Source of the DNA: Candidatus Woesearchaeota archaeon
Lineage (GTDB): Archaea; Nanobdellota; Nanobdellia; Woesearchaeales; GW2011-AR4
NCBI GenBank assembly: GCA_016184145.1
Contig: JACPDF010000023.1
Location: 1,229 to 65,228, forward strand
Length of the DNA: 64,000 nucleotides
Direction of reading: 5' to 3'
Shown here: in pieces, positions 1 through 64,000 of the stretch
How the letters are laid out: the number at the start of each line of letters is the position of its first letter
How positions within the stretch are numbered: position 1 is the stretch's first letter
Position numbers and translations under genes: made by a program
The notes under the pieces: generated by a model
Told to the model about the DNA's origin: nothing
The model's input: only the letters and a program-made list of their open reading frames with translations
The model's database searches: none

Positions 1-299
1 TTAAAGGCTTTTTTTGCCTCATTTATCGTAACTTCCTGCTTCTCAAACTTGTCCCATGTTGCGAGTATTTGCCTCATCTTCTTCTCTATTTCCCTAAGGC
101 TGTCATCAGAAATCGGCTCCTTAAACTCAAAATCATAATAAAATCCATTTTCAATAGCAGGCCCAATAGCCCTTTTGGTTCCTGGATACAATTCCAAAAC
201 AGCTGCAGCTAAAAGATGGGCAAGGCTATGACGGTAAGATTCCACGCCTGTTTTTTCATCTGCTTTTTCATTATCTTTTTTGTTTTTAGCCATTGGCAT
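1..299 (-). CDS. thrS: threonyl-tRNA synthetase-like protein, N-terminal part (partial, continues past window start); begins at the HxxxH second-additional-domain and has no TGS domain
   Basis: rc translation MPMAKNKK...RHSLAHLLAAAVLELYPGTKRAIGPAIENGFYYDFEF closely matches the bacterial ThrRS N2 region ([34 protein letters not shown]). Confidence 0.55.
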   Translation of the reverse strand, partial: MPMAKNKKDNEKADEKTGVESYRHSLAHLLAAAVLELYPGTKRAIGPAIENGFYYDFEFKEPISDDSLREIEKKMRQILATWDKFEKQEVTINEAKKAF

Positions 300-451
300 A
301 TAAAATTGGCATTTTGTTTAAAAAGATTTTGATAAATTAAGTTTAATAGAAAATTCATTAAAGGAACATTATGTGAACTTTTGTTGCGAAATTATATAGA
401 AACCGGCCTCACGACCGGGTAAAAGACCATTATGAGCGGGCGAATATTATC

Positions 452-1147
452 TTATTCTGACTTTGGTATGGAAAAGGAAGATATTAGAAGCGTTACTCCA
501 AGCAAAAAAAGAAAGGAAGCGGTTGAAACGAGAATGTCATCAATTAATCTCTGCATTGGCGTCATGAAGTCAAATGATGCTCTTACATCAAATACATAAA
601 GCTCAGATTGTTCCTCTGATAAGGTTCCAATGAATAAAAAGTAATAAACAAAATATACAATTTCCACTATTAAAAATAAAATCAATATAGCATATGATAA
701 TCTTCGAATTTTCTTCTTCTTTGGGAAGCCCTTTTTCTTTGCTACGCCATGACCATTAATTATGTATGGGATAGACGCAATAGTGGAAATTGGAATAACA
801 AGCCAAGCATATTCAAAAAATATATACTCTAAATCTATAGGCAACAGTAAATTACCCATGGAATATAGCACATTTAAACCTACAATTAAAAAAAGCACAA
901 TTGCATTTACTCGGTAATATTTATTTTCATTTAGAATTTTATAACCCCAATAGGCAACATAAAACTGCAGTATAAGAAAGAAAATGTAACCAATATCGTT
1001 TAAAAATGTGGTTTCTTGAAAAAATATTTTCTCAGCCGCTTCCTTAAAAAAAAGTACCATACCAAATGTCAGTAATCCTGTTATTATACCTAAATAACCT
1101 AACAACACAGAAATATATCCTGATATTTTACCATGATCCAACTTCAT
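452..1147 (-). CDS. hypothetical multi-pass membrane protein
   Basis: 231-aa ORF with several hydrophobic helices; no recognisable motif. Confidence 0.45.
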   Translation of the reverse strand: MKLDHGKISGYISVLLGYLGIITGLLTFGMVLFFKEAAEKIFFQETTFLNDIGYIFFLILQFYVAYWGYKILNENKYYRVNAIVLFLIVGLNVLYSMGNLLLPIDLEYIFFEYAWLVIPISTIASIPYIINGHGVAKKKGFPKKKKIRRLSYAILILFLIVEIVYFVYYFLFIGTLSEEQSELYVFDVRASFDFMTPMQRLIDDILVSTASFLFLLGVTLLISSFSIPKSE

Positions 1148-1324
1148 AATAAGGGTATAATTTAATGTTTATTTATAAAATCTCTCAATACTCGCCAGTT
1201 CATTCCCTTTTTCCTTTTGTATAATATCCTTACATTATACGGCTCGTGTATTTCATATACTTGTGTTACGCACTTTTTCTTCTTAATCTTTGTTAATGAA
1301 GAAAAAGCGTAACTTTTGGCAAAA

Positions 1325-1576
1325 TCATTCATAAGCATAATCGTGATGCTTAAACTTCAAGAAGACAATATCCTTCCCCTCAACTTCAAAAATAATAACA
1401 TAAGAACCTACATGAGCGCCTCTTTTGCCTTTCAAGTTGTACTTTTTAAGAGGGTAATGCTCCGGATTCTCTAAAATCTCATCTATTTTCTTCTTTAGCC
1501 TGTTAAACAGCACTTTGTCTTTTTTGATGTCCTTAACATCTTGAGAAAAAGACCTCGTAAATACAGCATTATGCAT
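1325..1576 (-). CDS. RelE/ParE-family toxin (type II TA)
   Basis: 83 aa, basic, C-terminal ...KGKRGAHVGSYVIIFEVEGKDIVFLKFKHHD typical of RelE/ParE; directly follows a 69-aa partner ORF with a 1-nt gap. Confidence 0.6.
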   Translation of the reverse strand: MHNAVFTRSFSQDVKDIKKDKVLFNRLKKKIDEILENPEHYPLKKYNLKGKRGAHVGSYVIIFEVEGKDIVFLKFKHHDYAYE

Positions 1577-1577
1577 T

Positions 1578-1787
1578 TTAAAGAGAATCTAAATATTTTG
1601 TGGCATCTCTGCTACTATCAAACCTTACAAAATCTCCTTTCCTGTACTCATCCTCAGCCTTCTTTACGTCCGCAATAAATTTTTTAGAGAATCTTTCCTC
1701 AAACTCAGCTTTAACAATATGCTTGCATTTAACTAGGAAGTCATATTCTTTCTTGGGAATTTCTATAGTCTCGCTCATTTCATTCAC
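1578..1787 (-). CDS. putative antitoxin partner of the RelE-like toxin
   Basis: 69-aa acidic/charged ORF immediately upstream of, and co-directional with, the RelE-like gene. Confidence 0.45.
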   Translation of the reverse strand: MNEMSETIEIPKKEYDFLVKCKHIVKAEFEERFSKKFIADVKKAEDEYRKGDFVRFDSSRDATKYLDSL

Positions 1788-2048
1788 CTAGGTCTATAGT
1801 GGAAACTTTATTTAAATATCTTTCTATGATTTTGCCAAAAGTACGCCGAGAACATTCTTATGTGGGTAAAAGGTGTTGAAGTAAACATGCATCACAATCT
1901 AATCCTCCAAATAACAACATTTATAAATAATAACTTTAATAATACTAATAATTTATAAATTTTTATCAAAAATATTAATATTAATAATCAAAACGAAGTT
2001 TTGATTCAGCGAATTCCCTAAGGGAATTTTAGCGTAATGAGGCTGTAA

Positions 2049-2246
2049 ATGAATGCAAAATTCATTGGAAAAGCGAAGATAACAAAACAAGGGCAGGTTA
2101 CGCTGCCATTCGAGGCGAGAAAGGACCTTAGCTTGGATGCGGACAGCGAAATATACTGGTATCTTGTTGACGACCATTTGGTTGTTGTAAAAGAGTTGGT
2201 TAGCGTCGAGGATTTAATAAAAATAGCAAATAAAAAGAGGAGATAG
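2049..2246 (+). CDS. AbrB/SpoVT/MazE-family DNA-binding protein
   Basis: 65 aa; KITKQGQVTLPFEARKDLSLDADSEIYW fits the swapped-hairpin AbrB fold signature; stop abuts the start of the vWA gene. Confidence 0.5.
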   Translation: MNAKFIGKAKITKQGQVTLPFEARKDLSLDADSEIYWYLVDDHLVVVKELVSVEDLIKIANKKRR

Positions 2247-2247
2247 A

Positions 2248-4116
2248 ATGCCGTTTTTGAACCAGTTGGGATTATTGGCATTATTAAGCCTAATCCCATT
2301 CATAATCCTGTACTTAAGAAGGCCAAAGCCGCAGGACAGGGTTATACCATCATTGATGTTCATCCTGCAGAACAAGAAAACCTCGACAAAAAACAGCTTT
2401 TTAAGAAACTTCCTGACAAATTTATTGTTCTTCATACAGATCCTTGCATTGATTGGCCTTTCTGTATCGGTAGCGCAGCCTTATGTAAAGCTCCCTTATG
2501 ATATTACTCTCGAAAACACCATAATCATTCTTGATGCGAGCGCCTCCATGCAAGCCGAGGATGGCGGCAAGACAAGATTCGAAAAAGCAGTTAAAGAGGC
2601 CAAAAGCGTACTGAGCGGAAAGAACAGCATCATACTTGCGGAGCACATCCCGCTAATAATCCTAGAAGACGAGGACCAGAAAGTCGCAGCTGACATCTTA
2701 GGAAATTTAAAGCCAAAAGCCACAGCCACAAATTTGAGGGACGCAATGCTGCTTGCAAAGGACATTTTGGGAGACAGGCCTGGAAGAATAGTGATAATAA
2801 GCGATTTCAGCAATGTTGATGTATCAGACTTATTGGTTGTGAAAAGGACTTTAAGCTCGGAAGAGGTTGTTGTTAACTTCATTGACGTCTCCAATAATGC
2901 GGAAAATGCCGGGATTGTTAATCTTGATATAGGCAAGCACAGCATAAAAGCCTCTGTAAAGAACTTCAACCCTGCAAGCAAGCAGGTAAACTTAAAGCTC
3001 GTAAAAGACGGGAAAACAATTTCAGAATCAGGAAAGTTCGATGTGCTGCCAAATTCCATAGAGACTTTTGTTTTTGATGATACTCCTGCCGGATTGAGCC
3101 AAATTGAGCTGGAGCCGAAAGATGATTTGATGGTTGACAACACCGTTTACATAAGCGCCCCAGTGAAGCAAAAGATCAACGTGCTCCTTATCACAAACAG
3201 CCACAATACATACCTCGAGAATGCGCTGCTTGCGTCAAGGGATGTGAGCCTTAATATCGTTAATCCGCCTGTGCTTACAGTAAACACCTATGGGGAGAGA
3301 ATAGAGCCGTTCAAGCATGATGTTATTGTTGTCAGCAGAATAAACAATGTAGGCGGCAGGGACGGCATTCTGCCGGGAACATTCCAGGACCTCTCAGCTT
3401 ATGTAAGGAGTGGAGGAAAGCTGGTGATAACAGCCCAGGATGATTTAACACAGTTTAATATGGCAGACCTTGGCATTGTCAGCTTGAATAAGCTTGTATC
3501 AGACACAAAAAGGGTGTGCATGGACACGATAAATGAGCTAACAAAAGAGTTCAAGAACAGCCCATGCTTTGCGACAATCTCAAAGTATTTTGATGCAGCA
3601 GCGGACAAAGATGCAAAGGTAATTGCCTCAGTCGAAAATACACCCATACTGGCGCTAAAGGACGCTACAAAGGGAAAAGTGTTCTATTATGGCATTTTTG
3701 ACGATGCCTCTGATTTTAAATCATTGCCCTCTTATCCCATATTCTGGAACTCATTGGTAAACTTCCTTGCAGAAACAGAGGACATAAGAGACTTCAACTC
3801 AAAGACAGGCAGAGTTGTGACTATAGGCGAGCAGCGCGTTAAAACACCCTCCTCTTCATTAACAACCTCAAAACTGATTTTTGACGAGGCTGGATACTAT
3901 GAGTTTGATGATAAAAAATTCGCAGCTAACTTAATTGACGAGACCGAGTCTGATGTCACGAAAGGAAGCACCCTGGAAAAGGAAAGCGAAAGCTCTGATG
4001 TGCTCAAGGAAGCAAGCACTGAAAGGGACTTTAGCATAAGCCCTTTGATATTGATAGCAGTATTTTTGCTCCTTTGCTTCGAGGTATTTTACATAAAGAG
4101 AAGAGGTGACCTATAA
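2248..4116 (+). CDS. vWA-domain membrane protein (BatA-like), N-terminal TM pair and C-terminal TM
   Basis: MIDAS motif IIILDASASM, N-terminal double-TM segment, C-terminal hydrophobic anchor. Confidence 0.7.
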   Translation: MPFLNQLGLLALLSLIPFIILYLRRPKPQDRVIPSLMFILQNKKTSTKNSFLRNFLTNLLFFIQILALIGLSVSVAQPYVKLPYDITLENTIIILDASASMQAEDGGKTRFEKAVKEAKSVLSGKNSIILAEHIPLIILEDEDQKVAADILGNLKPKATATNLRDAMLLAKDILGDRPGRIVIISDFSNVDVSDLLVVKRTLSSEEVVVNFIDVSNNAENAGIVNLDIGKHSIKASVKNFNPASKQVNLKLVKDGKTISESGKFDVLPNSIETFVFDDTPAGLSQIELEPKDDLMVDNTVYISAPVKQKINVLLITNSHNTYLENALLASRDVSLNIVNPPVLTVNTYGERIEPFKHDVIVVSRINNVGGRDGILPGTFQDLSAYVRSGGKLVITAQDDLTQFNMADLGIVSLNKLVSDTKRVCMDTINELTKEFKNSPCFATISKYFDAAADKDAKVIASVENTPILALKDATKGKVFYYGIFDDASDFKSLPSYPIFWNSLVNFLAETEDIRDFNSKTGRVVTIGEQRVKTPSSSLTTSKLIFDEAGYYEFDDKKFAANLIDETESDVTKGSTLEKESESSDVLKEASTERDFSISPLILIAVFLLLCFEVFYIKRRGDL

Positions 4117-4154
4117 TCGCATTTATTTTTCCTGATTTAAGAAGCGTATTCTGC

Positions 4155-6617
4155 ATGGGCAAATTCTGCCTTGCATACTCTTACGTAGCCCTATTGATAA
4201 TTCCCCTTGTGATCTTATTGTACTTTGCAATAAGGAAGAATTTCATAAATTTTGCCGACAGGGCGGAGCAGCAGAGCTATGAATCGGGAAAGAGGCAGCA
4301 GAGGCTCATCTTTTTTGCCCTAAGGTCATTAGTCTTCGCATTTTTGCTGATAGCGATAGCAAGCCCTTTCATCCTTGAGACAAAAACAGTAAAAGGCAAC
4401 CCAAGAATCACAATTTTAGTGGATAATTCCACATCAATGAACCTGTTCGAATATGGGATGGAAAAGGAGCTTGTTGGCAAATTAAAGGGCAGCATTCCAG
4501 TTACGGTAAGAACCATTGCCACAGGCGATAAATCAGCTATAGGCGATGGACTATTAAACAACATGGAACGGGATGAGAATGTGCTTGTAATAAGCGACGG
4601 CAGCAACAATGACGGAAAGCTTTTAGGAGATATCATGCTGCTCGCAACCTCGTTAAATTCAACTATAAGCACCCTGGACATGAAGCCTGTAAGGAGCGAT
4701 GTAGGTGTAAGCATAGAAGGGCCAAGCGAAGCCATAAGGGACACAGAGGAAAGCTTCATCATTAAAGTAAATAATGTGGGCAAAAATGTGCCTTACAATC
4801 TTGAAGTGAGGTTTGATGACGAAATAATTCTTGCCAAAAGCGACGACAAAAGCAATTCCTTTGGGATAAGAAAAAAATTGCCGGAAGGCTACCATAAGCT
4901 GACTGCAGAGCTTCAGAATGCTGGCAGCGACGATTATTTCAGCCAGAACAATATCTATTACAAAAGCATAAAAGTAGTTCCGAGGCCGAAAGTCTTGTTT
5001 GTATCGGAAAAAGACTCCCCTCTGGCAAACAACCTTGGCAGCATCTACGACTTAACAGCTGTAACCACAATTCCTGATGACTTGGATGATTACCTCGCAG
5101 TCATCCTTAATGATCTTCCAGCATCCAAGATAATGCCTAAGTTCAATTCATTAAACAGCTATGTGAGGGATGATGGCAACGGCCTCTTCGTAATTGGCGG
5201 CCAGGACTCTTACGACAACGGCAATTATAAGGGAAATTTGCTGGAAACTTTGCTTCCTGTAAAGATAGGCGCAGGGGAGGAGGAGGAAAAAAGCGATGTG
5301 TATATTGTAATCATAATTGATGTGTCCGGAACTACAGGGAAAGTTTACAATGTAAATACAGGACAATATGAGATAAGGGATTATGACCAGATAATAAAGG
5401 CACAGGCTGCAAGCGTGATAGACAGCCTTGACAAGAAGAACAATGTCGGAGTTGTGGTAATAGGGACGCGAAATCCAACAGGCACTGTTGTAACTCTGTC
5501 AGATATAGTCACTCTTGAAGACAATAAAAAGGAGATTATAGACACGATTTCCAGGATTGCAAGTGAAAAAGTAGGAGGCCAGAGCGATATCGATCTTGGC
5601 ATAAACAAAGCCAACCAGATGTTAAGAAGCATTTCAGGAGGCAAAAATATAATCTTGATTTCAGATGGCCGCGGCTTAACTCCTCTTGCAAAAAGCGAAA
5701 AAAAGGAGGCTGCCAGGCAGGCAGCTGACCGCGGCATTAAGATATATGTTGCAGGAGTAGGGGCAATAGACGACCAGGACAACGAGTTTTTGTCTGATAT
5801 CGCAATCATCGGAGACGGGATTTATTTCCCCCTAGACGCTTCCAGCAGGCTGAAGGTATTGTTTAGCGAGCCGGAAAGCAAGGAAGAGAAAGACTACCTC
5901 AACAGGCTTGTTTTATTGGATACAACCCACTTCATAACATACAACCAAAGTCTAGATGCGGTTGTCTCCGGCTATAACTATGTTATACCTAAGCCAGCCT
6001 CAAGATTATTGATAACGACAAACAAGAACATTCCAATAATGGTTGCATGGCGCTTTGGCCTGGGCAGGGTAGCAACTTTGGCAACAGATGACGGCAGCAA
6101 GTGGGGAGGGGAGCTTTTGACAGAAGAAAACTCAAAAGTGCTGACAAAAGCAATAAACTGGGTTATAGGGGACTTAAGCAGAAAAAGTAACTTTGATGTT
6201 AGCATAAAGGACACGGAGCTTGGAAGCCTTATGCTCATCAATGTAGTTTCTGATTCATTGCCAAAGCACGAGCAGCTTACCTTTGTAAAGACCGATGTAA
6301 ACCTGTACACTGCGAAATTCGATCCCACAAGAACAGGCTTTTACAATTTCCTGGGTGCAGATGCTGCTGTAAATTACAAGGAAGAATTTAATAACCTGGG
6401 AGTAAACAAGGACTTCATTAACCTGGTGGAGCAGACGCAAGGAAAGGTCTTTGACAGGAATGACATAGACAGCATCCTTGAATTCATCAAGGACAAGTCA
6501 AAAAGGATAAAAGTGGACACAACCGAGTTTAAGTGGCCTTTTTTGGTTGCTGCATTATTGCTGTTTTTGGCTGAAATAGCTGTAAGGAGGCTCTGGGAAA
6601 ACAAGAGCTATAGGTAA
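4155..6617 (+). CDS. vWA-domain membrane protein with two vWA domains (BatB-like)
   Basis: ILVDNSTSMN and IIIDVSGTTG DxSxS motifs, N- and C-terminal TM segments. Confidence 0.7.
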   Translation: MGKFCLAYSYVALLIIPLVILLYFAIRKNFINFADRAEQQSYESGKRQQRLIFFALRSLVFAFLLIAIASPFILETKTVKGNPRITILVDNSTSMNLFEYGMEKELVGKLKGSIPVTVRTIATGDKSAIGDGLLNNMERDENVLVISDGSNNDGKLLGDIMLLATSLNSTISTLDMKPVRSDVGVSIEGPSEAIRDTEESFIIKVNNVGKNVPYNLEVRFDDEIILAKSDDKSNSFGIRKKLPEGYHKLTAELQNAGSDDYFSQNNIYYKSIKVVPRPKVLFVSEKDSPLANNLGSIYDLTAVTTIPDDLDDYLAVILNDLPASKIMPKFNSLNSYVRDDGNGLFVIGGQDSYDNGNYKGNLLETLLPVKIGAGEEEEKSDVYIVIIIDVSGTTGKVYNVNTGQYEIRDYDQIIKAQAASVIDSLDKKNNVGVVVIGTRNPTGTVVTLSDIVTLEDNKKEIIDTISRIASEKVGGQSDIDLGINKANQMLRSISGGKNIILISDGRGLTPLAKSEKKEAARQAADRGIKIYVAGVGAIDDQDNEFLSDIAIIGDGIYFPLDASSRLKVLFSEPESKEEKDYLNRLVLLDTTHFITYNQSLDAVVSGYNYVIPKPASRLLITTNKNIPIMVAWRFGLGRVATLATDDGSKWGGELLTEENSKVLTKAINWVIGDLSRKSNFDVSIKDTELGSLMLINVVSDSLPKHEQLTFVKTDVNLYTAKFDPTRTGFYNFLGADAAVNYKEEFNNLGVNKDFINLVEQTQGKVFDRNDIDSILEFIKDKSKRIKVDTTEFKWPFLVAALLLFLAEIAVRRLWENKSYR

Positions 6618-6895
6618 AATAAAATGAATAGGATAGCAATATTAAATAATAATGCCAATAAGTTCACAAACAAGTGCTCAATTATTTGAGCAAAATAAAT
6701 ATGGCTTGCAAATTAATAAAAAACGCAATAAAAATGAAAAATAATTACCGAGCGTTTTTGCAATAAAAAAGCATGAAGGCAAAAACGCAGGCTATGATTA
6801 AATATTTTTTATTGCCCGAATGAGATAAATTGTGAAAGCAAAAAATGACAAAGCAAATGATTGTACAAAATACGTTAAAAATGGCTGAGGTGTAA
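6618..6895. repeat. intergenic repeat module family 1, copy 1 (reverse orientation); hairpin core 6749-6794
   Basis: AGCGTTTTTGC-N17-GCAAAAACGCAGG, plus more than 150 nt of flanking homology (e.g. aaaaatatttaatcatagcctgcgtttttgcc identical) to the 47162-47509 copy. Confidence 0.6.
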
Positions 6896-7396
6896 TTGAA
6901 AATGGCATTCATGAAACGGGACGTTAACATTGGATTGTTGATTCTGATAATAGCTGCTGTCATAGTATTCAGCAGCTTCAGCGTCTACTACCAAAGCACT
7001 TTCAAGAATGTTTCCCTGGAATACCAGAACAAGCTTGAGCAGCTGAGCCAGATAACAACAGAGCTGTCAAAGCAGAAGCAGGAGCTTAATCAGACCTACA
7101 CTTTAAGGACAAAGATAGAGGAGGATAAAAAGACTCTTGATGTTAAATACACTGAAGTCAGGGATGAGAATAATCAGCTCTCAAGCGACAATACAAACCT
7201 GCGCTTGGAGGTTTCAAGCGCAAAAAGCCAACTGGCGGAAGCGCAAATTGAGCTTGAAAACAAAAAAGTGCAATTGGCGCAGACGCAGGCAGATTTAGCA
7301 ACAGCTAACAGTAAAATAAGCAGCCTGAATAGCGATTTGGATGATGTATGTGCTGCTTTGATCGCTACAGGAGGAACGCACGACGAGTGTGATTAA
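6896..7396 (+). CDS. membrane-anchored coiled-coil protein
   Basis: N-terminal TM helix then heptad-rich Q/E/L/K sequence; C-terminal CxnC. Confidence 0.45.
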   Translation: MKMAFMKRDVNIGLLILIIAAVIVFSSFSVYYQSTFKNVSLEYQNKLEQLSQITTELSKQKQELNQTYTLRTKIEEDKKTLDVKYTEVRDENNQLSSDNTNLRLEVSSAKSQLAEAQIELENKKVQLAQTQADLATANSKISSLNSDLDDVCAALIATGGTHDECD

Positions 7397-7514
7397 AGTT
7401 ATGCCCAAAACAAGAAAACATACGAAACTTTCAAAACAAGAGAGAAAAAGATTGGGCTGGAAGCCAGGGAGCCGTCTCGGTGTTTCGGGATACCACAGGT
7501 ATCCCTAGACGCTG

Positions 7515-8312
7515 TTGTACGGGCACGTACAAATGAAAACCTTCATAAAAGTAGTAAAGGAAATCAATAATACTTTAAATTTCCTGATTATTTTCGAGAG
7601 CGCATTAAATGCAGCCATTTTCTTCCTTGTAGTCTATCTGCTCTTGTCGCTGATAAACCTTTACCCAATACTTGCAGTTATTCCTGCTGCAGTTTATCTT
7701 GCGGCAAGGATGTATGCAAACTCCAAGGCTGACAAAAGAGTTATTGTGGAAAATAAGTATGCGCCCCTGAAAGAAAAATTAAGGACTGCTGCGGACAATA
7801 TCAAAGAGGAAAACCCTGTTGTCAACGAGCTGCAGGAAGAGGTAATTTACGACCTTAAAAATGTGGGTTTGTCATCTTTCATAAACACAAAACAGGTTTC
7901 CTACAAGATACTTGCAACCATACTGCTGTCTTTTGCAATAGTTTTTGCGACAACCATGAACCTTTATATTGTTGACTTGAACCAGTTTCTGGGCAGTATA
8001 CCCGACACTATCAGCAAATTAAGCCTGATGAAAAGAAGCTCTAACACTCCAATAGGGGATGTAAATGAAAGCAGCGACATTTACGGTGACAGCAAGCTCG
8101 CTGTTTTAGGAGAGCAGCAGATTGACATACGGATAAAGCCCGTAAATTATGAGGTCAGCGTAAGGGAAGAAGGCGATGTTGAGCAGAAGCAGTTCGATGA
8201 GATTTTCCCGAGAGAGGTTGATATCAAGCAGTCATCTGCTTATGAGGAAAACATACCCCAAGAGCAGCAGGAGCTTGTCAAAAACTATTTTAACAAGCTT
8301 GCAGGAGGATAA
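7515..8312 (+). CDS. hypothetical membrane protein in the MoxR/vWA cluster
   Basis: 265-aa ORF with two hydrophobic segments and an acidic C-terminus. Confidence 0.4.
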   Translation: MYGHVQMKTFIKVVKEINNTLNFLIIFESALNAAIFFLVVYLLLSLINLYPILAVIPAAVYLAARMYANSKADKRVIVENKYAPLKEKLRTAADNIKEENPVVNELQEEVIYDLKNVGLSSFINTKQVSYKILATILLSFAIVFATTMNLYIVDLNQFLGSIPDTISKLSLMKRSSNTPIGDVNESSDIYGDSKLAVLGEQQIDIRIKPVNYEVSVREEGDVEQKQFDEIFPREVDIKQSSAYEENIPQEQQELVKNYFNKLAGG

Positions 8313-8530
8313 AATAAAGCAATGTATTTGTGCCAATAGTACATATTATTGCAAAAAACAACTGATTAAAAAGAAAAAATATAAATAGTGCAAAAGAGGT
8401 GAAATATCATGAAACACGAAAAAACTTCAAAGAAGTTGTTTGTGTCCCAAAAATCACAAAGTGATTTTTTAGGACAAAAAAAATTTGAAATACAAATTTT
8501 TGAGCTTCATAAAATCGCAGGGGTGATTTT

Positions 8531-9466
8531 ATGAAGAACTATAAGCATGTCTTTGATGCTGTTTTCAAGGAAACAAATAGGGTTATAGTGGGCCAGAATA
8601 ATGTCATAGAGCAGGTTCTTGTGGCTATCATATGCGACGGCAATGCGCTACTGGAAGGATACCCAGGCCTCGCTAAAACGCTGGTTGTAAAGACTTTGGC
8701 TGATATAATGAACCTGAAATTCAGCCGCATCCAGCATACTCCGGACCTGATGCCTTCTGACATTACAGGAACGTACATAATAGAGGAGACATCCGGAAAA
8801 AGAAACTTCAAATTCCAGCCCGGGCCCATATTCGCAAACATTGTTCTTGCAGACGAGATAAACAGGGCCACCCCGAAAACCCAGTCAGCTTTATTGGAAG
8901 CGATGCAGGAAAAGCAGGTTACAATAGGCACAAATACATTCAAGCTCGACCTTCCTTTTTTTGTGCTCGCAACCCAAAACCCGATTGAGCAGGAAGGAAC
9001 TTATCCTTTGCCTGAGGCGCAGGCAGACAGGTTTTTGCTTAAAATAAAGGTAGGCTATCCTTCTTTTGACGAAGAAATGGAAATTGTAGAGAGGTTTGCA
9101 TCAACGCGAACAGAGCAGAAATTAAAGACCATGCTTAACAAGAACCATTTGCTGAGCCTTCAGGCCCTGACAAGGCAGGTTCCGATTGCAAACGACATAA
9201 AATCACGGGCTTTGAAAATAATAGCAGCCACAAGGACAAATAAGGATGTAATCAATTACGGGGCTTCCCCAAGGGCATCCATAGGAATCATTCTTGCTTC
9301 AAAGGCGCTGGCATTGATAAAAGGCAGGAACCATGTGAGCAATGAGGACATAAACGAGATGGCCTACCCCATACTGAGGCACCGCGTCATACTTAACTTT
9401 GAGGCAGAGAGGAAGGGAATGACTACGGATGATGCCATTAAGCACATACTTGACAAGATTAAATAA
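8531..9466 (+). CDS. MoxR-family AAA+ ATPase
   Basis: VGQNNVIEQVLVAIICDGNALLEGYPGLAKT Walker A region, ADEINRATPKTQSALLEAMQE, typical MoxR length. Confidence 0.85.
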   Translation: MKNYKHVFDAVFKETNRVIVGQNNVIEQVLVAIICDGNALLEGYPGLAKTLVVKTLADIMNLKFSRIQHTPDLMPSDITGTYIIEETSGKRNFKFQPGPIFANIVLADEINRATPKTQSALLEAMQEKQVTIGTNTFKLDLPFFVLATQNPIEQEGTYPLPEAQADRFLLKIKVGYPSFDEEMEIVERFASTRTEQKLKTMLNKNHLLSLQALTRQVPIANDIKSRALKIIAATRTNKDVINYGASPRASIGIILASKALALIKGRNHVSNEDINEMAYPILRHRVILNFEAERKGMTTDDAIKHILDKIK

Positions 9467-9502
9467 AAACCAGTTTGATAGAATTGAGAAAAATCATTCC
9501 CG

Positions 9503-9666
9503 GGTTATTTAGGCGCCGCCAATACTGCGGCGCATTTATTGGGCAGGAAGAGTTCACAGCCGCCAAGCATAACGCGGCGGCGCTAAATGTTATCACAAAC
9601 GCCCCGTATTGTGGGCGGTTGATCACACTGGAGTCCAATGATGCGAGCGCGTAATGTCGCGAGCCT
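9503..9666. other. GC-rich structured intergenic patch, candidate small RNA
   Basis: three consecutive GC stem-loops (GCGCCGC/GCGGCGC; GCCGCC/GGCGGC; CGCCC/GGGCG) in an otherwise AT-rich region. Confidence 0.2.
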
Positions 9667-9716
9667 AAAATTAAACGGATTATGATTTTTAGAAAACTAA
9701 AATATTTATTTAAAAA

Positions 9717-10565
9717 ATGATTACCACTGATTTTCTCGACCAGCTGAACAGGTTCCATTTAGTGGTAAAGAAGAGGGTCACATCCAATTATGTGGGTCCC
9801 AGAAGGTCGATTGCGGCAGGAAGGGGCTTGACATTTAAAGAACACAGGCTGTATGCTCCAGGAGACGACATAAGGCTGATAGACTGGAGAGTATTTGCCA
9901 GGACTGATGACTTGCATGTAAAGACATTTGAGGAGGAAAGGAACCTTACAGTGCACCTTGTCATAGATGCAAGCGCCTCGATGGGATTTGGCAAGCCGAT
10001 AAGCAAGTTTGACTATGCCTCAATGATAGGAGTTGGCTTTGCTTACCTTTCCATGAGGGAAAATGAGAAATTCCAGTTCTCCACATTTAATGAAAAGCTG
10101 GACATATTTCAGTCAAGGAGAGGGATGTCCCAGCTTGCAAGCATGGTCTACCATCTCAACAACACAAAAACGCAAGGTACTTCAAAATTCATGGATGCAA
10201 TGCTGCAGTACAAGAAAGTCATCGGGACAAGGTCTCTGCTTGTCCTTGTGTCGGATTTTTTGGTTGACATTAATGAGATTATAGGCGGCCTTTACACTCT
10301 TGGAGACCATGAGATAAAGATAATACAGGTGCTTGACCCGATAGAAAAAGAGCTCAAATACCATGGCGACTTTAAGCTGATAGACAGCGAGACGCAAGGC
10401 AAGCTAAGGACTTTCATAAGCCCAAGATTAAGGGTAGAGTACCAGGAGATGCTGGACAGGCACGTCGCAAGATTAGAGGAAACGTGCAACGCCCTGGGAA
10501 TGCATTTCTACCAGATAACAACAGATACGCCGATATTTGACGCTTTCTATAGGGTTTTAGAATAG
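9717..10565 (+). CDS. DUF58-family protein (vWA-like), usual MoxR partner
   Basis: HLVIDASASMGFG motif; directly downstream of the MoxR gene. Confidence 0.75.
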   Translation: MITTDFLDQLNRFHLVVKKRVTSNYVGPRRSIAAGRGLTFKEHRLYAPGDDIRLIDWRVFARTDDLHVKTFEEERNLTVHLVIDASASMGFGKPISKFDYASMIGVGFAYLSMRENEKFQFSTFNEKLDIFQSRRGMSQLASMVYHLNNTKTQGTSKFMDAMLQYKKVIGTRSLLVLVSDFLVDINEIIGGLYTLGDHEIKIIQVLDPIEKELKYHGDFKLIDSETQGKLRTFISPRLRVEYQEMLDRHVARLEETCNALGMHFYQITTDTPIFDAFYRVLE

Positions 10566-10620
10566 AAAGCTACGAACGAGCGTAGCGAGTGAGTATGCTT
10601 TTTACAGGGTTTTGGAATGA
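10566..10620. repeat. mini-element (AAAGCTACGAAC...AGTGAGTATGCTTT) followed by a synonymous duplicate of the DUF58 gene's 3' end
   Basis: 10597-10620 re-encodes AFYRVLE* with 4 synonymous changes relative to 10542-10565; termini are shared with the 54519-54622 element. Confidence 0.55.
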
Positions 10621-11586
10621 CTATATCCATTCTTTTTTCTTGAAGTACACATAAGTTATAATTACAGAAGCCACCATTAACCCCAATGAAAAAAAATAGC
10701 CGTATTTCCAGTTAAGCTCCGGCATATTGAATATTGAGCTTGTATCAAAATTCATTCCATAAATTGACGCAATTAAGGTTGGAAATAAAACAAAAGATGC
10801 CCCTACTGTTAATGTCTTAATTGCTCTGTTCAGGTTGTTTGAAACAGCGCTCAAATAAATTTCCAATGTGCTGGTTAATATATCCCTATAAGTTCCAACC
10901 ATATCAATTAACTGCACAACATCGTTGTATAAAGTCCTGAAACGCTTTATATTTTTCTTGTCTATGTTGGCAACGTACTCCTTTTCTATAGATGCTATGA
11001 CATCCCTTGTGGCTGTAAGGGCTTTATGAAAAAATATGAGGGTTTTTTTAAGTGTAAAAATGCTATTCACTTTTACACTGCCTGGTTTTTCAATAATAAC
11101 ATCTTCCAAGTTGTCTATTTTTTCCTCCAAAGTGCTTAAAATTGAGAAATACGCATTAAAGACCTCGTCAAGGAGCCTGTAGGTAAAAAAGCTCATTGTA
11201 TGCTGTGCCATATCAATCTTTTTTGCCTCGATAAGCTGCATTATTTTATTAACGGAGCTTAGCTCTTTTAACGCGATTGTAATAACATTATTCTTGTTTT
11301 TGGAAATGAAAAGCGACAAAGGAGTTGTTGAAATTTCGTCATTCTCCACCCAAGGCGCCCTCACAACTATTAATGAATAATTGTCCAAATCAGAGACTTT
11401 CGGCCTTTCCTCTTCATCCAAAACCTCTTTTAGATCCTCCAAAGGGATGTTTGCTTTTTCAGATATCTCTATAAGCTCTTTTTCAGTTGGATTTATGCAG
11501 TGCGCCCAGCATTTTGTGGTTTCTGACAAGCCAACCAAAGAACCAAGCTTTACGCCTTCTTTCTGGAAATTATAGACATGAATCAT
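10621..11586 (-). CDS. corA: CorA-family Mg2+/Co2+ transporter
   Basis: YGMNF (GMN) motif followed by two C-terminal TM helices. Confidence 0.85.
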   Translation of the reverse strand: MIHVYNFQKEGVKLGSLVGLSETTKCWAHCINPTEKELIEISEKANIPLEDLKEVLDEEERPKVSDLDNYSLIVVRAPWVENDEISTTPLSLFISKNKNNVITIALKELSSVNKIMQLIEAKKIDMAQHTMSFFTYRLLDEVFNAYFSILSTLEEKIDNLEDVIIEKPGSVKVNSIFTLKKTLIFFHKALTATRDVIASIEKEYVANIDKKNIKRFRTLYNDVVQLIDMVGTYRDILTSTLEIYLSAVSNNLNRAIKTLTVGASFVLFPTLIASIYGMNFDTSSIFNMPELNWKYGYFFSLGLMVASVIITYVYFKKKEWI

Positions 11587-11682
11587 TCCAACTTGAGGTT
11601 AAGCTATATATATAAATTTTTTGCAGAATTATTTATGGTTTTCAGCAAAATGTATTTATACCTATTAAGTTAATTTGCCATT

Positions 11683-13452
11683 GTGAGGGTAAATAAAAAT
11701 CTGGCAATAGTATTTTTTTTGTTTGTTGTTGTCTTGATAAGCTATATCAATGTTTTCCGGAATGATTTTGCATGGGACGATAAATTCTTTATTGTGGATA
11801 ATACCCGCATAAGGGATTTGGGCAATATACCAAGTTTTTTTGCAGAACCGTCTCCAGGCAACTTGTACAGGCCTTTAAGGGAAGCATTTTACACTTTAAA
11901 TTACCAGCTATGGCAGCTTAATAAATTTGGCTACCACTTAAACAGCTTGCTGCTGCATTTTTTTGCTGCATTAATTTTGTTTTTTATAACGTTAAAAATA
12001 ACAAATAAGGCATTATTTTCTTTTGTTGCGTCATTATTTTTTGCTGCACATCCTATCCATACGGAAAGAATAACTAATATGACCGGAACTTTTGATGTTT
12101 TCGGCATTTTATTTTTCTTATTGTCGTTTTTATTTTATATAAATTATTCGAAAAAAGACAAAAAAAATTATTATTATTTTTCAATATTATTTTATTTATT
12201 GGCAATTTTCTCGACGGAGGAGGCAATAACATTAATTTTGATTTTATTTTTATATGAGTTCTCTTTCAATTACGAATTCAGCTTGGATAATATTAAATTA
12301 TTATCAAAAAAATACATCCCCTACATAATTGCAACAATTGTTTACCTGATGATCAGATTTTCTGTTGTGGGGCAGTTAGGCAGGACAGAAAGCTACTTTC
12401 AGCAGAGTTTTTTCGGAACTTTGCTGACGACAACAAAAATAATCGTTCTTTACATTGCAATGCTGTTTTTCCCTTCAAATTTAGTTATAGAAAGGTATGT
12501 AAAATTTGAAACATCTATTTTTAGTGCTGCTTTTCTGTTCTCGTTTATTATTTTATTATTGATAATTTTTTGCTTTATAAAATCCTATAAAAAATCAAAA
12601 ATCTTGTTTTTTTCAATAGGCTGGTTTTTCATAACATTGCTGCCGTTCACAAATTTATTTCCCCAGGTAACAATAATGGCAGAAAGGTACCTGTATTTGC
12701 CGTCTTTTGGTTTTGGCTTATTTTTAACAATTTTACTATTCCAGATAGATAAGGTAAAACAGATAAAAAAACACGGCAGAATTATAATAACTGTGTCAGC
12801 TATACTAATAACACTGTCTTATGCAGCTTTAACAATACAAAGGAATTCCGAATGGAGAGATAATTTTACATTACTAACAAAGGATGCTGAAAAAAATCCT
12901 TATGGCACAAGAATCCATCATGCAATTGCATTGCACTACAGAAATAATGGAGATTATGAGAATGCATTTAAATATGCATCAAGGGCAATTGAGCTAAGCA
13001 GCAAAAATTACAATGCATATGAAAATTTGGGGACAATCCTGGCGTATCAGAAAAAATATGACGAGGCTATAAAATTCTATAATAAGGCTCTTGAATTAAA
13101 CCCGAAATTTTATCTTGCAATGAATAATTTAGGCCTGGTCTATAGCTATATGGGTGATTCGAACACCTCTGTATATTACCTGAAAAAAGCAATAGAAATA
13201 GATCCAAAGCTGTCGAAGGCGTATAATGATTTAGGCACTGTTTACGCCCAGATGGGCGAATTTGATTCAGCAATAAAAGAAATGGAAAAGTCAATAGAAA
13301 TAAACCATTATAATGCTGACTATTATTATAATTTAGCTGTTATATATGAATATTTAAAAGATAAAGCGAAAGCGGCAGAACTCCTGGCAAAAGCATTGGA
13401 GATAGAGCCTGACAACAAAAAAATCAGGAATAAATTAGCAAGTATAAAATGA
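11683..13452 (+). CDS. GT-C-like multi-pass membrane protein with C-terminal TPR repeats (GTG start)
   Basis: about 12 TM helices, then TPR-type repeats (NAYENLGTILAYQKKYDEAIKFYNKALELNP...). Confidence 0.6.
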   Translation: MRVNKNLAIVFFLFVVVLISYINVFRNDFAWDDKFFIVDNTRIRDLGNIPSFFAEPSPGNLYRPLREAFYTLNYQLWQLNKFGYHLNSLLLHFFAALILFFITLKITNKALFSFVASLFFAAHPIHTERITNMTGTFDVFGILFFLLSFLFYINYSKKDKKNYYYFSILFYLLAIFSTEEAITLILILFLYEFSFNYEFSLDNIKLLSKKYIPYIIATIVYLMIRFSVVGQLGRTESYFQQSFFGTLLTTTKIIVLYIAMLFFPSNLVIERYVKFETSIFSAAFLFSFIILLLIIFCFIKSYKKSKILFFSIGWFFITLLPFTNLFPQVTIMAERYLYLPSFGFGLFLTILLFQIDKVKQIKKHGRIIITVSAILITLSYAALTIQRNSEWRDNFTLLTKDAEKNPYGTRIHHAIALHYRNNGDYENAFKYASRAIELSSKNYNAYENLGTILAYQKKYDEAIKFYNKALELNPKFYLAMNNLGLVYSYMGDSNTSVYYLKKAIEIDPKLSKAYNDLGTVYAQMGEFDSAIKEMEKSIEINHYNADYYYNLAVIYEYLKDKAKAAELLAKALEIEPDNKKIRNKLASIK

Positions 13453-15203
13453 GATACAAACAGGAGTTAGCAGCATTGATTATTTTTTTGATAATATCTA
13501 TAGCTTTTGTTTATCCTGTTTTCCAGAACATAAAAAATTGGGGCATACATGACTGGGACCAGCATTTAATGCTAAATGCTATGCCTAAAGAAACAATTTT
13601 GGAATTTGGGCAGTTCCCTTTATGGAGCCCTTATTATTGCGGCGGCAATGTCATGCTTGCAAACCCCCAAAGCAGCTTCTTAAGCCCATTGTTTGTTTTT
13701 GTCTTGATTTTTGGAGAGCTAACAGGGCTGAAATTATTGATTTTTATTTATTTGGTGACTGGCTTATTTGGGATGTTTTTGCTGGCAAGGCACTTAAAAA
13801 TCCCGCTAATCCCTTCATACCTAACCGCATTTTTATTTATGTTAAGCGGCTTGTATGCTATGCATATTTCTGTAGGCCATACTGTGTGGATGCAAATGGC
13901 CCTTATCCCTTATGTTTTTTTGTTTTATCTGAAAAGCTTAAACGACGCTAAATTTTTATTTCTCGCTGCCTTGTTCATGGCATTTATTTTCCTAGGAGGG
14001 GGAATTTACCCTTTGCTTTTAATTGCCTTATTTTTGGTTTTTTATTCTGCGCTAATCACCATAAAAGACTGGAGAAAATCAAAAGCAAAATACTTGCGAA
14101 GCATGGCTATTGTTTTTTTGCTGTTTGTTTTATTGGGTTCTGTAAAATTAATCCCGATGCTTGAGTTTGCAAAGGATCATTCTTATGTTAAAAAAGACGT
14201 GCAGGACAATGACATTGGGAAAATGATTGAGGCCTTAACTTTTAGGGATATAACATCAAGAATGGGTTATATGTATGATTACAGGATAAACGGCTATACA
14301 GAAGCAATATGGAATTGGCATGAATACCATGCGTATATTGGGTTCTTGCCTCTGCTATTGTTTTTAATGGCCTCTATTTTGCTGTTTAGAAAAGAATGGC
14401 CTTTGATAGTATTGGCAATTTTATTTTTCCTTATTGCGTGGGGCGACAATGCAATAATAAATATTTGGGGCTTATTAAGGCAGCTGCCGTTCATTTCTGA
14501 TCTGCACGGCTCATCAAGATTCCTGGCCATGTTTATATTTCCAGCGTCATTGATTATAGGAAAAGCTGCTGCAATTTTTGTGCATAAAAAAATGATTATT
14601 GGATTTAAAAATAAAAAATTCAATTTTTTGAAAATAATCCTGATTTTGCTTGTTTTAGCGGTTTTTATTGATTTGTTTTTGGTTAATTCCCAATTGTTTG
14701 CGCATTCTTTTGTTGTAAAGCCGATAAAAATAGAAAAACAGGAATTTGCGCAAGTTACTGGCGTAAAGGAAAAAACCCAATATCCCACGTTTTTAGCTAA
14801 TTTAGGCCTTGTTAATTGCTTCGAAAAGGTCAAGCCAGAGCTTAAGGCAATACCCAAATACGATACAAAAACGGGTGCTATATATACCAATTATATAGGA
14901 GAATCTTACATATTGGAAAGCAATAATACGCAGCAAATTACTTATTTTTCCCCAAATAAAGTAAAAGTAAAAGCAAATGAAAGCGGTACATTGGTATTAA
15001 ACCAGAACTATGCAAAGGGATGGAAAATTAAGGATGGCAAAACAAAAAATGTAAATGGGCTTATTGGGGCTATGGTTGAGGCAAACCAAGAGCTTACATT
15101 CTACTATCTGCCAAATAGTTTCCTATTAGGGCTATTTGTTTCTATGTTCACACTAATTGCCGCAGCATTTTATATTTCTAAAGCATCTAAGAAAAGGGGT
15201 TAA
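13449..15203 (+). CDS. large polytopic membrane protein (putative glycosyltransferase, YfhO/DUF2079-like)
   Basis: 584 aa, more than 10 TM helices, ATGA overlap with the upstream TPR gene, precedes the S-layer-like gene. Confidence 0.45.
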   Translation: MRYKQELAALIIFLIISIAFVYPVFQNIKNWGIHDWDQHLMLNAMPKETILEFGQFPLWSPYYCGGNVMLANPQSSFLSPLFVFVLIFGELTGLKLLIFIYLVTGLFGMFLLARHLKIPLIPSYLTAFLFMLSGLYAMHISVGHTVWMQMALIPYVFLFYLKSLNDAKFLFLAALFMAFIFLGGGIYPLLLIALFLVFYSALITIKDWRKSKAKYLRSMAIVFLLFVLLGSVKLIPMLEFAKDHSYVKKDVQDNDIGKMIEALTFRDITSRMGYMYDYRINGYTEAIWNWHEYHAYIGFLPLLLFLMASILLFRKEWPLIVLAILFFLIAWGDNAIINIWGLLRQLPFISDLHGSSRFLAMFIFPASLIIGKAAAIFVHKKMIIGFKNKKFNFLKIILILLVLAVFIDLFLVNSQLFAHSFVVKPIKIEKQEFAQVTGVKEKTQYPTFLANLGLVNCFEKVKPELKAIPKYDTKTGAIYTNYIGESYILESNNTQQITYFSPNKVKVKANESGTLVLNQNYAKGWKIKDGKTKNVNGLIGAMVEANQELTFYYLPNSFLLGLFVSMFTLIAAAFYISKASKKRG

Positions 15204-15472
15204 GTCAAGTTATGTGTGTTGTTAAATTTTCAATCCACCTTCGGCCAATATAGTCGCTCGGCTCGCTCCCTTGCCATACGCTCGCCTCGCGGATTTATTT
15301 CTAATCAATTATGCTCTTTCGACACTTAACTTGAAATTGCCTAAGAAAAGCCAAAAGCTTAAATAGCACCTTGCCTATATCTTTCCTATAAGTTATCATT
15401 AAGTTATCATTAATATAGGCATAACTTATATAATGAAATATATATATTCTACAAAATAACTAAATCGCAACA

Positions 15473-15573
15473 TTTAAATAGGATTAATTTACTTATACTG
15501 CAGAGAAACTCATAATCATGAGAGTTTCCTATATAAACAACAAAAAAACAAACACAAGGAGGTGTTTAGTCAG
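15473..15573 (+). promoter_or_regulatory. putative promoter/RBS region of the S-layer-like gene
   Basis: TTTAAATA box at 15473-15480 and GGAGGTG at 15558-15564, 9 nt before the ATG at 15574. Confidence 0.3.
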
Positions 15574-18183
15574 ATGAGATTTAACAAAACGATAAAGAGA
15601 ATTTCTGCTCTAGGTTTAGGAGCATCAATGGTTGGTGCAACAATCTTCGGCGCAATGGCCGCTGATTTGTCAAACTATCCAAGCCAATACATTAAAGACG
15701 GCAAGTTTACAGGCGTCCTAGTTGTAGGAGACAGAGCTGCAGCAGAAGACGTTATCGGTGTTTCTGACATCGTAGCAAGTTTGCAGTTCGCAGCGACAAA
15801 GCCAGCTGGGGATGTAGCAAGCACACTAACAGCAGAAAATGCCTGGAAAGTCGGAAGCAGCACTAAGATTTTGGAATTAAGCGAAAATATTGCAACAGGC
15901 GATAGCAGAGAAACATTAAGAAACATCACACAATTTGTTGATGATGGTGACTTGAATGCTTTAGCATCTGGAACAGTTACAAATGGAAAAGGAGATGCAC
16001 CATATAACCAATATCTATATCTATTAGGGCCAGGAGGAGGAAATCAAGTAAATACGGGGTATGTTGTCTACACAGAAGATGATAATTCTGTTACAGATAC
16101 GTTCCTATATTTTAAGTCAGGAACTGAAATAGGAAGGTACTTGCTTGAGTTTACAACAGCTCTTGAGTCTGATGTCGATGACAGCGCTGGCGCTGCAACG
16201 ACAACGGGACTTTACCTTACAGATTTTGAGGATACTGACCTCGAGATGTTTGGAAAGAAATATTCTATTGTTACAGCTAGAAGGACATCTTCAACAACTA
16301 ACGGAGGCAAGAACATCAAATTAACTTTGATGGGCGGGGCAGTAAAAGACACACTAGTGGAAGGAAGCACAAAAACCTACACAATTGATGGCAAAGACTA
16401 TGAAGTTACAGTGGATTTCGTAGACTCAAACAGTGCTAAGCTTACCATTAACGGTGAAGCTACAAGAGACTTGCTTGAGGGAGAGACAGACAAGCTTTCT
16501 GACGGAACTACAATAGGAGTCTCAGAGATCCTGTATCAGGACTATGCAGGCGGTGTCCATAATGTGGAGTTTTTCTTGGGAGCCCAAAAAGTAGAGCTGC
16601 AAGATTCAGATGTATCGGATGTTGCATCATCACATGCCCTCAAAGTGGGTGATGATACAATTGATGACGCATTTGTGATTATTGAAGGTACAAATGACAA
16701 CAGTTCATTCAAGATAAGCAGGATACATGTAAACATGACAGCAGATGACGACTTTTATGTGCCAGTAGGAGGCAAATTAAGCGAGAATTCAGATTTGGAT
16801 GAGCCAGAGGTGATATTTACCAATAACTGGGACTTTGAGTACAAAGGATTAAGTGATGAGCTAACAGAAACAATCGAGATAGAAACAAGCGGCAACAAGA
16901 GATACAACCTGAAATTCAAAGACGGAGACGGTGAGGATGTAACACTTCCTTTAATAGAAGCAACAGCTGCTTCAGTGCTGGAGTTCGGAGAAAAAGACAA
17001 AGCATTGATTAATGTAGAAAACAAGACAATAGCCAAAGATGACTACCTCATCTTAACTGACAACTCTAAAAACCGAGGGGAAAGAAAGAGCTATGTACTC
17101 CAATATAAGGGAGCAGATAAATTATCTTCAGATAGCCATGTAGTGAAGTTCAAAAACCTAGGCAATGGTGAAACAATTGAGCAGAGCTATACAAACTCTA
17201 CCCCATTGGCAACCTTAAAGATAGGCGGTGCCGATTACAGAGTTTATGTAGCAGATACTGAAATGGCAGGTCTTCAAGCAAACGATTTTGGCGTTTGGGT
17301 TGATTTAGATTCAAGTGGAGGCTTGGTAAATAACGCCAGCACAAACATTACAACATGGTATGGAATGGAGATAGGGATACAAAACGCTTCAATGATTGGT
17401 GGTTTTTCTGACACCTCGAATGGTGTGATTGTGTCATTTAAAACTCCAGACAATACCAGAGATGGAGGAACTACCCAGGATAATGTAGAGACATTGCAGG
17501 CTACAGATTATGCTGTCAACCTGACATCTGACTCCAGTACGAAGGTAGCGCTTGCTGTACTGACAGGCTGGACAGGGGGACAAAAAGGAACAGCTCTTAG
17601 CGAAAAAACACCTGATGGTGAGACTAATGTGCAGTATACCTATACAAGCTATGGCGCAAAAATAACAAGGAATTCGCCATCAAGCGAGCCAGGAACGCTG
17701 AAAATAGATTATCCAGAGAAGCAAACAGAAGCTTTAGTTTACGTAACTGCTAAAGGAGCAACATTCAGCAGCGTAGCAGAAGGCGGAGCTGTAACAATCC
17801 AAAGGATTGATGTCGGAGCTACAAAATTAGCTTCAGAAGTTGCAAACATCAACAGTGTTAACTCAATCCTTGTTGGAGGGCCATGCGCTAACGCAGCAGC
17901 TGCAGAAGTCATGGGCAACCCAGCAGATTGCACAGCAGGATTTACACCTGGCGTAGGATTAGTCCAGGTCTGGGATGTTGGAACAGGCAATGTTGCCATG
18001 TTGGTAGCTGGTTATGCTGCAGCAGACACAAGAAATGCAGCAGCAGTAGTCTCTAATTACCAGGACTACAAGAGCCAGTTCAAGGGAGCTAAGGTAGAGG
18101 TAAAGAAAGTTGGTTCAACCTTGACTGTTGCTGAGCCAAGCACCGCTGCACCAGCAATGGAAGAAGAAACAACAACTGAATAA
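15574..18183 (+). CDS. secreted S-layer-like surface protein
   Basis: signal peptide MRFNKTIKRISALGLGASMVGATIFGAMA, T/S/D/G-rich, acidic C-terminus, strong RBS. Confidence 0.6.
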   Translation: MRFNKTIKRISALGLGASMVGATIFGAMAADLSNYPSQYIKDGKFTGVLVVGDRAAAEDVIGVSDIVASLQFAATKPAGDVASTLTAENAWKVGSSTKILELSENIATGDSRETLRNITQFVDDGDLNALASGTVTNGKGDAPYNQYLYLLGPGGGNQVNTGYVVYTEDDNSVTDTFLYFKSGTEIGRYLLEFTTALESDVDDSAGAATTTGLYLTDFEDTDLEMFGKKYSIVTARRTSSTTNGGKNIKLTLMGGAVKDTLVEGSTKTYTIDGKDYEVTVDFVDSNSAKLTINGEATRDLLEGETDKLSDGTTIGVSEILYQDYAGGVHNVEFFLGAQKVELQDSDVSDVASSHALKVGDDTIDDAFVIIEGTNDNSSFKISRIHVNMTADDDFYVPVGGKLSENSDLDEPEVIFTNNWDFEYKGLSDELTETIEIETSGNKRYNLKFKDGDGEDVTLPLIEATAASVLEFGEKDKALINVENKTIAKDDYLILTDNSKNRGERKSYVLQYKGADKLSSDSHVVKFKNLGNGETIEQSYTNSTPLATLKIGGADYRVYVADTEMAGLQANDFGVWVDLDSSGGLVNNASTNITTWYGMEIGIQNASMIGGFSDTSNGVIVSFKTPDNTRDGGTTQDNVETLQATDYAVNLTSDSSTKVALAVLTGWTGGQKGTALSEKTPDGETNVQYTYTSYGAKITRNSPSSEPGTLKIDYPEKQTEALVYVTAKGATFSSVAEGGAVTIQRIDVGATKLASEVANINSVNSILVGGPCANAAAAEVMGNPADCTAGFTPGVGLVQVWDVGTGNVAMLVAGYAAADTRNAAAVVSNYQDYKSQFKGAKVEVKKVGSTLTVAEPSTAAPAMEEETTTE

Positions 18184-18200
18184 AGGAAGCTAAAACACGC

Positions 18201-18242
18201 AAAAATCGAAGATTTTTGGTGTCCTGAAAATCAAAGATTTTC
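18201..18242. terminator. two tandem AAAATC-N3-GATTTT hairpins downstream of the S-layer-like gene
   Basis: aaaaatcgaagattttt and gaaaatcaaagattttc; the second 17-mer is identical to one inside the enolase 3' end. Confidence 0.3.
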
Positions 18243-18309
18243 ATGACTTCCTTAATTTTTTCTTTTGAAGGAATTGTGGGACAATAAAGAAGATGAAGTG
18301 TGGGAAAAC

Positions 18310-19533
18310 TTAGGAACTTAACAATTCTCCAAGAAATATATTATGCTTTGTTCTCCTAATCTTCAGCTTAACAGAGCCTTCTTTTTTATCACAATTAGGC
18401 ACGGAAATAAGCCTGTCACGGGCTACAGCCAGCATTTCTCCCGGCAACCTTCCAGGCAGGACTATCTTAGCCTCTATAACCTCGCCTTTTTTGAAGGGCT
18501 TGGGGTATTCCCTGCAATCCTTAATCTTGAAGTCTTTAGCTTCAAAAAGCAGCTTTAAGCCGTGTTTTTTCTCCAAATCCTTCATCTTCTCAAAGAAAAC
18601 GTCTAAATCCATTGGTTTCATGGGATTTCGGCCGAATTTGTAAGGCAGGAAGTTCTGGATTCCTATAGCAGGCCCTGTCTTGCCAGCGCCTATGTCGCGA
18701 GCAAATTTAGCCAATTTGACAATCTCATCATCATTATAGCCTGGCAGCCATACAGGAGTCAAAATGAGGTCCATCCTCGTTGGAATATATTTAGCGATGT
18801 CCAAAACATGTTTTAAGGGGTACGGGCTTCCGTATAAGGTATTTGCAAGCTTCTGGTCAAGCGCATGCAGCGAAAGATTGACTCTAGTCAATCCAGCATC
18901 TGCAAGCTGATCAACCAGCTTTTTGCTCAAAAAAACGCCGTTTGTGTCTATAGAAATCATATTGACAGCTTTTATTTTCGCTATATCCCTTACCAGGGGA
19001 ACAATATCCGCATATAAAAGAGGCTCTCCCTGCGAGTTGATATGTGCATCTATTCCATCAATATTCTTGAATTCAATCAATTTCTTCAATTCCTGCATAA
19101 TATAGTCCTTCTCGACAACGAAATCAACTTTCCTTCTTGATTTTGGGCCTTCATCCACAGAGCAGAAAATACAGCCAAGGTTGCAGCTTGTTATGGGCTT
19201 GATCTCTATCAAATTTGTCCCTCTGTCAATAATGCCAAAATAATTGGTTCCAATTAGGGGTATTCCCGAATATTTATGGATATAATACGAACCCTTATTG
19301 GCTATTTTGTTTTTCAGCGATTTAAATGAGCTGGAAAGAAGCAGGGTAAATTTTCTTCTTGCCTTGCCCTCGTTAGCCTTGGAGAATATGATTTTTTTCC
19401 GTTCTATCCTGTATGGGCTTATTTTTTCAATCATTCCCTTGTCTACGTCTGTATAAAACAGGTTCATAAAGTATATCCTGACCTTTCCATCCCTTTCCTC
19501 AAATACCAAGTCCTCAAATTCAAGTTCTGCCAT
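18310..19533 (-). CDS. radical SAM domain protein with C-terminal OB/TRAM-like region
   Basis: CNLGCIFCSVDEG (Cx3Cx2C) cluster; 407 aa. Confidence 0.65.
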   Translation of the reverse strand: MAELEFEDLVFEERDGKVRIYFMNLFYTDVDKGMIEKISPYRIERKKIIFSKANEGKARRKFTLLLSSSFKSLKNKIANKGSYYIHKYSGIPLIGTNYFGIIDRGTNLIEIKPITSCNLGCIFCSVDEGPKSRRKVDFVVEKDYIMQELKKLIEFKNIDGIDAHINSQGEPLLYADIVPLVRDIAKIKAVNMISIDTNGVFLSKKLVDQLADAGLTRVNLSLHALDQKLANTLYGSPYPLKHVLDIAKYIPTRMDLILTPVWLPGYNDDEIVKLAKFARDIGAGKTGPAIGIQNFLPYKFGRNPMKPMDLDVFFEKMKDLEKKHGLKLLFEAKDFKIKDCREYPKPFKKGEVIEAKIVLPGRLPGEMLAVARDRLISVPNCDKKEGSVKLKIRRTKHNIFLGELLSS

Positions 19534-19594
19534 AGGTCCAGCAAAAAAAGGAAATTATATAAATATATCCCAATTTTGACAGCTTGGGTGTGGT

Positions 19595-20233
19595 ATGGAA
19601 GCCAAAGAAATAAACATTACTTATGAAACCCTTTTTGAGATACTGAAGAGAGAGAGGGATACCGCTGACCTGCAGAAGCTTGACATTAACTTCTTTGACG
19701 ATTTTGTGGACTATCTTAATGAAAAAAAGAAGCTGCTGGAGAAAGAAGACTCTTTGTTTTCATATGACGAGAAAAAAAAAGTAGAGAAGCAGATTGACAA
19801 CGCAAGAAGAATAATCAAGGACATATACGAAAGAAGGGAAAAGAAGATAATGGGCATAGCGCTCATAAAAAGCAGGACCAAATCAGATGTTATGGACAAG
19901 TCCGCTTTTCTGGAGCATGAAAAAAAGCTTTTCAATGAGATTGTAAGGACTATGGACAGCTTCAGGAAGAGCATTATCCACAATGTAACCCTGGGAAAAA
20001 AGCCTTCAGAGACAAAAATTGAAAATAAAGAAATGGGAAGGGATGAAAGCGCTGGGAAAGATGCCAAGCAGGACAGCAGCACTGCAAAACTTGTAAGGTT
20101 TTTGCATTCCGTGCCTAAATTTGTCGGCAAGGAATTGGAAGAATACGGCCCTTTTGAAGAAGAGGACATTGCAAATCTGCCGTCGGAAATTGCAGATCTT
20201 CTCATAGGCAAAGGGAGAGTAAGGGAGAGTTGA
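19595..20233 (+). CDS. GINS-like replication factor (Gins51/Gins15-like)
   Basis: N-terminus ITYETLFEILKRERDTADLQKLDINFFDDFVDYLNEKKKLL resembles the archaeal Gins51 N-terminal helix; length about 210 aa. Confidence 0.4.
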   Translation: MEAKEINITYETLFEILKRERDTADLQKLDINFFDDFVDYLNEKKKLLEKEDSLFSYDEKKKVEKQIDNARRIIKDIYERREKKIMGIALIKSRTKSDVMDKSAFLEHEKKLFNEIVRTMDSFRKSIIHNVTLGKKPSETKIENKEMGRDESAGKDAKQDSSTAKLVRFLHSVPKFVGKELEEYGPFEEEDIANLPSEIADLLIGKGRVRES

Positions 20234-20355
20234 AGAGATTAAAAGCCAATAGGCAGTCAGAAGTTAAAGGCGAATTGAAAAATTATAAAATACATCCAAC
20301 ATTAATTTAGTGCCGATAGAAACCTTTTTAAATTAACTTTAGATACCGTTTTCTC

Positions 20356-20664
20356 ATGAAACTTCCCAAAACTGCGAATAGGTACTGCCCTTATTGCAAA
20401 ATTCATACGCCGCACAGGATAGCTTTAAACAAAAAGAAGGGCGCAAGGACCATGACTTATGGCAGCAAGATAAGGGCAAGACGAAGAGGCTCTGCGAGAG
20501 GCCTGGGCAACATGGGAAGGTACAGCAAGCCAGCTATTACCAAGTTCAAGATGACCGGCAAGAAAATGAGCAAGAAGACTGATTTAAGGTATGAGTGCAC
20601 CAAATGCAAGAAGCAGCACATGAAAAACAAAGGCTTCCGCGCAAAAAAGATAGAGTTCAAATAA
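20356..20664 (+). CDS. rpl44e: ribosomal protein L44e
   Basis: MKLPKTANRYCPYCKIHTPHRI... C4 zinc ribbon, very basic. Confidence 0.9.
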   Translation: MKLPKTANRYCPYCKIHTPHRIALNKKKGARTMTYGSKIRARRRGSARGLGNMGRYSKPAITKFKMTGKKMSKKTDLRYECTKCKKQHMKNKGFRAKKIEFK

Positions 20665-20848
20665 AGTTTCATATTCCAATAATAAATAAGCGAAGCCGAG
20701 CGATATGCATGAAAGCGAGGCTTCGCAGTATATGTTGTTGCGAAGCAACCGAATGAAAAATAAAATAAACATAATTTAATCAAGAACTATAGTTGCGGAG
20801 CATAATAAATAATATTAAAAAATATTAAGTTTGATTTAAAAACAACAA

Positions 20849-21046
20849 TTGGTGATGTTAATGAGGCAAATCAGGGAATCAACAAGCAAATTTGTAAAGA
20901 TACGCTGCCCAAAGTGCAAGAATGAGCAGATAATGTTTGGCAAGGCATCCTCAAAAGTCTTGTGCCTAGTATGCGGCAAGACGCTGGCCGAGCCTGGCGG
21001 AGGAAAAAGCAGGGTAAAAGCAAGAATTTTGGAGGTTCTTGCGTAA
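20849..21046 (+). CDS. rps27e: ribosomal protein S27e
   Basis: KIRCPKCKNEQIMFGKASSKVLCLVCGKTL C4 zinc finger, 65 aa. Confidence 0.9.
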   Translation: MVMLMRQIRESTSKFVKIRCPKCKNEQIMFGKASSKVLCLVCGKTLAEPGGGKSRVKARILEVLA

Positions 21047-21060
21047 GGTTTATTCTGAAA

Positions 21061-21843
21061 ATGCTCTTAAAAAAGGAAGGGTTTCCGGAAGAAGATGAGT
21101 TAGTAATGTGCACTATAACAAAAGTGCAGTTTCATTCTGTTTTTGCGCAGCTTGATGAATATGATAAGAGCGGCATGATACATATTTCCGAGATAAGCCC
21201 GGGAAGAATAAGGAACATAAGGGATTTTGTTAAAGAGGGAAAAAAAGTTGTATGCAAGGTCCTGCGCGTAAATAAGGAAAAAGGCCATATAGATCTTTCT
21301 TTGAGAAGGGTGGCAGAAACTCAGAGAAGGAATAAGGTAGATGAATTAAAGCAGGAGCAGAAAGCGGAAAAAATAGTTGAATTTGCCGCAAAGGACATTA
21401 ATGTTCCGCTAAAAAATCTGTTTGAGGACATAACAAGCAATATATCAAAAAAATACTCGTCCTTGAATGAGTTCTTCCAGGCGGTTGTTGCAGACAACAA
21501 TGCCGTTAAGGATGCTGGCCTGGATGCAAAGGCTGCAAAAAAGCTTGAGGAAGCAATTAAGGCAAGAATAAAGGAGACAACAGTCAAAATTGAAGGGAAG
21601 CTAAAGCTGACAAGCTTTGCTCCCGATGGGGTGGATGTAATCAGGGAGGCATTGAAAAAAGCGGAAGAAGCGGCAAAAGGCAATATAACAATAAAATACC
21701 TGGGTGGAGGTTCCTATAATGTTGCCATTAATGCGAAAGACTATAAGGAAGCTGAGAAATTGCTTAAGGAAGCGACAGAGAAGGCAGTGGAGCACTTAAG
21801 GAAGAATGAAGGAAAAGGGGAATTTGTAAGGCTTGAGGCCTAA
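21061..21843 (+). CDS. eif2a: translation initiation factor 2 alpha subunit
   Basis: S1 domain (GMIHISEISPGRIRNIRDFVKEGKKVVCKVLRV) then the alpha-helical/C-terminal domain; start taken at MLLKKEG rather than the ORF-track extension that overlaps S27e. Confidence 0.85.
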   Translation: MLLKKEGFPEEDELVMCTITKVQFHSVFAQLDEYDKSGMIHISEISPGRIRNIRDFVKEGKKVVCKVLRVNKEKGHIDLSLRRVAETQRRNKVDELKQEQKAEKIVEFAAKDINVPLKNLFEDITSNISKKYSSLNEFFQAVVADNNAVKDAGLDAKAAKKLEEAIKARIKETTVKIEGKLKLTSFAPDGVDVIREALKKAEEAAKGNITIKYLGGGSYNVAINAKDYKEAEKLLKEATEKAVEHLRKNEGKGEFVRLEA

Positions 21844-21844
21844 G

Positions 21845-22018
21845 ATGAAAGGCATATTAAAATGCAGCAATTGCGGAAAATACACTATGAAGGAAACATG
21901 CAGCTGCGGCTCTAAAGCAATAACGCCTAAGCCAGGCAAATTCAGCCCGCAGGACAAATATGCCGAGTACAGGAGAAAAGCCAAGATTGATGATTTTAAA
22001 AAAAGGGAGTTAATATGA
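21845..22018 (+). CDS. nop10: H/ACA RNP protein Nop10
   Basis: MKGILKCSNCGKYTMKETCSCGSKAITPKPGKFSPQDKY zinc ribbon. Confidence 0.8.
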   Translation: MKGILKCSNCGKYTMKETCSCGSKAITPKPGKFSPQDKYAEYRRKAKIDDFKKRELI

Positions 22019-22812
22019 GCACATGGAAAATCGACCAGATAGGAAAAAAGCCAATCCTCAATAACCTTATATTTATAGAAGGGCTTCCCGGCATTGGAAA
22101 TGTTGGAAAGGTAGCAGTTGATTTTCTTATCGACGAATTAGATGCAAAAAAGCTCTATGAAATAACATCCTACTCGTTTCCCCATTCTGTTTTTGTGAAT
22201 GAGGACAATCTTGTGGAGCTGCCCATGATTGAGATTTTTTACAAAAAATTCAACGGCAAAAGGCCTGATTTGCTGTTAATGGGAGGTGATGTGCAGCCTA
22301 CTGACGAAGTAAGCAGCTATGAGTTCTCGGATAAGGTCCTTGACATGATAGAGCAGTTCAAAGGCAAAGAAATCATTACTTTAGGAGGCATAGGGCTTGC
22401 AGAAGTCCCAAAAAAGCCGAAAGTATACTGCACGGGAAATTCAAAAAAGATAATAGACAAATACAAAATGGACATGGTTGACAGCAAGCTTTACGGCGTT
22501 GTAGGGCCCATTGTAGGCGTTTCAGGATTATTGATGGGCCTGGCAAAAAGAAGGAAGATAGATGCCATCTCGTTCCTTGCAGAGACCTATGGTCATCCAA
22601 TGTACCTTGGCATCAAGGGCTCAAGGGAGATCCTCAAGGTCCTTGACAAAAAGCTGAACCTTAAAATAGACATGAACAGGCTTGACAAGGAAATAAAGGA
22701 AATAGAAGGGGACATAATCAAGAGGACTGAGCAGTTAAGCGAGGTTTCAAAGCAGGCTGCAATTAAAAAGCTTAGGAGCAAGTTCGGTGGGGAAGTTGAT
22801 TATATAGGTTAA
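22015..22812 (+). CDS. PAC2-family proteasome assembly chaperone-like protein
   Basis: EGLPGIGNVGKVA motif; conserved archaeal neighbour of Nop10/eIF2alpha. Confidence 0.7.
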   Translation: MSTWKIDQIGKKPILNNLIFIEGLPGIGNVGKVAVDFLIDELDAKKLYEITSYSFPHSVFVNEDNLVELPMIEIFYKKFNGKRPDLLLMGGDVQPTDEVSSYEFSDKVLDMIEQFKGKEIITLGGIGLAEVPKKPKVYCTGNSKKIIDKYKMDMVDSKLYGVVGPIVGVSGLLMGLAKRRKIDAISFLAETYGHPMYLGIKGSREILKVLDKKLNLKIDMNRLDKEIKEIEGDIIKRTEQLSEVSKQAAIKKLRSKFGGEVDYIG

Positions 22813-22869
22813 GCTCGCATTCCAAAATATTTATAAACGCATTCCAGACTTTTAACAAGGGGTGGTATT

Positions 22870-24186
22870 TTGCCTAAGATAAAAAAGATAACAGCAAGGG
22901 AAGTTCTTGATTCCAGGGGAAATCCTACTGTAGAGGCAGATGTTCTAACGGAAAAGTTTGTTGCAAGCTCTATTGTTCCTTCCGGCGCATCAACGGGAAA
23001 GCATGAGGCATTAGAGCTTAGGGATAACGATAAAAAAAGGTATGATAGAAAGGGCGTCTTGAAAGCTGTGGACAATATCAACAAAATTATTTCTAAAAAA
23101 CTGGTTGGCTTGGATTGCAGAAATCAAAAGCAGATTGACGAATTGATGATAAGCTTGGATGGAACAGAAAACAAATCAAAATTAGGCGCAAATGCCATGC
23201 TTGCTGTTTCCATGGCTGTGTGCAAGGCAGGAGCATTGCATAATAATGCGGATTTATTTGAATATATCAGAAGAATTTCAGGCTCAAAAGAGATTTCTTT
23301 GCCAATACCGCAGCTGAACATCATTAATGGCGGAAAGCATGCCGGAATGGAAAATGACATCCAGGAGCATATGATAATGCCATTTAATTTCAAAAATTTT
23401 AAGGATGCTTTAAGGGCAGGTGTCGAGGTTTATCACGAGCTAAAAAGCCTTTTGAAGCAAAGATACGGCGCCCAAGGCACCTTGCTTGCCGATGAGGGCG
23501 GATTTGCTCCAAAGGCAAATAACATTCATGACAGGCTGGATTTGATAAGCAACGCAATAAGAAACGCCGGCTATGAAAAGAAAATCAAGCTGGCCCTGGA
23601 CTGTGCTGCTTCTGAATTTTACTATGATGGCTATTATAAAGTTGGCAATGAAAAATATAATTTCCGGCAATTAATTGATTTCTATAGAAAGCTCGTCGAG
23701 AAATATGAAATAATATCGATTGAAGACGGCATGGCGGAAGATGACTGGCAGGGATGGCAGCAATTAACTAAAGAGTTAGGAAGCAGAATACAATTGGTCG
23801 GAGATGATTTATTAGTCACAAATACAGATAGGATTAAAAAAGCAATAAAAGAAAGCTCCTGCAATTCATTATTGCTGAAAGTCAACCAGATAGGCACTGT
23901 AACAGAAGCGATTGAAGCCGCAAACTTGGCTTTTAAAAACCGCTGGAAAGTAGTTGTAAGCCATAGGAGCGGTGAAACAGAAGATTCCTTTATTGCAGAC
24001 CTTGTTGTCGGCTTAAATGCTGGCCAAAGCAAGTTTGGAGCTCCAGCAAGATCAGAAAGAACTGCAAAATACAACAGGCTTTTAAGGATAGAGGAGATAC
24101 TCGAAAATCAAAGATTTTCGGTACCCCGAAAATCCAAGGGGTTTTCTAGGGTTTTGGGAAAGAAAGCAAAGCTTGCGAAATTCTAA
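22870..24186 (+). CDS. eno: enolase, with a 17-aa C-terminal insertion encoded by a palindromic mini-repeat
   Basis: [19 protein letters not shown]..., SHRSGETED; C-terminus RIEEILE[[17 protein letters not shown]]GKKAKLAKF. Confidence 0.95.
24103..24146. repeat. overlapping palindromic mini-repeat inside the enolase 3' coding end
   Basis: gaaaatcaaagattttc / ttttcggtaccccgaaaa / gaaaatccaaggggttttc; the first 17-mer is identical to 18226-18242. Confidence 0.55.
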
Positions 24187-24187
24187 G

Positions 24188-24934
24188 ATGATGAAGCTAG
24201 TACTTTTAAGGCATGGAGAAAGCGTCTGGAACAAGGAAAATAGGTTTACAGGCTGGACTGATGTTGGTCTTACGGAAAAAGGAGTGGAAGAAGCAAAGGA
24301 AGCAGCCAAGGTATTGAAAAAAGAAGGCTATGATTTTGATGTTGTTTTTACCAACGTATTAAAAAGGGCAACCAAGACAACAGAGATAGTTCTTAAGGAA
24401 ATGGGGCTTAAAATTCCCGTCCATAAAGCCTGGCAATTAAATGAGAGGCATTACGGGGCCTTGCAGGGCCTTAACAAGTCTGAAATGGCAGCTAAGTATG
24501 GTGAGGAGCAGGTGCTTAAATGGAGAAGAAACTATGACATAAGGCCGCCGGCATTGGCAAAGGACGATAAAAGATACCCCGGCAAGGACCCGATGTATGA
24601 AGGTTTAGATAAAAAAGATATCCCTTTGACAGAGAGCCTTAAGGATTGCGTTGCCAGAGTTAAGCCGTATTGGGAGAATTCTATCATACCCAAACTTAAA
24701 GCAGAAAAAAAGGTTTTGGTTTCTGCATCTGGAAACAGCTTAAGGGCTTTGGTAAAAATAATTGATAATATTTCCGACGAGGAAATCGTGCATTTTAACA
24801 TTCCAACCGGAATCCCATTAGTTTACGAACTTGACAAAAATTTCAGAGCTATAAAGCATTACTTCTTAGGCAATCCCGAAGAGATAAAAAGGAGAATGGA
24901 AGCTGTAGCTGCACAGGGCAGGGCAAAAAAATAG
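24188..24934 (+). CDS. gpmA: 2,3-bisphosphoglycerate-dependent phosphoglycerate mutase
   Basis: [29 protein letters not shown] histidine-phosphatase signature; overlaps the enolase stop. Confidence 0.85.
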
Positions 24935-24947
24935 CAGCTTTTTGTAT

Positions 24948-25415
24948 CTATTTTGCTTTCTTTAAATTATCTCTATAAAAACCAATTTCTTCTTCATTTA
25001 GGTTTGAAATAAAATTATCAAACTCAGAAATAAACGTTTTTGCTTCTTGAAGCATCCTTTCTACCTCCTCTTCCTTGCCTACTTTCATGTAATATTGCGC
25101 ATCAATTCTTTTGTTTTTATGCTCATTTATTATTTTTGTTTTTTCTTCTCCAAGGAGATGTGTTGCTGCTAAGATGGAACAAAAATGATTTTCACATTTT
25201 ATGCCTATCCTCTGAAGGAAAGAGTACAATGCATAATATTCCGCGTAATAAATTACAACTGTAGCCCAAAGCAGGTCACCATCTTTAAAATTCTTTTCAG
25301 CTCTTTTTAATGAAGACTTGCTTTCTTTAAGATAAGATTTTGCCAGTCTTTCATTAGATTCAAATATCCTTAGGCCATCTTTTAACTTAAAGCACCATCT
25401 TATTTTATTTTGCAT
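24948..25415 (-). CDS. HEPN-domain protein (partner of the adjacent nucleotidyltransferase)
   Basis: all-helical, about 155 aa, motif region KNKRIDAQYY; 11-nt overlap with the upstream MNT gene. Confidence 0.55.
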   Translation of the reverse strand: MQNKIRWCFKLKDGLRIFESNERLAKSYLKESKSSLKRAEKNFKDGDLLWATVVIYYAEYYALYSFLQRIGIKCENHFCSILAATHLLGEEKTKIINEHKNKRIDAQYYMKVGKEEEVERMLQEAKTFISEFDNFISNLNEEEIGFYRDNLKKAK

Positions 25416-25983
25416 TTTTCCTCCACATAGCATTAACATAAAAGGAATGGTTATTCAGGACTATATGATTTTCCGCAACCTCCTTAAGCAAGGTGTTATC
25501 GTCTTCGGATAAAAATTGGTCGTATGTCAAATCTATTTTATGTATCTTATAGGGGAGCAAATGAGACGGAATATCAAAGTTTCCATCAAGTTTTGATATG
25601 GCTAGAATATCTAAGTCTGAACCTGCTTTTGCAGCAAATTTGGCAAAACTGCCAAACACTATTAAAGGCATATTTGACTCCAATCCCTTAATAAATGTCT
25701 TGGATAGAGGATACTTACCCAAAAATAACAGGGTTTTATAAATCTCGGATTGCAGCAAATAAAATTTTGTTTCTATATTGTCTAGGTTTAGCCCAAAGTA
25801 TTTGTTCTTCCCCCTTATAGTACCCCTTAATATCTTGCTTTTTTCAAGTTCTGATAACAAATTTTGTGTTGTTTTTAGAGGTATTTTAGTTAATTCGCTT
25901 ATTTCCCTAAGATAAAACTGATTAGTATAACTCCCAAGATAAAGCGTCAAAAGTGCCAGTCTTTTGTTCCTTTTTTGATACAT
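25405..25983 (-). CDS. nucleotidyltransferase (MNT) with N-terminal winged-helix domain
   Basis: LIVFGSFAKFAAKAGSDLDILAI (GS...DxD) polymerase-beta NTase motif. Confidence 0.65.
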   Translation of the reverse strand: MYQKRNKRLALLTLYLGSYTNQFYLREISELTKIPLKTTQNLLSELEKSKILRGTIRGKNKYFGLNLDNIETKFYLLQSEIYKTLLFLGKYPLSKTFIKGLESNMPLIVFGSFAKFAAKAGSDLDILAISKLDGNFDIPSHLLPYKIHKIDLTYDQFLSEDDNTLLKEVAENHIVLNNHSFYVNAMWRKNAK

Positions 25984-26033
25984 ATGTATATATTTTGATA
26001 CAATTGTATATAAACTTTTCGGTTTTTAGCAAG

Positions 26034-26897
26034 TTATTTCTCCAAAGCCAAAGCAGCCGCTCCCAAAATGCCTGCATCTTTTAAATTTGATTTTGCAATG
26101 GGGCATGGCTTTGCGAAATATCTTTTTCTTATTGTCTCATCCATGCTTTTTGAGAAAAATTTCCATGAGTTAGATATTTTGCCCCCAACAACAATAATGT
26201 CAGGGTCAAAAGCGTATAATAAATTTGCCAGTTCTGCACCCAGATAATTTCCCATTTTTTCAAAAGCCTTTTTCGCTTTTTTATCCCCTTTCATGGCAAG
26301 CTGATATATAGAATAAGGATTATTTTTACCGTCATAAAGCCTTGTTATGCCTCTTGCTGCGGCATATTCCTCTATGTCCCCGTCATTGCCGCTTCTTGCT
26401 TTAATCCCGTCAAACTTTATCGTCATATGGCCTAATTCAGCAGCATTGCTCCTTCCGTGGAATATTCTTTTGTTGGTTACAAAACCTCCCCCAAGCCCTG
26501 TTCCGAGCGTAATGCCAATGATATTTTCATATTTTTTTCCAGAACCAAAAACTGCCTCTCCCAAGGCAAAGCAATTAGCATCATTATCCAAATAGGTTTT
26601 TATCTTAAATTTATTTTGAATAATGTTTTTTAATGATATATTTCGAAATGGCAAATTTACCGGATTGATTATTATGCCTTTCTTATAATCCATAGGCCCG
26701 GGGCTTCCGATGCCTATTCCAGCAATTTTGCCTGATTTTACTTCATTTACTGCTGATATTATGTTCTTTATTACCCTTTTTGCGCCTTTTTTTGCTTCCG
26801 TCGGCATTTCATATTTTTTTATTATTTTTCCTGTTGATGAGACTAATCCCGTTTTTATGCTTGTGCCGCCCAAATCAATTCCTATTATGTTTGCCAT
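26034..26897 (-). CDS. glk: ROK-family glucokinase
   Basis: MANIIGIDLGGTSIKTGLV ... GLGGGFV ... ELGHM typical ROK motifs. Confidence 0.8.
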   Translation of the reverse strand: MANIIGIDLGGTSIKTGLVSSTGKIIKKYEMPTEAKKGAKRVIKNIISAVNEVKSGKIAGIGIGSPGPMDYKKGIIINPVNLPFRNISLKNIIQNKFKIKTYLDNDANCFALGEAVFGSGKKYENIIGITLGTGLGGGFVTNKRIFHGRSNAAELGHMTIKFDGIKARSGNDGDIEEYAAARGITRLYDGKNNPYSIYQLAMKGDKKAKKAFEKMGNYLGAELANLLYAFDPDIIVVGGKISNSWKFFSKSMDETIRKRYFAKPCPIAKSNLKDAGILGAAALALEK

Positions 26898-26963
26898 TTT
26901 TGCAATGCCTTGTATAATATATTCTTTTAATTCATTTATAAGCTAATTGGTTTTTATAGCTTT

Positions 26964-27671
26964 TTGTTTTTCACAATCTTTAAAAATCAGCAGAAATTAT
27001 TTCAGGTTATGGACTTAAAAACGATAAAAAATAAGATACCAAAAGAGCTGTATAATATCCTTGAAAAAGAAATCAAGGCATTAAGGCCTGCCCAGACAAA
27101 AGCCGTGGAAAAAGGCCTTCTGGAAGGAAAAAATCTCCTTGTATGCACTCCTACAGCATCGGGAAAGACCTTGATAGCGGAATTAGCAGCATTAAAGTCC
27201 ATTTTGGAAGGCAGTGGAAAAGCCATATATATAGTCCCGTTAAAGGCGCTTGCATCCGAAAAATTCAGGGATTTTAAGCAAAGATACGGCCATTTGATTA
27301 AAGTTGCTTTGTCAATTGGGGATATAGATTCTGCAGATTCCTATCTGGTTGATTACGACCTTATCATTACAACATCAGAGAAATTAGATAGTTTAATAAG
27401 GCATCATGCTCCATGGCTAAGCCTGATATCAACAATAATTATAGACGAGATTCATTTATTAAATGACCCGGGAAGGGGCCCTACATTGGAAATATTAATC
27501 ACAATATTAAGGCAATTACTGAAAAAATCCCAAATCATAGGATTGTCAGCCACAATTGGGAATCCTGAAGAATTGGCAGAATGGCTAAAAGCAGAGCTGG
27601 TAATTGATGATTGGAGACCGGTAAAGCTGCAAAAAGGGATTTATTTGAATGGGGAGATTGAGTTTGAATAA
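26964..27671 (+). pseudogene. Hel308/Ski2-like DEAD/DEAH helicase, N-terminal RecA domain only (probable truncated remnant)
   Basis: Walker A CTPTASGKT and DEIH present, but the ORF stops after about 235 aa with no domain 2; the stop abuts the first 47-bp repeat of the hicBA cassette. Confidence 0.4.
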
Positions 27672-27781
27672 TTAAAGCCCCAGCCCCTCAACAACAAGCC
27701 TAGGCTCAAATTCCTTTAAGTACGAATGCTTTTGCCATTAAATACAAAAGTTTTAAAAACACCTTAATAATAGTATAGACT

Positions 27782-28045
27782 ATGGAAAAGAAATACTTTA
27801 TGGATATTGTGATTAATAAGGAAAAATTAAGCGATGGAAGTTCTGTTTTTGTAGCTCATTGCCTTACTTTGGGCATTGCCAGCCAAGGCAATGATATGGA
27901 CGAGGCTATGAAAAATATTAAAGAGGCCATTGAATTATACCTAGAAGAGCAACCAGAAAAATATGATATATTAAGCAACGAGCCCCCTTTATTTTCTGTT
28001 GTTGAGGTGACTAAGGGTGCCAAAGCTGCCAGTGTTATCAGGTAA
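27782..28045 (+). CDS. hicB: HicB-like antitoxin (UPF0150 fold)
   Basis: 87 aa, FVAHCLTLGIASQGNDMDEAMKNIKEAIELYLE; overlaps hicA. Confidence 0.55.
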   Translation: MEKKYFMDIVINKEKLSDGSSVFVAHCLTLGIASQGNDMDEAMKNIKEAIELYLEEQPEKYDILSNEPPLFSVVEVTKGAKAASVIR

Positions 28046-28244
28046 AGACATTATCAAAGTTCTTTCTAAAATAGGCTTTGAGCATGTGAGAACAAAAGGA
28101 AGCCATGCAATTTTAAATAAGCAAACAGAAAAAGGCAAGGTAACTGTGCCAGTTCCGTTGCATAAAGAGCTTGCAAAAGGGACATTAAAAAGTATAATGA
28201 AGCAAGCAGGATTAAGTTTAGAGGATCTTCTTAAATTATTATAA
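28017..28244 (+). CDS. hicA: HicA toxin (YcfA-like mRNA interferase)
   Basis: LSGKDIIKVLSKIGFEHVRTKGSHAIL signature, 75 aa. Confidence 0.7.
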   Translation: MPKLPVLSGKDIIKVLSKIGFEHVRTKGSHAILNKQTEKGKVTVPVPLHKELAKGTLKSIMKQAGLSLEDLLKLL

Positions 28245-29549
28245 CTAAAGCCCCAAGCTCTCAACAATAATCCTGGGCTCAAATTCCTTTAAATCCTTAT
28301 ATTCCTGGCCAACGCCCAAATACATTATCGGTTTTTTTGTTATGTAGCTTACAGAAATTGCTGCCCCTCCTTTCTCGTCGACATCGGCTTTTGCCAATAT
28401 TAAGCCGTCTATCCCTACAGCATCATTAAAGCTCTGGGCTTGCTCCACGCAGTCATTGCCGGTTATTGATTCCCCGACAAATACCTTTAAATCAGGCTTT
28501 GCAACTCTCATTATCTTCTTCATCTCTTCCATCAGGTTCTGCTGTGAATGCAGTCTTCCGGCTGTATCTATCAAAACAGCATCAGCATTCTTGGCTTTTG
28601 CATGCTTTATTGCATCGAAAGCTACAGCTGCTGGATCAGAGCCGTAATCATGCCTTATCATCTTCACCCCTAATTTGTCTGCATGCTGCTGCAATTGCTC
28701 AATTGAAGCTGCCCTGAAAGTATCGGAAGCTGCGAGGACAACAGAAAGCTTGTTCTGCTTCAGCATGTTTGCGACTTTTGCTATGCTCGTTGTCTTTCCA
28801 GAGCCGTTAATGCCAAAGAATGCAATAACAAACGGCTTTTCGCCTTTATTCTTGATACTTTTTATCAAATTTATTTTATCCACGTTGAATAAATCTTCTA
28901 TGGAGCTTCTTAATGACTCTTTTATTATCTCTTCAACCCTTGTCCTTTTGATGGGCTTCTCAACTAGATTTTTGGACAAGTCATTTTTTATTTTATCTAT
29001 CACTTCCATAGCAACATTATTTTCCATCAGTATCAGCTCAAGCTCGGAAAACAAACTCTCAAACTTCTCCCGGCTTATTTTTGTGGTTGTTATTTTTTCC
29101 GTTATTCTGCTAAAAAAGCCCTTCTTCTTCTCCAATGCCTGCTCTTTAATTTCCTCTTTTATTCCTGCCTGAGGAGCTTGCTCTTCAATAGCAACTTTTT
29201 TTACGTACTCTAATTCCCTTAGCTCTTCCTCAAGTATATTATCTTCTGCATGTTCTTCTTCAGCAGCTTTCTCTTCGCTTATTTTTTCTTTTATTGGCTC
29301 TGTTTTTTCTTTAATTTCCTTTGTTTTTTGAGTTTCCTTTTGAATTATTTTTTCCGTTTCTATTGGCTTTTCCTTGATTATTGGCTTTGTTTTTTCTTCA
29401 GTTTCTACCGTTTTTTCCTTTTTTATTTGCTCTATTGCTGGCTCTATTGGCTTTTCTTTTATTGGCTCCTCTGCCAGCTTTTCTTCTCCTATCTTCCTAG
29501 AAATCTTTGAGATAGCTCCTTTTAGCTTTTCTTTTAAAAATTTGAACAT
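28245..29549 (-). CDS. ftsY: signal recognition particle receptor FtsY
   Basis: FFGINGSGKTTSIAK, DTAGR motifs; repetitive charged N-terminal region. Confidence 0.9.
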   Translation of the reverse strand: MFKFLKEKLKGAISKISRKIGEEKLAEEPIKEKPIEPAIEQIKKEKTVETEEKTKPIIKEKPIETEKIIQKETQKTKEIKEKTEPIKEKISEEKAAEEEHAEDNILEEELRELEYVKKVAIEEQAPQAGIKEEIKEQALEKKKGFFSRITEKITTTKISREKFESLFSELELILMENNVAMEVIDKIKNDLSKNLVEKPIKRTRVEEIIKESLRSSIEDLFNVDKINLIKSIKNKGEKPFVIAFFGINGSGKTTSIAKVANMLKQNKLSVVLAASDTFRAASIEQLQQHADKLGVKMIRHDYGSDPAAVAFDAIKHAKAKNADAVLIDTAGRLHSQQNLMEEMKKIMRVAKPDLKVFVGESITGNDCVEQAQSFNDAVGIDGLILAKADVDEKGGAAISVSYITKKPIMYLGVGQEYKDLKEFEPRIIVESLGL

Positions 29550-29558
29550 CTAAGACAC

Positions 29559-29984
29559 CTATTTGTCCTGCAATGAAGAAGCAATCTTGTTCAGCTCTTC
29601 CTCAAGCTCAGCTGCTTTTGCAGTGCTTATCCCAAGCTCCTGTGAAAGGTTTTCCTGCAGCTTTTTAATCTCGTTAACCTGGTCCTCTATGATATTTTTA
29701 GTGGAAGCCGGACTCTTGCTCAATGCAATATTTGAGCCTACATTGACGATAAACTTGTCGCTTTCCTTTAGGCTTGCCTTTGCATAAATTCCAGCGCTTA
29801 ACGGAACAAGTATCTCTGCACCGGGCTTTATCTTCTCCATGTCATCCAGGCTTTGCTTTGTGGCCATAAGCTCTAAAAGATGGTTCTCTAAAGCAACGCT
29901 TTGCTTCTCAAGCTGCTGTATTGTGTTGCTTAGCACCTGGAATTCAATATAAATCTCCTGAAACCTTTTCTCTTTGTCTTTCAT
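29559..29984 (-). CDS. pfdA: prefoldin alpha subunit
   Basis: coiled coil - two beta hairpins (ILVPLSAGIYAKASL...KFIVNVGSNIAL) - coiled coil, 141 aa. Confidence 0.7.
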   Translation of the reverse strand: MKDKEKRFQEIYIEFQVLSNTIQQLEKQSVALENHLLELMATKQSLDDMEKIKPGAEILVPLSAGIYAKASLKESDKFIVNVGSNIALSKSPASTKNIIEDQVNEIKKLQENLSQELGISTAKAAELEEELNKIASSLQDK

Positions 29985-30961
29985 TTTAGCCTGTTTTTTA
30001 TTTTGGCATAAAGCTTCTCATAAACTACCCCCATCGAGGTGCCTTCATGCTGCCTCTTTATGGTTTCTGCCAGAAGCGGGGCAATAGAAATAACGCTTAT
30101 TTTCTTGATTTTCTTTTCTTTTGGCAGCTCTATAGTGTTTGTGGTTATTATCTCCTTTATGACTGAGTGTTGCAGCCTTTCAACTGCAGGTTCCGACAGC
30201 ACAGGATGCGTTGCAAGCACGTAAACATCCTTTGCGCCATGCTTTTCCAATGTGGAAGCTGCTTTTGTTATTGTTCCTGCTGTGTCTATCATATCATCAA
30301 CTAAAACAGCAGTTTTATCCTTAATGTCCCCAATAACATGCTCGACTGCTGCCACACCATGCTCTGGCCTTCTCTTGTCTATGATAGCTATTGGCGCATG
30401 CAGCACATTCGCCAATGCCCTTGTCCTTGCTACACCGCCAACATCAGGGCTTACAAAAACTATGTTTTTGAGCTTTTTATTCAATATATTCTCTGCATAT
30501 AAAGGTATTAAATCCAGATTGTCTGAAGGTATGTCAAAAAACCCCTGCAATTGGGGAACATGAAGGTCAAATGCCATTACAATATTAACGCCAGCTGTCT
30601 CTATCATCTTTGCTGCTAGCTTTGCGCTTATCGGCTCCCTGGATTTTGCCTTCCTGTCCTGCCTGCTATAGCCAAAATATGGTATTACCGCAGTTATCCT
30701 TGCGGGACTTGATCTTTTTAATGCATCAACTATGATTAAAAGTTCCATTAGGTTCGCATTTACATCAGGGCTTGTAGGCTGTATGATAAAAACATCGCAG
30801 CCCCTTACGCTTTCCAAAACTCTGGCATAAATCTCCCCATCGCTGAATCTATGTATCTCTATTGGAGTCAAAGGCATTTTTAGGTATTTTGACACTTCCA
30901 TAGCCAGGCTTCTGTTCGCAGTCCCGCTTATCAGCTTGATATGCTCCATATTATGCTCCAT
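29981..30961 (-). CDS. prs: ribose-phosphate pyrophosphokinase
   Basis: LISGTANRSLAMEVSKYL..., VLVDDMIDTAGT PRPP-binding loop. Confidence 0.9.
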   Translation of the reverse strand: MEHNMEHIKLISGTANRSLAMEVSKYLKMPLTPIEIHRFSDGEIYARVLESVRGCDVFIIQPTSPDVNANLMELLIIVDALKRSSPARITAVIPYFGYSRQDRKAKSREPISAKLAAKMIETAGVNIVMAFDLHVPQLQGFFDIPSDNLDLIPLYAENILNKKLKNIVFVSPDVGGVARTRALANVLHAPIAIIDKRRPEHGVAAVEHVIGDIKDKTAVLVDDMIDTAGTITKAASTLEKHGAKDVYVLATHPVLSEPAVERLQHSVIKEIITTNTIELPKEKKIKKISVISIAPLLAETIKRQHEGTSMGVVYEKLYAKIKNRLK

Positions 30962-31034
30962 ATTCTAAAACCCCCTAAAACTGGCATTTAGAACAATGTT
31001 TTGCTTTAAAAAGTTTTGGTTTGGTATTCGTAGA

Positions 31035-31793
31035 CTAAGCCTCACTATCCAATTCCTTATCAATTTCTTTCTTAGAAGCAAGCATTATCTCTATCTCTCC
31101 AAAATGCTCCTGCTGGTGCAAATCCACTTTCCTCTGGGTTGTCAGATGAAGCAAAGGAACAAATGTATACACTTTGTCTTCTTTTGCCTGGGAAGGCGTT
31201 ATTTGGGAAAAAAGCACCTTGTTGCTGTTGTTCTTGTAAAAAAACGATTTTATCCTTCCATAGACATCCCTTATTACCTGCGTCATGTCTCTGGTTTTTT
31301 TGGGCGCTTCCAGGTTCATTGGAGGTATGGAATTTAAAACGCGCCTTCTTTTCACCTCCAGCGCTTTTTCCAGAGCCTCAACAAGATCATATATGGACAC
31401 TTTCCTCTTCCTTGGCTGGGGTGTCCTTGGTATTAAGGGGTATTTTTCCCCTTCCCTTCTTTCAGGCAAAATTTCGTCAAAATCAAGCTCATCAGCCATC
31501 TCTTCTGTTTCTGTGAGCAGCCTGTCAAACTCGGATAAATCTTCATGAAGCAGCCTGCTAGACTTTATTTTGAGCAATATTGCTGCTGCCAGCAGCACTT
31601 TCCCCGATACCCTGAAATCAAGCTCTTTTAATTGCTTTATCCTCTCTATGTACTTCTTTGTAAGCAAACTTACATTAATGTCCCATGGGTCCATCTGCTC
31701 TGTTTTGACAAGCTCATAAACCAGCCTCTGCCACGTAACCTCATCTTCATCATGTATTATCTTGAAGATTCGTTCGTGCGCTTCCATAAGCAA
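31035..31793 (-). CDS. scpA: segregation and condensation protein A
   Basis: VTWQRLVYELVKTEQMDPWDINVSLLTKKYIERIKQLKELDFRVSGKVLLAAAILLKIKS matches the ScpA N-terminus. Confidence 0.8.
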   Translation of the reverse strand: MLMEAHERIFKIIHDEDEVTWQRLVYELVKTEQMDPWDINVSLLTKKYIERIKQLKELDFRVSGKVLLAAAILLKIKSSRLLHEDLSEFDRLLTETEEMADELDFDEILPERREGEKYPLIPRTPQPRKRKVSIYDLVEALEKALEVKRRRVLNSIPPMNLEAPKKTRDMTQVIRDVYGRIKSFFYKNNSNKVLFSQITPSQAKEDKVYTFVPLLHLTTQRKVDLHQQEHFGEIEIMLASKKEIDKELDSEA

Positions 31794-31823
31794 TCTATCG
31801 TGATGCTGCTATTTAAATTTAAT

Positions 31824-32004
31824 GAATAATCAGGCTCTGTAGAAAATGTAGGTTAGCAGCCTTAAGGTCGAATTTAATTTAAATGTACATCAAGCTGACA
31901 AGGGGGATGTCCCTTACGGGGAATGTCAGCAATCAAAATACACATAAAAAATTCGAAGCTGCTAACCCGAGCGAAGCGAGATTTTCTACAGAGCCGAATA
32001 ATCA
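31824..32004. mobile_element. MITE-like element: 163-bp body (31833-31995) with perfect 15-bp TIRs and a 9-bp target-site duplication
   Basis: TIR ggctctgtagaaaat / attttctacagagcc; flanking direct repeat gaataatca at 31824-31832 and 31996-32004; nested inverted repeats inside. Confidence 0.65.
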
Positions 32005-32052
32005 GCAGACAGAAATTATTGCTTAATCAATTATAAATAATACCGTTTTTTA

Positions 32053-32727
32053 TTATTTCTTCTTAACCGCAAACATAGCATGATCCTTTTGGTATGGCTC
32101 TAAAGTCCTGTAGTCAACAATTGTAACCTCATTTTCCAATTGCTCCCTTACCTCATTGAAAATCTGCTTTGGCTTTCGGGTAACGTCAATGCTTCTTGCC
32201 TTTACAGCCAACAATGCATAGCCGTCTTTTTTCAGGAATGCGCTTATGTTTTTCAGGAATATATCCACCTGGTTTTTTTGCGCAATATCCTGGTAAATAA
32301 CATCAACAATGCTTATCCTTTCCATCAATTCATTAATGTGGTTTGCGCTTTCCAGGATCGGGGCTGTATTTTTCCTTGCTTCCAGGTTAAAAATCAAGTC
32401 GCGCATGACTCTTGGGGCCAAATCAACAGCAAATACAAAGCCATCCTTGCCGACAATATCAGAAACATGGCTTACTGTAGTGCCTGTAGAGCTTCCAAGG
32501 TACAAAACAAAATCATTTTTCCTGATGAAGATATTTTGGCACTTATTCGCTATTAAAGCTGCTAATTTGCTGCTGTAGGGGTCCCATTCCCGGTATTCAA
32601 TATTATTTTGCGTAACTAAGGGCTCTTCATAAACTTTTTTTCCGGGAGTTAAGTTTACTGTAAATAGCTTATTTCTCGCTTTATCCTCGTAAACCTCAAA
32701 TATTTTTGATTTTGATATCATTTTCAA
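32053..32727 (-). CDS. flpA: fibrillarin (rRNA 2'-O-methyltransferase)
   Basis: KIFEVYEDKARNKLFTVNL...VLYLGSSTGTTVSHVSDIV SAM-MTase motifs. Confidence 0.9.
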   Translation of the reverse strand: MKMISKSKIFEVYEDKARNKLFTVNLTPGKKVYEEPLVTQNNIEYREWDPYSSKLAALIANKCQNIFIRKNDFVLYLGSSTGTTVSHVSDIVGKDGFVFAVDLAPRVMRDLIFNLEARKNTAPILESANHINELMERISIVDVIYQDIAQKNQVDIFLKNISAFLKKDGYALLAVKARSIDVTRKPKQIFNEVREQLENEVTIVDYRTLEPYQKDHAMFAVKKK

Positions 32728-32961
32728 TCAAATTCCTATACTCTAATTTTCACAATTATTTGTTATCTCATTATTTTATTGCAAATTTAATCTTTTAAGG
32801 CATTGAAATAAAAATGATATTTATCCTGCGTTTTTGCTATAATCCTTTTTAAAGGCAAAAACGCCGGGTTATATTTCATTTTTTATTTTATTGAATTTTG
32901 ATTTGTTTTGTCAATAATTATTATTGTCAATTTTGTTTATTGGAATTGTTTTTTCATTGGC
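32728..32961. repeat. intergenic repeat module family 1, copy 2; hairpin core 32825-32868
   Basis: CCTGCGTTTTTGC-N17-GGCAAAAACGCCGGG followed by a T-rich tract and ttattgg motifs. Confidence 0.55.
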
Positions 32962-33918
32962 TTAGTATTCTATCTTAAACTTTTCAATTAATTCCTTCTT
33001 TAATTTGTCTCCGATAAACTTGCCTTTGAAATAATCAACCCTTGCTGCAATGCTTGCCTTGTCGGCTAATGCCCTTGCCACTTTGCCATACATCTCTCTT
33101 TTTGATTTTTGAATTAGCTGATGCTCATGTATGAGCCCAAATTTTGGGGGCCTGTTCTTTTTGTTTCTCATGTGCCTGAACAATGCCTTTTCCGCGCCTA
33201 AAACCTGCAGTGTGGAAGCTGGCATCTCTGCAAGCCTCTTTAAGGAGCCGGTATGCTCTATGAGCTTTGCAGCCATAGCAACTCCAAGAATAGCGGCTAA
33301 ATTAGGGCAGGTTTCCTTTTCCAGCTCCTTAAGATAATTTTCATAATGGGCCCTTAGCGCATAGAGGCTGTTTATTTGCGCTGCGAGGGATAATATTGCA
33401 GAAATGTCCTTTTCCTTTAAATCAGAGCCAATGGAATCCTTTTCGTCAATATCAAACTCATCTAATAACTGCTTTTTTGACTTTTTTGCTATCAATGAGG
33501 AAAATTTCTCATGGTCCCTTATCTTATCGGAAGCCTCAGGGTTATAGAGGGAGTACCATTCCCTTAGCCTTTTTGTCAGTAGATTAAGGGTTTTGTCAAT
33601 TTCCCCGATAGCGCCTGCTGCCTGGACTATAAATAAATCATTATTCACAGACTCCTTTATTGAGTTTTTAGTCAGCTCAAGATTTTTTTTAAGGAATCCA
33701 GGAAAGTATTTCCTGTTTTTGAAGAACAGCAATATGTTGTGAAGGTCATTGTCTTCCGGCTTTGCAAGGTTTCCATGCTTTTGCCTTAGCTTATCCTCAT
33801 ATATTCCCTTTTCTTTAAACTGCCCAATATCCTTGAAAAGTATTTCTTCTACTGCCTTATAGTTTTCTGTAAAGACATAGCTTCCCAAGATGTTGGTAAA
33901 GATGAATTTTGATGGCAT
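32962..33918 (-). CDS. nop5: Nop5/Nop56 C/D box RNP protein (short form)
   Basis: NOP domain AILGVAMAAKLIEHTGSLKRLAEMPASTLQVLGAEKALFRH; 318 aa, apparently short coiled-coil region. Confidence 0.85.
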   Translation of the reverse strand: MPSKFIFTNILGSYVFTENYKAVEEILFKDIGQFKEKGIYEDKLRQKHGNLAKPEDNDLHNILLFFKNRKYFPGFLKKNLELTKNSIKESVNNDLFIVQAAGAIGEIDKTLNLLTKRLREWYSLYNPEASDKIRDHEKFSSLIAKKSKKQLLDEFDIDEKDSIGSDLKEKDISAILSLAAQINSLYALRAHYENYLKELEKETCPNLAAILGVAMAAKLIEHTGSLKRLAEMPASTLQVLGAEKALFRHMRNKKNRPPKFGLIHEHQLIQKSKREMYGKVARALADKASIAARVDYFKGKFIGDKLKKELIEKFKIEY

Positions 33919-34094
33919 GGGAAATGGTAGATATGGCTAATTTTTAAAGGTTTGTTTGTAAATAAGCACAGCGAAAAATTCAAGTTTTAGGTCAGGAAAG
34001 CCTATGGTAAGTGCAGTCAACACACGTGGAGATTTCCGTGCTAATTGACTGCATCCATCAAAAAGTTTTTATATAGGCTTATTTTTTTAAGAAT

Positions 34095-34346
34095 ATGGCA
34101 AGAGATTATGTTGTAGAATATGGATTGTTATTACAAGAAACGCTTAGAGGAGCAAAAGTAAGAGCATTTTTTCTAGGATACGGTTCAGAAAGATTAGATA
34201 GTTATCTTAATAGACGAAAACAAAAAATTTGGGTATTTCGGAATGAAGCTTATTTACAAGGACGAGAAATCCATACAAGCGAAAATGTTAAGTTGAATTC
34301 TGAATTATCGGGTTTAGAAGTTAAAGTTATGAGGGTCAAGCTCTAG
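34095..34346 (+). CDS. hypothetical small protein (orphan)
   Basis: 83-aa ORF with AGA/AGG-rich codon usage that differs from its neighbours; no motif recognised. Confidence 0.25.
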   Translation: MARDYVVEYGLLLQETLRGAKVRAFFLGYGSERLDSYLNRRKQKIWVFRNEAYLQGREIHTSENVKLNSELSGLEVKVMRVKL

Positions 34347-34625
34347 TTTGCTTAGTTCTTCTTGCGCGAAGCGCGAGGTATATGTTGGGGCTTTCCATTA
34401 AAAACCCAAAATTGCGACCAATCGTTTTTATGCACGCCCTAAAGAGATGAATGTCAATTCGCGATAATGCCAATAATAAAAACAGAATAGAATTAAAAAC
34501 AACAAAAAACCAATGATATAAACTGATAATAAGCAAAATTATAAAACTGATAATAAATCAAATAAAAAATAATAAACAAGGATAAAACAAATAATTTTAA
34601 ATAAAATAAAAGATTAGCATTTATT

Positions 34626-34931
34626 ATGGCTTTAATATATATAACGTGCAAAGACGAAAAGGAAGCAGTAAAAATTTCAAAACATTTGTTAAAAAAAAGG
34701 CTTATTGCCTGCTCCAATATGCATCCCATAAGGAGCATGTACTGGTGGAAGGGAAAAATTCAGGATGAAAAAGAAGTTACTATCATAGCAAAAACAACAG
34801 AAAAAAATTATGATAAAATTAAGGAGGAGGTTTCTAAGATCCATAGCTATGATGTCCCTTGCATCCTCAAGATTGATGCGGAAGCGAACGAAAGCTATGA
34901 GCAATGGGTTAACAAGGAAGTAAATCAATAA
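34626..34931 (+). CDS. cutA: divalent-cation tolerance protein CutA
   Basis: MALIYITCKDEKEAVKISKHLLKKRLIACSN...SMYWWKGKI typical CutA1. Confidence 0.85.
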   Translation: MALIYITCKDEKEAVKISKHLLKKRLIACSNMHPIRSMYWWKGKIQDEKEVTIIAKTTEKNYDKIKEEVSKIHSYDVPCILKIDAEANESYEQWVNKEVNQ

Positions 34932-34966
34932 TAAACTATATAAATACCAAATAAAATAAATCCTGC

Positions 34967-36643
34967 ATGGCTTTCCGCATAGTAAAAGATGTAAAGGACA
35001 TAAACAGGCTGAGGGAGATTCTTACAGTCCTGTTTGAGGAAGGCTTTGATTTTATACTGGAAAAAACGAAGCTTAAGCATAAAATACCTCTGACAAAAAG
35101 AGTCAAAGCCAGGATTGAAAAAAAGAAAAAGCATACTATTGAAAAAAGGCTTAGGCTCACACTTGAAAGGCTCGGTCCTACTTTCATCAAGTTCGGGCAA
35201 TTGCTAAGCGTAAGGCCTGATTTAATACCCAAAAGCTACATAAAAGAGCTGGAAATGCTACAGGACAAGGTGCCTGCCTTTTCTTATTCTCTGGTTAGGG
35301 AGCAGATAAAGAAAGAGCTTGGAAAGGAAATAGAGGATATTTTCTCAGGCTTTGACAAAAAGCCTATTGCATCTGCATCGATAAGCCAGGTGCATAAGGC
35401 AGTTTTAAAGGACGGAAGCAAAGTAGCGGTAAAGGTGCAAAGGCCCCATGTCAAGGAGATAATGGAAACTGATATTGACATCATGTTTTATGTTGCAAGG
35501 CTGCTGGAAAAGCATATGCCTAACATAAGGAAATTCAGCCCTGTAGGAGTCGTAGAGGAGTTCTCCAAGTGGACAGAAAAAGAGCTTGACTTCAAGAGGG
35601 AAGCTTTCAATGCGAAGAGGTTTGCAAGAAACTTTGCCAATAGCAAGACGGTAAAAATACCAATGATTTATGATAACTTTACTACTGAAAGAATCCTGGT
35701 GATGGAATTTATAGAGGGCGTAGAGCTGCACAACATCAAGCAGATAAGGAAGGAAAAGATAGACTTAATGCCCCTGATAAACATCGGCTTTGAAGCTATT
35801 TTAACGCAGGTTTTCGTGCATGGGTTCTTCCATGCCGACCCCCACCCGGGAAATATCATAATAATAAAGGACAGGAAAATAGCGTTTGTTGACTTTGGGA
35901 TTGTAGGCCATTTTGATGAAAATCTAAAAAACAAGTCCATAGATCTGTTTTATGGTGTAATTGGCAACGAACCCGGAAAAGTGGTTGATACTTTGGTTGA
36001 ATTAAGCAGAGCTGAGATAGAGAATAAGTACGAGCTGCAGGATGATGTAGGAGAGATTCTGGATTCTTTGCAGAGTTCTGACATAAGCAGGATAAAAGTA
36101 AGCTATGCTCTGGAAGAGGTAATGGATTTGGCTTTAAGCTATGGCTTAAAGATGCCTGCGCCTTTTGTCCTGTTTGGAAAGACCATAATCACATTAGAAG
36201 GCATAGCCCTGGAATATAATCCTGATTTCAGTTTGATTGAGAGCTCAAGGCCTTTCATTGAGAAGCTAATGAGGCAAAGATATAATCCTGTTGCAGTGTT
36301 CAATAGTTTCATGAAGAATATGCTGAAGTTCAGGAAGTTTGCTGATGAATTCCCTGATCAGGCATCAAATGCATTAAAAAGGATAGAGAGGGGAAGCATA
36401 AAGGTAAATATTGAGGATACCAACATAAAAGAGCTTTCAATGGAAATTGACAGGTCTGGAAACAGGGTTGCTTACAGCATGCTTATAGCTGCGCTGCTTA
36501 TTGTAGGAGCTTTAACCATAAATTACGGAAGCCCTGCATTACTGAATTTGCCCCCTATCCCTTTATTCAGCTTCATAGTGGCATTAATCCTGTCATTTGT
36601 TTTGCTGTTCTCTATTTTAAGGGAAAAAGAAATAATAAGGTGA
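34967..36643 (+). CDS. ABC1/UbiB-family atypical protein kinase with C-terminal TM segments
   Basis: IASASISQVHKAVLKDGSKVAVKVQRP, FHADPHPGNI motifs. Confidence 0.85.
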   Translation: MAFRIVKDVKDINRLREILTVLFEEGFDFILEKTKLKHKIPLTKRVKARIEKKKKHTIEKRLRLTLERLGPTFIKFGQLLSVRPDLIPKSYIKELEMLQDKVPAFSYSLVREQIKKELGKEIEDIFSGFDKKPIASASISQVHKAVLKDGSKVAVKVQRPHVKEIMETDIDIMFYVARLLEKHMPNIRKFSPVGVVEEFSKWTEKELDFKREAFNAKRFARNFANSKTVKIPMIYDNFTTERILVMEFIEGVELHNIKQIRKEKIDLMPLINIGFEAILTQVFVHGFFHADPHPGNIIIIKDRKIAFVDFGIVGHFDENLKNKSIDLFYGVIGNEPGKVVDTLVELSRAEIENKYELQDDVGEILDSLQSSDISRIKVSYALEEVMDLALSYGLKMPAPFVLFGKTIITLEGIALEYNPDFSLIESSRPFIEKLMRQRYNPVAVFNSFMKNMLKFRKFADEFPDQASNALKRIERGSIKVNIEDTNIKELSMEIDRSGNRVAYSMLIAALLIVGALTINYGSPALLNLPPIPLFSFIVALILSFVLLFSILREKEIIR

Positions 36644-36987
36644 TGCAGATGAGAGACATAGTAAAGAAAAGCTTTTTGCTTGGCCTGGGGGCTGCAAGCA
36701 TTGCTAAAAAGAAAGCGGAAAAAGCCGTAATGGAGCTTGTCAAAAAAAAGGCAATTTCCAAAAAAGACGGGCAGCAAATGCTTAATACAATAAGGAAGCA
36801 TGCTGCCGATGAAAGCAGAAGAATAGCAAGGTTTGCGGAGCAGGAAGCAGGCAGGATAGCTAAACAGCTTGGAGTTGCTTCAAAAAGCAAAGCCCAGAAA
36901 GCAAAAAAGATGCTAAGGGCAATGGACAGGCAGCTTACAGCAGAAGGGAAAAGAACCTTAAAGAAAATAATTAAGGAATTGGAATAA
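36640..36987 (+). CDS. small helical phasin-like protein
   Basis: 115 aa, A/K-rich helical; ATGA overlap with the ABC1 kinase gene. Confidence 0.3.
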   Translation: MMQMRDIVKKSFLLGLGAASIAKKKAEKAVMELVKKKAISKKDGQQMLNTIRKHAADESRRIARFAEQEAGRIAKQLGVASKSKAQKAKKMLRAMDRQLTAEGKRTLKKIIKELE

Positions 36988-36988
36988 A

Positions 36989-37498
36989 ATGCCTTTTGCA
37001 GTAACGCATGTAATTTCAACAATAATTTTAGTTGATTTATATAGGGATTATGTTGCAAAGCACAAGAAGTATTTCACGCTGCATACCGTCTTTATAGCTG
37101 GATTTGCAGGCTTATTGCCCGATATAGACGTGCCATTAAACTGGCTGCTTAATCTTATTGGCGCTGAATTAATACACAGGACAATAACCCACACAACCTT
37201 GTTTGGATTAGTTTTTTTAATACCTGCATTTATTTTATGGCACAATAAAAAGCATAAGGTTGCGATGTATTTTTTTGTGACTACATTCGGGATTTTATTG
37301 CACTTATTGTTGGATTATGCTTTTGTTGCAGATGCTGCAGGAGGAATAATGTTTTTTTATCCTTTTTCTACAGCAACTTACGGCCTCAACTTATTGCAGA
37401 ATGTGAGTGCTGGTATGTTCGCTGCAATGGACGCAATAATCCTGATGCTGTGGCTGTGGCACGAGGAGATGAAGCATAAGATAAGCGATTTTATCTAG
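36989..37498 (+). CDS. membrane-bound metal-dependent hydrolase-like protein (DUF457/YdjM-like)
   Basis: four TM helices with conserved His/Asp (LLPDIDVP..., HRTITHT); paralog at 62008-62466. Confidence 0.45.
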   Translation: MPFAVTHVISTIILVDLYRDYVAKHKKYFTLHTVFIAGFAGLLPDIDVPLNWLLNLIGAELIHRTITHTTLFGLVFLIPAFILWHNKKHKVAMYFFVTTFGILLHLLLDYAFVADAAGGIMFFYPFSTATYGLNLLQNVSAGMFAAMDAIILMLWLWHEEMKHKISDFI

Positions 37499-37579
37499 AA
37501 AAGCTTTAAAAAGGATATTCGCTTTTATATACTAAAAAGTGGTGGTTTTTGTAGTTTTTCGCCGCATGAGGCATTTTAA

Positions 37580-40500
37580 ATGAAAAAACCACTGTTATTT
37601 TTAATAAGCTGTACTTTGTTTTTGTTATTCTCCACAATATCTGTTACTGCACTTTTTGGGAGGGTTGCCTATAATCAGACATTTCATGATATTTGCTTTA
37701 AGATTAATGATGATTATTATCACTTCCTAATTGACCACACCCAGGCAGACAGCTGGCCTTGTGGTGGCATTGATATAACAGACGATTCCATAAGGCTAGA
37801 GTGTATAAGTGATTTTGACGGGGCGTTTCAACACCAGTATGCACCATGTAGGGTAAGTGGAGGTCAATCTTGCGGAAGGTTTAGCTTCTATTCAAACCAG
37901 GCCTATGGAGTACATACAAATTCTGAAGAGCCTAGCTGGGATCCCACAGGACTTTTTGATGGCACTACAACCATAGATGGATATCCTTACTCACAGTACC
38001 TTACAGAAAGCTTCCAACGGGCAAACAGCCCTGTTCCGCATAGATTTTATTCTGATGGCAATTCCTGTCCCTCAGCTATAATTCAATCCACTAGCCCCAA
38101 CAACGATTCATTTACGCACCAAAGGGAGAATACAATAACGATCAACACGGATGCTGTTTCTGAATGCAGGTATTCAAATGATTCAGCTTCAAACTTCGCC
38201 AACATGATATATTTTCAGAGTACAAATTCAAATGCTCACACATTTAGCTTTAATGCAACAGAATTGATAAATTACAGCTTCTATGTAAAATGCAACACTA
38301 CGCTTGGAGACGTGAATAATGAGCATTATATTTTTAGAATTAGAACTGAAAATTTTGCCCCAATAATTGTAAGATCAATCGGAACTTTAACTACTTTGGT
38401 AAACCAGACCTTCATTTATCACGTGTGGGCCTATGATCCGGATGGTGACAAAATAAACGTCTCTGATGATACTGATTTATTTGACATAGATAGCACCACC
38501 GGGTTTATAAACTTCATACCTTTAACAAATGGTACATACAAAATAAATATCAGCGTAAAAGATGACAACACCATAAAATCGTTGAGTTCGTATGAAATTA
38601 TGATGTTGGTTGTTCTTAATGAAAATGATACTATTGCCCCCAATATATCAATTATAAGCCCTCTGAACGGCTCGACAGTAACTACAAACTTCACATGGAT
38701 TAACGCAACCACGAATGAAAGCGCGACATGCAGTTACAAGCTTGAATACGAATGCAGCGACTGCGAGCCTGCTTTTACACAGATGAATAATACAGGAGGG
38801 GCTATACATAAGCATTATATCGATAATCTGGAAAATAAAAGCTATAATCTCACTGTAAGTTGCAAGGATGTGGCATTGAACAAAAAAAATGTTACAATAT
38901 CTTTTAATGTTGCCTTTCCTCAGCCTGCCTCTAGTGAAGGCGGTGGAGGCGGTGGAGGTGGTATAGCAAACATATCAAACCCCTACAACCTGACAATAAC
39001 TGTAAATTCGCCAACAAACAATTCAATAATCAATTCCATTTCCGTAGATTTAGACATTTCAACGGATAGATATGCTGTATGCAGATATAGTTTGGATTCC
39101 GGCATATTTAATTCTTTGGATAGAACAGTCGTGGTAACAAGTGACGCATGGAAAGTTGGAACCTCTACAAAAATATTGGAGATAAGCGAAGACCTTCTAA
39201 TTGGAACAAACAGGGAAACTTTGAGAAACATCACAACCTTTATAGACGATTCAGAGCTAAATGCCTTGGCATCTGGCACAGTTTCAAACTCAAAAGGGGA
39301 TGCTCCATATAACCAATACCTATATCTATTAGGGCCGGGAGCAGCAGCTCAAGTAAATACAGGTTATGTCATCTACACAGAAGATGACAATGACGTGACA
39401 GCAGATTTCCTGTACTTCAAATCAGGAACTGAAATAGCAAGATACCTTTTGGAATTTACAACCTCTCTTGAATCGGATGTTGATGACAATACTGGAACAG
39501 CAACAACAACAGGCCTTTACTTAACGGATTTTGAAGATGTTGATATAACTATGTTTGGCAAAACATATACAATCGTACAAGCGCAAAGAGTAAATTCAAC
39601 TGGAAATAATGTCAAATTAATTTTGATTTCTGGAGCTATAAGAGACACACTAGTGGAAGGAAACACAAAAACATACACAACCGATGGAAAAGACTATGAA
39701 GTTACAGTAGACTACGTAGACTCGAACAGCGCTAAGTTCACAATAAACGGAGAAAGCACAAGAGATTTGCTTGATGGAGACACAGATAAAATATCAGATG
39801 GGACCACAATAGGTGTTTCAGAGATATTGTACCAAGATTATGCTGGCGGTATCCACACCGTAACATTCTTCTTGGGAGCACAGAAAGTGGAGTTAACAGA
39901 TACGAACATAAGAGATGTTGCATCTTCCAATAACCTAAAAATTGATGATGAAACAATAGACGATGCGTATACCATCATAGAGGGAAGTGACAACAACAGC
40001 ACATTTAAGATAGGCAGGATACACGTAAACATGACTGCAGACGATGACTTTTATGTGCCAGCAGGAGGCAAATTAAGCGAGAATCCTGATATGAGTGAGC
40101 CGCAAGTTCTGTTTACGCAAAATTGGGACATAGGGTATTGGGGCTTAACTGACGAACCAATAGAAACTATTGAAATCGCAACTAGCGGTCCTAGTAGATA
40201 CATATTGAAGTTTAAAGATGGAGACGGAAGCGAAGCAAGCCTGCCTTTGGCAGAAGCTGTCGGGGCTTCAACACTAGAATTTGGAGAAAAAAACAGGGCA
40301 TTAGTCAATAGAGAAAATCTGGTTATAACCAAAGATGATTATTTAATTCTCACAGACAGCAGCGAAGAAAGAGGAAAAAGAAAAACATACGCATTGCAGT
40401 ATAAAGGCGCTGATAAGATCACTGCAGACAGCCACGTATTGAAATTTAAGGATTTGGGTAATGGAGAGACAATAGAACAGACTTATACAGACGCCAGCCC

Positions 40501-42799
40501 CTTAGCAACTTTAAAGTTAGGCGGTGCAGATTTCAAAGTCTATAAAGCGCCTGGAGCAAGTATTTCTGCTAATGATTTTGACATACAAGTTGATTTAGAT
40601 GCGGATAGTATTTTAGAAACCTCAGGAGAGTTTATATCAATAACTACTTGGTATGGCGCAGAAATAAACATAACAAATGAAACTGCCAATAGGATAGACT
40701 TCGCTGTTAAAACACCAGATGATGATAGAGACAGCAATGCAGAAGATAATGTCGAGACTTTACAAGCCACAGATTTAACCGGTTATGTATATGTGAGTTC
40801 TGATTCTGTTAACATTCAAAGGACAGGAAATTTGAATTTCAGGACTCCAGGTGGGGAGACTAATGTAGCTTATGCTTATACAAGCTATGGGACGTTTATA
40901 ACCCACAATATGCCATCAGATGAGCCAGCGACATTGGTAATTGAATACCCTGAAAGACAGAGAGAAGCGCTTGTTTATATTACAACACCCCAGCAAACAG
41001 AAAATACCTACAAAAAAACGTTAAATAACTTGGCAGAGGGGCAGCATACAATCCTGATAAACTGCACAGATTCGTTAGGAAAGCCATATACAGAATTTCT
41101 TGGCTTCGACACCGGAAAATTAATAAAAGACCAAAGTTTACAAATCACATTTAATAGCCCAATTAATAACTCGATTTTTTATGGCGATTATGTCAATTTG
41201 GATGTGTCTACGAACAAATCTGCGAATTGTTTGTATAGCCTTGATTATGGTACATACAACAACTTAACCAATCCCTTAATAATAAATGAAACTACCTTAG
41301 TCGATGTTAATGTTTCAATATTTGATGTACTAGTGGAGGGGGAGACTAAAACTTATTCAATAGGCAATTATGATTATGAAGTTACATTAAATTTTGTAAG
41401 TCCTACTGAAGCACAGTTCACAGTTAATGGTGAAACGATATCAAAGCTGGAAAATGGATTTATTGATTACCTTATAGATGGAACCATAATTGGGGTTGAT
41501 GAGATTGTATATGAAGATTTTGCTGGAGGTTTGCACTACGCATATTTCTTTTTAGGGACGGAAATTAACAGTACAACAATACTTAACATTACAAATTTTA
41601 ACACTATTCATTCGATAAACTTGACAAATTTGGATGAGGGTGAACATAATATTAAAGTCAAATGTAACGATATTGATGACAATTACAATAGTGATTTTTT
41701 AAATTTTAAATTTTTTAATAATATTTGCGTGACGAAATGGGAATGCTTAAATTTCTTGTGCGGTTCCGATGAAAGAAAAAGGTGCAACCAAGTTTTTGAC
41801 TTGAATAACTGTTATTCTAAAACTAATCTAGAGAAAGATTTGTACAATGGTGATTATAAAGAGTTTGAAGAAGTGTGTGATTATAATAATGATCACCTAT
41901 TTGGCAATTTTACAAATATTTCCCATAATCTTAATAACCTTAGCTTTGTAATAGAAAATGAAAGTATAAAAATATCAGAAGGAAACGAAACAATATTATT
42001 CTTTAATTTCAGTTTTATTAATTTTGAATTAAATTTTTTCAATATAACAATTCAAAAACAAAATAATCTTTCAACAAAAGGCTCAATTTTCATCTCCGGA
42101 ATAGATCTAACCTCCCAGAATAAAACTAAAACAGTTTATATGGACAAAATAAGCGGCAATAGAGTGTGCATTAAAGACGAAGAAGTTCTTTCAATAAATC
42201 AAATAACGTCTGATTGTTCTAATTCAAGCGAAATTTCTTTGATATGTGATGGTGCAACAAGGAGTGATTACGCATGCACCGATTTAGGAAACAAATATAA
42301 AATAGAAGGATTAATACACTCAGGAGCAATAGAATATACTTTCAATCCTGCACCAGAACCATCCCCACCATCTGGAGGCGGAGGAGGTGGTGGCGGAGGC
42401 GGAGGAGGTGGTGGTGGAGGTTCTGGGCTGTCTTACACCTGCAACATGGACTGGAGCTGCTCAGACTGGTCTGCTTGCGAGGCAGGCTGGGAAACAAGGA
42501 AATGTGATTTTGTAAAAGTTGCGCAGCACACACAGAGTGAAGAGTGCCCATCAATAGATAGTGTACCTGCTATGGCAAGAAAATGCGAAGTAATTCAAGA
42601 GTTGGAAAAAGAGATTAAGGGGGCAGAGGAAAGTGTAAATGATACAGCCAAAACTGAAGAAAGTAAAAATCAAATAACAGGAATGGCTGTTTCTGAAGTT
42701 GAGGGAAAACCAAACTTATTGGTTGGTATAGTATCTTTGATTTTAATAGTAACTATGGGGATTTTCTTGTATTATCGCTTATTTTTCAGAAAGAAATAA
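37580..42799 (+). CDS. giant surface protein (1739 aa): signal peptide, Ig-like/beta-rich domains, embedded S-layer-paralog block, poly-Gly linkers, Cys-rich stalk, C-terminal TM anchor
   Basis: N-terminal signal; residues about 520-1140 are about 75% identical to the 15574-18183 product; GGGGGGGGG and SGGGGGGGGGGGGGGGGSG runs; C-terminal LLVGIVSLILIVTMGIFLYYRLFFRKK. Confidence 0.7.
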   Translation: MKKPLLFLISCTLFLLFSTISVTALFGRVAYNQTFHDICFKINDDYYHFLIDHTQADSWPCGGIDITDDSIRLECISDFDGAFQHQYAPCRVSGGQSCGRFSFYSNQAYGVHTNSEEPSWDPTGLFDGTTTIDGYPYSQYLTESFQRANSPVPHRFYSDGNSCPSAIIQSTSPNNDSFTHQRENTITINTDAVSECRYSNDSASNFANMIYFQSTNSNAHTFSFNATELINYSFYVKCNTTLGDVNNEHYIFRIRTENFAPIIVRSIGTLTTLVNQTFIYHVWAYDPDGDKINVSDDTDLFDIDSTTGFINFIPLTNGTYKINISVKDDNTIKSLSSYEIMMLVVLNENDTIAPNISIISPLNGSTVTTNFTWINATTNESATCSYKLEYECSDCEPAFTQMNNTGGAIHKHYIDNLENKSYNLTVSCKDVALNKKNVTISFNVAFPQPASSEGGGGGGGGIANISNPYNLTITVNSPTNNSIINSISVDLDISTDRYAVCRYSLDSGIFNSLDRTVVVTSDAWKVGTSTKILEISEDLLIGTNRETLRNITTFIDDSELNALASGTVSNSKGDAPYNQYLYLLGPGAAAQVNTGYVIYTEDDNDVTADFLYFKSGTEIARYLLEFTTSLESDVDDNTGTATTTGLYLTDFEDVDITMFGKTYTIVQAQRVNSTGNNVKLILISGAIRDTLVEGNTKTYTTDGKDYEVTVDYVDSNSAKFTINGESTRDLLDGDTDKISDGTTIGVSEILYQDYAGGIHTVTFFLGAQKVELTDTNIRDVASSNNLKIDDETIDDAYTIIEGSDNNSTFKIGRIHVNMTADDDFYVPAGGKLSENPDMSEPQVLFTQNWDIGYWGLTDEPIETIEIATSGPSRYILKFKDGDGSEASLPLAEAVGASTLEFGEKNRALVNRENLVITKDDYLILTDSSEERGKRKTYALQYKGADKITADSHVLKFKDLGNGETIEQTYTDASPLATLKLGGADFKVYKAPGASISANDFDIQVDLDADSILETSGEFISITTWYGAEINITNETANRIDFAVKTPDDDRDSNAEDNVETLQATDLTGYVYVSSDSVNIQRTGNLNFRTPGGETNVAYAYTSYGTFITHNMPSDEPATLVIEYPERQREALVYITTPQQTENTYKKTLNNLAEGQHTILINCTDSLGKPYTEFLGFDTGKLIKDQSLQITFNSPINNSIFYGDYVNLDVSTNKSANCLYSLDYGTYNNLTNPLIINETTLVDVNVSIFDVLVEGETKTYSIGNYDYEVTLNFVSPTEAQFTVNGETISKLENGFIDYLIDGTIIGVDEIVYEDFAGGLHYAYFFLGTEINSTTILNITNFNTIHSINLTNLDEGEHNIKVKCNDIDDNYNSDFLNFKFFNNICVTKWECLNFLCGSDERKRCNQVFDLNNCYSKTNLEKDLYNGDYKEFEEVCDYNNDHLFGNFTNISHNLNNLSFVIENESIKISEGNETILFFNFSFINFELNFFNITIQKQNNLSTKGSIFISGIDLTSQNKTKTVYMDKISGNRVCIKDEEVLSINQITSDCSNSSEISLICDGATRSDYACTDLGNKYKIEGLIHSGAIEYTFNPAPEPSPPSGGGGGGGGGGGGGGGGSGLSYTCNMDWSCSDWSACEAGWETRKCDFVKVAQHTQSEECPSIDSVPAMARKCEVIQELEKEIKGAEESVNDTAKTEESKNQITGMAVSEVEGKPNLLVGIVSLILIVTMGIFLYYRLFFRKK
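39144..40990. repeat. about 1.85-kb paralogous block shared with the S-layer-like gene (15838-17745)
   Basis: DNA stretches such as gatgc(a/t)ccatataaccaata(c/t)ctatatctattagggcc are identical; protein identity about 75% over about 640 aa. Confidence 0.7.
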
Positions 42800-42805
42800 T
42801 AGTCA

Positions 42806-43486
42806 TCAATTCTCAATCATAGTCCCATTAAATTTCCTATCATTCAGCAAATTCTCAAAATTTCTTAAATCTTTGCCTATAATTATCACTTTTATTCCTG
42901 ACTTTTCGGCTTCTTTTGCCGCTATCGGGTCAAAAGGTGCGTTTAATCCGGCAATCCATTTGTCTCCTACCATCCTCCTATAGTGTTTCCAGCAGATATT
43001 TTTTATTTTTTTTGCATTTTTGTGCTTTTTAGGGTCTTTATCATAAACATAATCAACATTGCTCATATTGATTACTGTTTTTGCTTTAAGGTTCTTTGCC
43101 AACAAGACAGCATCATAGTCAGTTGACCATCCCGGCTTCCATCCGGAGGCTAATATTATTTTTTTATTGGAATCAATTTTTTTAGTCGGGTTTTGAATAA
43201 TGTTCTTATCAGCAGAATTCCCGAAAACCTGCTTGACAACATTTGCGTTTATCATGGTTGCGTATATGCCCAGCCAGTCCAAATCGCGGCTTGTAATGTT
43301 CTTCTTCCTGGAAGCTGCCTTTTGGAATTGCCTTGCTATTGAGCCTCCGCCGCATACAACAACAAAACGGTAATTTTTTTTAATATATTTTTCAATGGTT
43401 TTCCTGAAATTTTTTAGAAAAGATACATCTATTTTGTCTGGAGCAATTAATGAGCCGCCTAATGAGAGGATTATTGTTTTTGGCAT
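42806..43486 (-). CDS. pyrH: uridylate kinase (archaeal type)
   Basis: amino-acid-kinase fold: ILSLGGSLI, VVVCGGGSIAR, ILASGWKPGWSTDYDAVLLA. Confidence 0.75.
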   Translation of the reverse strand: MPKTIILSLGGSLIAPDKIDVSFLKNFRKTIEKYIKKNYRFVVVCGGGSIARQFQKAASRKKNITSRDLDWLGIYATMINANVVKQVFGNSADKNIIQNPTKKIDSNKKIILASGWKPGWSTDYDAVLLAKNLKAKTVINMSNVDYVYDKDPKKHKNAKKIKNICWKHYRRMVGDKWIAGLNAPFDPIAAKEAEKSGIKVIIIGKDLRNFENLLNDRKFNGTMIEN

Positions 43487-43557
43487 TGCTAGGATAAGCT
43501 TTATGTTTTTATATAAATGTTTCTACAGAAATATTGGAACTTCTGGCAGGTTTATAC

Positions 43558-44655
43558 CTAGCTTACAATAACCTTTGCTCTGGGGCTGTATTGCACTGAA
43601 AAAAGAGTGTAGGTTCCAGGCTCTTCCATAGCAACCTCGCTAGTATTGCCTATCGCTATCAATGGGCCTTTTATGGTCTTTTTAGGACTATCACTCATAA
43701 GCATAAACATTACCCCTTCCCATTTAGCATTTTCGTTATGAATCAAGATCTTTTCCCCTGCTTCTATCTCGACCTCTTCTGGGTAAAACCCTTCCCTCCC
43801 AAAGAAGATTATCTCATTATCTTTTAGCTCTAACGGCTCGGTTTGCTCTGAACATACCTTCAGCACTTTTTCGGCATCAAGAATGAGACGTTCTCTCTCC
43901 CCATCCATTAATCCCTCAATAAACTTCCTATTTGCCTCTATTGTGCTGCCAATATAATAATAGAAACCCCAGTGCTCATTGGGATAGACTTCAACAACAA
44001 GCTCAGGGGTGCACCATATATTAATGTTGTAGCTTAAATCCAAATCCAAAAGCGAGTCTTTTTTGTCGTACATTACCAGATGTGTTTCTATAAAACTATC
44101 TTTTCCAAATATATTTATTTTTTCCAAGTTGTGGTCGTAATGGTATACTGCTTCCCTCCATTCTTGATTTGTAAGGCCATTATAATCTATCCAGTCTTTA
44201 GAGTCAATATTCCAGTTCTTTACCATCAGATCGTATCTTCTTTGCACAAAATCAGTAAAGTTCCGCTCATTTTCAATAAAGTTATATTCTTTTTTAATCT
44301 TAAGGATATTAAATCTGGCAGAACCCCTGACATCAAAGGTGTTTTCTATTCCTGTCATATTAACCCTTTCCACATCTTCAAAACTATATTTTTTTAATGG
44401 ATAATAGCTTTCGTTGATGCCATCTTCAAGCTGAGAGATATTTATATACCTTGTTTCTTCAACTTCTTCTGTTCTGTCTTTTTCCTCCACTTCATTGTCC
44501 GCCAGCTCGATATTATCGCATATCGAATTCATGTTCTCATCTAAGCAACATTCTCCCCCTATTTCAATCATTGGAGGATTGCAACTGTTTACCTTGTTTT
44601 GCTGGCATCCTATTAAAACAATGAATACCAGTATGAAAAGCAGGCTTTTTCTCAT
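43558..44655 (-). CDS. secreted/lipoprotein-like hypothetical protein
   Basis: signal peptide with GC lipobox-like MRKSLLFILVFIVLIGCQQ; Cys-rich N-terminal region. Confidence 0.45.
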   Translation of the reverse strand: MRKSLLFILVFIVLIGCQQNKVNSCNPPMIEIGGECCLDENMNSICDNIELADNEVEEKDRTEEVEETRYINISQLEDGINESYYPLKKYSFEDVERVNMTGIENTFDVRGSARFNILKIKKEYNFIENERNFTDFVQRRYDLMVKNWNIDSKDWIDYNGLTNQEWREAVYHYDHNLEKINIFGKDSFIETHLVMYDKKDSLLDLDLSYNINIWCTPELVVEVYPNEHWGFYYYIGSTIEANRKFIEGLMDGERERLILDAEKVLKVCSEQTEPLELKDNEIIFFGREGFYPEEVEIEAGEKILIHNENAKWEGVMFMLMSDSPKKTIKGPLIAIGNTSEVAMEEPGTYTLFSVQYSPRAKVIVS

Positions 44656-45686
44656 TTTTCAACCTTCTCTCTTAAAGGTTTTGTCTCTTCCAGAAAATCA
44701 AAGTAGCCCATCCATTTAATGTCTTCAGCACGCTCATAAAATATTTTTAAATCATCATCTACTATCACCATCCAAACCCTGTAATAGGTATTTGGGACCA
44801 TGCCATCATCAAATAATCTTATAATATCTGTATCCGCCATCTCAGCCACGAATTGCCCATTCTGCGGTTCAACTAGCGTGCTGGATTTAAGGCTCTGATA
44901 TATATCCGATGATTTGTTTATTGGGTTTTCTGCCAGTGCTACAAGGCAATGCCCGGCATAGTCCTGCACAATCTTTCCTGGATCAAATGATCCGCAAATT
45001 ATATACATGTAAGTGCCTTCAATCTCTTTTTCCTCGGTTGTTGGAGTTATTTCTTCTCTCGTATAATTTACCAGGCATTCGCCTACAAGATAATTGTACT
45101 CTGCCCTGAACAATAGGGAGAAGTCTTCACAGTCCCCTCCTTTGTCATCATATATCAGGCTAAGATTTTTCAGAAAATCACTTTTTCCGGTAGATATCTC
45201 ATCTAGATAATACTTGAACTTGTTCTTAGCGTTGACTTCGTTTATGCATGACAAGTCAATTTCGCATGTATCTTTAGCTTTCATGCAACCTTTTAGCTCT
45301 TCTTTCATCCCGTCATAAATATCGAGATTTTCTAAGTTAATATTTTGTTTAAACCAATTAATAGAATCTTGGACTGTGTTTTCAAAATCATTCAATTTGT
45401 CCATTGTCTGGTCCATGCTAGTCTCTACCTCTTTCATTTTTTGGCTTATAGAAACAGATTCTTCCTTTACACCAATATTCTCCTCTTTTAATTTACTATT
45501 TTCTTTCTTTAACAACTCATAATTATTTTTTAATACCTTAAAATTCTCCTCAAGCTGTTTAGAGGAAGATTTTAGATTATTAAGGTCTTTTTTCAATCCT
45601 ATATAAGAATAAGCGGATAATGCAATGGTTATAAGTAAAAGTATGGACAACACAGTTATAGTTATCTTATCCTTAGGCTTTACCAT
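44652..45686 (-). CDS. membrane-anchored coiled-coil protein with a transglutaminase-like Cys/His core
   Basis: N-terminal TM, coiled coil, GGDCEDFSLLF and AGHCLVAL motifs; 4-nt overlap with the downstream lipoprotein gene. Confidence 0.4.
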   Translation of the reverse strand: MVKPKDKITITVLSILLLITIALSAYSYIGLKKDLNNLKSSSKQLEENFKVLKNNYELLKKENSKLKEENIGVKEESVSISQKMKEVETSMDQTMDKLNDFENTVQDSINWFKQNINLENLDIYDGMKEELKGCMKAKDTCEIDLSCINEVNAKNKFKYYLDEISTGKSDFLKNLSLIYDDKGGDCEDFSLLFRAEYNYLVGECLVNYTREEITPTTEEKEIEGTYMYIICGSFDPGKIVQDYAGHCLVALAENPINKSSDIYQSLKSSTLVEPQNGQFVAEMADTDIIRLFDDGMVPNTYYRVWMVIVDDDLKIFYERAEDIKWMGYFDFLEETKPLREKVEK

Positions 45687-45798
45687 TAAGTATTCAATAA
45701 TTAAAACAGTCTTTTAAATCTTTCTTATTATTTTCAACTAGACCACTTTAATGATATATATTTATATATACAAATATATATGAAATAACTTTGTTAAA

Positions 45799-46437
45799 AT
45801 GCTCTTTTCAAACAGGCGCGAAGCAGGAAAAAAGCTTGCGGAAAGGCTTAAAAAATACAAGGGCAAAAAGGATGCGATAATACTGGGCATTCCAAGAGGG
45901 GGTATAGAAGCAGCTTTTGAAGCAGCAAAAGAATTAAGAGTTCCTTTAAGCGTCCTGGTAACTAAGAAAATAGGCTATCCTTCCGACCCTGAGTTTGCCA
46001 TAGGCGCTGTAGGACCTGGAGGCCATTACAAAATAAGCGAGGGATACGCGGCAGAAGCAGGAAAAGATTACATAAAAAACGCTGTCAAGGAGCTTTCAAA
46101 AGAGATAGGAAGGAGATATAAAAAATATACCAAAGGAAAAATACCCGTGCTAAAAAACAAGATTGTAATACTGGTTGATGACGGCTTAGCCACAGGCTTT
46201 ACAATGATGGCTGCAATTGAGTATGCAAAAAGCCAGAAGCCAAAGAAAGTCATAGCAGCGGTTCCTGTTGCAGCGCAAGACAGCTTTGAGAAAATCAGGA
46301 AATCAGCTGATGAAGCTGTTTGCCTGCATATGCCTGTGTTTTTCGGCTCTGTCGGCTCTTTCTACCAGGACTTTGCGCAGCTGGAAGACAAGGATGTAAA
46401 GAGATATCTTGAGGAAGCAGAGAAATTTTCAGGCTAG
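45799..46437 (+). CDS. phosphoribosyltransferase-family protein
   Basis: type I PRTase PRPP-binding motif IVILVDDGLATGFTM. Confidence 0.7.
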   Translation: MLFSNRREAGKKLAERLKKYKGKKDAIILGIPRGGIEAAFEAAKELRVPLSVLVTKKIGYPSDPEFAIGAVGPGGHYKISEGYAAEAGKDYIKNAVKELSKEIGRRYKKYTKGKIPVLKNKIVILVDDGLATGFTMMAAIEYAKSQKPKKVIAAVPVAAQDSFEKIRKSADEAVCLHMPVFFGSVGSFYQDFAQLEDKDVKRYLEEAEKFSG

Positions 46438-46784
46438 CTTCCAAGGCCAATAAAGCTGACGCCAATAATAATCAATATGACGCCCAGCCATTTCAATTTA
46501 TTCATTCTTTCCCCTAAAAATTTAATTGACAATAAGCTGACCCATATATATGCCAGGGAAACAAGTGGGTATAAAATAGACAAGTCTCCGCCTTTTAGTG
46601 CAGGGATGAAAAGCATTGTTCCGATAGCATACAAAAAAACTCCCCCCATAAGATGGTAATTAGCCATCAATGATTTTATGCTGGAAAGCTTTTTAGCGGA
46701 TGCTTTTTTTAATAAAATAGGCCCAAATGCGCCTACAAAAGTGGCCAAAACCACCAGCCCAACAGCCCAAAGCTCTGTTGCCAT
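46434..46784 (-). CDS. small 4-TM EamA/SMR-like transporter subunit
   Basis: 116 aa, four TM helices; tandem with a similar paralog. Confidence 0.55.
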   Translation of the reverse strand: MATELWAVGLVVLATFVGAFGPILLKKASAKKLSSIKSLMANYHLMGGVFLYAIGTMLFIPALKGGDLSILYPLVSLAYIWVSLLSIKFLGERMNKLKWLGVILIIIGVSFIGLGS

Positions 46785-47161
46785 TACATTACCACCTGCC
46801 CTTCTGCCTTATTGCTGCCATAGCCTATCAAAATTATGCCTGACATTATTGTAAAAACACCTGCCCATTTGAAAAGATTCATCTCTTCATTTAGAAAATA
46901 AATTGACAAAAAGCTTACCCATATGTAGCTTGTTGCAATTATAGGATATAAAACAGATACTTCTCCTCCCCTAAAACTGAGGATAAGCAAAATGCCGCCA
47001 ACAGCATACAGCAAGACTCCCATCAGCAAAGGCAGGTTTGTTATTATGCTTAATAGGTTAAACTCAAGCTGCTCTGCCCCAAATTTGTAGAACAATTGGG
47101 CTGTGGAAGTGAGCAATGTGCAAAAAAGCACCATTCCCATTGCCCAAACTTTAGTTGCCAT
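46784..47161 (-). CDS. small 4-TM EamA/SMR-like transporter subunit
   Basis: 125 aa, four TM helices; 1-nt overlap with its partner. Confidence 0.55.
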   Translation of the reverse strand: MATKVWAMGMVLFCTLLTSTAQLFYKFGAEQLEFNLLSIITNLPLLMGVLLYAVGGILLILSFRGGEVSVLYPIIATSYIWVSFLSIYFLNEEMNLFKWAGVFTIMSGIILIGYGSNKAEGQVVM

Positions 47162-47509
47162 TTTTCAAACCAAAATTATTTTTATTTGAATTTTTCCAAT
47201 AATAATCAGTTTCTATCCTATGATGCATAACTATTTGCTATGGTTTATTTAATTTCACTTTTGATATCATTCTTGCATTGAAAAATATTTAATCATAGCC
47301 TGCGTTTTTGCCATCCTGCTTTGCTAAGGCAAAAACGCCGGTTATTATTTTTTTGTTTTTATTGGCATTGTTTTATTGATTTATTTGTAAACTATTGGAT
47401 TTAATGCCTTAGTTGTGCACTTGTTTGCGAGCCTTATTGGCATTCCTTTTTTTATTGCAGCTTTGTTTTGATTATTTTTTGGATTATTCTTTCTGATTTT
47501 CATACTATT
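47162..47509. repeat. intergenic repeat module family 1, copy 3; hairpin core 47299-47341
   Basis: CCTGCGTTTTTGCC-N16-GGCAAAAACGCCGG plus extended homology to copy 1 (gtgcacttgtttgcgagccttattggcatt versus gagcacttgtttgtgaacttattggcatt). Confidence 0.6.
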
Positions 47510-49225
47510 CTAATCCCTCAACAAAATCTCAATTACTCTTGCGAACACCGGCCTGGAAATAAATACCCCGATTGATGCGCCCAATATTGTTATGATTGCA
47601 AAGCCCTTTAATAATCCGGCTCCGGCAAATATCAGCGGTATTAAGGCAACAAAAACAGTAAAATAGGACGTCATTATAATTGAGAAAGCCCTCTTTATCC
47701 TTTCCTTCCAGTTTGCGGCAAATCTCTCCCCCCTTAAAGTCTCGTCGGTTATGACAATCTGGTGGTTTACCCCAGTGCCTACTGTTATTATAATTCCTGC
47801 CACTGCCGCCAAGTCAATATTCCATCCTATTAATGCCGCTACCCCCAGCAGCAATATAATTTCAGATGCCGAAACTATCACAATTGGAATTGAAATCACC
47901 AATTTTCTGTATCTTGCAAATATAACAACAGAAACAACCGCTAAAGACAAAACAGCCGCAATAATTGCATTCCTCAAAAATTCCTCTCCAAGCAATGGGC
48001 TGATTGCATCTATCTTTACGATATCCAGTTTGATTGGCAAAGAGCCGGTAATGAGGACTGTCTGCAGCCTTTTCATATTGCCCAATGCATCAAATACTGC
48101 CTGTTGCTGGTTGGAGCCGACACCGCTCCCTGAAATCTGTATCTCTGTTGTTGCGCTTCCCTGCAGCTCAACGCCTATGTTAAGCTCGTCAACTTTTGCA
48201 TCATCAAGATAAAGCTCCAATGGCTCAGATAAGTATCTTCCATCACCTGCCACCGGAATGTTCCTCGTTATGTCCGCCTGCCTTTGCGCAGCCTCCAGGG
48301 TTATTGAAATTGAGAACCTAAAGCGGCATAAGTCCTGGCTTCCTGAGCTTGAGCAGCCTGCATTTGGGTCTATGCCTGCGCAGTCAGCTGACCTGCATAC
48401 AAAAACAATGTCTTTTCCCCCAATAAAAACAGTCTTATTCGCGATTTTTGCCTCGAATTTTCCCTGCTTTGCAAGCAAAGTCCTTATTTCCTCCTCTGTT
48501 GCCCCGGCAATCTCGACAAGTATGTACTGGTTGCCAACCAAATCAGAGGCATCCCTTATTATCAAGTCGCTTAATCCGTAAACATTAAGCCTTTCCCCCA
48601 TATTGTCTATTAAAGTCTGCAAATCCTGCGTTGCTAATTTTTTTTCGGGCTGCAAAAGAACTCTTGTTCCTCCCTGCAAATCAAGGCCTTTTCTTATGTT
48701 TGTTTTAGGAGCCTTGAAAACCCTTACTCCAATGTCTTGCGGGCCTTTGCTTACTTGCTTTGTTTTTGGAACATCTATTATTCTCTTTACTGTCTCGTTA
48801 ATCTCCACTACAGCGCCATTAACTGTCCGGTTTTTTGCTGTTATTTCCTCTATTTCCTTTTTCTCTGTCTGATTTAATTTTATTGTTTCTATGTCTTCTT
48901 TTACTTTCAGCCTGTACAATGCCTTATTTGTTTTTATCTGCAATGACTGGTTTATTTTCAATGAGTTGGCAAAATTATAATAGTCCTCAACTGTTTTAAT
49001 CGGCACATTATTAATTTCCAATATTCTCTCCCTGTTGACAGGGCTTATTGTGGGGGTAGGCTGCTGGATGCCCGCTTCCATAGCTGCTGAATTTGAAACT
49101 ACGCTTCTTATTGCAACCCCTTCCACCCATGGCTTTGGATTGATTGAAACTATAGCCAATACTAATAAAACCAGGAAGATTATCACCCTGACATTCTTGA
49201 TTATTTTTTTAGCTTTGTAGTACAT
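47510..49225 (-). CDS. secD: protein-export membrane protein SecD
   Basis: large extracytoplasmic domain then six C-terminal TM helices; downstream of secF. Confidence 0.7.
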   Translation of the reverse strand: MYYKAKKIIKNVRVIIFLVLLVLAIVSINPKPWVEGVAIRSVVSNSAAMEAGIQQPTPTISPVNRERILEINNVPIKTVEDYYNFANSLKINQSLQIKTNKALYRLKVKEDIETIKLNQTEKKEIEEITAKNRTVNGAVVEINETVKRIIDVPKTKQVSKGPQDIGVRVFKAPKTNIRKGLDLQGGTRVLLQPEKKLATQDLQTLIDNMGERLNVYGLSDLIIRDASDLVGNQYILVEIAGATEEEIRTLLAKQGKFEAKIANKTVFIGGKDIVFVCRSADCAGIDPNAGCSSSGSQDLCRFRFSISITLEAAQRQADITRNIPVAGDGRYLSEPLELYLDDAKVDELNIGVELQGSATTEIQISGSGVGSNQQQAVFDALGNMKRLQTVLITGSLPIKLDIVKIDAISPLLGEEFLRNAIIAAVLSLAVVSVVIFARYRKLVISIPIVIVSASEIILLLGVAALIGWNIDLAAVAGIIITVGTGVNHQIVITDETLRGERFAANWKERIKRAFSIIMTSYFTVFVALIPLIFAGAGLLKGFAIITILGASIGVFISRPVFARVIEILLRD

Positions 49226-50222
49226 TTTGCCGCTTCCTTGCTTTTCTTTCCAGGTAAATCCTCAAAATTCCAACGTTTTGTATCCATGTGTTGATTAAAT
49301 CAACTAAAAGCCCGATTAGCAATATTATCATAATCTGCCTTATAACCTCTGATTGCGTTACCAGCAAAGCAGCTATTGCCGCTACAATAGCCGTAGCCGA
49401 CATCATCAAGCCCGTTTTAATTGCCCCATAGACTCTTTCCATTTCTGTTTCTTCTTTTCTTTTTAAGACCCTGGTTGACAGCAAGATATCAGTATCAACG
49501 CTGTAACCAATTAACATTAAGAAAGCTGCAATTCCCGCTGCGCTGATTTTCATGCCAAGCAAATTCACAATAGCCAAGGTTACAACCATATCAGAAAAAG
49601 CTGCAAGTATTACCGCCATAGAGGGCACAAAAGTGCGGAAAGAAATAAACACAACCAATGCCATGAAGACGAATGCAATTGATAATGCAATGAGCAATTC
49701 CTTGAAAAATGAAGCTCCCAAAGAGGGCCCGACAACCTCGACAGCATAATCCTGTGCTGAAAGCTTTTTGTTTAGCGCATTCCCGATTTCCTCTATCAGC
49801 TTGGCGGTTTGCTCCTGGCTAACGTCAGCCTCAACTATAAATCCTGTCTGCCTTCCAAACTGGCTTATCGAATTGGTTGCTATATCGTTGCCAGGGAACT
49901 TTGAAGAAATAGTTTTTTCCAATTGAATTATATCAATATTCTGCTGGGTTGATACTGTAACTGTAACGCCGCCTTTAAGGCTGATGTCCCTGTTTATGAA
50001 ATCCCCTGTTGTTGCGAAATTAAAGCCGATAAGAAGCATTGCTATCAAAAGAAGGGAAAACGGCAGTATTAGCAGCTTCTTGTACTGGCTTTCATAGAAA
50101 TGCTTAATGCCGGAAAACCTGCTCTTAGGGGCTTCTTCCATTCCTGAAAAGAAAAATAATGTTTTTATAAAGGTTGCGGAAAGAAGTCGGAAAAAGAGAT
50201 ATTGAAGTGATTGCTTAATCAC
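49209..50222 (-). CDS. secF: protein-export membrane protein SecF (GTG start)
   Basis: TM1 - about 100-aa loop - five TM helices; overlaps the secD start. Confidence 0.7.
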   Translation of the reverse strand: MIKQSLQYLFFRLLSATFIKTLFFFSGMEEAPKSRFSGIKHFYESQYKKLLILPFSLLLIAMLLIGFNFATTGDFINRDISLKGGVTVTVSTQQNIDIIQLEKTISSKFPGNDIATNSISQFGRQTGFIVEADVSQEQTAKLIEEIGNALNKKLSAQDYAVEVVGPSLGASFFKELLIALSIAFVFMALVVFISFRTFVPSMAVILAAFSDMVVTLAIVNLLGMKISAAGIAAFLMLIGYSVDTDILLSTRVLKRKEETEMERVYGAIKTGLMMSATAIVAAIAALLVTQSEVIRQIMIILLIGLLVDLINTWIQNVGILRIYLERKARKRQNVLQS

Positions 50223-50344
50223 TTATACTTCAATTTTAAAACCAGCAATGACATTGCCATTAAAAACTCTATTAAGGCAAAAATTCCCAATGGGGCAATC
50301 TTATTTGCAATTGCGTAAACTATCCAAAGCGCTAATCCCGACAT
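50219..50344 (-). CDS. putative 41-aa single-TM micro-protein translationally coupled to secF
   Basis: MSGLALWIVYAIANKIAPLGIFALIEFLMAMSLLVLKLKYK; its TGA overlaps the secF GTG; below the ORF-track size cutoff. Confidence 0.25.
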   Translation of the reverse strand: MSGLALWIVYAIANKIAPLGIFALIEFLMAMSLLVLKLKYK

Positions 50345-50608
50345 TAAAGTCAAGTTCCACAATATAGAAATATCCTTATAGTAAAGGACACAAATTTTTA
50401 GACATAAATATGTCCTTTACTTATTACGAACGGACAACTATTGGTTTGAATTTATGAAAACCTTGAAAATCTCTGATTTTCATTGTATAAAAATTTTTGT
50501 CCGGGAGTATAGTTGATTTTGTTTTCCATGCCTTTATTACTTGAGGGGACAAAGCTATTGCAACCAAAAAACCAGCCGTCCACCCAATAATTTCAAAGAT
50601 GTGGTCAT

Positions 50609-52330
50609 TTAATTATTTTTTGTGCTAGCCCTTACAAACCCATAAAACAAAGGGCTTGGATTGCCTAACCTTGACTTAAATTCCGGATGCGCCTGCGTTC
50701 CTATAAAGAAGGGATGTTTTGGCAGCTCAATGTATTCCATCAATTTTGTCTTGTCCTCCCTTAAATGATAACCGGAGAAAACCAATCCATTTTTTTCTAG
50801 AGTATTAATAAACTTGGGATTAACTTCATAGCGGTGCCTGTGCCTTTCCAGCACAATATTCCTCTCGTGGTCTAAAATCCCCAACCTAAATTCCTGTGAT
50901 TTGTCTTTCTTTAATTTGCCGATTTTTTCTTCATCCTCTTTCAGCCTTCCTGTTTCCTTGTACAATTTCAGAACCTGGCTTTTATCCTTTAAAACAGCAG
51001 CGTAAGCGCCTAGGCGCATTGTGCCTCCGTATTGCGATTTTTCCATAAGCTCTTTTTGTGTTGGCAGCATGTCAATTACAGGAGCGTTAGTCTTCTCGTT
51101 TTCCGCTGTGTTTGCATTTTTCATATTGCATACATTCCTTGCAAATTCAACAACTGCCAATTGAAGCCCATAGCACAAGCCAAGGTAAGGCATCTTATGC
51201 GTCCTTGCATAATTAATGGCTTTTATCTTTCCTTCTACTCCAGAAGCGCCAAAGCCACCTGGCACTATAATCCCATTGTACTCTTTTAGAATACCAATAT
51301 TCCTGCTATTATCCTCAAACCTTTTTGAGTCAACCCAGTGTATCTCCACCCCTGCATCCAAAGATGCGCCTGCATGTATCAAAGCCTGGTTGACGCTTAC
51401 ATAGCTATCAGCTAAATTATAGTCTCCGATGTCAACATACTTTCCCACAATAGCAACCTTAACTGCCTTTTTTGGATTCTTTATCCTGCTTACCAATTTT
51501 TTCCATTCATTCCAGTTTGGCTCTTTTTTCGGCTTCAATTCCAGTTTTTTCAGGATTTTGATGCCAAGCTGCTCTTTTTCCAGGTCTAAAGGTATAGAGT
51601 AAATGGTGTCTATGTCGGGCTCTGAAATCACATGCTCTGAGGGGATATTTGCATATGTCTCTATTTTCTGTTTCCTTACCCTGTCAAGGGCCTTTTTTGC
51701 CCTGCAGACAATGAAATCCGGAAAAATGCCATTTTCGCTTAGCAGCCTGATGGCCTGCTGAGTGGGTTTGGTCTTCATTTCCTCTATATGGGAGGGTATC
51801 GGAAGGTATGTTATAAGAATGTATATGACATTATCTTTTCCAAGCTCCCTTTCCATGCTTTTCATCGCAAAAAGGAAGGGTATGTTTTCATAGTCTCCAA
51901 TAGTGCCGCCAATCTCAACAATAGAAATATCATGCTCTTTGCTTGCTTCTGCTATCCTTCTTTTTATTTCATCAGGCACATGGGGGATAAACTGCACAGT
52001 TTTTCCAAGATATTTCCCTTCCCTTTCCTTGTCAATTATTGTCTTGTATATCTGCCCTGTGGTTATGTTGTTCTTTTTCGGGACCTCAACATCCAGGAAC
52101 CTTTCATAATTTCCCAAATCCTGGTCTATTTCGCCGCCATCATCAGTAACCCATACCTCGCCATGCTCTGTCGGCCTTAATGTTCCTGCATCATAATTAA
52201 TGTAAGGATCTATCTTTATTGTTGTTACCCTGAAGCCATGCTCTGAGAGAATTCTTGCTATTGAGGCTGTGGTAACTCCCTTGCCTACTCCGCTCATTAC
52301 TCCCCCAGCTACAACTATGTACTTAGTCAT
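50609..52330 (-). CDS. pyrG: CTP synthase
   Basis: MTKYIVVAGGVMSGVGKGVTTASIARIL N-terminus; C-terminal glutamine amidotransferase (LGLCYGLQ). Confidence 0.95.
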   Translation of the reverse strand: MTKYIVVAGGVMSGVGKGVTTASIARILSEHGFRVTTIKIDPYINYDAGTLRPTEHGEVWVTDDGGEIDQDLGNYERFLDVEVPKKNNITTGQIYKTIIDKEREGKYLGKTVQFIPHVPDEIKRRIAEASKEHDISIVEIGGTIGDYENIPFLFAMKSMERELGKDNVIYILITYLPIPSHIEEMKTKPTQQAIRLLSENGIFPDFIVCRAKKALDRVRKQKIETYANIPSEHVISEPDIDTIYSIPLDLEKEQLGIKILKKLELKPKKEPNWNEWKKLVSRIKNPKKAVKVAIVGKYVDIGDYNLADSYVSVNQALIHAGASLDAGVEIHWVDSKRFEDNSRNIGILKEYNGIIVPGGFGASGVEGKIKAINYARTHKMPYLGLCYGLQLAVVEFARNVCNMKNANTAENEKTNAPVIDMLPTQKELMEKSQYGGTMRLGAYAAVLKDKSQVLKLYKETGRLKEDEEKIGKLKKDKSQEFRLGILDHERNIVLERHRHRYEVNPKFINTLEKNGLVFSGYHLREDKTKLMEYIELPKHPFFIGTQAHPEFKSRLGNPSPLFYGFVRASTKNN

Positions 52331-52535
52331 GGACACCATCCCCTAAGTCAAAAAGAATTAAGTTTTTTACTCGTTGCATCAATAAGGTATGAAACAATCC
52401 ATATAAATAGTTTGCGGTTTTTTGCCATATAGTATAGCTTTCTGAAATCGTTAAATGCCTAAAGAAGATTTGCCAGCTTTTTTATGTCTTTGTTTCATTT
52501 CCTACATTCAGGCAACTTCGTTTAATTCTATAACT

Positions 52536-52778
52536 TTAGAATAATTTTTCTGCTAATAAGTATAAGCCATAAGCCGCTAGAGAATAAGCAGCAAGTTTTC
52601 CAACGTCATGTGCAGCTGCCATTCTATACATCCGTGGTTTGAAATTTTTAGGAACTAAGCCTTCTTTGTCCTCTTTTCTTGCAGCTAGTAACATAGATCC
52701 GGGAACAAGCAAAAATGCTAACCCTCCCTCTTGGCTTATTCTTTGGTACAATTGAGTTTCTAATGTTTCATATTCCAT
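52536..52778 (-). CDS. hypothetical small protein
   Basis: 80-aa ORF, somewhat higher GC than the surroundings; no motif recognised. Confidence 0.25.
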   Translation of the reverse strand: MEYETLETQLYQRISQEGGLAFLLVPGSMLLAARKEDKEGLVPKNFKPRMYRMAAAHDVGKLAAYSLAAYGLYLLAEKLF

Positions 52779-52881
52779 AACAAATAGTATAAACCTTATC
52801 TTTATAAATCTTCTGATTTATTTACTACTATAAAGTTAATATCAATAACGCCAAAACCTCAAATCATCTGATTCAGCTTCG

Positions 52882-53454
52882 TTACAAGAATGCCTGCGCC
52901 AAACCCAAAAACACCTTGCTGCCGTCAAAGCCGGGTATGGGCAGCATATTGAAGATAAACAGGAACATATTAATCCTTGACGTCAAAAATAAAGCTGCAC
53001 CATATTTTCTTGGCAATAACTTTTGCTTTATCATTAATAATGAGCCTAGCCATAATATCAAATTTATGGCAGGCCCCGCAAAAGCCACCAAAGAGGATTC
53101 CAAAGCAGTTGCCTGGCCCAATATGGATACATAGGCAGGGACAAAGAATATGAAGGGGAAATTCATTAATTTTAGAATCAGCCCCAAAGCAAGGAAAAAA
53201 TAAGCTGCTTGGAATTGTGCCTGCAAGCCAAAGCCCAAGGCAACAAACTTGTGGCCCAATTCATGCAATATAATTGCGGGAGCAGTGACCAAAGCTGCAA
53301 ACTTTAAGTCACTAAAGTCAAAGCCTGCCTTAAAGTGCTTCAAAGGATCATAATCCTCTGGAACAGGCCTCTTGAAAACGCCAGAGAATATATACCCAAC
53401 TGCCAAGGTCATTATAACCATATCCAATATCTCTGAAAAGGCAAAAAAAGGCAT
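52882..53454 (-). CDS. M50/site-2-protease-like membrane metalloprotease
   Basis: HELGH zinc motif in a TM helix and the downstream NMLPIPGFDGSKV (LDG-type) motif. Confidence 0.6.
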   Translation of the reverse strand: MPFFAFSEILDMVIMTLAVGYIFSGVFKRPVPEDYDPLKHFKAGFDFSDLKFAALVTAPAIILHELGHKFVALGFGLQAQFQAAYFFLALGLILKLMNFPFIFFVPAYVSILGQATALESSLVAFAGPAINLILWLGSLLMIKQKLLPRKYGAALFLTSRINMFLFIFNMLPIPGFDGSKVFLGLAQAFL

Positions 53455-53525
53455 TTTATCAGACTAAGTTATAATTATTTTTAATTCTATTGTTTTTGAA
53501 AACAATATGCCCGAGCATTTAATTT

Positions 53526-54356
53526 CTATTGCTCCATGATCTCATAGAATACATAAAGAACCCTGTCTATTCCCCTGACCAAGTCAAAGCCATTGCCTTC
53601 CACAATAATGCAGTTGCGGTCAAAAGAAACTTTGCTTTCATTCGCTTCCTTCACATATAAAACAAATTTATCTGTATTGTCGCATGTTATTATCGGCCTG
53701 TCCCTGCACGCAAAAGTCTCATTTCTGTCGCAGGCTGCTATAGGCTGCTTAAAGAATATATCTGCCATATGCCGTTCAAAGTCTGCAACTGCAAGAGCTA
53801 CACGCGAAAAATCCTTTCCAGTAGGGTCAAAAGTAACATAATAGTCGGTAGCGTTATTGAAAAGATTGAAATCCAAAGCACCGCTTATCTTAATATCCTC
53901 CACTTCCTTCGGCCCGTACCTGAATTGCACATTATACAATCTGGTCTTTTGTGGGCTTACAAGCTGAATATACCATAAATCCTCAAACTTTACGAAAGAA
54001 TAAACATCTTTGTACAAGTATCCCTGATCCGGCTTTAATTTTCCCTTGAAGTTGAGCTGATGCAGATCATCAATTGTCTTAGGCTGCTCCTGTGTAAAAA
54101 GCCTTATTCCGAATACAACAGCAAAAAGCAGCATCAATAAAACAGCGCCTATTATAAGAATTTTATCTGACTTGAATTTTGCCTCTTTAGGCTCTTCTTT
54201 TTCAGTCTGTGTTTTTTTCTCCGGTATTTCCTCTATTTCCTTTTTCTTTTTTTCATACTCTTCCCTGCTTATGACGCCTTCCTCAAAACTTTCCTCAAGC
54301 TTTTTTAATTTTATTTCTTTCATTGTCAAAAACCACCCATCATAGATGGGTGGCAT
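53526..54356 (-). CDS. membrane-anchored hypothetical protein (paralog of 54622-55284); the true start is probably the internal Met near 54323
   Basis: N-terminal charged SHOCT-like helix and TM; C-terminal region is homologous to the neighbouring gene (RPIITCDNTDKFVLYV.../APVITCSNSTNFVPVVY...). Confidence 0.45.
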   Translation of the reverse strand: MPPIYDGWFLTMKEIKLKKLEESFEEGVISREEYEKKKKEIEEIPEKKTQTEKEEPKEAKFKSDKILIIGAVLLMLLFAVVFGIRLFTQEQPKTIDDLHQLNFKGKLKPDQGYLYKDVYSFVKFEDLWYIQLVSPQKTRLYNVQFRYGPKEVEDIKISGALDFNLFNNATDYYVTFDPTGKDFSRVALAVADFERHMADIFFKQPIAACDRNETFACRDRPIITCDNTDKFVLYVKEANESKVSFDRNCIIVEGNGFDLVRGIDRVLYVFYEIMEQ

Positions 54357-54440
54357 GTAATAATTTTATTATGTATTATGGTGGTTTTTGACTAAGCGAA
54401 TTCCACCACTATTTATCCACCAATCATAGAATTGGTGGAA
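54325..54440. repeat. palindromic element family 2, copy X
   Basis: gtcaaaaaccacc ... ggtggtttttgac 13-bp inverted repeat; ccacccatc/gatgggtgg and ccaccaat/attggtgg palindromes; homologous to 58349-58478. Confidence 0.55.
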
Positions 54441-54518
54441 TTTTAGCGTATTAAACAAACCTTTTTATTATAAATATCCCATAGGGATACAGGAACGTAA
54501 GTGGCTGTATTTAAAATG

Positions 54519-54622
54519 AAAGCTACGAACCTTTGTTGATAATATGACTCCATCGTTCCGAGTCTCCGTAGGAGACTCATTGCATTGGAGTTTGCCTCAA
54601 GGCAAAATAGTGAGTATGCTTT
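54519..54622. repeat. small structured element, long form of the 10566-10596 mini-element
   Basis: same termini, AAAGCTACGAAC ... AGTGAGTATGCTTT, with an 85-nt interior containing gagtctcc/ggagactc and ttgcc/ggcaa hairpins; outer stem aaaatgaaagc/gctttcatttt. Confidence 0.5.
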
Positions 54623-55284
54623 CATTTTATTATCCCCAGAATGCCGTATACAAGCCTGTCCTTAAGCCTTATGACATCTGCATTGCTTGCTGCTTCTGCT
54701 ATAATGCAATTGCCCTGCATATAAATCTTGGTGGCATTCCCTTTTGTAAAATAAACTACAGGCACAAAATTTGTGGAATTGCTGCATGTTATTACCGGCG
54801 CATTATATTTTGTCTGGTTTGTAAAGCCGCTCCTTATAAAAACATTAAAGTTGCTTAGGGTGATGCCCATCTGGTATTGTGCAAGGGCAATTCCCTCCGC
54901 AAATGTATCGTTGATGTCAGAGGTTATGTCAATCTGCGGCTTGTTTTTCAGCCTGCTGATCGCGTTGTCGTCTGCTGGTATAGCCTCAATTTCCGAGGGA
55001 AAATACGTAAACATGGCCTCTCTTCCGTCTATATTAGTGGACCAGAAATCGCCCCTGTTGAAAAACTTAAAGCCGTTATATGCGGCGCTTGCCCTACTGG
55101 AGCCAAATCCAAAGAATATAACGCCAAAAACGCTGCTAATCATTATAAAGCCTATGAAGTAGACCATGAATTTTTTTGTCTTATCAGCCCTGTCGTGATG
55201 CTTTCTCATGAAAAAAAGTGGAAAACTGCTGTATTTAAAGGTTTTTGTAAGATATTTCCAAATGGAAACTGAGTTTAAAAACAA
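54622..55284 (-). CDS. membrane-anchored hypothetical protein (paralog of 53526-54356)
   Basis: N-terminal TM; conserved C-terminal ...ITC.N...F...Y......K.....NCII.E motif block shared with its neighbour. Confidence 0.45.
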   Translation of the reverse strand: MFLNSVSIWKYLTKTFKYSSFPLFFMRKHHDRADKTKKFMVYFIGFIMISSVFGVIFFGFGSSRASAAYNGFKFFNRGDFWSTNIDGREAMFTYFPSEIEAIPADDNAISRLKNKPQIDITSDINDTFAEGIALAQYQMGITLSNFNVFIRSGFTNQTKYNAPVITCSNSTNFVPVVYFTKGNATKIYMQGNCIIAEAASNADVIRLKDRLVYGILGIIK

Positions 55285-55383
55285 TAAAAATGAAGAATTT
55301 GGAAAGCAAAAAGGATTATTTTTTAGTCTTTATTTGAAAATAAAACGAAAAATATATAAACAGCTGTCTATTTAAATGCACAT

Positions 55384-55932
55384 ATGTCTAAAATAATAAA
55401 CATAGATTCATTTTTGGTGCATTTTTTTGAAGATGCAAATAGATGGTTTCATGTCAGGGAAATGGCCAGATTGGCAAGGGTAAATCCTACAACCGCATCC
55501 AAATATCTTATTAAGCTCCACAAGGAAAATCTGCTTATAAAAAAGTATGAAAAAGGGCATTTATTGTTTAAAGCAAACAACGAAAATGATTTTTACAAAG
55601 ACGCAAAGGTATATTTTAATATAAAGTTATTAAGGCATTCCGGCCTAATCGAATATTTAGACAAGGAACTGCATTATCCTGAAGCAATTGTGCTTTTTGG
55701 CTCTTGCTCTAAAGGAGAAAATGATAAAAACAGCGATTTTGATTTATTTGCTGTAAGCAATGTAAAAAAAGAATTGGATTTAGGCGTATTTGAAAAAAAA
55801 ATTAAGGCAAGAATACAGCTATTTATCAAAAACAAAAAAGAATTTATAAACCTTCAAAAGGAAAACAAAAATTTAGCTAACGGTATAATCAATGGCATTG
55901 TTATAAAAGGCTACATTGAGGTTTTTGCATGA
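55384..55932 (+). CDS. nucleotidyltransferase (MNT) with N-terminal winged-helix domain
   Basis: IVLFGSCSKGENDKNSDFDLFAV NTase motif. Confidence 0.65.
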   Translation: MSKIINIDSFLVHFFEDANRWFHVREMARLARVNPTTASKYLIKLHKENLLIKKYEKGHLLFKANNENDFYKDAKVYFNIKLLRHSGLIEYLDKELHYPEAIVLFGSCSKGENDKNSDFDLFAVSNVKKELDLGVFEKKIKARIQLFIKNKKEFINLQKENKNLANGIINGIVIKGYIEVFA

Positions 55933-56345
55933 GATTTCAGGATTTCATAGAACAAGGCAAAGCCAGGAAAGGAAGCCCGGACGTTTCTAAAGTTAAATCT
56001 TTACTGGAAACTTCAAATAATCATTTATTGTTTCTAGAAAATCAAAAAATCAATGAAGTAAGCGCAGGAAGCATTTTAACAACTTACTATGAGGCATTAA
56101 GGGAAATAGTCGAGGCTATTTGTTTAAAAGAAGGATTTAAAGTCTACTCGCATGAGGCATTTACTTATTTCCTAAAAGAGAAAAATGAGGATATAATTGC
56201 GATAAAATTTGATAATCTGAGAAAGCTCAGAAATTCCATAAACTATTATGGCGAAAAAATTAGCTATAAAGAGGCTGAATATGCAAAAGAAGAAGCACTA
56301 AAGCTGATAAGGCTTCTTAAAAATGCATACTTAAAAGGGTTTTAA
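55929..56345 (+). CDS. HEPN-domain protein partner
   Basis: 138 aa, helical; motif region LRKLRNSINYYG; ATGA overlap with the MNT gene. Confidence 0.55.
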   Translation: MRFQDFIEQGKARKGSPDVSKVKSLLETSNNHLLFLENQKINEVSAGSILTTYYEALREIVEAICLKEGFKVYSHEAFTYFLKEKNEDIIAIKFDNLRKLRNSINYYGEKISYKEAEYAKEEALKLIRLLKNAYLKGF

Positions 56346-56385
56346 ATCATTATTTTTATGGAAAGGCGATAAAACCGGTTAAAAG

Positions 56386-57069
56386 ATGATGAAAGACACA
56401 ATAATAAAGCTGGACAATGTCTGGAAGATATACCAGATGGGAGAAGTCAAGGTGGAGGCTTTGAGAGGCTTAAGCCTTGAGATAAGGAAAGGCGAGTTTG
56501 TAGCGATAATGGGCCCCTCTGGAAGCGGAAAATCAACCGCTGTCAATATGATTGGCTGCCTGGATGTACCTACAAAAGGCCATATATACCTTGATCAGCA
56601 CGATATCTCAAAGCTTTCAGAATCAGATTTAGCGCAGATAAGGGGGAGAAAAATAGGGTTCATATTCCAGCAGTTCAATCTGCTGAACACATTAACGGCA
56701 TTGGAAAACGTTGCGTTGCCCATGCTTTTTCAGAATACCGACAGGGAAAAAAGATTAGAAACGGCTAAAAAGCTTCTGGAAATGGTAGAGCTTGGAGACA
56801 GGATGCAGCATAAGCCGAATGAACTTAGCGGAGGCCAGCAGCAGAGGGTTGCAATAGCAAGAAGCCTTTCAAATAACCCGGAAGTTGTTTTGGCAGACGA
56901 GCCTACCGGCAACCTAGACTCAAAAACAGGGGAGATTGTAATAAGGTTTTTAGAAAAACTTAATAAGGAAGGAAAAACTATAATAATGGTAAGCCATGAT
57001 GCAAATGTCGCAAGGCATGCGCAAAGGATTGAGCACCTCAAGGATGGAAGGGTAGTGAAAAGAGGCTAA
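56386..57069 (+). CDS. ABC transporter ATP-binding protein (MacB/LolD type)
   Basis: GPSGSGKST Walker A, LSGGQQQRVAIARS signature, LLADEPTGNLD. Confidence 0.9.
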   Translation: MMKDTIIKLDNVWKIYQMGEVKVEALRGLSLEIRKGEFVAIMGPSGSGKSTAVNMIGCLDVPTKGHIYLDQHDISKLSESDLAQIRGRKIGFIFQQFNLLNTLTALENVALPMLFQNTDREKRLETAKKLLEMVELGDRMQHKPNELSGGQQQRVAIARSLSNNPEVVLADEPTGNLDSKTGEIVIRFLEKLNKEGKTIIMVSHDANVARHAQRIEHLKDGRVVKRG

Positions 57070-57076
57070 CAATAAG

Positions 57077-58324
57077 ATGAGAAAAGAATTGTCAGTATTT
57101 TTTATTGCATTGCTGTTTTTTTCTTCAGCTTTTGCAGTTTTAGCAGCACAGAAAACATACAGGCCTGCAAAGATATATGATATAGCTGTTACTTTGGTTA
57201 ACCAGGAGCCTGACCCTGCAGAGCCTGGAAAGTATGTTGATGTGAGGTTCAAGTTCGACAATAACGGCACAGGAGAGGCAAGAAATGTTATAGTGGAATT
57301 GCTGCCAGAATACCCATTCTCATTGGATACTGGAGTAAATGCTATAAGGAATCTTGGGACCATACAGAGCATGCAAAGAGGGGATGTAGGGGTTATTGTA
57401 AAGTACAGGCTGAGAGTTGACGAGAATGCTGTTGAGGGGGAAAACGACCTTAAGATAAGGTACAAGATAGAAGGATACTCGTGGATAGAGCCTGAAGAAT
57501 TCAAAGTTGATGTTCAGACGCATGATGCAGTTCTCTCTGTAAATTCCGTAAGCATAGGTGAAAAGATCCTGCAGCCAGGAGCAAGCAACACTGTAAAAAT
57601 AATGGTGTCAAATGAAGCCGACTCCGCATTAAAAGACATAAAGGCAAGGCTGGAGCTAGGAGGCCTGCCTTTCATACCGTTAGGCTCGACAAACGAGAAA
57701 AGCATCTACAAAATTGATTCAATGGAAAGCTATGAGTTTGATTTTGAAATACTGGCTAATCCGGAAGCCGCTTCAGGAGCCTACCAGGTGCCGTTAAAAA
57801 TAACTTACTCTGACGAGCTTGGAAAACCATATTCCAAAAACAGCACAATAGGGCTTATTGTAGGAGCCAGGCCAGATATAAGCGTCACATTGGACGCTAC
57901 CGAGGTTTATGAAACCAAAAAGCCTGGAGAGATAGTCATAAAAGTTGTGAACAAGGGAGTTACCGACATAAAATTTGCAAATGTAAAGCTCATGCCCAGC
58001 AAAGACTACAGGATATTGTCGAATGATGAGGACTATCTTGGGAATATAGACTCTGACGACTATGAAACAGCAGAGTTCAAGATTTATGTGGAAAATAAAA
58101 AAGACAAAAAAGTAATTCTTCCAATAAGCATCGAGTATATGGATGCGAATAATAATGAATACAAGACAGATATGAACATTGAAATGCCTTTATACAGCGC
58201 ATCAGAGGCCAAAAAGCTTGGATTAGCAGCAGGAAACGGAAAGATTGGCTTTTTTATTGTAGTTCTTATAGTTGCAGCAGGGCTGTTTGCCTACAGAAGA
58301 TGGAAAAGAAGCAGGAAGAAATAA
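57077..58324 (+). CDS. secreted beta-rich (CARDB/DUF11-like) protein with C-terminal TM anchor, ABC-associated
   Basis: signal peptide, repeated beta-sandwich-like segments, C-terminal GFFIVVLIVAAGLFAYRRWKRSRKK. Confidence 0.5.
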   Translation: MRKELSVFFIALLFFSSAFAVLAAQKTYRPAKIYDIAVTLVNQEPDPAEPGKYVDVRFKFDNNGTGEARNVIVELLPEYPFSLDTGVNAIRNLGTIQSMQRGDVGVIVKYRLRVDENAVEGENDLKIRYKIEGYSWIEPEEFKVDVQTHDAVLSVNSVSIGEKILQPGASNTVKIMVSNEADSALKDIKARLELGGLPFIPLGSTNEKSIYKIDSMESYEFDFEILANPEAASGAYQVPLKITYSDELGKPYSKNSTIGLIVGARPDISVTLDATEVYETKKPGEIVIKVVNKGVTDIKFANVKLMPSKDYRILSNDEDYLGNIDSDDYETAEFKIYVENKKDKKVILPISIEYMDANNNEYKTDMNIEMPLYSASEAKKLGLAAGNGKIGFFIVVLIVAAGLFAYRRWKRSRKK

Positions 58325-58348
58325 TGGCTTTTCCTGTACTAAAACAAC

Positions 58349-58478
58349 GGAATTCCACCATTGGTGGAATGAGTAGTGCTCAAAAACCACCATCATTGGT
58401 GGAATTCCGAGTATCAAAAACCATTGAATATGAAACTAATGAAAACATGCCACTGGTCTTTGACTGGTGGTTTTTGAC
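58349..58478. repeat. palindromic element family 2, copy Y
   Basis: ttccaccattggtggaa perfect palindrome; tcaaaaaccacca ... tggtggtttttga 13-bp inverted repeat; shares ggtggtttttgac and catgccac with copy X. Confidence 0.55.
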
Positions 58479-58480
58479 AA

Positions 58481-59704
58481 ATGATCAAAGATTATTTTAT
58501 TTTCTCTGTTAAGAACCTCAGGAACAGAAAGCTGAGGTCATGGCTGACTATGATTGGCATAATCATTGGCATAACAGCAGTTGTTTCGCTCATAAGCATG
58601 GGGCAGGGATTAAAGACCGCAATAAGCCTGCAGTTTGGAGACCTGGGAACGGACAAACTTGCTGTCCAGGCTTCTGGCGGCTTTGGACCTCCTGGCACAG
58701 CGGTTGTAAATCCTCTAACAAAAGACAACCTTGAGGAAGTAAAGAAAGTAAGCGGCGTAAAAATAGCTGCTGGAAGATTGATAAAGCCGGGAAAAATAGA
58801 GCAGGATGATCATGCCACTTTTAGCTATGTTGCAAGCATGCCTGACAGGGAAGCAAGAAAGCTGATCCATGAAGCGCAGAATCTGGAAGCAGAATCCGGA
58901 AGATTGCTTAAGGATGGAGACAAGGGAAAGGTCGTGCTGGGAAGCAATCTTGGAAAAAAAGATGCGGGCCTGGGAAAGCAGGTTGTTGTCGGCTCTAAGA
59001 TAATTATCGAGGGCAAGGAATTTGAAGTGGTGGGCATATTAAAAAAACTGGGAAGCTTTATTCTTGACAATGTAGTCTTTATGAATGAGGATGATTTAAG
59101 GGATGTGATGGACGTTCCTGACAAGGATTATGATGTGATTGTGATACAGGTGCAGCAGAACGCAGATGTAGCTGCTGTCCAGCAACGAGTTGAGAAAGTA
59201 ATGAGGAATGAAAGGGGTGTAAAGGAAGGGGAAGAGGATTTTACTGTGCAAACCCCGCAGGCGATTCTTGGGCAGGTAACTTCAACTTTATTTGCTGTCC
59301 AGCTGTTTGTCTACATAATTGCAGGCATTTCAATAATTGTGGGAGGCATAGGCATAATGAACACCATGTTCACATCAGTTCTTGAAAGGACCAAGGAAAT
59401 AGGGATAATGAAATCAATAGGCGCAAGGAACAGCTCAGTATTTTCCCTGTTTTTTATAGAATCAGGATTAATTGGAAGCATTGGCGGAATTATTGGAGCA
59501 GTTTTTGGAGTTTTGATGGCGTTAGGGCTCGCATTCATTGGAAAATCCCTTTTAGGCACTGATCTTATAAGAGCAGAGATAAGCCCCTGGCTTGTGCTTG
59601 GCTCGGTTTTAGGCTCATTCATATTGGGGAGCTTATTTGGGATTTTGCCAGCTATAAAAGCTGCAAAATTAAATCCTGTTGACGCGCTGAGGTATGCAAA
59701 ATAA
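58481..59704 (+). CDS. ABC transporter permease, MacB/FtsX family
   Basis: N-terminal TM, periplasmic domain, C-terminal FtsX 3-TM bundle. Confidence 0.8.
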   Translation: MIKDYFIFSVKNLRNRKLRSWLTMIGIIIGITAVVSLISMGQGLKTAISLQFGDLGTDKLAVQASGGFGPPGTAVVNPLTKDNLEEVKKVSGVKIAAGRLIKPGKIEQDDHATFSYVASMPDREARKLIHEAQNLEAESGRLLKDGDKGKVVLGSNLGKKDAGLGKQVVVGSKIIIEGKEFEVVGILKKLGSFILDNVVFMNEDDLRDVMDVPDKDYDVIVIQVQQNADVAAVQQRVEKVMRNERGVKEGEEDFTVQTPQAILGQVTSTLFAVQLFVYIIAGISIIVGGIGIMNTMFTSVLERTKEIGIMKSIGARNSSVFSLFFIESGLIGSIGGIIGAVFGVLMALGLAFIGKSLLGTDLIRAEISPWLVLGSVLGSFILGSLFGILPAIKAAKLNPVDALRYAK

Positions 59705-60926
59705 AATGCTGCAAGATGTAATAATTTATGTCGTGAAGAGCATGAAAAACAGGATGATGAGAAGCATCCTTACCATAGTTTCCATACTCATAGGCATAAT
59801 GGCGATTTTTGCTTTAGTAAGCTTTGGCCAGGGTTTAAGTTCATATGTAAACCAAATTGGCCAAGAGGCGGGAGCAGACAAGCTCATAGCCCAGCCAAGG
59901 GGCTTTGGACCTCCAGGAACATCCAGTACTCCTCTGACAAAAGATGACTTGGATTTCATCAAGAAGGTAAAGGATGTTTCTGAAGCCAGTGGCGTGGTAA
60001 TGCAGCAAGCAGAAATTTCTTTAGATGTTGACAAGCCGGGAAAATGGGTTTTTGTCATGGGGATGTCTACTATACCTTCTGAGCAGAGGCTGATAGACGA
60101 GTCCTTTGGAGGCATTGATATACTAAAAGGCAGGAATCTCAAGAGCGGAGACAAAAATAAGGCTGTTATAGGATATAATTACCAGTTTGCTGACAAAATC
60201 TTTTCAAAGCCTTTGAAATTAGGGGATAAGATATTCGTAAACGATGTTGAGTTCAAGATAATAGGTTTTTATGAAGAGATTGGAAATTCGCAGGATGATT
60301 CCAACTTCTACATAACGATTAATGATGCGGAAGAGCTTTTCAGCAAGAAGGATGAATATGCCTTTATCTACATAAGGGCTGACAAGGGTGTAAATCCGTC
60401 AGAACTTGCTGCAAAGCTCGAAGAGAAATTAAGGAAAGAGAAAAACCAGAAAGAAGGTGAAGAGACATTTTTCATACAGACCTTTGAGCAATTGCTTGAG
60501 ACCTTTGGCACCATATTGCTCGTGCTCAATGCTGTTTTGGCGATTATTGCAGGAATTTCTGTCTTGGTTGCTGCCGTCAACATAACGAACACAATGTACA
60601 CTGCAGTTCTTGAAAGGACCAAGGAAATAGGGATAATGAAATCAATTGGCGCAAGGAACAGCACAATACTTTTTATATTTTTCATGGAATCAGGCGCTAT
60701 TGGGCTTATAGGGGGAGCTATCGGAATATTGCTTGGCTATGGGCTTGCAAAATTAGGTGGCCTTTTTGCGGCATCTGCTGGATTCGCCCTTTTGAAGCCC
60801 GCATTTCCATGGTGGCTCATTGTTGGCAGCCTTATGTTTTCTTTTGCTGTAGGAGCTGCTTCCGGTTTCCTGCCGGCAAGGGCAGCATCTAAGCTGAAGC
60901 CGGTTGATGCTTTGAGGTACGAATAA
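59694..60926 (+). CDS. ABC transporter permease, MacB/FtsX family (paralog)
   Basis: same architecture; a 55-nt tract identical to its neighbour encodes VLERTKEIGIMKSIGARNS. Confidence 0.8.
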   Translation: MQNKMLQDVIIYVVKSMKNRMMRSILTIVSILIGIMAIFALVSFGQGLSSYVNQIGQEAGADKLIAQPRGFGPPGTSSTPLTKDDLDFIKKVKDVSEASGVVMQQAEISLDVDKPGKWVFVMGMSTIPSEQRLIDESFGGIDILKGRNLKSGDKNKAVIGYNYQFADKIFSKPLKLGDKIFVNDVEFKIIGFYEEIGNSQDDSNFYITINDAEELFSKKDEYAFIYIRADKGVNPSELAAKLEEKLRKEKNQKEGEETFFIQTFEQLLETFGTILLVLNAVLAIIAGISVLVAAVNITNTMYTAVLERTKEIGIMKSIGARNSTILFIFFMESGAIGLIGGAIGILLGYGLAKLGGLFAASAGFALLKPAFPWWLIVGSLMFSFAVGAASGFLPARAASKLKPVDALRYE

Positions 60927-60939
60927 AAAATTTTGTAAT

Positions 60940-61998
60940 GTGACAATGAAAAGAAAAAATATTGTTTTTTTGGCAATTGCCGTATTTCTTATTATTGCTT
61001 TTTATCTTATATTATCCAAAGATGGAAAAGAAGATTTGGAGGCGGAAATATTGGTTGAAAATTTAGATACTCCTTGGGCAATAGATTTTTTGCCTGATGG
61101 CAACATGGTTTTTACTGAAAGGCCTGGAAAAGTAAGCACTTATGATTTTGGCAAGAAAGAAAGGATTGTAATTGCAGAGATTCCAGCCAGCGAAATCTCG
61201 GAAAGCGGCCTGATGGGTATTGCTGTCGACCCTGAATTCGAAGAAAATAAGCTTGTTTACCTGTATTACACTTATGAAGATAATGGCACATGGAACAGGA
61301 TTTCCAGATACAAGCTTGAATCCAACAGATTAGTAGATGAGAAAATCTTATTGGACAAAATTCCTGCAGCAAGATTTCATGATGGCGGCAGACTAAAATT
61401 CGGCCCTGATGGAAAGCTTTATGCAACAACAGGGGATGCCACAGTGCCATCGAGTTCGCAGGACACAAATTCCCTGTCCGGGAAAATATTGAGGCTTGAC
61501 AAAGACGGAGCCGTTCCTGCAGATAATCCATTCGGCAACTATGTCTATTCTTACGGCCACAGAAATCCCCAGGGCCTGGCATGGAACGCCGACAAGCAGA
61601 TGTATGCTTCGGAGCACGGCCAAACACAAAATGATGAAATTAATATAATCAAGAAAGGGGAAAATTATGGATGGCCGACTGAATGCGATGAGCCTTCTGA
61701 TTACACATATCCTATAAGATGCTATACAGAATTCACGCTTGCACCTGCCGGCATTGCATTCTATAAAAATGATTTGTATGTAGCTGCTTTGCGGGGAACT
61801 CAATTAAGAAAAATTGTTTTTGATGAAAATTATGAAACAATCCTGAATGAAGAGGAATTGTTTAGCAATATGGGAAGAATTAGGGAAGCGGTTGAGTACG
61901 CTGGCTACCTTTATATTTCCACATCCAATAATGATGGCAGAGGAATACCAGCAGCTAACGATGATAGAATTATAAGAATAAGGATATTGCAAGGCTAG
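60940..61998 (+). CDS. PQQ-dependent soluble sugar (glucose/sorbosone) dehydrogenase-like beta-propeller
   Basis: NLDTPWAIDFLPDGNMVFTERPGKV..., GPDGKLYATTGD..., HRNPQGLAW motifs of the sGDH/YliI family. Confidence 0.7.
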   Translation: MTMKRKNIVFLAIAVFLIIAFYLILSKDGKEDLEAEILVENLDTPWAIDFLPDGNMVFTERPGKVSTYDFGKKERIVIAEIPASEISESGLMGIAVDPEFEENKLVYLYYTYEDNGTWNRISRYKLESNRLVDEKILLDKIPAARFHDGGRLKFGPDGKLYATTGDATVPSSSQDTNSLSGKILRLDKDGAVPADNPFGNYVYSYGHRNPQGLAWNADKQMYASEHGQTQNDEINIIKKGENYGWPTECDEPSDYTYPIRCYTEFTLAPAGIAFYKNDLYVAALRGTQLRKIVFDENYETILNEEELFSNMGRIREAVEYAGYLYISTSNNDGRGIPAANDDRIIRIRILQG

Positions 61999-62007
61999 GA
62001 TGGAAAA

Positions 62008-62466
62008 ATGGACACTTTAGCTCATGCGTTGTGGTCTTACATAATCTTCCATAATTACGAATTTGTATGGTGGGCTGTCTTGTTTGGAATGCTGCCAGAT
62101 TTGTTATCATGGACTGTGTTTATGTTTTTTCCAAAGAAGAACGGCTTTAACTGGAAGAAAAAACCAGACTTAAGCTTGATACCAAAATGGGTTTTCACTT
62201 TGTATGGGATAACTCACAGCATTTTTTTTATAGGGGCTGCTTTTTTTATTGTTTTTTTGATTTATGGTTTTTTGCCGCTGTTCCTATTGGCATGGCCGAT
62301 TCATGTGCTGATTGACATTCCAACCCACAAAAGGGATTTTTTGCCGACTCCGTTTTTGTGGCCTTTTTCCGATTACAAATTTCCTGGCATAAGCTGGGCC
62401 AATAAGTATTTTATGATCGCAAATTATTCATTGATAATATTTTTTCTCATTTACATTAATTTATAG
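62008..62466 (+). CDS. membrane-bound metal-dependent hydrolase-like protein (DUF457-like), paralog of 36989-37498
   Basis: four TM helices; LPDLLS, GITHS, IHVLIDIPTH motifs. Confidence 0.45.
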   Translation: MDTLAHALWSYIIFHNYEFVWWAVLFGMLPDLLSWTVFMFFPKKNGFNWKKKPDLSLIPKWVFTLYGITHSIFFIGAAFFIVFLIYGFLPLFLLAWPIHVLIDIPTHKRDFLPTPFLWPFSDYKFPGISWANKYFMIANYSLIIFFLIYINL

Positions 62467-63445
62467 AAATCAGATTATTTTTCTTCATTACTCTTAGGTA
62501 TTCTTCAATTTTATTTATTGTATTATTTTTTAATTCATTGCCTAAATCCAATTTTTTAATTTCATTGAAGTCTATTATCGGCATTTGTGTGAAAGTCCCT
62601 TCCAATTGGTAGCCGGAATTTTTTATTTCCTCCTCTATTGTTTTTGCAAAATTGGTGTTGAACAGCTTTATTGCAGGAAACTTTGTTATTGCATTTGCTC
62701 CTGCGCTAAGCATCGCGCTTATGTGGCCAACGCGGTTTACCCACGGCCCAGCAACAATATCCAGATTTGGAAATTCGCCTCTTGTCATTTTAATCCATTC
62801 CAGGTAATAATCGATTTCCGGGCCTTTGGACTCCTCAAACATTGTTCCCTGTATAGGGTTTAATGCATAGAAAACCACTTTATCAATTTTGCTTTTATTA
62901 ATAAAATTTTTTAATGAATCGAAGTCGTCTATTGTTTCTCCAATTCCAACAATGAACGTCATTGCCTTTTTGAGGCTGTATTTTTCGCATGTTTTGAACA
63001 TGTTTTCTATCGGCCTTAATGGCTTGTTTGGAGCTGTAATTTTGTGGATTTTTTCATTGGTTGTTTCAACGGCTCCATAAATCCCTTTAAGATAAGGCTC
63101 TAATACAGCTATTGTTTTCTCTGGAAGAACGCCAATATTGAGCCAGAATTTGTCCCCGTAGATTTCATATACGTTTTTTGCCAATTCTAAAATTGATTCA
63201 TGAGTGTAGCTTCCGTAGCCTGCTGCTAAATTTCCCAGCTTCCAGCCAAGTTTTTTGCACAAATAAGCTTCAGCTAAAATTGATGCCATGCTTCTTTTTG
63301 CTTTTTTGGGGTCAGAAATAAGGTTTTTCTGCGTGCTCATATAGCAGTAAGCGCAGTCTCCCAAAGAGCAGTACCATGAGATGAATATAGCGCGCTCAAA
63401 GCGGATTTTGTTTGTTTTATTTTTTCCTATCAATATATTTTCCAT
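62456..63445 (-). CDS. radical-SAM/biotin-synthase-like TIM-barrel protein with a non-canonical Cx4Cx2C cluster
   Basis: FISWYCSLGDCAYCYMS near the N-terminus; 329 aa. Confidence 0.45.
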   Translation of the reverse strand: MENILIGKNKTNKIRFERAIFISWYCSLGDCAYCYMSTQKNLISDPKKAKRSMASILAEAYLCKKLGWKLGNLAAGYGSYTHESILELAKNVYEIYGDKFWLNIGVLPEKTIAVLEPYLKGIYGAVETTNEKIHKITAPNKPLRPIENMFKTCEKYSLKKAMTFIVGIGETIDDFDSLKNFINKSKIDKVVFYALNPIQGTMFEESKGPEIDYYLEWIKMTRGEFPNLDIVAGPWVNRVGHISAMLSAGANAITKFPAIKLFNTNFAKTIEEEIKNSGYQLEGTFTQMPIIDFNEIKKLDLGNELKNNTINKIEEYLRVMKKNNLISIN

Positions 63446-63490
63446 GAATGCTTTAGAAAAAAATTATTGTTTAAAAAGGTTTAGAATAAA

Positions 63491-64000
63491 TTACTTGCTG
63501 GCTTCCCTTTCCCTCAAAACATTTTTCTGCACCTTGCCCATTGAGTTTTTCGGCAAAGCATCTATGAATTCGACATATTTTGGCTTTTTGTAGCTTGCAA
63601 GCTTTTCCTTGCAGTATGCTATTATCTCCTCTTCAGCTGCTTTTTTGCCTTTTTTCAGCACAACAAAAACCTTGACAGCTTCCCCGAAATACTTGTCAGG
63701 CACGCCAATAATAGCGCTCTCCAAGACAGCAGGATGGGAATTGACAACTTCCTCAACTTCTGCAGGGTAAATATTCAAGCCGCCGGAGATTATTAAATCC
63801 TTGCTTCTGCCAAGAAAAGTAATATATCCGTCGTTGTCTATTTTTCCCACATCTCCGGTTATAAACCAACCGTCATGAAAGCTTTCCTTTGTTTTTTCAG
63901 GAGCGTTCCAATAGCCTTTGAAAACGTTAGGGCCTTTGATCAGTATGTCCCCTTCCCTGCCTTTCGGAACTTCCCTGAAATTCTTGCCTACTATCTTTAC
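63491..64000 (-). CDS. AMP-dependent synthetase/ligase (acyl-CoA synthetase-like), C-terminal part; gene continues past the window end
   Basis: GDVGKIDNDGYITFLGRSKDLIISGGLNIYPAEVEEVV...MGKVQK AMP-binding C-terminal motifs; the reading frame stays open to position 64000. Confidence 0.8.
   Translation of the reverse strand, partial: VKIVGKNFREVPKGREGDILIKGPNVFKGYWNAPEKTKESFHDGWFITGDVGKIDNDGYITFLGRSKDLIISGGLNIYPAEVEEVVNSHPAVLESAIIGVPDKYFGEAVKVFVVLKKGKKAAEEEIIAYCKEKLASYKKPKYVEFIDALPKNSMGKVQKNVLREREASK

Follow-up and report, generated by a model that had tools for sequence, protein, structure and literature searches.

Three intergenic hairpins share one core sequence

The DNA analysed here, called the window below, is a stretch of 64,000 nt from a Candidatus Woesearchaeota archaeon. 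Three of its intergenic regions contain a hairpin and lie between co-directional genes, which were annotated with Pfam as vWA followed by a 164-aa gene, Nop5 followed by fibrillarin, and SecD followed by EamA. The hairpins were located at 6749-6791, 32825-32867 and 47299-47341 (copies 1, 2 and 3). The original prediction had placed hairpins at these sites, between co-directional genes and in the same relative orientation, and this was confirmed for all three copies; the ends that it gave as 6794 and 32868 are 6791 and 32867, a trivial difference. The core, GCGTTTTTGC-N17-GCAAAAACGC (10+10 nt), was identical in the three copies. The outer clamp was imperfect, with a T.C mismatch in copies 2 and 3 and with CCT opposite CGA, alternatively a 1x2 internal loop, in copy 1.

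The gapped core pattern matched the window three times, against 0.00 matches in 100 dinucleotide-preserving shuffles. When up to two mismatches were allowed, the 13-mer arm matched 10 times against 2.47 expected. A covariance model of the hairpin (R1), built from 24 copies and run over the window with filters off, found the three known hairpins alone in 64 kb, and the next match had an E-value of about 0.1. A scan of the window for tRNA and tmRNA found none.

Copies 1 and 3 had been predicted to share more than the hairpin. Both contain the 32-mer aaaaatatttaatcatagcctgcgtttttgcc, and their local alignment showed homology over about 250 nt. With the hairpin masked, they still aligned over 93 nt at 74% identity (E 1e-10) and over 123 nt at 71% (E 2e-6). 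To describe the flanks, we used nhmmer profiles (L and R) built from copies in other genomes, with the window copies left out. The L flank was detected in all three window copies (E 4e-13, 2e-11 and 5e-9 for copies 1, 3 and 2, respectively). The R profile matched copies 1 and 3 only and gave no match in copy 2, which has the hairpin and the L flank in common with the other copies. The parts of the three copies are as follows.

6649..6750, + strand: R module of copy 1, A-rich, between the vWA stop codon and the hairpin; starts AATGCCAATAAGTTCACAAACAAG; nhmmer E 1.6e-8; homologous to 47339-47458 with the hairpin masked (E 2e-6)
6749..6791 (core 6752-6788), + strand: hairpin H of copy 1, R1 67.8 bits; in gene sense CGAGCGTTTTTGC...GCAAAAACGCAGG
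6791..6879, + strand: L module of copy 1, nhmmer E 4.4e-13; 74% identity to copy 3 over 93 nt; has a T6 run, ATTGCCCGAATGAGATAAA and CAAATGATTGTAC, and ends 22 nt upstream of the ATG at 6902
32738..32823, - strand: L module of copy 2, nhmmer E 4.6e-9; precedes the fibrillarin ATG at 32721 and can be aligned with an L-like spacer at the same site in the relative JACPBQ
32825..32867 (core 32828-32864), - strand: hairpin H of copy 2, R1 63.3 bits
32868..32961, - strand: degenerate R-side spacer of copy 2, after the Nop5 stop codon; no match to the R profile; its first ~45 nt are common to the spacer of the 91%-identity relative (L074)
47162..47211, - strand: extra spacer of copy 3, from L to the EamA ATG; in the alignment the entire stretch is missing from relatives; has a canonical BRE/TATA-like box at 47181-47195, 34 nt upstream of the ATG (PWM score 10.0)
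47212..47299, - strand: L module of copy 3, nhmmer E 1.6e-11
47299..47341 (core 47302-47338), - strand: hairpin H of copy 3, found as inverted repeat I7 and as an R1 match; a longer stem with 37-nt arms (47276-47312 and 47328-47364) is possible
47339..47446, - strand: R module of copy 3, nhmmer E 4.3e-12; ends at AATGCCAATAAGGCTCGCAAACAAGTGCAC
47447..47509, - strand: A-rich stretch (in gene sense) of copy 3, between the SecD stop codon and R; part of a 348-nt insertion by alignment with relatives

Modules and flank types of the cassette

In the direction of the genes, the cassette is ordered R, H and L. The R module, about 105 nt long, follows the stop codon of the upstream gene, starts with AATGCCAATAAGGCTCACAAACAA and is composed of 40-56% A and, in most copies, about 20-30% T. 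The hairpin H has an invariant 10-bp core stem, next to which a T/C is conserved and unpaired, and a loop that varies in sequence and in length (16-19 nt). The L module (about 90 nt) has a T5-7 run and CAATGCC at its start, GAATGAGATTAAA and AACAAATAATTGTGAAC in its interior, and ATAAGATAAAA at its end, 11-32 nt ahead of the next ATG. L was always found between the hairpin and the next ATG.

L modules lacking a hairpin were also found in related genomes, directly upstream of PdxT, L10 and other genes; those in JACPBQ lie in the PdxS-PdxT and L1-L10 spacers. The polarity of the cassette was fixed, as the CAGG side of H faced L in 19 of 19 copies with a detectable L. The downstream gene was co-oriented in about 19 of the 24 copies, and two copies were contrary (L049 and L062). 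The fixed polarity between H and L, together with the occurrence of L alone, suggests a function that is used by the host.

Two types of flank were distinguished. The window copies belong to type I. Type II copies have the same core with other immediate flanks and a longer loop, and their L is located about 70-160 nt beyond H. A second hairpin of equal geometry, GGAAATTTTTC-N17-GAAAAATTTCC, lies directly 5' of L in type II, which is the place that H occupies in type I.

Copies in other genomes

Further copies with identical arms were found on about 21 DPANN-type contigs. A scan for the core, with one genome per species, returned 44 loci, six of which had the flanks in common with the window copies: three in Woesearchaeota JACPBQ01, two in JACPJP01 and one on a contig labelled Deltaproteobacteria. 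A scan of metagenome contigs added about 15 distinct copies with flanks in common. Both scans demanded exact arms, and the metagenome scan demanded a 5' CT as well, so the constancy of the arms is partly a matter of ascertainment. The remaining 38 loci of the core scan were bacterial; they are ordinary GC-extended terminator-like hairpins and were treated as unrelated because they do not share the flanks. Three GC-rich matches to the core among viral contigs were unrelated as well.

The original prediction had looked to a genome-wide count of the arms and their contexts. Such a search did place copies at unrelated gene pairs, at a low number of exact copies per representative genome (3 in JACPBQ01 and 2 in JACPJP01). 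A search of about 129 kb of related loci found one diverged copy and no extra canonical copy.

Many of the spacers that hold the cassette are located within operons. By Pfam annotation, the host spacers include S12-S7, L10-P1 gene, PDH E1beta-E2, PurP-like-GMP synthase and NifU-ABC ATPase; Nop5-fibrillarin and SecD-EamA are also pairs of a kind that normally form one operon. The genes downstream encode fibrillarin, EamA, S7, E2, GMP synthase, ABC ATPase, NAC and a glycosyltransferase, and no common function of the adjoining genes was found across the annotated loci. Copies of the same subfamily, closely alike, were also located at non-orthologous sites of different genomes: copy 1 resembled the S12-S7 copy (L022) over 235 nt, and copy 3 resembled the PurP-GMP synthase copy (L054) over 262 nt.

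Constraint on the hairpin

Two pairs of orthologous copies, whose upstream proteins were 66% and 74% identical, were compared. In both pairs the arms were identical at 20 of 20 positions, and the loops were 41-53% and the flanks 45-69% identical. The identity of the arms across genomes, found by scans that demanded exact arms, suggests that the sequence of the arms matters besides the stem. In the diverged copy (L023:1894-1924), a 9-bp stem was kept by two double changes, G-C to T-A and C-G to A-T, and the same genome also has a canonical copy. The variable loop, these compensatory changes and the substitute hairpin of type II argue for a folded hairpin, either in RNA or in single-stranded DNA, over half-sites in duplex DNA.

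This result bears on an explanation of the inverted repeat as a DNA operator, to which a dimeric or tetrameric transcription factor would bind upstream of a promoter region in L, controlling a small housekeeping regulon; the GAAAATTTTC pairs of type II copies would be equivalent sites. Strongly conserved arms around a variable centre are what an operator would show, the site is upstream of genes and beside a reused promoter-proximal module, the type II H2 arms are palindromic 10-mers themselves, and the low copy number is regulon-like. The spacer between the arms, however, is 16, 17, 18 or 19 nt depending on the copy instead of a fixed distance between half-sites, and this range of 3 bp would rotate the half-sites by about 100 degrees. 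In the diverged copy, both arms changed in a compensatory way beside a canonical copy, indicating that the stem was kept and not a protein-binding site. The target genes are heterogeneous in function and differ between related genomes, and the site is about 95-135 nt from the ATG, distant from the core promoter. We therefore regard an operator as quite improbable.

A structured cis-regulatory RNA, another option of the original prediction, found no support. At the gathering threshold, Rfam gave 0 matches in the whole window. RNAalifold on 13 full-length copies predicted the invariant 10-bp stem alone, with 0 covarying pairs; the adjoining genes, as noted above, share no function. Several other structures were considered and rejected. 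A relaxed Rfam search with copy 3 gave chance matches to miRNA-like hairpins far under the threshold. A long-range helix between block a (ACAAYYATTTG) and block d (CAAATRRTTGT) was constant in CACAAT/ATTGTG alone, with inconsistent compensation; this inverted pair lies 12-28 nt inside the conserved boundaries and reaches 11-14 bp in some copies only. A C/D box or H/ACA guide RNA was dismissed, as there was no Rfam match, no canonical boxes (RUGAUGA and CUGA, or ACA) were seen by inspection, and the stem lacks an internal pocket for pseudouridylation.

Presence and absence at orthologous sites

When the spacers were compared with those of relatives, the cassette was absent from the orthologous sites. 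The SecD-EamA spacer is 348 nt in the window and 54, 1 and 2 nt in relatives with SecD identities of 85, 84 and 76%, in which the stop and start codons nearly abut. Judged by these alignments, the cassette at SecD-EamA is clearly an insertion, and it is the only case with tight ancestral junctions.

The synteny of nop5 and fibrillarin is conserved in relatives. Their spacer is 234 nt in the window, and in relatives it is 120 nt with an R-like part only (fibrillarin identity 91%), 2 nt (87%) and 204 nt (JACPBQ, 83%). JACPBQ has retained L completely and R in part, and the core palindrome was precisely missing (TCC|CGGG). At the third site, the spacers between vWA and the next gene were 173 and 225 nt in relatives and contained none of H, L and R. 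In the 91% relative, the contig breaks 68 nt past the vWA stop codon, where the sequence is already unlike the window.

Since orthologous spacers of relatives are without the cassette and similar copies occur at non-orthologous sites, the cassette and its modules have been gained and lost. Among the options of the original prediction, the small mobile repeat was thus borne out in the sense of a repeat that comes and goes between unrelated gene pairs. The same prediction held that a count of these three copies only would speak against a general module and suggest an origin such as local duplication; the count comes near to that (2-3 exact copies per representative genome), and insertion and loss, not local duplication, explain it.

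A repeat that comes and goes could be a selfish mobile palindrome without host function. Either the ~40-nt hairpin or the whole R-H-L would be non-autonomous in the manner of REP, MITE, Correia and ERIC; an enzyme encoded elsewhere would move a single-stranded DNA hairpin and recognize its conserved arms, and the orientation bias would reflect the insertions that an operon can tolerate. Such an element would be present or absent at orthologous sites, as observed, including the precise absence of the core in JACPBQ, and it also fits that type I and type II copies surround one core with unrelated flanks. Solo L resembles the product of a deletion at AGGCT microhomology, as seen in AATGCCAATGAGGCTATGAA (L077) compared with AATAAGGCTCGC...CGCAGGCTATGA (copy 3), an inverted CACAAT...ATTGTG lies near both ends, and the contig break past vWA occurred as assemblies often break at repeats. 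The copies are, however, very few for a selfish element: three in 64 kb, with the two or three exact copies mentioned above in two whole representative genomes. No terminal inverted repeats were seen at the true ends. No clear target-site duplication was seen when the SecD-EamA junctions were compared with the empty sites, and only 2 of the 13 type I copies had AGGCT at both of the internal boundaries, R and H. No transposase was seen among the annotated genes flanking the copies and the relatives' loci. The identical arms between loops and flanks of 41-69% identity in orthologous copies point to long residence under selection, not to recent spread. A purely selfish palindrome is, in our judgement, somewhat unlikely.

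On the basis of the sequence comparisons above, we concluded that all three sites carry copies of one modular intergenic cassette, which is specific to Woesearchaeota and low in copy number. It is gained or lost at junctions of co-directional genes, frequently inside an operon.

Termination and promoter signals

In archaea, oligo-T alone is the accepted termination signal. The hairpin is surrounded by A-tracts upstream and T-tracts downstream, the stem can be extended, and each arm carries a T5 run when read 5' to 3'. On the sense strand, no T5 run was present in the 170 nt upstream of H in 17 of 24 copies, and in type I the first T5-6 run was located 4-19 nt, mostly 11-19 nt, past the core stem. 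On the antisense strand, T6-7 runs directly followed the extended stem. The T runs of the arm and downstream thus correspond to the archaeal oligo-T signal, defined as at least 5 consecutive T in the non-template strand after a gene. This layout suits a candidate stop signal acting in both directions.

The loop was 16-19 nt in 24 of 24 copies, longer than the loops of about 3-8 nt that close the GC-rich stems of bacterial-type intrinsic terminators, in which the T run starts 0-2 nt past the stem. A consensus terminator scan, which assumes loops of 3-8 nt and whose sigma-70 and terminator consensus is of little use for an archaeon, did not report the copy 1 hairpin.

To evaluate promoters, a BRE/TATA matrix was trained on 24 upstream regions of the window's own genes. 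The consensus was AAACCTTTATAAACA, and its start was sharply placed at -35, implying leaderless or very short-leader mRNAs. The matrix found no consistent strong box on either strand of the cassette, with scores below 6 in copies 1 and 2. A good box was present in copy 3 only, outside L in the extra inserted sequence. The TTAAATAT box, suggested originally as TATA-like, scored 6.8 on the antisense strand, where it would put the start site inside the loop; as the matrix gave no consistent strong box in the cassette, TTAAATAT was not confirmed as a promoter. An efficient stop at H would consequently leave fibrillarin and the gene after copy 1 without an obvious promoter. A promoter role of L is thus suggested by its position, not by a recognisable core promoter. 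The T-run layout and the position of L are compatible with a reading of the module as a candidate terminator plus promoter; against this reading, the TATA/BRE component is lacking as a consistent strong box, TTAAATAT being moderate and antisense.

The antisense signals could also belong to a small RNA gene on the opposite strand, composed of a TATA-like AAAAATATTTAATCA, the hairpin and the T6-7 runs, and tolerated only antisense to operons. The T runs directly after the extended-stem hairpin occur in both types I and II (ATTATTATTTTTTATTG), a moderate BRE/TATA match recurs 17-20 nt upstream of the stem with scores of 6.4-9.6, and copies 2 and 3 have, in their extended stems, two G.U pairs that agree with the antisense strand only. 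With the start of the matrix at -35, however, transcription would begin in the loop and the RNA would have no 5' arm. Folding energies favoured neither strand, as the differences between the A- and B-strands went both ways over the 24 copies, and no structure or covariation was found past the hairpin. Such a gene also leaves R, L and the fixed polarity toward the downstream gene unexplained, and we consider it very improbable.

Comparison with known repeats and terminators

ERIC/IRU and Correia-type repeats of bacteria are imperfect palindromes of about 100-250 nt whose centre is a conserved inverted repeat. They lie in intergenic regions, either within a transcription unit or between two units. 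They are kept across species at positions that vary by genome, and may carry terminator or promoter activity. In its behaviour the cassette resembles ERIC, Correia and REP-type repeats, and it departs in defining features from REP, MITE, intrinsic terminators and riboswitches. By description, not by sequence, it shares the palindromic, intergenic and cross-species traits of ERIC/IRU and Correia. It differs from them in being hosted by DPANN archaea, in its two or three exact copies per representative genome instead of tens to hundreds, in its separable modules R, H and L with fixed polarity to the downstream gene, and in its ends, at which neither terminal inverted repeats nor target duplications were seen.

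Like REP/RAYT elements, for which roles in stabilising mRNA 3' ends or in termination are proposed, H is a short extragenic hairpin with a conserved stem downstream of genes. REP elements reach tens to hundreds of copies in a genome and often form arrays; the cassette, in contrast, has far fewer copies, which were not seen in clusters or pairs, and its loop, at 16-19 nt, is much longer. None of the annotated genes flanking the copies was RAYT-like. The cassette is furthermore conserved between genomes whose housekeeping proteins differ by 17-34%.

Intrinsic terminators, including bidirectional ones, have in common with the cassette an upstream A-tract and a downstream T-tract, a position after stop codons and between co-directional genes, and, on the antisense strand, a T run directly after the extended stem. 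Unlike them, the cassette has a loop of 16-19 nt instead of the usual 3-8 nt, its sense T run is mostly 11-19 nt away from the core stem, and its stem, unlike that of ordinary terminators, has the same conserved sequence next to unrelated genes and in unrelated genomes.

The GC clusters of yeast mitochondria are mobile, short, GC-rich palindromes that are present or absent in AT-rich spacers. The hairpin is likewise a short and relatively GC-rich palindrome in AT-rich spacers, with one relative showing a precise empty site. The clusters belong to another domain of life and have no sequence relation to the hairpin, whose stem core is A/T-rich with GC clamps and whose palindrome is tied to conserved flanking modules. 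A full-text search of the literature found no relevant intergenic motif of Woesearchaeota, no archaeal palindromic repeat of this kind and no non-coding mobile element of DPANN.

A possible boundary between transcription units

The comparisons above show how the cassette is built, how it is conserved, at which orthologous sites it is present or absent, and that its polarity is fixed; activities in termination, stabilisation and promotion of transcription are what we infer. Our preferred explanation, which is tentative, is an insertable cassette that forms a boundary between transcription units: H and the T-tracts would stop or stabilise the upstream transcript, and L would serve the downstream gene. 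The upstream transcript would pass through R, which is without T runs, fold H and then end at the oligo-T signals in and just past H. H might define the 3' end or protect it, perhaps by means of a protein that binds its sequence specifically. The T6-7 runs directly after H on the opposite strand would likewise halt antisense transcription. L would be the start region of the downstream gene, either a promoter or a leader, and the insertion of the cassette would uncouple that gene from the upstream one. Against a terminator role, the geometry of H, with its large loop and a sense T run usually more than 10 nt off, is not that of a bacterial intrinsic terminator; termination by the archaeal RNA polymerase is not known to require a hairpin.

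A bolder form of the boundary explanation, which we consider fairly unlikely, is an 'operon splitter', a so far undescribed kind of mobile regulatory cassette of DPANN inserted between translationally coupled genes. Its hairpin would be recognized sequence-specifically by a protein and would end and stabilise the upstream transcript in both directions, and L would be a portable start module. If this were true, genomes poor in transcription factors could rewire their transcription units by means of a cassette.

In Woesearchaeota and the other DPANN archaea, whose genomes are tiny and which are uncultured, the way in which transcription units are delimited is poorly understood. The cassette is a recognisable conserved sequence located exactly where operons are split, and would offer a concrete starting point for locating the ends of transcripts in metatranscriptomes and for isolating a hairpin-binding protein. 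If it moves, it would be an added example of a mobile, non-coding element from DPANN archaea. If it is merely a selfish palindrome, its interest would be modest and mainly lie in its marking variation at the strain level and causing assemblies to break.

Short motifs of the cassette were also counted in the window: TTCACAAY and GGCATTGAAA showed no enrichment, and TTATTGGCATT was mildly enriched (12 vs 4.9).

Cassette variants in other contigs

Type II cassettes (the same hairpin core with different immediate flanks and a longer loop) were adjoined in other Woesearchaeota contigs by a conserved double mini-hairpin, CGAAC-NNN-GTTCGG-TATCCAC-TGC-GTGGATA. It was placed either between the hairpins and L, the gene-proximal module, or shortly past the L-like start. 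Its occurrences in two cassette-bearing loci, L023 and L047, were as follows.

L023, 1929-1971: double mini-hairpin
L023, ~7318-7356: double mini-hairpin
L047, ~1390-1430: similar element

In the copy located 3' of the L10 gene in the related genome JACPBQ, the 3' arm was tandemly duplicated (12 nt, GCAAAAACGCACGCAAAAACGCCGGG, L009 415-426), and the 5' arm thus has two alternative 3' partners.

A typical type II cassette was also present in MGRI01000100.1 (L030), which was deposited as 'Deltaproteobacteria bacterium RIFCSPHIGHO2_02_FULL_40_11', and a metagenome contig (L059) carried an identical cassette. MGRI01000100.1 probably comes from a DPANN archaeon and was misbinned.

Spacers and repeats in the window

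Large spacers surround the divergent nop5 and CutA1-like genes (33919-34094 and 34347-34465). Some stretches in them are comparatively rich in GC and could fold into hairpins, such as gcgcgaagcgcg at 34365-34376. Neither spacer contained a long ORF or matched an Rfam family, and these stretches may represent small RNAs missing from the annotation. AATGCCAATAA, with which the A-rich R module of the cassette starts, was also present at 34466-34476.

Two further pairs of repeats were found beside genes.

54323-54365 and 58438-58480: inverted repeat, 43 nt, arms 79% complementary
54356 (- strand) and 58481 (+ strand): start codons of the divergent gene pair by the inverted repeat
27668-27719 and 28241-28292: direct repeat ATAATTAAAGCCCCAGCCCCTCAACAACAAGCCTAGGCTCAAATTCCTTTAA, 52 nt, 87% identity

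The arms of the inverted repeat lie directly 5' of the two divergently placed genes. Within each arm there is a separate palindrome: one arm has ACCACCCATCATAGATGGGTGG, the other CCACTGGTCTTTGACTGGTGG. The repeat looks like an operator common to two paralogous transporter-type operons. The direct repeats lie at the 3' ends of a convergent gene pair and flank a small ORF (27782-28045) on both sides.

Genes of the window

No tRNA gene was found in the whole 64-kb window. Two of its large genes had segments in common.

15574-18183: large gene, common region 15841-16605
37580-42799: large gene (1739 aa), common region 39146-39901

The 300-nt segments in these regions showed 76-78% identity, and the genes appear to be paralogous and surface-protein-like. 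The 1739-aa gene carried glycine-rich repeats of the GGAGGCGGTGGA type at 38936-38965 and 42374-42427.

The BRE/TATA consensus of the window genes, AAACCTTTATAAACA, was sharply positioned, starting 35 nt 5' of the ATG, and this placement implies that mRNAs of this Woesearchaeota genome would mostly be leaderless or have a very short leader.

Follow-up and report, generated by a model that had tools for sequence, protein, structure and literature searches.

An in-frame insertion in an archaeal enolase gene is probably one copy of a dispersed double-hairpin repeat

Palindromic repeats which occur both between genes and in frame within housekeeping genes, adding short peptides to surface or non-structured parts of proteins while the gene stays intact, are described as Rickettsia palindromic elements (RPE) and as the protein-coding palindromic repeats of Wolbachia (Ogata et al. 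2000, 2005, as cited in PMC2996958). The archaeal precedent is MJRE1-3 of Methanocaldococcus jannaschii, palindromic repeats that are mostly extragenic, with a few copies inside coding regions which they do not disrupt (Suyama, Lathe and Bork 2005, FEBS Lett, as cited in PMC2996958). Bacterial REP, REPIN and BIME elements, known together with RAYT transposases, are short imperfect palindromes in multiple copies, mainly extragenic and often arranged as doublets, that form hairpins as single strands and leave the target site unduplicated on insertion (PMC3116915, PMC3733652, PMC2817692). The closest precedents of the archaeal double-hairpin family described here are the coding palindromic elements of Rickettsia and Methanocaldococcus.

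The window (the whole 64-kb stretch of DNA analysed) contains an enolase gene whose product is 100% identical to the NCBI entry 'phosphopyruvate hydratase [Candidatus Woesearchaeota archaeon]', with Pfam domains Enolase_N and Enolase_C and a best PDB match to 2pa6 (E 2.6e-142, alignment ending at residue 414). A comparison of enolase C-termini, as suggested by an earlier sequence-only reading of this DNA, showed 18 extra residues that are missing in 59/59 of the other top homologs with C-termini read, which end ...RIEE(I/E)LG.KA..AKF. Alignment with the enolase DNA of the two nearest relatives (L001 and L002, 85% and 83% amino acid identity) contained a single clean 54-nt gap, with a filled site of GAGGAGA[54 nt]TTTTGGG versus an empty site of GAGGAAA/TTTTGGG, and no target-site duplication was visible in this comparison (≤1 nt ambiguous). 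The insert, bounded by the empty-site alignment with a placement ambiguous by 1 nt, comprises 18 codons, beginning within codon I410 and ending within codon V428, with 17 full residues between (I) and (V). This gap, together with the family match described below, bears out the sequence-only reading that a small palindromic repeat had inserted in frame in enolase, although the size it gave (~17 residues, 51 nt) has to be revised to 18 residues and 54 nt. The insertion is known from one metagenome-assembled contig.

Structural modelling, likewise suggested beforehand, placed the insert in a loop. The AF2 model has a mean pLDDT of 86.5, falling below 50 at residues 417–432, after the last helix (395–413), and the insert is accordingly predicted to be a disordered loop past this helix, in a surface or non-structured part of the protein as in the coding palindromic elements above. 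The neighbouring gene, of the histidine-phosphatase family and probably encoding phosphoglycerate mutase, begins 5 nt past the enolase stop codon, and the alignment shows the same arrangement in the relatives.

Table 1. Positions of the enolase insertion, its hairpins, related copies and neighbouring features in the 64-kb window.
Feature	Position	Strand	Evidence
Degenerate copy (8414–8475) with third hairpin (8479–8501)	8414–8501	.	Covariance model, 27 bits, E 0.0016
Intergenic sister copy, ACACGC-AAAAATCGAAGATTTTT-GGTGTCCT-GAAAATCAAAGATTTTC-ATGA	18195–18248	+	Covariance model, 53.4 bits, E 7.8e-9
Enolase CDS, host of the insertion	22870–24186	+	438 aa; ORF call
In-frame 54-nt double-hairpin element	24098–24151	+	54-nt gap versus L001 and L002; R1 match
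Hairpin 1, CGAAAATC-AAA-GATTTTCG	24102–24120	+	Inverted repeat; folds; family layout
Hairpin 2, GAAAATCC-AAG-GGGTTTTC	24128–24146	+	DNA and RNA folds; covariance model alignment
Histidine-phosphatase-family gene, probable phosphoglycerate mutase	24191–24934	+	Pfam His_Phos_1, E 2e-34
Remnant copy, CTP synthase–SecD/F spacer	50450–50504	.	Covariance model, ~23 bits, E ~0.01
Empty site in CTP synthase gene (50609–52339, -)	50861–50875	-	Codon-by-codon comparison with relatives

The enolase element consists of two hairpins (Table 1). Beneath the apical stem of hairpin 1, a basal stem is formed by T24098-A24099-C24100 pairing with G24121-T24122-A24123, with T24101 bulged, and both the bulge and the basal stem agree with the family model. 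Hairpin 2 is imperfect with one T.G mismatch, its basal stem being formed by the upstream-adjacent CCC run and G24149–G24151, while T24147 and A24148 are unpaired. The inverted repeat GATTTTCGG/CCGAAAATC at 24113–24134 is also present. Three overlapping hairpins had been proposed for this sequence; their pairings do exist, but are more plausibly those of two adjacent hairpins whose neighbouring arms can also pair in an alternative way. The hairpins are more stable than those of shuffled sequences, both as RNA (z = -2.0) and as DNA (z = -2.9).

A covariance model (R1), built from 36 metagenome copies only and excluding those in the window, matched the enolase insert at 24097–24152 (67.1 bits, E 1.4e-11, model positions 1–56 of 56), the ends of the model agreeing with those of the indel. 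R1 combines two hairpins with a spacer of 8 nt, a bulge and a basal stem. In hairpin 1 of the family, the apical stem is GAAAATC/GATTTTC and closes a loop of 3 nt; this hairpin also has a short basal stem and a bulge. Hairpin 2 has an apical stem of the form RAAAAnn/nnTTTTY. This two-hairpin pattern was found at ≥120 metagenome loci, where by our own estimate <1 to ~10 would be expected by chance, and many of the contigs held additional copies. Covariation was assessed at stem positions unfixed by the search pattern, where 87.6% of cells were paired compared to 76.0 ± 1.0 in shuffles and 30–62% in slid controls; cells changed on both sides numbered 111 versus 47 ± 6, and neither value was reached in any of 500 shuffles. 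Column pair 6-24, for example, was represented by CG (n = 16), AU (n = 10), UA (n = 6) and GC (n = 1), and column pair 38-44 by GC (n = 12), UA (n = 12) and CG (n = 8). A basal stem for hairpin 2 in a guessed register was unsupported (41.7% of cells paired).

Family copies lie mostly in spacers of all classes, consistent with the earlier description of the repeat as normally intergenic. Counts of 50 co-directional, 17 convergent and 13 divergent copies compare with 48, 15.6 and 20.4 kb of background spacer, respectively, and across the family copies neither gene 3' ends nor any one spacer class was significantly favoured. No conserved target motif was detected in their flanks, the position profile showing a weak C at -3 and -1 and G at +3. 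Carriers include DPANN, methanogen-labelled MAGs and, less securely, cultured haloarchaea; the haloarchaeal copies scored 38–44 bits with R1 compared to 27–37 bits for bacterial loci sharing merely the 17-mer of hairpin 1, and their membership of the family is only moderately supported. The exact 17-mer occurs at ≥120 loci in genome contigs, and many among the matches listed are unrelated bacterial repeats. Viral contigs scanned with the two-hairpin pattern gave 0 matches, hence a virus-borne origin was dropped. Rfam returned 0 matches at gathering score in the window and, on 17 archaeal loci, tRNAs and an S15 leader only, located elsewhere in the loci than the repeat. Our literature search found no description of the 17-mer or of a family like this archaeal repeat.

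Four loci within the window carry the repeat. The recurrence of the 17-mer GAAAATCAAAGATTTTC (24103–24119 in enolase) as an exact copy at 18226–18242, beside the sister hairpin AAAAATCGAAGATTTTT at 18201–18217, had been noticed by the sequence-only reading and holds, with the homology of the two loci extending wider, over the full ~54-nt two-hairpin unit. Allowing ≤3 mismatches, GAAAATCAAAGATTTTC has 7 matches in the window versus 1.41 ± 1.05 in dinucleotide shuffles, none of 100 shuffles reaching 7. The sister copy lies between a convergent S-layer-like gene (15562–18183, +) and radical-SAM gene (18310–19533, -; both Pfam), folds as RNA with z = -3.1 and belongs to a subfamily of the form 'ACACGC-hA-GGTGTCCT-hB-ATGA', detected in ≥9 metagenome contigs. 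It had been assigned to a terminator region, a role that is not supported, since copies across the family show no significant bias to gene 3' ends. The degenerate copy is upstream of a MoxR-type AAA ATPase gene (8531–9466, +; Pfam) and contains a perfect hairpin at 8449–8469; another perfect one, the third hairpin AAAAATTTG-AAATA-CAAATTTTT, follows it at 8479–8501. In the remnant copy one hairpin is intact (TGAAAATC-TCT-GATTTTCA, 50464–50482).

In-frame copies were detected in genes for enolase, CTP synthase, UDP-GlcNAc 2-epimerase, phosphopantothenate synthetase, Gins51, a PIN-ATPase-KH protein and TnpB; the same family therefore occurs between genes and within ORFs, as coding palindromic elements do. 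All independent in-gene copies (9/9) keep the frame and are without stop codons, and no frame-breaking copy, or split gene rescued by deletion of the element, was found among the in-gene cases examined. The copy in phosphopantothenate synthetase splits a Pfam domain in two, and for the epimerase of L146 the PDB alignment is ambiguous on the exact insert boundaries. CTP synthase provides a second pair of alleles: the window gene has an empty site and reads ...GIL-DHER-NIVLE, compared to ...GIL-GTRENQRFSGLQKSKGFLRENK-NIVLE in the relative L090 (+18 codons), an independent 54-nt insertion shared by L090 and L243. Two assemblies with 92% DNA identity retain the filled allele, and one in-gene CTP synthase copy already has a stem-breaking substitution. 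A composite query of the element's open frames against a word-indexed protein database, a search in which short queries are weak, gave 3 candidates and a single match, the CTP synthase relative P0121. The 30-residue window peptide, a short query and hence a weak test, matched nothing at E ≤ 0.001 among 1.84 billion representatives.

We consider the enolase insert to be, with a probability of about 0.8, a complete double-hairpin repeat, from a family dispersed mainly between genes, which inserted in this lineage. The copy would have entered between the A and T of ...GAGGAAA/TTTTGGG..., at the end of the last enolase helix, and the gene would have stayed intact because the element is exactly 18 codons long, stop-free in frame and situated in a surface-exposed C-terminal stretch. 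Preservation of the ORF suggests that translation continues through the element, which would add a basic, disordered loop of 18 residues. Selection may act as a filter on such insertions, such that in genes only frame-preserving, stop-free and sense-oriented copies in loops or linkers survive, as suggested by the nine independent in-gene cases with no frame-breaking ones among them. The same cases bear on whether the element could instead be removed at the RNA level. Archaea splice some mRNAs via bulge-helix-bulge motifs, and precise excision of 24098–24151 gives back the ancestral ...RIEEILGKK..., in which case the mature enolase would be without the 18 residues. However, no bulge-helix-bulge spans the junctions, the 5' end of such an intron (ACUC) having no complement at the 3' exon start, and the predicted folds are two independent hairpins. 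Frame preservation in every in-gene copy would be unexpected if the frame did not matter, and element deletion never rescued a split gene, hence the intron reading was rejected as extremely improbable.

It is also unlikely that the hairpin pair is a functional cis-element (RNA stabiliser, processing/termination signal or protein-binding palindrome) selected to tune enolase–phosphoglycerate mutase expression, with the coding sequence as a side effect. Relatives with the same gene pair all lack the element there, the family has no significant gene 3'-end or spacer-class preference, and the stem-breaking substitution in CTP synthase also argues against such a role, despite the stability of the enolase hairpins relative to shuffles, their position ~40 nt upstream of the next gene's start and the family-wide stem covariation. 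Also in favour of a cis-element is the retention of the AT-rich GAAAATC stem in GC-rich haloarchaeal DNA, a hint that some factor may recognise it. The insert could instead have formed in place, through template switching or a local duplication at the native AAATTTTGG, with its likeness to the 18.2-kb locus arising from convergence of A/T-rich palindromes; the native target GAAA/TTTTGG resembles the element's arms, GGGTTTTC-TA-GGGTTTTG at the right junction resembles a local direct repeat, and the 17-mer is also an apical hairpin in unrelated bacterial repeats, A/T-rich hairpins being recurrent. We regard this as very unlikely given that an independent model matches the full length, including spacer, bulge and basal stems (E 1e-11), with ends equal to the indel ends, that the independent CTP synthase insertion is also 54 nt, and that the subfamily structure is common to several contigs. 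Repeats are classic sources of misassembly, the protein cluster derives from a single contig and the exact protein is without record in the contig index, all of which could indicate that the insertion is an artefact which arose when the metagenome was assembled or binned. There is little chance of this, as the insert is exactly 54 nt, in frame and stop-free with correct enolase sequence on both sides, a graph error would require long shared k-mers at both junctions, and two independent assemblies share the analogous insertion in CTP synthase.

If the insert is a copy of a dispersed repeat, its spread may tentatively be ascribed to a mechanism recognising folded single-stranded DNA, like that of REP/RAYT or IS200/IS605-type HUH enzymes. 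The ends are precisely defined, no target duplication is visible and conservation centres on the hairpins, all of which point this way. The family shares with REPs a short imperfect palindrome in multiple, mainly extragenic copies. The two differ, however, in that REPs strongly favour gene 3' ends and form species- or genus-specific families, whereas the archaeal family has no significant bias and its stem sequence recurs across archaeal phyla. The GTAG/CGTC at the REP stem foot (PMC3733652) is absent from the family flank profile, and neither a RAYT nor any other transposase or mobilising enzyme was present among the 20 window ORFs scanned with Pfam. Likeness to MITEs and IS200/IS605-derived elements lies in the small, non-autonomous and dispersed nature of the repeat and in the position of some copies, one adjoining a truncated tnpA in a Halobellus plasmid and another inside tnpB. 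MITEs differ in possessing terminal inverted repeats and target duplication, neither of which is seen at the enolase site. The only complete IS605 encountered (tnpA + tnpB, in L164), which lies beside a family copy, has end hairpins CCCCGCGC-TTTA-GCGCGGGG at both ends; these are unrelated to those of the family, which would also separate the family from IS200/IS605-derived (PATE-like) elements, and the IS200/IS605 link is kept as a lead only.

Compared to the RPE and Wolbachia repeats, whose hosts are bacterial intracellular parasites and whose sequences are probably unrelated, the archaeal family is built of two short hairpins side by side, in which the stem GAAAATC/GATTTTC is conserved, and seems to occur in several archaeal phyla, whereas RPE occur in one genus. 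RPE are ~100–150 bp in length, compared to 54 nt for the archaeal element. The MJRE, which may or may not be related to the archaeal family, were described for one genome and by description differ from it in size and host range; MJRE reportedly have a mean of ~100 nt, with 141 elements and 14.3 kb. A broader reading, which is possible but which we hold with less than even confidence, is that one ~54-nt double-hairpin family with a near-invariant GAAAATC/GATTTTC stem extends across archaeal phyla (DPANN, methanogen lineages and cultured haloarchaea of 60–70% GC). This would imply conserved trans-acting machinery, either a mobilising enzyme or a hairpin-binding host factor, and recurrent new peptide loops in core enzymes, making the family a so far undescribed archaeal counterpart of the Rickettsia coding elements.

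The colonisation of housekeeping genes in frame by selfish palindromic DNA is well documented in Rickettsia and Wolbachia, with a single 2005 report in archaea, and enolase and CTP synthase, both core enzymes, now provide clean empty and filled alleles. The 54-nt family is small enough for biochemistry and seems to extend over several phyla of archaea, culturable haloarchaea among them, hence three questions become testable: what moves hairpin-only elements in archaea, why an AT-rich stem is kept in GC-rich genomes, and how frequently such DNA turns into new protein sequence. The finding also matters for DPANN annotation and phylogenomics, since what look like lineage-specific 'indels' in marker proteins could be inserted repeats.

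The enolase of the window, which matches at 100% identity an NCBI entry from a 71.9-kb Candidatus Woesearchaeota contig, has extra residues near its C-terminus that occur in none of its 59 best homologs (query excluded). The C-termini of these read ...RIEE(I/E)LG.KA..AKF, and the closest homolog, P0002 (85% identical), has the C-terminal sequence RIEEILGSKAKLAKF. Aligned with the DNA of its two nearest relatives, the gene shows one gap of exactly 54 nt, the empty site being GAGGAAA/TTTTGGG and the filled site GAGGAGA[TACTC...TAGGG]TTTTGGG. The insert therefore spans 24098-24151 with an ambiguity of 1 nt, and no target-site duplication was visible in this alignment. The sequence-only reading had proposed an in-frame palindromic insertion of about 17 residues; the insertion stands, and its length is 18 codons. 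The inverted repeats it reported are present in the insert, the 17-mer GAAAATCAAAGATTTTC does occur exactly at both 24103-24119 and 18226-18242, and the sister hairpin AAAAATCGAAGATTTTT was found at 18201-18217. With up to three mismatches, the 17-mer has seven matches in the window (38% GC) versus 1.41 ± 1.05 in shuffles, none of 100 shuffles reaching seven. At the sequence level the insertion is real and precisely bounded, a main caveat being its support from a single assembly. That reading was thus correct, and the finding is somewhat larger than it had claimed.

The 18.2-kb and 24.1-kb loci can be aligned across ~45–54 nt. In each, two hairpins whose starts lie 25 nt apart are separated by an 8-nt spacer, GGTGTCCT or GGTACCCC. 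Judged by this alignment, the enolase insert is a whole repeat unit extending beyond the 17-mer. The 18.2-kb copy belongs to a subfamily ‘ACACGC-hA-GGTGTCCT-hB-ATGA’ found on at least nine contigs, where similarity stops directly outside its ends. A metagenome collection scanned with a two-hairpin pattern (GAAAATCNNNGATTTTCN{7,9}RAAAAN{7,13}TTTTY) gave at least 120 loci with at least 125 copies, for which we estimate under 1 to ~10 chance matches from base composition; the same contigs hold additional copies outside the search-pattern selection. IMG/VR viral contigs gave no match to this pattern.

Anatomy was analysed in 36 distinct fixed-geometry copies, with structure judged on positions outside the search pattern. 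Hairpin 1 consists, from the outside in, of a basal stem of 3–5 bp, a single bulged base in the 5' arm, one pair and the apical stem GAAAATC/GATTTTC, whose 3-nt loop varies, and hairpin 2 has the apical stem RAAAAnnn/nnnTTTTY. Free stem positions covary strongly, with the pair beside the apical stem of hairpin 1 being CG (n = 16), AU (n = 10), UA (n = 6) or GC (n = 1) and one inner pair of hairpin 2 GC (n = 12), UA (n = 12) or CG (n = 8). Stem cells were paired in 87.6% of cases versus 76.0 ± 1.0 in shuffles (0/500 reaching the observed value), and slid stem partners, used as a control, brought pairing down to 30–62%. A basal stem of hairpin 2 in a guessed register gained no support from the pairing test. 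For the enolase element, two hairpins are predicted in the RNA fold (−21.5 kcal/mol, z −2.0) as well as in the DNA fold (−12.2 kcal/mol, z −2.9). The predicted RNA fold of the intergenic 18.2-kb copy has a z of −3.1, and no Rfam family matched the element in the window and archaeal loci searched.

R1, a covariance model of the family trained on the 36 metagenome copies alone, was run against the window with filters off and placed the enolase insert first. The ends of R1 coincide with the indel boundaries found in the alignment with relatives, and the 54-nt insert is composed of TAC(T)C-hairpin 1-GGTA plus CCC-hairpin 2-(TA)GGG. By these boundaries, the enolase event is the insertion of exactly one complete element.

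Genes and element copies in the window, and copies inside genes elsewhere
Feature	Position	Strand	Details
Enolase ORF	22870-24186	+	ORF reading
Enolase insert	24097-24152	+	Best R1 match, full length, 67.1 bits, E 1.4e-11
Sister copy	18195-18248	+	Second R1 match, 53.4 bits
Weaker copy	8414-8475		R1 27 bits; then a third hairpin, 8479-8501
Weaker copy	50450-50504		R1 ~23 bits; one hairpin intact
Window CTP synthase	50609-52339	-	Empty site matching the L090 insertion
CTP synthase, Nanoarchaeota MAG L090			In-gene copy, ENQRFSGLQKSKGFL
UDP-GlcNAc 2-epimerase			In-gene copy, ...NNAR-ENQRFSGPKKFEKFF-REI...
Archaeal phosphopantothenate synthetase			In-gene copy, ENQRFSGHQKSKGFF; Pfam domain in two stretches
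Gins51 homolog of window ORF 19595-20233			In-gene copy, KKIKDFRHTENSENFP, linker
PIN-ATPase-KH protein			In-gene copy
Haloarchaeal-type TnpB			In-gene copy
Two unassigned proteins			In-gene copies

Perfect hairpins with a stem of at least 7 number 46 in the window versus 22 ± 4 in Markov shuffles. Further short hairpin repeats lie in its spacers, mostly as tandem pairs (1986-2066, 7487-7532, 54333-54460 and 58350-58480), and share motifs such as ‘agcgaattcc...ggaattttagcg’ (2007 and 54398), ‘ggaattccacca..tggtggaatt’ (54400 and 58350) and ‘tggtggtttttgac’ (54378 and 58466).

All invariant enolase columns are kept in the window protein. An AlphaFold2 model with 56 homologs as input (mean pLDDT 86.5, pTM 0.89) places the last barrel helix at residues 395–413, with pLDDT below 50 at residues 417–432 and then the native C-terminal tail, and alignment with the solved M. 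jannaschii enolase (2pa6) ends at residue 414. The insert is predicted to form a flexible, basic loop at the surface that the enzyme tolerates. Directly downstream of the enolase-mutase pair, a HEPN-domain ORF overlaps a nucleotidyltransferase-like ORF with a weak Polbeta match (24948-25983, minus strand); a second nucleotidyltransferase ORF (55384-55932, plus strand) is followed by an unassigned 138-aa ORF (region to 56345), both layouts resembling HEPN/MNT toxin-antitoxin pairs.

Several other copies are located within long ORFs of genuine genes. In CTP synthase the window reads ...GIL-DHER-NIVLE and L090 ...GIL-GTRENQRFSGLQKSKGFLRENK-NIVLE, a difference of exactly 18 codons (54 nt), and 49 residues around the L090 insert lack a counterpart in the solved Sulfolobus enzyme. 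The filled allele was also found in an independent ENA assembly (DNA 92% identical), where one substitution breaks the stem of hairpin 1, hence such in-gene insertions persist and then decay as hairpins. The GATase domain of the window CTP synthase also has a lineage-specific segment, KETGRLKEDEEKIGKLKKDKSQEFRLGIL, common to L090 and a second element-carrying relative, L243, and without equivalent in any solved CTP synthase; this segment is separate from the hairpin-element insertion adjoining it in relatives.

Each of the nine independent in-gene copies preserves the frame and contains no stop, and all share one orientation, whereas co-directional intergenic copies in metagenome loci L123-L242 lean the other way (17 in the same and 33 in the opposite orientation to flanking genes). 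This pattern is what selection for coding compatibility would produce. Sense frames would give polar, basic peptides and antisense frames hydrophobic ones, e.g. KIFDF and KSLIF. When each copy was deleted in silico and restoration of a long ORF checked, no real split gene was found among the candidates.

Between genes, classed with a crude gene caller, copies fell into co-directional (n = 50), convergent (n = 17) and divergent (n = 13) spacers, with 48, 15.6 and 20.4 kb of spacer available. These counts are roughly proportional to spacer length, hence there is no significant bias towards gene 3' ends, which argues against a dedicated terminator role and differs from bacterial REPs. Two metagenome copies (L204 and L206) stop one codon ahead of the starts of ribosomal protein L18 and RNA polymerase subunit P, so elements can sit directly against translation starts. 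At a further locus, L226, a copy directly adjoins the start of a reverse-transcriptase gene (..YIRYVDDFVIL..; around 846-1900).

The 17-mer was found at 120 or more loci in GTDB genomes, ~29 of them archaeal among the matches listed, and most of these archaeal loci have a second hairpin ~8 nt away with A-rich and T-rich arms. Among the organism-labelled genome loci listed, strong R1 matches (E < 1e-4) are confined to archaea, namely Woese-, Pace-, Nano- and Aenigmarchaeota, Halorutilales and MAGs labelled Methanosarcinales and Methanobacteriota; for the methanogen-labelled contigs, binning errors could have inflated the host range. Bacterial loci with the 17-mer reach only 27–37 bits, and those listed are unrelated repeat families that happen to share the apical hairpin (e.g. 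L010, L020, L012, L023, L022 and L053). They include ‘ttaaggcgcaa-17mer-agcaagg’ and ‘cacataaga-17mer-aaaaactta’ in Chryseobacterium, ‘gattgccac-17mer-tcgcaatgac’ in Gastranaerophilales/Vampirovibrio, ‘agttcgattac-17mer-tatctcactta’ in Clostridia, and repeats in Oscillospiraceae and Lentimicrobiaceae; their recurrence reflects either chance in the 596 Gb searched or a common cause.

Copies in cultured haloarchaea (Haloarcula, Halovenus) score 38–44 bits, a modest support from R1, and their inclusion in the family is moderately supported. A blastn search with a Haloarcula copy recovered a ~52-nt core and nothing beyond it in plasmids of nine haloarchaeal genera, with no match under an annotated feature, and the AT-rich stem GAAAATC-NAA-GATTTTC is retained at ~65% genome GC. 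Haloarchaeal versions (L117, 2174-2229 and 4892-4945; L245-L248, around 2000) have an extra outer stem, GGTTC...GAACC, around the hairpin pair; their second hairpin is GC-rich (GAGAGAGC-NNN-GCTCTCTC) and hairpin 1 still AT-rich. The repeated unit of Haloarcula sediminis reaches ~90 nt.

What inserted in enolase was thus an entire family member whose ends are defined, and the frame survived. Because conservation centres on the hairpins, the bulge is strand-specific and the ends are exact, spread may have occurred by a process recognising folded single-stranded hairpins, like REP/RAYT or IS200/IS605 HUH enzymes. No transposase was found among the 20 window ORFs scanned. One haloarchaeal copy adjoins a truncated IS200-like tnpA; this unannotated, 5'-truncated remnant on the Halobellus ramosii plasmid NZ_CP101826.1 (L244, 1500-1800) lies directly downstream of the copy and begins at its HUH motif (..PDHVHLF..), with an orc1/cdc6 gene nearby. 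A Natronorubrum aibiense plasmid (L245) has a copy in a 1.6-kb unannotated gap, also beside orc1/cdc6. Another copy lies within a tnpB adjoining tnpA, in an IS whose end hairpins are unrelated to the family. No conserved target motif emerged in the copy flanks; both mapped targets (enolase and CTP synthase) adjoin ATTTTG(G), which may hint at microhomology, two cases being too few.

In-frame palindromic repeats in housekeeping genes are, according to PMC2996958, established for Rickettsia, Wolbachia and the M. jannaschii MJRE, and archaeal REP-like palindromes have been counted in a general way only (PMC12306157). Within incomplete literature coverage, no mention of GAAAATCAAAGATTTTC or such a family was found. 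No REP-type GTAG/CGTC head (PMC3733652) is present in the family, which differs from the Rickettsia, Wolbachia and MJRE precedents, as these are described, in its 54-nt length and two-hairpin layout and, unlike them, appears spread across archaeal phyla.

Follow-up and report, generated by a model that had tools for sequence, protein, structure and literature searches.

In Escherichia coli, phage 21 and e14 in icd bring a replacement icd 3' end that differs from the original by synonymous substitutions. Restriction–modification gene units, in turn, reportedly insert with long target duplication, as described by Nobusato and co-workers in 2000. Such units are flanked by repeats of more than 30 bp and of variable length, they contain no mobility genes, and the repeated sequence is single-copy at the empty site (Furuta, Abe and Kobayashi, 2010; PMC2853133). 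In one example a 46-bp repeat overlaps 15 bp of HI0105; the survey contained no archaeal case, and double-strand breakage by the restriction enzyme was suggested as the cause (Furuta et al., 2010; PMC2853133). Integrated elements at the 3' ends of protein-coding genes have been described in archaea as well (Krupovic et al., 2019; PMC6563490).

The third closely related group is formed by toxin–antitoxin (TA) "islets" of bacteria, explained by the streamlining of a larger element and a subsequent double crossover within the core genes on either side, for which flanking duplications have not been reported; how chromosomal TA modules enter genomes without surrounding mobile-element genes has been described as unclear (Belot et al., 2026; PMC13617665). 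In the literature searched, we found no account of TA cassettes lying between duplicated gene ends; "long target duplication" and "toxin-antitoxin" co-occur there in reference lists only. Here, we describe a hicBA cassette situated between two copies of the ftsY 3' end in a 64-kb stretch of DNA from a woesearchaeal contig (64,000 nucleotides, hereinafter the window), and compare it with these systems.

Results

Structure of the Locus

The initial annotation of the window reported two 47-nt direct repeats, 27673–27719 and 28246–28292, and their identity of 41/47 was confirmed by a recount. The match extends without gaps to 52 nt (27668–27719 and 28241–28292; 45/52, 87%), the outer four bases, ATAA, being the tail of the helicase ORF in the left copy and that of hicA in the right copy. 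The repeat core is 48 nt long (27672–27719 and 28245–28292) and on the minus strand reads as the last 15 codons and the stop codon of ftsY. The left repeat, DR-L (27672–27719, minus strand), duplicates the ftsY 3' end without being attached to the gene, its reading frame remaining intact (...LKEFEPRLVVEGLGL and stop), and the right repeat, DR-R (28245–28292, minus strand), which begins right after the hicA stop codon, is the ftsY 3' end in current use (...LKEFEPRIIVESLGL and stop). The single nucleotide said to separate the helicase stop from the left repeat does not exist: the stop codon occupies 27669–27671, and the pseudo-stop codon starts right after it, at base 27672. DR-L touches the helicase stop just as the genuine end of ftsY does at the unoccupied sites of L005 and L168 (see below).

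The local alignment score of the repeats is 27 SD above that of shuffled tails. The repeat is unique within the 64-kb window, where no further 48-mer match with up to three mismatches was found, nor was one found in 100 shuffles, and it is the sole good short-range repeat of the window besides one paralogous gene pair. Terminal inverted repeats are absent from the cassette ends. The repeats enclose only a 62-nt leader with a putative promoter, hicB, and hicA, in agreement with the gene content noted initially. The full structure was recovered in three independent Logan assemblies (three sequencing runs) at 99.97–100% identity, which rules out an assembly artefact.

The hicBA Cassette

The leader (27720–27781, plus strand) contains an archaeal BRE/TATA-like motif, AAAAGTTTTAAAAACA (27746–27761), read from the sequence, which likely acts as the promoter; its TATA centre lies ~27 nt ahead of the hicB ATG, implying a leaderless mRNA. 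Most of the 45 listed homologous cassettes have the motif aaaG(T/A)TTTAAA(A/T)a equally far ahead of hicB, and the leader is homologous in loci L004, L171, and L172.

The first gene (27782–28045, plus strand) encodes an 87-aa HicB-like putative antitoxin, whose match to Pfam HicB_lk_antitox is weak (2.3e-4, under the curated cut-off); matches to PDB are also weak, and there is none to NCBIfam. Several of its 426 homologues bear the NCBI or JGI name HicB family antitoxin, and in more than 70 of 80 related loci the hicB homologue lies directly upstream of a hicA homologue and overlaps it. The second gene, hicA (28017–28244, plus strand), starts with GTG, overlaps hicB by 29 nt, and encodes a 75-aa toxin that covers 58 of the 58 positions of the Pfam profile HicA_toxin (PF07927, E 2e-21) and has the GSH motif. 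The two genes likely form a HicAB-type TA pair, the toxin domain being present and the antitoxin activity predicted. Viral carriage of the cassette was considered and rejected, as IMG/VR contained no relatives of this HicB and a single relative of HicA, at 47%.

ftsY and the Empty Sites

The gene to the right is ftsY, encoding the SRP receptor (28245–29549, minus strand). It is intact (434 aa; Pfam SRP54, 4.3e-73), and its product matches at 100% identity a Candidatus Woesearchaeota protein that NCBI lists as FtsY; next after ftsY come the prefoldin alpha gene and the gene for PRPP synthase.

In L005, L168, and the P0126 contig, there is no cassette and the ftsY stop directly abuts the helicase stop. 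The spacing between the helicase and ftsY genes is 0 or −4 nt in eight loci, namely, L005 and seven loci of GTDB species, so that in uninterrupted genomes the two genes are convergent with a zero spacer or with the four bases TTAA in common. The repeat sequence is single-copy in the empty sites of L005, L168, and others. These empty sites in relatives argue for an insertion that duplicated the end of ftsY: hicBA was almost certainly inserted at the tail-to-tail junction of the helicase gene and ftsY, leaving both flanking genes intact and two 48-nt copies of the ftsY end. The proposed insertion at the ftsY 3' end is borne out by the ancestral abutting stops, and the expectation that relatives lacking the cassette would have the helicase convergent with ftsY holds for L005, L168, and the seven GTDB species. 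At a zero-spacer junction in a compact genome, an insertion must duplicate a gene end if both genes are to be spared.

The Stand-Alone Helicase-Domain Gene

The left neighbour of the insertion is a complete stand-alone gene for the Hel308 N-terminal (RecA1) domain (27009–27671, plus strand; Pfam DEAD, 2.8e-33), the start most likely being ATG at 27009, which yields 220 aa, rather than TTG at 26964. The protein aligns with residues ~15–217 of the 700–720-aa Hel308/Hjm structures 2zj2 and 2p6r, and tblastn found no C-terminal half of Hel308 in the window; of the Hel308/Ski2 architecture (two RecA-like domains, a winged-helix domain, and a ratchet domain, ~700 aa), only RecA1 is present.

The initial annotation was right about this content, but took the gene to be truncated, the insertion or an earlier larger element having deleted the rest, and predicted a full-length helicase in empty-site relatives. 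Homologues contradict this. Among the best 120, most of them 84–94% identical, 115 are 218–223 aa long and a few reach up to 274 aa; a ~220-aa gene with the match across residues 1–219/220 is present in 80 out of 80 loci of GTDB Woesearchaeota/Nanoarchaeota species; and empty-site genomes likewise carry a ~220-aa gene, the ORF ending identically in genomes without the insertion. Truncation by the insertion was rejected on these grounds. Judging by the alignments, the RecA1-only helicase is a normal, conserved short gene throughout the clade. This removes an annotation trap: the short helicase beside ftsY is a conserved split-gene product and shows no insertion damage.

Differences Between the Repeat Copies

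DR-L and DR-R differ by two synonymous codon changes, one stop-codon change, and three conservative replacements, and both encode genuine FtsY C-termini. The right copy, called the authentic ftsY end from the outset, is indeed the one in use, but there is more to the left copy than a degenerate duplicate, as LVVEGLGL-stop, which it encodes, is among the commonest genuine FtsY C-termini (14 out of 120 homologues). FtsY of the empty-site relatives ends with I-V...E-G-LGL-stop, the working ends of the insertion-bearing clade (the right copy of the window and L171) have I-V...E-S-LGL-stop, and the orphan ends (the left copy of the window and L171) have V-V...E-G-LGL-stop; LVVESLGL, the inferred donor type, occurs naturally in P0070. 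The copies look as if a single crossover between two alleles of ftsY had yielded both as reciprocal products, a pattern comprising ~7 informative bases; it could also result from three to four ordinary substitutions on the stem branch following an in-place duplication. At positions 12–13, the nearest relatives do not sort cleanly.

Pooled over the loci, the working and orphan copies show 20 synonymous and 16 non-synonymous codon differences, and in L131 there are seven synonymous and zero non-synonymous differences in 12 codons, given that free drift of one copy would yield roughly 38% synonymous ones. This synonymous bias indicates an origin of the orphan copies in another genome, where they evolved as coding ends of genes.

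Attempts to establish the native copy by matching to the nearest of 63 ftsY tails were dropped, as the right copy matched L168 at 44/48 and the left copy matched both L168 and L005 at 42/48, with no near-perfect match for either. A sliding-window mosaic test along ftsY was discarded because the switch at the repeat boundary came largely from the divergence of L168 in bases 49–96. The P0005 contig was rejected as the donor with an ESLGL-type FtsY beside hicBA, its neighbour being different, and no donor genome with this combination was identified.

Age of the Event and Other Occupants of the Junction

The sister lineages L171 and L172 have an orthologous but decayed copy of DR-L, hence the event is old, and by this comparison the structure in the window is an inherited relic, not a fresh integration. 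At this site, hicBA is also present in L004 and the P0392 contig, where a second ftsY end is not recognisable, and a candidate orphan-end remnant in L004 was rejected as not significant (z 0.2). The arrangement in L004 is hicBA and then ftsY; relative to this, the orphan end of the window is found beyond the other edge of the cassette, and its derivation from such repeat-less carriers would need circular permutation.

Three other TA families occupy this junction in further loci. Copies of the helicase 3' end flank a DUF433/DUF5615 pair in L021 (33 nt, 100%), where the promoter begins 1 nt past the repeat, an RHH-UPF0175 gene paired with a 163-aa ORF in L010, and a nucleotidyltransferase gene paired with a 145-aa ORF in L020. 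In L032, a nucleotidyltransferase and weak-HEPN pair is bracketed by the duplicated helicase 5' end.

Recurrence of the Footprint

Homologous hicBA cassettes are found between duplicated ends of the EF-2 gene (L107, L119, L131, L133) and between those of the genes for Endo-dU (L087), MnmG (L163), an RNA methyltransferase (L157), and a MiaB-like protein (5' end, L142). Flanking repeats were seen for 11 out of 55 cassettes versus four out of 871 random pseudo-cassettes, in a search restricted to inserts shorter than 3 kb and thus biased to small cassettes, so that larger decayed elements may be missed; two of the four control matches are the TA inserts of L021 and L010.

Several other repeats were set apart from this sample. 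The repeat-flanked hicBA of L088 and L092 were excluded because the repeats are template and variable repeats of diversity-generating retroelements (in L088, 15 out of 15 mismatches fall on template adenines); L166 and L128/L129 were kept apart as resembling integron-like cassette arrays with regularly spaced repeats; and tRNA-end duplications read by eye beside hicBA in L132, L102, and L113 were dropped, as ARAGORN/Rfam gave no confirmation.

Search for Recombinases

A Pfam search of the 39 largest ORFs in the window and of the local genes revealed no integrase or other recombinase domain, and no transposase, Cas1, or IntI was found in the window. Among the reported Pfam families, integrases were seen in none of ~15 repeat-flanked TA inserts and in none of 100 ORFs from 45 occupied helicase/ftsY gaps. 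The attL/attR signature of site-specific integration, proposed in the initial annotation, is therefore retained in part: the repeats are insertion junctions, and their chimeric, crossover-like pattern has at both ends direct repeats of the kind formed by a target and an element-borne copy, but integrase-mediated integration is not supported, since neither the insert nor the 39 largest ORFs of the window encode a recombinase.

Discussion

We favour single-crossover integration of a circular cassette carrying an ftsY end, to which we assign a probability of roughly 45%. An ancestor of this woesearchaeal lineage almost certainly gained a self-contained ~525-bp hicBA cassette (its own promoter, hicB, and hicA) at the helicase/ftsY junction; in the favoured reading, the cassette would have arrived in a circular or circularly permuted form with a copy of the ftsY end of its previous host. 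One reciprocal crossover between the incoming and the resident ftsY ends within the identical block CTCAACAA (27687–27694 and 28260–28267) would integrate it in the Campbell fashion, producing a working chimeric end from the resident proximal and incoming distal parts (IIV-ESLGL-stop) and an orphan chimeric end from the incoming proximal and resident distal parts (LVV-EGLGL-stop). With a recombinase gene found in neither the cassette nor the window, the host's own short-homology recombination would be the simplest agent, a trans-acting integrase being the alternative.

TA addiction would subsequently keep the repeat-flanked inserts, as loop-out loss between the repeats would be counter-selected, and this could account for small inserts with the footprint being mostly TA pairs. 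The excised, or empty-site, join would read from the helicase ...GAATAA straight into TTAAAG/CTAAAG...ATCCTTATATTCC, without hicBA, and at the junction of the circle a single copy of the ftsY end would link the tail of hicA to GTACGAATGC.

Several observations count against a crossover. A circular form, a donor genome, and a recombinase were not seen; the identical blocks are short (8, 10, and 17 nt); and L004 and P0392 have the cassette with no recognisable second ftsY end.

Some of the data fit an insertion that duplicated its target in place, by a staggered break, template switching, or microhomology repair, with ~50 nt duplicated and later changed by substitutions. The footprint is the same as that of restriction–modification units (Furuta et al., 2010; PMC2853133), the repeat length varies from event to event between 23 and ~130 nt, and the repeat pairs of L021, L142, and L162 are 98–100% identical, as a plain target duplication gives. 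The 4-nt microhomology ATAA at the outer edge of the junction would fit end-joining or template switching, and the duplication of both 3' and 5' gene ends, the latter in L032 and L142, suggests that wholeness of the flanking gene is the sole requirement. However, the synonymous bias described above, in particular that of L131, is hard to obtain from unselected decay, and the reciprocal chimera shared by the window and L171 would take several coincident substitutions. Taking all this into account, we regard duplication in place as a serious but rather unlikely explanation.

Still less probable is that the locus is a streamlined remnant of a larger integrase-bearing element, a provirus or a plasmid, of which only the TA pair and the att repeats are left. 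Archaeal integrated elements often reside in 3'-distal parts of protein-coding genes, e.g., 14 out of 68 in Thaumarchaeota (Krupovic et al., 2019; PMC6563490), acquisition with a mobile element followed by streamlining is the model suggested for TA "islets" (Belot et al., 2026; PMC13617665), the event is old enough to have left time for decay, and DPANN genomes are extremely compact. On the other hand, the boundaries are tight, with the promoter 26 nt after DR-L and the hicA stop touching DR-R (and only 1 nt between the repeat and the promoter in L021); no integrase is seen in ~15 repeat-flanked TA inserts, the 100 gap ORFs, and the 64-kb window; and deletion pressure strong enough to remove everything else ought to have erased the useless 48-nt orphan end too.

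A transposon, a casposon, or an integron cassette, with the repeats being a target-site duplication or two attC sites, is effectively refuted for this locus, despite the EF-2 3' ends used by some hicBA relatives being a known casposon target (Krupovic et al., 2019; PMC6563490) and some hicA relatives (L166, L128/L129) lying in the integron-like arrays, since there are no terminal inverted repeats and no transposase, Cas1, or IntI in the window, the duplications are target-specific gene ends of 23–130 nt (48 nt here) rather than fixed ones of 2–15 nt, and the repeated sequence, the coding terminus of ftsY, occurs only once at an empty site, in contrast to attC.

Comparison with Known Systems

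With HicAB type II systems, the pair described here shares the HicA toxin domain, the small HicB-like protein, the overlap of the genes, and the single, here putative, promoter; it differs in the antitoxin-then-toxin order and in the short, 87-aa HicB with a weak profile match.

The footprint, i.e., a putative promoter and a TA cassette between duplicated ends of a conserved gene, recurs, and in its outline was described 25 years ago for restriction–modification units, with the mechanism never solved. Like the units with long target duplication, the cassette is a small addictive module without a mobility gene, and it lies between repeats that exceed 30 bp and, as in many of those units, reach into the 3' end of the adjacent gene: here the repeats are 48–52 nt long, single-copy in the empty sites of L005 and L168, and, within the window, neither multicopy nor accompanied by a mobility gene. 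By contrast, the insert is not a restriction–modification unit but hicBA, a type II TA pair with a toxin of an RNase family and no DNA-cleaving restriction enzyme, the host is a DPANN archaeon, and the copies have allele-like, synonymous-biased differences. The locus therefore parallels that class in its original description without belonging to it. As HicA belongs to an RNase family, double-strand breakage by a restriction enzyme cannot be the cause here; the same footprint around RNase-type TA pairs argues against a role of DNA cleavage and leaves addiction as the common feature.

Integrative elements at gene 3' ends resemble our case in the attL/attR-like gene-end repeats, the gene kept intact, the existence of empty sites, and the allele-like copies. 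Here, however, no integrase was found, the insert is only 0.5 kb long and consists of a TA pair, and the targets vary from event to event (ftsY, the helicase 3' or 5' end, EF-2, Endo-dU, MnmG), so that no single site-specific enzyme explains the events. TA "islets", in turn, are likewise tiny TA-only islands in permissive core-gene hotspots, without mobility genes, with selfish or addictive TA and spread by homologous recombination proposed; in contrast to them, a duplicated gene end brackets the insert here, pointing to a single-crossover or duplicative insertion.

In a broader and more tentative view, which we consider possible but doubtful, minimal TA cassettes of DPANN archaea and some bacteria would be mobile units without their own recombinase, which use a conserved gene end as a portable "att", enter the corresponding gene end of a new host by a single short-homology crossover, may be lost by loop-out between the repeats, and persist since their loss kills the cell. 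If this is true, the footprint of long target duplication widens from restriction–modification units to addiction modules generally, and addiction, not DNA cleavage, is the common cause.

The hicBA Cassette and Its Flanking Repeats

The locus is an old, inherited insertion of a toxin–antitoxin (TA) cassette, accompanied by duplication of a long stretch of gene end. The cassette lies between the helicase gene (27009–27671, plus strand) and ftsY (28245–29549, minus strand), and the two direct repeats reported in the initial annotation (27673–27719 vs 28246–28292) are indeed 41/47 identical. Gapless extension yields 52 nt with 87% identity (27668–27719 vs 28241–28292), and the functional repeat unit is 48 nt long, each copy comprising 15 codons and a stop on the minus strand. 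The right copy (28245–28292, minus strand) reads LKEFEPRIIVESLGL* and is the terminus of the 434-aa ftsY ORF; the left, orphan copy (27672–27719, minus strand) reads LKEFEPRLVVEGLGL* and is joined to no gene. The match of the 48-mer to the ftsY end is 27 SD above shuffles, and the window contains no further occurrences of the 48-mer.

The cassette consists of a 62-nt leader between the left copy and hicB, with an archaeal BRE/TATA-like motif at 27746–27761, followed by hicB (27782–28045; a weak profile match) and hicA (28017–28244; Pfam HicA, 2e-21). Several of the 426 HicB homologues are called HicB antitoxin by their sources, and hicB is nearly always paired with hicA. The region is reproduced at 99.97–100% identity by three independent assemblies (three sequencing runs). 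A perfect, AT-rich 15-nt inverted repeat with arms in the helicase gene (27493–27507) and in hicB (27804–27818) is probably due to chance.

A protein from a Candidatus Woesearchaeota MAG (71.9-kb contig) matches FtsY at 100% identity; the N-terminal extension of FtsY (ftsY 5′ part, 29150–29530) is of low complexity, rich in Lys, Glu, Ile, and Pro, with imperfect 84–87-nt repeats. Prefoldin alpha and PRPP synthase genes are located downstream of ftsY, and a ROK kinase gene and a HEPN/nucleotidyltransferase pair upstream of the helicase gene. This second TA-like pair (24948–25983, minus strand; overlapping genes for 163-aa HEPN and 192-aa nucleotidyltransferase proteins), flanked by histidine phosphatase and ROK kinase genes, has no recognizable flanking direct repeat. 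Elsewhere in the window, a cluster of BatA/VWA, VWA, MoxR-type AAA ATPase, and DUF58 genes (2248–10565) has the architecture of a Bat-like aerotolerance operon, and the large ORFs 37580–42799 (1739 aa) and 13449–15203 (584 aa) have no Pfam match (E ≤ 1e-4).

Empty Sites and the Helicase Gene

Relatives lacking the cassette are available: in the related loci L005 and L168 and the P0126 contig, the helicase and ftsY stops abut, the reverse-complemented ftsY stop directly following that of the helicase gene. In 62 other loci with convergent ftsY, the spacing between the stops is −4 to 0 nt in eight, 4–49 nt in six, and 107–3793 nt in 48, and the contents of the occupied gaps are very diverse, including MazF/DUF7557 pairs and membrane proteins of the DUF4013, DUF4870, Yip1, and DoxX families. 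The junction, whose ancestral spacer was zero, is a hypervariable hotspot of insertion. Locus L004, compared with the empty-site L005, retains 97% nucleotide identity in ftsY and only 89% in the helicase gene; this drop across the junction indicates homologous exchange with breakpoints at the hotspot. These otherwise near-identical strains also differ in the presence of hicBA.

The helicase ORF covers RecA domain 1 only, aligning to residues ~15–217 of the 700–720-aa Hel308/Hjm structures, and the C-terminal half is not encoded in the window. The initial annotation suggested that the insertion, or an earlier larger element, may have deleted the rest; this is contradicted, as the empty-site genomes encode the same 220-aa helicase. 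Its interpretation is supported in part, for the gene-end insertion and not for the helicase. Indeed, 115 of the 120 best homologues, mostly 84–94% identical with a few lower (down to 64%), are 218–223 aa long, and each of the 80 GTDB species loci recovered with the helicase matches over residues 1–219/220. The nearest relatives beyond this cluster are full-length Hel308-type proteins (700–760 aa, 50–61% identity). The short form being normal in the clade, sequence comparison identifies the Woesearchaeota helicase beside ftsY as a conserved, stand-alone half of a split Hel308-like helicase; among the loci examined, the C-terminal half (~500 aa) was seen in L064 alone, 1.7 kb downstream (N-half 4001–4660, C-half 6356–7882). 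Both genes flanking the cassette are intact.

Age of the Insertion

The closest cassette relatives, loci L171 and L172 (90% identity in HicB, 97% in HicA, 91% in hicBA nucleotide sequence, 94–97% in the FtsY C-terminal half), have the order helicase, inserted methyltransferase gene, decayed ftsY-end copy, the same leader with its promoter, hicBA, ftsY. Their orphan copy, which has undergone a deletion of 1 or 3 nt and in L171 also contains an in-frame stop, is orthologous to the left copy of the window (z = 14, promoter left out), and therefore the duplication is older than the split of these lineages (~87% ftsY DNA identity). The methyltransferase gene (207 aa), inserted after the helicase stop and before the orphan end, has GAATAA, the last helicase codon plus stop, on both sides (159–164 and 785–796 in L171, likewise in L172), which may represent a short duplication or junction microhomology. 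L004 and the P0392 contig also carry hicBA at the helicase/ftsY junction, at a distance of 9 nt from the ftsY stop; other small genes lie on its left, and no orphan ftsY end is recognizable.

Recurrence of the Footprint

TA-like pairs at or beside the helicase/ftsY junction are bracketed by a duplicated helicase end in four loci. The 3′ end is duplicated in L021 (33 nt, 100%; around DUF433/DUF5615), L010 (38 nt; an RHH-UPF0175 protein and a 163-aa protein), and L020 (34 nt; nucleotidyltransferase and a 145-aa protein), and the 5′ end in L032 (58 nt, 95%; nucleotidyltransferase and a weak-HEPN protein). None of the 80 hicA-relative loci adjoins ftsY; many lie between two copies of an end of the neighboring gene, namely, EF-2 (L107, L119, L131, L133), Endo-dU (L087), MnmG (L163), RNA methyltransferase (L157), and, at the 5′ end, a MiaB-like gene (L142). 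Flanking repeats (score ≥ 20) were found for 11 of 55 cassettes vs four of 871 random pseudo-cassettes of the same size, two of these four being the TA inserts of L021 and L010.

Two of the 11, L088 and L092, were excluded as template/variable repeat pairs of diversity-generating retroelements (250–317/1113–1180 and 1196–1292/2105–2202, respectively, on two metagenome contigs); in L088, each of the 15 mismatches is at a template adenine. There, hicBA has on one side the template repeat, which adjoins a reverse transcriptase ORF, and on the other the variable repeat at the target gene 3′ end, the usual accessory-gene position in such elements. A few other hicA/hicBA relatives reside, with small TA-like genes, in arrays of regularly spaced 40–190-nt repeats (L166, 1017–2127; L128 and L129, 241–350, 2468–2657, 3465–3564), which may be integron-like cassette arrays.

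Long direct repeats also surround lone small ORFs that have no Pfam family: a 97-aa ORF in L016 (7495–7641/8454–8600; 147 nt, 97%), a 178-aa ORF in L063 (1671–1736/2415–2480; 66 nt, 100%), and a 138-aa ORF in L073 (4654–4685/5107–5138; 32 nt, 91%). Hence, in Woesearchaeota genomes the footprint also occurs beyond recognizable TA pairs.

Origin of the Two ftsY Ends

Nearest-match tests of the left and right copies pick no native copy. The C-terminal pattern is I-V...E-G-LGL* in empty-site relatives (L168, L005, L169), I-V...E-S-LGL* in working ends of the insertion-bearing clade (window right copy, L171), and V-V...E-G-LGL* in orphan ends (window left copy, L171). The latter two match the reciprocal products that a single crossover inside the identical block CTCAACAA would yield from a resident end of the IIVEGLGL type and an incoming one of the LVVESLGL type; the LVVESLGL terminus occurs naturally in P0070. 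This codon-level pattern, involving few sites, supports attL/attR-type recombination with a presumed circular partner, and could be mimicked by three or four substitutions on the stem branch.

Codon-by-codon comparison of working and orphan copies in nine loci yielded 20 synonymous and 16 non-synonymous differences (in L131, seven and zero, respectively, in 12 codons), the synonymous share expected under free drift of one copy being ~38% by our rough calculation. This surplus of synonymous changes indicates that some orphan copies, at least, evolved as functional gene ends in a different genome before travelling with the cassette. Counting against import, several working/orphan pairs are identical or nearly so, and the L010 orphan copy is frameshifted, as expected of a relic. 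A rival explanation is a long target duplication generated in place by template switching or end joining. Another is the decay of a larger integrase-bearing element to the present remnant; none of the 39 largest window ORFs showed an integrase, transposase, or other recombinase domain. A transposon or integron is effectively excluded.

In the mechanism inferred here, a circular cassette bearing a conserved gene end would recombine once with the resident gene end, driven by the host's short-homology recombination or by an enzyme acting in trans, and TA addiction would guard the repeat-flanked insert against loop-out loss. Conserved gene ends would be favored as the only sequences similar enough across species to recombine, and because, where genes abut, a viable insertion must regenerate a complete gene end.

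Comparison With Known Systems

A single such locus is of modest interest; the interest comes from the footprint recurring with different TA families and at different targets. In a search with partial journal coverage, we found no published description of this footprint for TA systems. In the TA-islet model, larger elements are streamlined and double crossovers occur in flanking core genes; unlike the gene end at the hicBA cassette, no duplications are reported (PMC13617665). Archaeal integrated elements also target 3′-distal parts of protein genes, but, unlike the cassette, carry integrases and many genes (PMC6563490). The closest precedent is the insertion with long target duplication of restriction–modification units, small addictive modules without mobility genes, whose repeats are over 30 bp, variable in length, and sometimes overlap a gene 3′ end, with the mechanism unsolved and no archaeal examples in the survey (PMC2853133, PMC3874152). 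Relative to this known kind, the TA module, the archaeal host, and the allele-like repeats are new.

Follow-up and report, generated by a model that had tools for sequence, protein, structure and literature searches.

What is the long palindrome that lies between scpA and the fibrillarin gene of a Woesearchaeota (DPANN) archaeon, and how did one of its ends come to lie at the very edge of what appears to be the scpA promoter? A sequence-only reading of the 64-kb stretch of DNA analyzed here in its entirety (hereinafter the window) had taken it to be a MITE-like, non-autonomous element mobilized by an IS-type DDE transposase encoded elsewhere. Based on the anatomy of the element, the recovery of a family of related copies and of an IS with the same ends, and the position of these copies relative to neighboring genes, we propose that it is very probably a MITE that was moved in trans by an IS5-type (IS903-like) transposase and that inserted at a promoter edge.

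Anatomy of the element

The whole element occupies 163 bp at positions 31833-31995 (no strand assigned), over which it is matched end to end by a subfamily profile at 130 bits. It is bounded by 15-bp TIRs that are perfect at 15/15 bp: the left TIR, GGCTCTGTAGAAAAT (31833-31847, plus strand), is the end facing the scpA promoter, whereas the right TIR (31981-31995, minus strand) reads ATTTTCTACAGAGCC on the plus strand. The sequence-only reading had placed both TIRs and the 163-bp body correctly to the base. It had likewise recognized an identical 9-mer on the two sides, and we find this repeat, GAATAATCA, as a left copy at 31824-31832, corresponding to -45 to -37 from the scpA ATG, and as a right copy at 31996-32004 (neither with an assigned strand), the two agreeing at 9/9 bp and lying flush with both ends of the element. 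The base after the flanking repeat is G on both sides, making a 10-bp reading possible; we prefer the 9-bp duplication because it fits both the symmetry of the TIRs and the rest of the family. The window contains no other perfect inverted repeat of 15 bp or more within 200 bp, 60 first-order Markov simulations yielded a mean of 0.05 such repeats, and by our own arithmetic the chance of a flush 9-bp direct repeat comes in addition at about 4^-9.

Internal to the TIRs, the two arms of helix 2, GGTTAGCAGC (31851-31860, plus strand) and GCTGCTAACC (31958-31967, plus strand), pair with each other and enclose a conserved central module (31894-31930, plus strand) consisting of a helix, a purine bulge and an apical hairpin. 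The helix of this module is formed by GCTGACA (31894-31900) and TGTCAGC (31924-31930), the purine bulge AAGGGGGATG spans 31900-31909, and the apical CCC-loop-GGG hairpin spans 31910-31922. Both the second inverted-repeat tier and the central stem are thus present as the sequence-only reading had described them, and its suggestion that the element forms one long hairpin is borne out by folding, which yields -62.7 kcal/mol (z = -7.0) for the plus strand and -70.1 kcal/mol (z = -8.3) for the minus strand, with none of the 200 shuffled controls being as stable as the element. Just inside the right TIR is a 13-nt block, CGAGCGAAGCGAG (31968-31980, plus strand), within which a mini-hairpin of the form GC-GAA-GC occupies 31971-31977. 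That this block is confined to one arm was seen correctly before, but its supposed likeness to GC patches recurring across the window was not sustained, there being a single look-alike, with 1 mismatch, at 10577.

The sole ORF crossing the element, a frame of 47 aa, continues beyond it by way of the TIR, and alignment of the subfamily shows that copies differ by indels of 1-2 nt, which excludes conserved coding. A structured RNA gene was also considered and rejected, as searches of the element with Rfam, at both gathering and permissive thresholds, and with ARAGORN were negative: Rfam gave no match at the gathering score on the window, only a chance lncRNA match outside the element when both strands of the locus were searched at E <= 10, and no match on MITE copies from 11 other loci, while ARAGORN detected no tRNA in the element. 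Readings of the central module as a K-turn, a hammerhead or another ribozyme were similarly set aside, with the defining motifs absent by eye and Rfam, whose models include ribozymes and other motif families, returning no match. Within the 64-kb window, neither a search with the termini nor a profile search recovered a second copy of the element; the best additional profile match, at 10576-10607, was non-significant (E = 8.7).

Genomic setting and orthologous sites

The location of the element between scpA and the fibrillarin gene, as originally proposed, was confirmed by Pfam matches to SMC_ScpA (PF02616) in the product of the former (31035-31787, minus strand) and to Fibrillarin (PF01269) in that of the latter (32053-32721, minus strand). 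Homologues of ScpA (250 aa) span the whole protein from the ATG at 31787, and fibrillarin (222 aa) is likewise backed by homologues; by the homologues of these two proteins the organism is assigned to the Woesearchaeota. The gene order is ScpA, fibrillarin and then Nop5, all on the minus strand. A distance of 57 nt separates the fibrillarin stop from the right MITE end, or 48 nt when measured from the right copy of the duplication, and on the opposite side the scpA ATG lies 45 nt from the MITE end. Between this ATG and the left duplication, and adjoining the latter, is a predicted promoter at 31810-31823 (minus strand), made up of a BRE-like ATTAAA (31818-31823, minus strand) and a TATA box, TTTAAATA (31810-31817, minus strand). 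Judging by its motifs and spacing, this is likely to be the promoter of scpA, which is itself probably leaderless.

The scpA promoter is found with the same motif and spacing, and free of the element, in three related contigs (L131-L133; 87% nucleotide identity), in which the upstream neighbor of scpA differs, and no copy of the element was found in L131-L143. In the closest relatives scpA and the fibrillarin gene are not adjacent and scpA has a different upstream neighbor; homology to these relatives extends no further than the edge of the promoter in one direction and the fibrillarin stop in the other, with pdxS following fibrillarin in one set of relatives and other genes preceding scpA in others. 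Because gene order in the relatives differs on each side, a clean joined empty site was not obtained via the ScpA and fibrillarin orthologues. As synteny breaks at the fibrillarin/scpA junction, we also considered a MITE-mediated rearrangement there; the intact 9/9 duplication argues against it and indicates that the insertion is later than the fibrillarin-scpA junction.

A family of copies at unrelated loci

A scan for the 12-bp termini at element spacing, in which each prokaryotic species was represented by one genome, recovered at least 118 genome stretches with the same termini at the same spacing, mostly from DPANN archaea, from which at least 122 copies at unrelated loci were extracted. 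Further copies, which the sequence-only reading had named as a check on mobility, therefore exist, each with a different 9-bp duplication. Among the matches listed, both flanks are readable in 119 copies, and the duplication is perfect in 58 of these, with one mismatch in another 16 and two in 8; the duplicated sequences in these matches are all locus-specific, each being different. The Methanolobus-type subfamilies have an 8-bp duplication instead of 9. The degenerate form of the family termini is GGNTNTGTNNNAAAT.

Taking the taxonomic labels of MAG contigs as deposited, the hosts among the matches listed are chiefly Woesearchaeota and Nanoarchaeia MAGs, accompanied by other DPANN (Aenigm-, Micr- and Diapherotrites), Methanosarcinales (among them a Methanolobus with a complete genome) and a few Planctomycetes and other bacteria. 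A 1.3-kb contig (L006) labelled 'Bacteroidetes' looks archaeal by its promoter motif. By our own tally of the matches listed, the assembly SMAG_U8137 carries about 22 copies and several other assemblies carry 3-5. The largest subfamily, of at least 53 members (161-168 bp), is the one that includes the window copy; the nearest copies elsewhere are only ~76% identical to the window copy, and therefore nothing points to recent activity in the window genome. A scan of metagenomes with a copy-specific 24-mer found no near-identical sister copies, returning one truncated relative with diverged ends (L119), and a scan of viral contigs with the termini at element spacing found no copies.

Taken alone, the window element is an ordinary MITE: at 163 bp it is shorter than ~300 bp, it has no transposase gene, it possesses TIRs and a fixed-length, locus-specific duplication, and an autonomous element with matching termini is found in other genomes. 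Multiple copies per genome are seen in other genomes, the window genome showing one copy in 64 kb. This single copy and the very stable fold are what could be expected of a non-mobile, vertically inherited structured element, such as an ncRNA gene or a regulatory palindrome, next to which the 9-mer repeat would be fortuitous. We regard such an origin as extremely improbable, as non-mobile conserved intergenic DNA is contradicted by the copies at unrelated loci with their own duplications, and as full IS elements with the same ends occur (see below), the orthologous scpA promoters of relatives are without the element, and Rfam gives no match.

The partner IS and its transposase

The IS with matching TIRs, which was the other check named for mobility, was found in several genomes. 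In L006 a MITE and a 900-bp element (245-1144) with the same termini lie 37 bp apart, the latter having the ends GGCTCTGTAGAAAGTCT and a single ORF. Further full-length copies are present on longer contigs, namely L126 (3275-4175; 901 bp; duplication AAATATTTC), L144 (898 bp; TATAAAAAC), L152 (891 bp; CATTATTAT) and L153 (891 bp; ATTGGTAAA), and all four of these complete copies are flanked by perfect 9-bp duplications. The IS contigs carry archaeal neighbor genes such as one for a Hef-type helicase-nuclease. The IS, at 891-901 bp, and the MITE share the termini GGCTCTGTAGAAA, and the stop codon of the transposase is situated inside the right end of the IS in most copies (CTACTAAGCC).

The transposase of ~270 aa contains a DDE_Tnp_1 domain (PF01609, 3e-17), and among NCBIfam models it is matched best by NF033579 ('IS5 family transposase'), which scores ~90 bits above the next model. 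At 128-133 bits it falls below the 140-bit cut-off of that model and is therefore, by that criterion, a distant relative rather than a member. The catalytic triad of D101, D174 and E226 is invariant in 60/60 homologues, as is the Y(2)R(3)E(6)K signature (including Y219, R222 and K233). At E <= 1e-10 there are 434 homologues, most of them ~270 aa long and located on roughly 1-kb contigs, as expected because repeats break assemblies. The ends of IS903 from a Klebsiella plasmid, GGCTTTGTTGAATAAATCG, are identical to the MITE terminus at 11/14 positions, and the IS903 transposase has the same best model, NF033579, at 353 bits; pairwise similarity between the archaeal and IS903 transposases is not significant by BLASTP. 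Furthermore, the archaeal IS has both a 9-bp duplication and ends starting with GG, which we take to be, following ISfinder, features of the IS903 group. Together, these sequence features suggest that the partner IS belongs, as a distant and IS903-like member, to the IS5 family.

Both tblastn and a profile search showed the IS903-like transposase family to be absent from the 64-kb window. The element, itself lacking a transposase gene, is therefore non-autonomous, and the earlier statement that no transposase is nearby holds for this family. The accompanying claim, that mobilization depended on an IS-type DDE transposase encoded elsewhere, gains support and can be sharpened to a probable IS903-like enzyme of the IS5 family. 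We propose that the ~270-aa DDE transposase of the ~900-bp IS moved the element in trans: it would bind the two inverted ends, excise or copy the element and join it to a target with a 9-bp stagger, a chemistry that is extrapolated from the family, and repair of this stagger would then give rise to the duplication GAATAATCA.

Conservation of the hairpin body

No similarity between the MITE and the IS was detected beyond the termini. The body of the MITE is thus unrelated to the interior of the IS, and an origin by internal deletion of the IS was rejected. A Nitrososphaerales copy (L042) does keep the 3' coding sequence of the transposase.

To characterize the body we applied RNAalifold to 24 non-redundant members of the subfamily, which recovered five helices: the TIR stem, helix 2, helix 3, the apical CCC/GGG hairpin and the 2-bp mini-hairpin (GC-GAA-GC). 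In the resulting alignment 96.7% of cells are paired, as against 86.8% with shuffled partners; 18/33 pairs are changed on both sides, as against a shuffled mean of 10.1; and the covariation score is 0.311, as against 0.123 with shuffled partners and 0.02-0.06 with slid partners. Helix 2 displays compensatory changes at all six pairs across the family. In the mini-hairpin covariation is seen at each of the two pairs, as GC/AT in 15:7 sequences and as CG/TA in 19:4, and this covariation across the subfamily establishes the 13-nt block as a conserved family feature with its own mini-hairpin rather than an insertion private to one copy. The central module, comprising the stem, a purine bulge of the form RGGGGKW and the CCC-loop-GGG hairpin, recurs in several other subfamilies and also in copies with other termini, namely GGGTGTGTCCCAAAT (L144) and GGGTTGCGTTCAAAAT (L119). 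By type, the changes comprise 79 double changes, 26 mismatched or unpaired cells and 7 one-sided cells of the G-U type, and the orientation of the element relative to flanking co-directional genes is unbiased (12 vs 10). In light of the rarity of G-U changes and the unbiased orientation, we read this pattern as suggestive, although not decisively so, of selection for Watson-Crick complementarity in which neither strand is favored for transcription.

Such conservation raises the alternative that the hairpin was co-opted to serve the host, for example as a terminator or insulator separating fibrillarin from scpA, a binding site, or a small structured RNA, in which case function and not mobility would conserve the structure. 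Consistent with this, compensatory change reaches the 2-bp mini-hairpin and the apical hairpin, both of which are outside the TIRs, the central module is common to several subfamilies and to copies with different termini, and the body is unrelated to the interior of the IS. Oligo-T is an archaeal terminator signal, and the window copy has a T6 run within the hairpin on the minus strand; this run, however, is in a variable arm and is not conserved. Likewise, the element shows no orientation bias with respect to flanking genes, either of its ends can face a promoter, the G-U changes are not enriched and so give no sign of a strand-specific RNA, and no Rfam family matches. Moreover, a benefit to the element is the simpler explanation for a structure that is conserved in hundreds of selfish copies spread over many genomes. 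We therefore consider co-option by the host unlikely, and favor the interpretation that the hairpin of a mobile element is presumably kept for its benefit to the propagation or the tolerance of that element.

Placement at predicted promoter edges

We then examined the position of the copies relative to neighboring genes. Among the matches listed, an ATG that begins an ORF of 60 aa or more is situated 43-47 nt from the element at 52/246 ends, and the distribution has its mode at 45 nt (32 ends). Moving outward from the TIR, the order is the 9-bp duplication, R-N-A-A, TTTAWATA at -30 to -23 and the ATG, with an A at -33 in 31/32 sites among the matches listed. To judge from its motifs and spacing, this layout would represent an archaeal BRE/TATA promoter at the spacing of a leaderless mRNA. 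A loose BRE/TATA pattern, scored independently of ORFs, is found at offset 9 in 67 ends of the matches listed, compared with 0.48 expected per offset, and in 20 and 24 ends at offsets 8 and 10 respectively; 77/123 elements in this set have it on at least one side. The share of loci with the motif, again among the matches listed, is 64/87 for those labelled DPANN, 9/13 for MAGs labelled 'uncultured Methanosarcinales', 3/14 for Methanolobus and similar, and 1/8 for bacterial labels.

The window copy fits this placement exactly: the TIR ends at 31833 and is followed by the duplication (31824-31832), ATTAAA-TTTAAATA (31823-31810) and the scpA ATG (31787), 45 nt from the TIR end. Of the 54 genes called in the window, 22 have the motif at -38 to -35 and 16 a TATA at -31/-30, and we therefore regard these positions as the normal promoter architecture of the organism. 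Full-length IS copies are similarly placed, with an ATG at 45 nt in L153, L151 and L006, at 47 nt in L120 and at 49 nt in L124, while L125 has ATGs on both sides, at 44 and 46 nt. As for the MITEs, either end may face the promoter. In 40 reconstructed empty sites there is information on the promoter side only, in the form of a C as the last duplicated base followed by R-N-A-A and TATA, and none in the far flank.

One explanation for this placement would be selection: the MITE inserts anywhere, and the compact genomes of DPANN archaea retain only those insertions that leave genes and promoters unharmed. These genomes are indeed gene-dense, all members of the subfamily among the matches listed (53/53) are intergenic, and the promoter would be lost to any insertion that came closer than the edge of the BRE, which would set a sharp lower bound. 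Yet selection of this kind would predict a lower bound followed by a broad tail, whereas the observed distribution is a spike, in which 31 ATGs fall at offset 45 as against 1-3 at most of the offsets from 48 to 120 (among the matches listed). Nor is spacer in short supply, as the far side of promoter-abutting copies retains further non-coding DNA with a median length of 70 nt, and of 20 nt or more in 72% of sites (among the matches listed), and as in the window itself 48 nt of unoccupied spacer separate the target from the fibrillarin stop. Under uniform insertion into the free spacer, the log10 likelihood of landing within 1 nt of the edge is ~ -78. Selection as the sole explanation consequently appears to us rather improbable.

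Based on the spike, the spare DNA on the far side and the one-sided information, we instead propose that the transposition complex recognizes a one-sided determinant, the core promoter. The 9-bp target would lie immediately upstream of BRE/TATA, with the leaderless start codon ~45 nt from the element end, and the insertion would leave the promoter itself intact. Most likely, the complex recognizes the promoter that borders the target on one side, either as the BRE/TATA sequence or as the bent DNA bound by TBP/TFB. Direct recognition of DNA sequence or shape and docking guided by these factors seem to us about equally plausible. A specific possibility, which we consider less likely than not, is that the pre-initiation complex guides the transposase, which would dock on TFB/TBP at BRE/TATA or on the bend that they introduce and cut the 9 bp adjoining them on the upstream side.

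Implications

At the level of annotation, these observations mean that the scpA-fibrillarin spacer should be described as mobile DNA rather than as an RNA gene. Placement to a fixed base by the core promoter would constitute a new kind of target selection among prokaryotic insertion sequences, and a promoter-edge rule would explain the high MITE loads tolerated by the tiny, gene-dense genomes of DPANN archaea; if the pre-initiation complex does guide the transposase, such a 'safe-harbour' rule would let hundreds of copies build up in them. Guidance of this kind, if true, might also allow the conserved hairpin of the MITE to modulate the promoter next to it. In practical terms, copies of the family could be used, computationally and at no cost, to mark the promoters and leaderless starts of archaea that have not been cultured, by way of the 9 bp, the BRE/TATA and the ATG at +45. 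The system is also tractable, with a 270-aa enzyme and 15-bp ends, for asking if TBP/TFB-bound DNA directs transposition, a question that joins archaeal transcription with the promoter-targeting retrotransposons of eukaryotes. Factor-guided docking, if true, would be the counterpart of Ty3 targeting by TFIIIB in a prokaryotic DDE transposon.

Comparison with known systems

MITEs are familiar from archaea, and the window element resembles prokaryotic MITEs in being small, non-coding, intergenic and hairpin-forming, in having TIRs and a duplication, in belonging to a multicopy family, and in possessing a body unrelated to that of the parent IS. A catalogue of archaeal MITEs placed a Woesearchaeota genome among the most MITE-dense; it clusters elements at 95% identity, and targets were not analyzed in it (PMC11602168). 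We found no published account of the family, its termini or its promoter-edge placement in the open-access subset of the literature, and promoter-edge targeting by an archaeal IS/MITE family appears to be unreported.

With IS903 the archaeal elements share the pattern GGCT-TGT-GAA-A within the 11/14 identical terminal positions, and the organization as a single-ORF IS of about 0.9-1.06 kb. IS903 makes a 9-bp target duplication, and duplications of 9 bp are seen with both the archaeal IS and the MITE. The archaeal transposase has a DDE_Tnp_1 domain and bears the Y(2)R(3)E(6)K signature, and both enzymes have NF033579 as their best match. The two differ in the length of the transposase, the annotated IS903 CDS being 322 aa and the archaeal protein 270 aa, and in their similarity to the model, with 353 bits for IS903 and 128-133 bits (cut-off 140) for the archaeal enzyme, and pairwise BLASTP similarity between the two is not significant. 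They differ further in that the archaeal IS is hosted by DPANN archaea and its transposase stop codon is inside the right end. Finally, IS903 has a weak, symmetric target preference, whereas the target of the archaeal family is one-sided and promoter-linked.

Targeting of promoters has precedents of other kinds. IS5 inserts upstream of particular E. coli promoters, for example those of glpFK and flhDC, where it generates a 4-bp duplication at a short target, with a few hot spots linked to DNA destabilization. The archaeal family is comparable in being of IS5-family type and located upstream of promoters, but E. coli IS5 belongs to another subgroup and is not known to follow a genome-wide rule tied to the core promoter. 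Among eukaryotic elements, yeast Ty3 integrates via TFIIIB, which includes TBP and Brf1, a relative of TFB/TFIIB, and fission-yeast Tf1 integrates at Pol II promoters. By analogy, the archaeal family would resemble these in an insertion position fixed to nearly a single base relative to a TBP-dependent promoter, with the gene left intact. However, Ty3 and Tf1 are LTR retrotransposons, the integrases of which are tethered through contacts with proteins that are known, whereas the archaeal family uses a small DDE transposase for which direct recognition of DNA is equally possible, and the analogy is one of outcome only. We view the target rule as what would be a new behavior for an IS5-type element, similar in outcome alone to that of Ty3 at TFIIIB-bound promoters.

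Genomic context of the element and of promoters in the window

In the comparison with contigs of the window's relatives (L131-L143), the break in gene order falls precisely on the MITE-bearing spacer between scpA and the fibrillarin gene (window 31787-32053). Relatives with a 91% identical fibrillarin carry pdxS downstream of the fibrillarin gene; upstream of scpA, those whose ScpA is 92-93% identical carry other genes. As the target-site duplication of the MITE is intact, its arrival can be argued to be later than the rearrangement at this spacer. We also examined the regions upstream of the 54 called genes of the window, in which, counted from the ATG, BRE/TATA-like motifs peak at -38 to -35 and the TATA box at -31/-30. 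These positions imply that leaderless mRNAs account for a large share of the genes of this organism.

Other repeats and RNA searches

At the 3' end of the ORF at 9717-10565 (window 10533-10620), two direct repeats of about 21 bp, GCTTTCTATAGGGTTTTAGAAT and GCTTTTTACAGGGTTTTGGAAT, flank a look-alike of the 13-nt block of the MITE, CGAGCGTAGCGAG at 10577, which differs from the block by one mismatch. In the search with the MITE profile this look-alike reaches an E-value of only 8.7; it could stem from the decay of an element end or from a small, unrelated duplication. Other perfect inverted repeats of 13-14 bp within 200 bp are found at window 658-792, 54325-54393 and 58348-58478; the last contains, at 58348-58410, nested palindromes of the GGAATTCCACCATTGGTGGAAT type. 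All three are unrelated to the MITE termini. A different type of short palindromic repeat, typified by ATGAAAATCCAAAGGATTTTCAGGACACAA, lies in intergenic spacers of the closest relatives of the window (L137 3690-3800, L131 230-330). These palindromes are present in fibrillarin-side and scpA-side relatives alike and may form a further family of small repeats in these Woesearchaeota. Searches of the 64 kb window recovered no Rfam family at gathering score and, with ARAGORN, no tRNA genes. Elsewhere, about 65 nt from a MITE copy in a Nanoarchaeia MAG (L093), a weak C/D-box-like match to the SNORD50 model was observed at 914-983; with 30 bits and E = 0.017 it falls short of the gathering score.

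Right end and leader of the partner IS

Most copies of the partner IS, as compared in L125 and L126, terminate on the right in CTACTAAGCC, the TAA of which is the stop codon of the transposase. The copy at 245-1144 of contig L006 ends instead in the "MITE-like" CTACAGAGCC; its transposase ORF therefore has no stop within the element and runs into the adjoining MITE. A leader of 85 nt separates the transposase ATG from the left end and forms two GC-rich hairpins (L126 3295-3360, L125 185-245), the second of which spans the start codon (GGTGGAAGGCTAGTTCCACC-ATG). We propose that these hairpins are likely to guard against translation from read-through transcripts.

Bacterial copies and bodies with other termini

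Bacterial copies on four contigs of 0.8-1.5 Mb from a Bythopirellula MAG (L045, L051, L097, L115) have only termini of 12-14 bp in common. Their 9-bp duplications resemble one another (TCCCTGACA, GTTCTGAGC, TTTATGACC), as do their flanks; this likeness may reflect a target of another, sequence-specific kind, or insertion within some other repeat. The same MITE body is recovered with other termini at L144 1250-1410 (65 bits with the subfamily profile; termini GGGTGTGTCCCAAAT and CCAGTTTGTCCCAAAT) and at L119 1405-1484 (25 bits with the same profile; terminus GGGTTGCGTTCAAAAT). A full GGCTCTGTAG-type IS is inserted flush against the end of the L144 element. The L144 and L119 copies suggest that the structured MITE body persists, with its termini co-evolving with different transposases.
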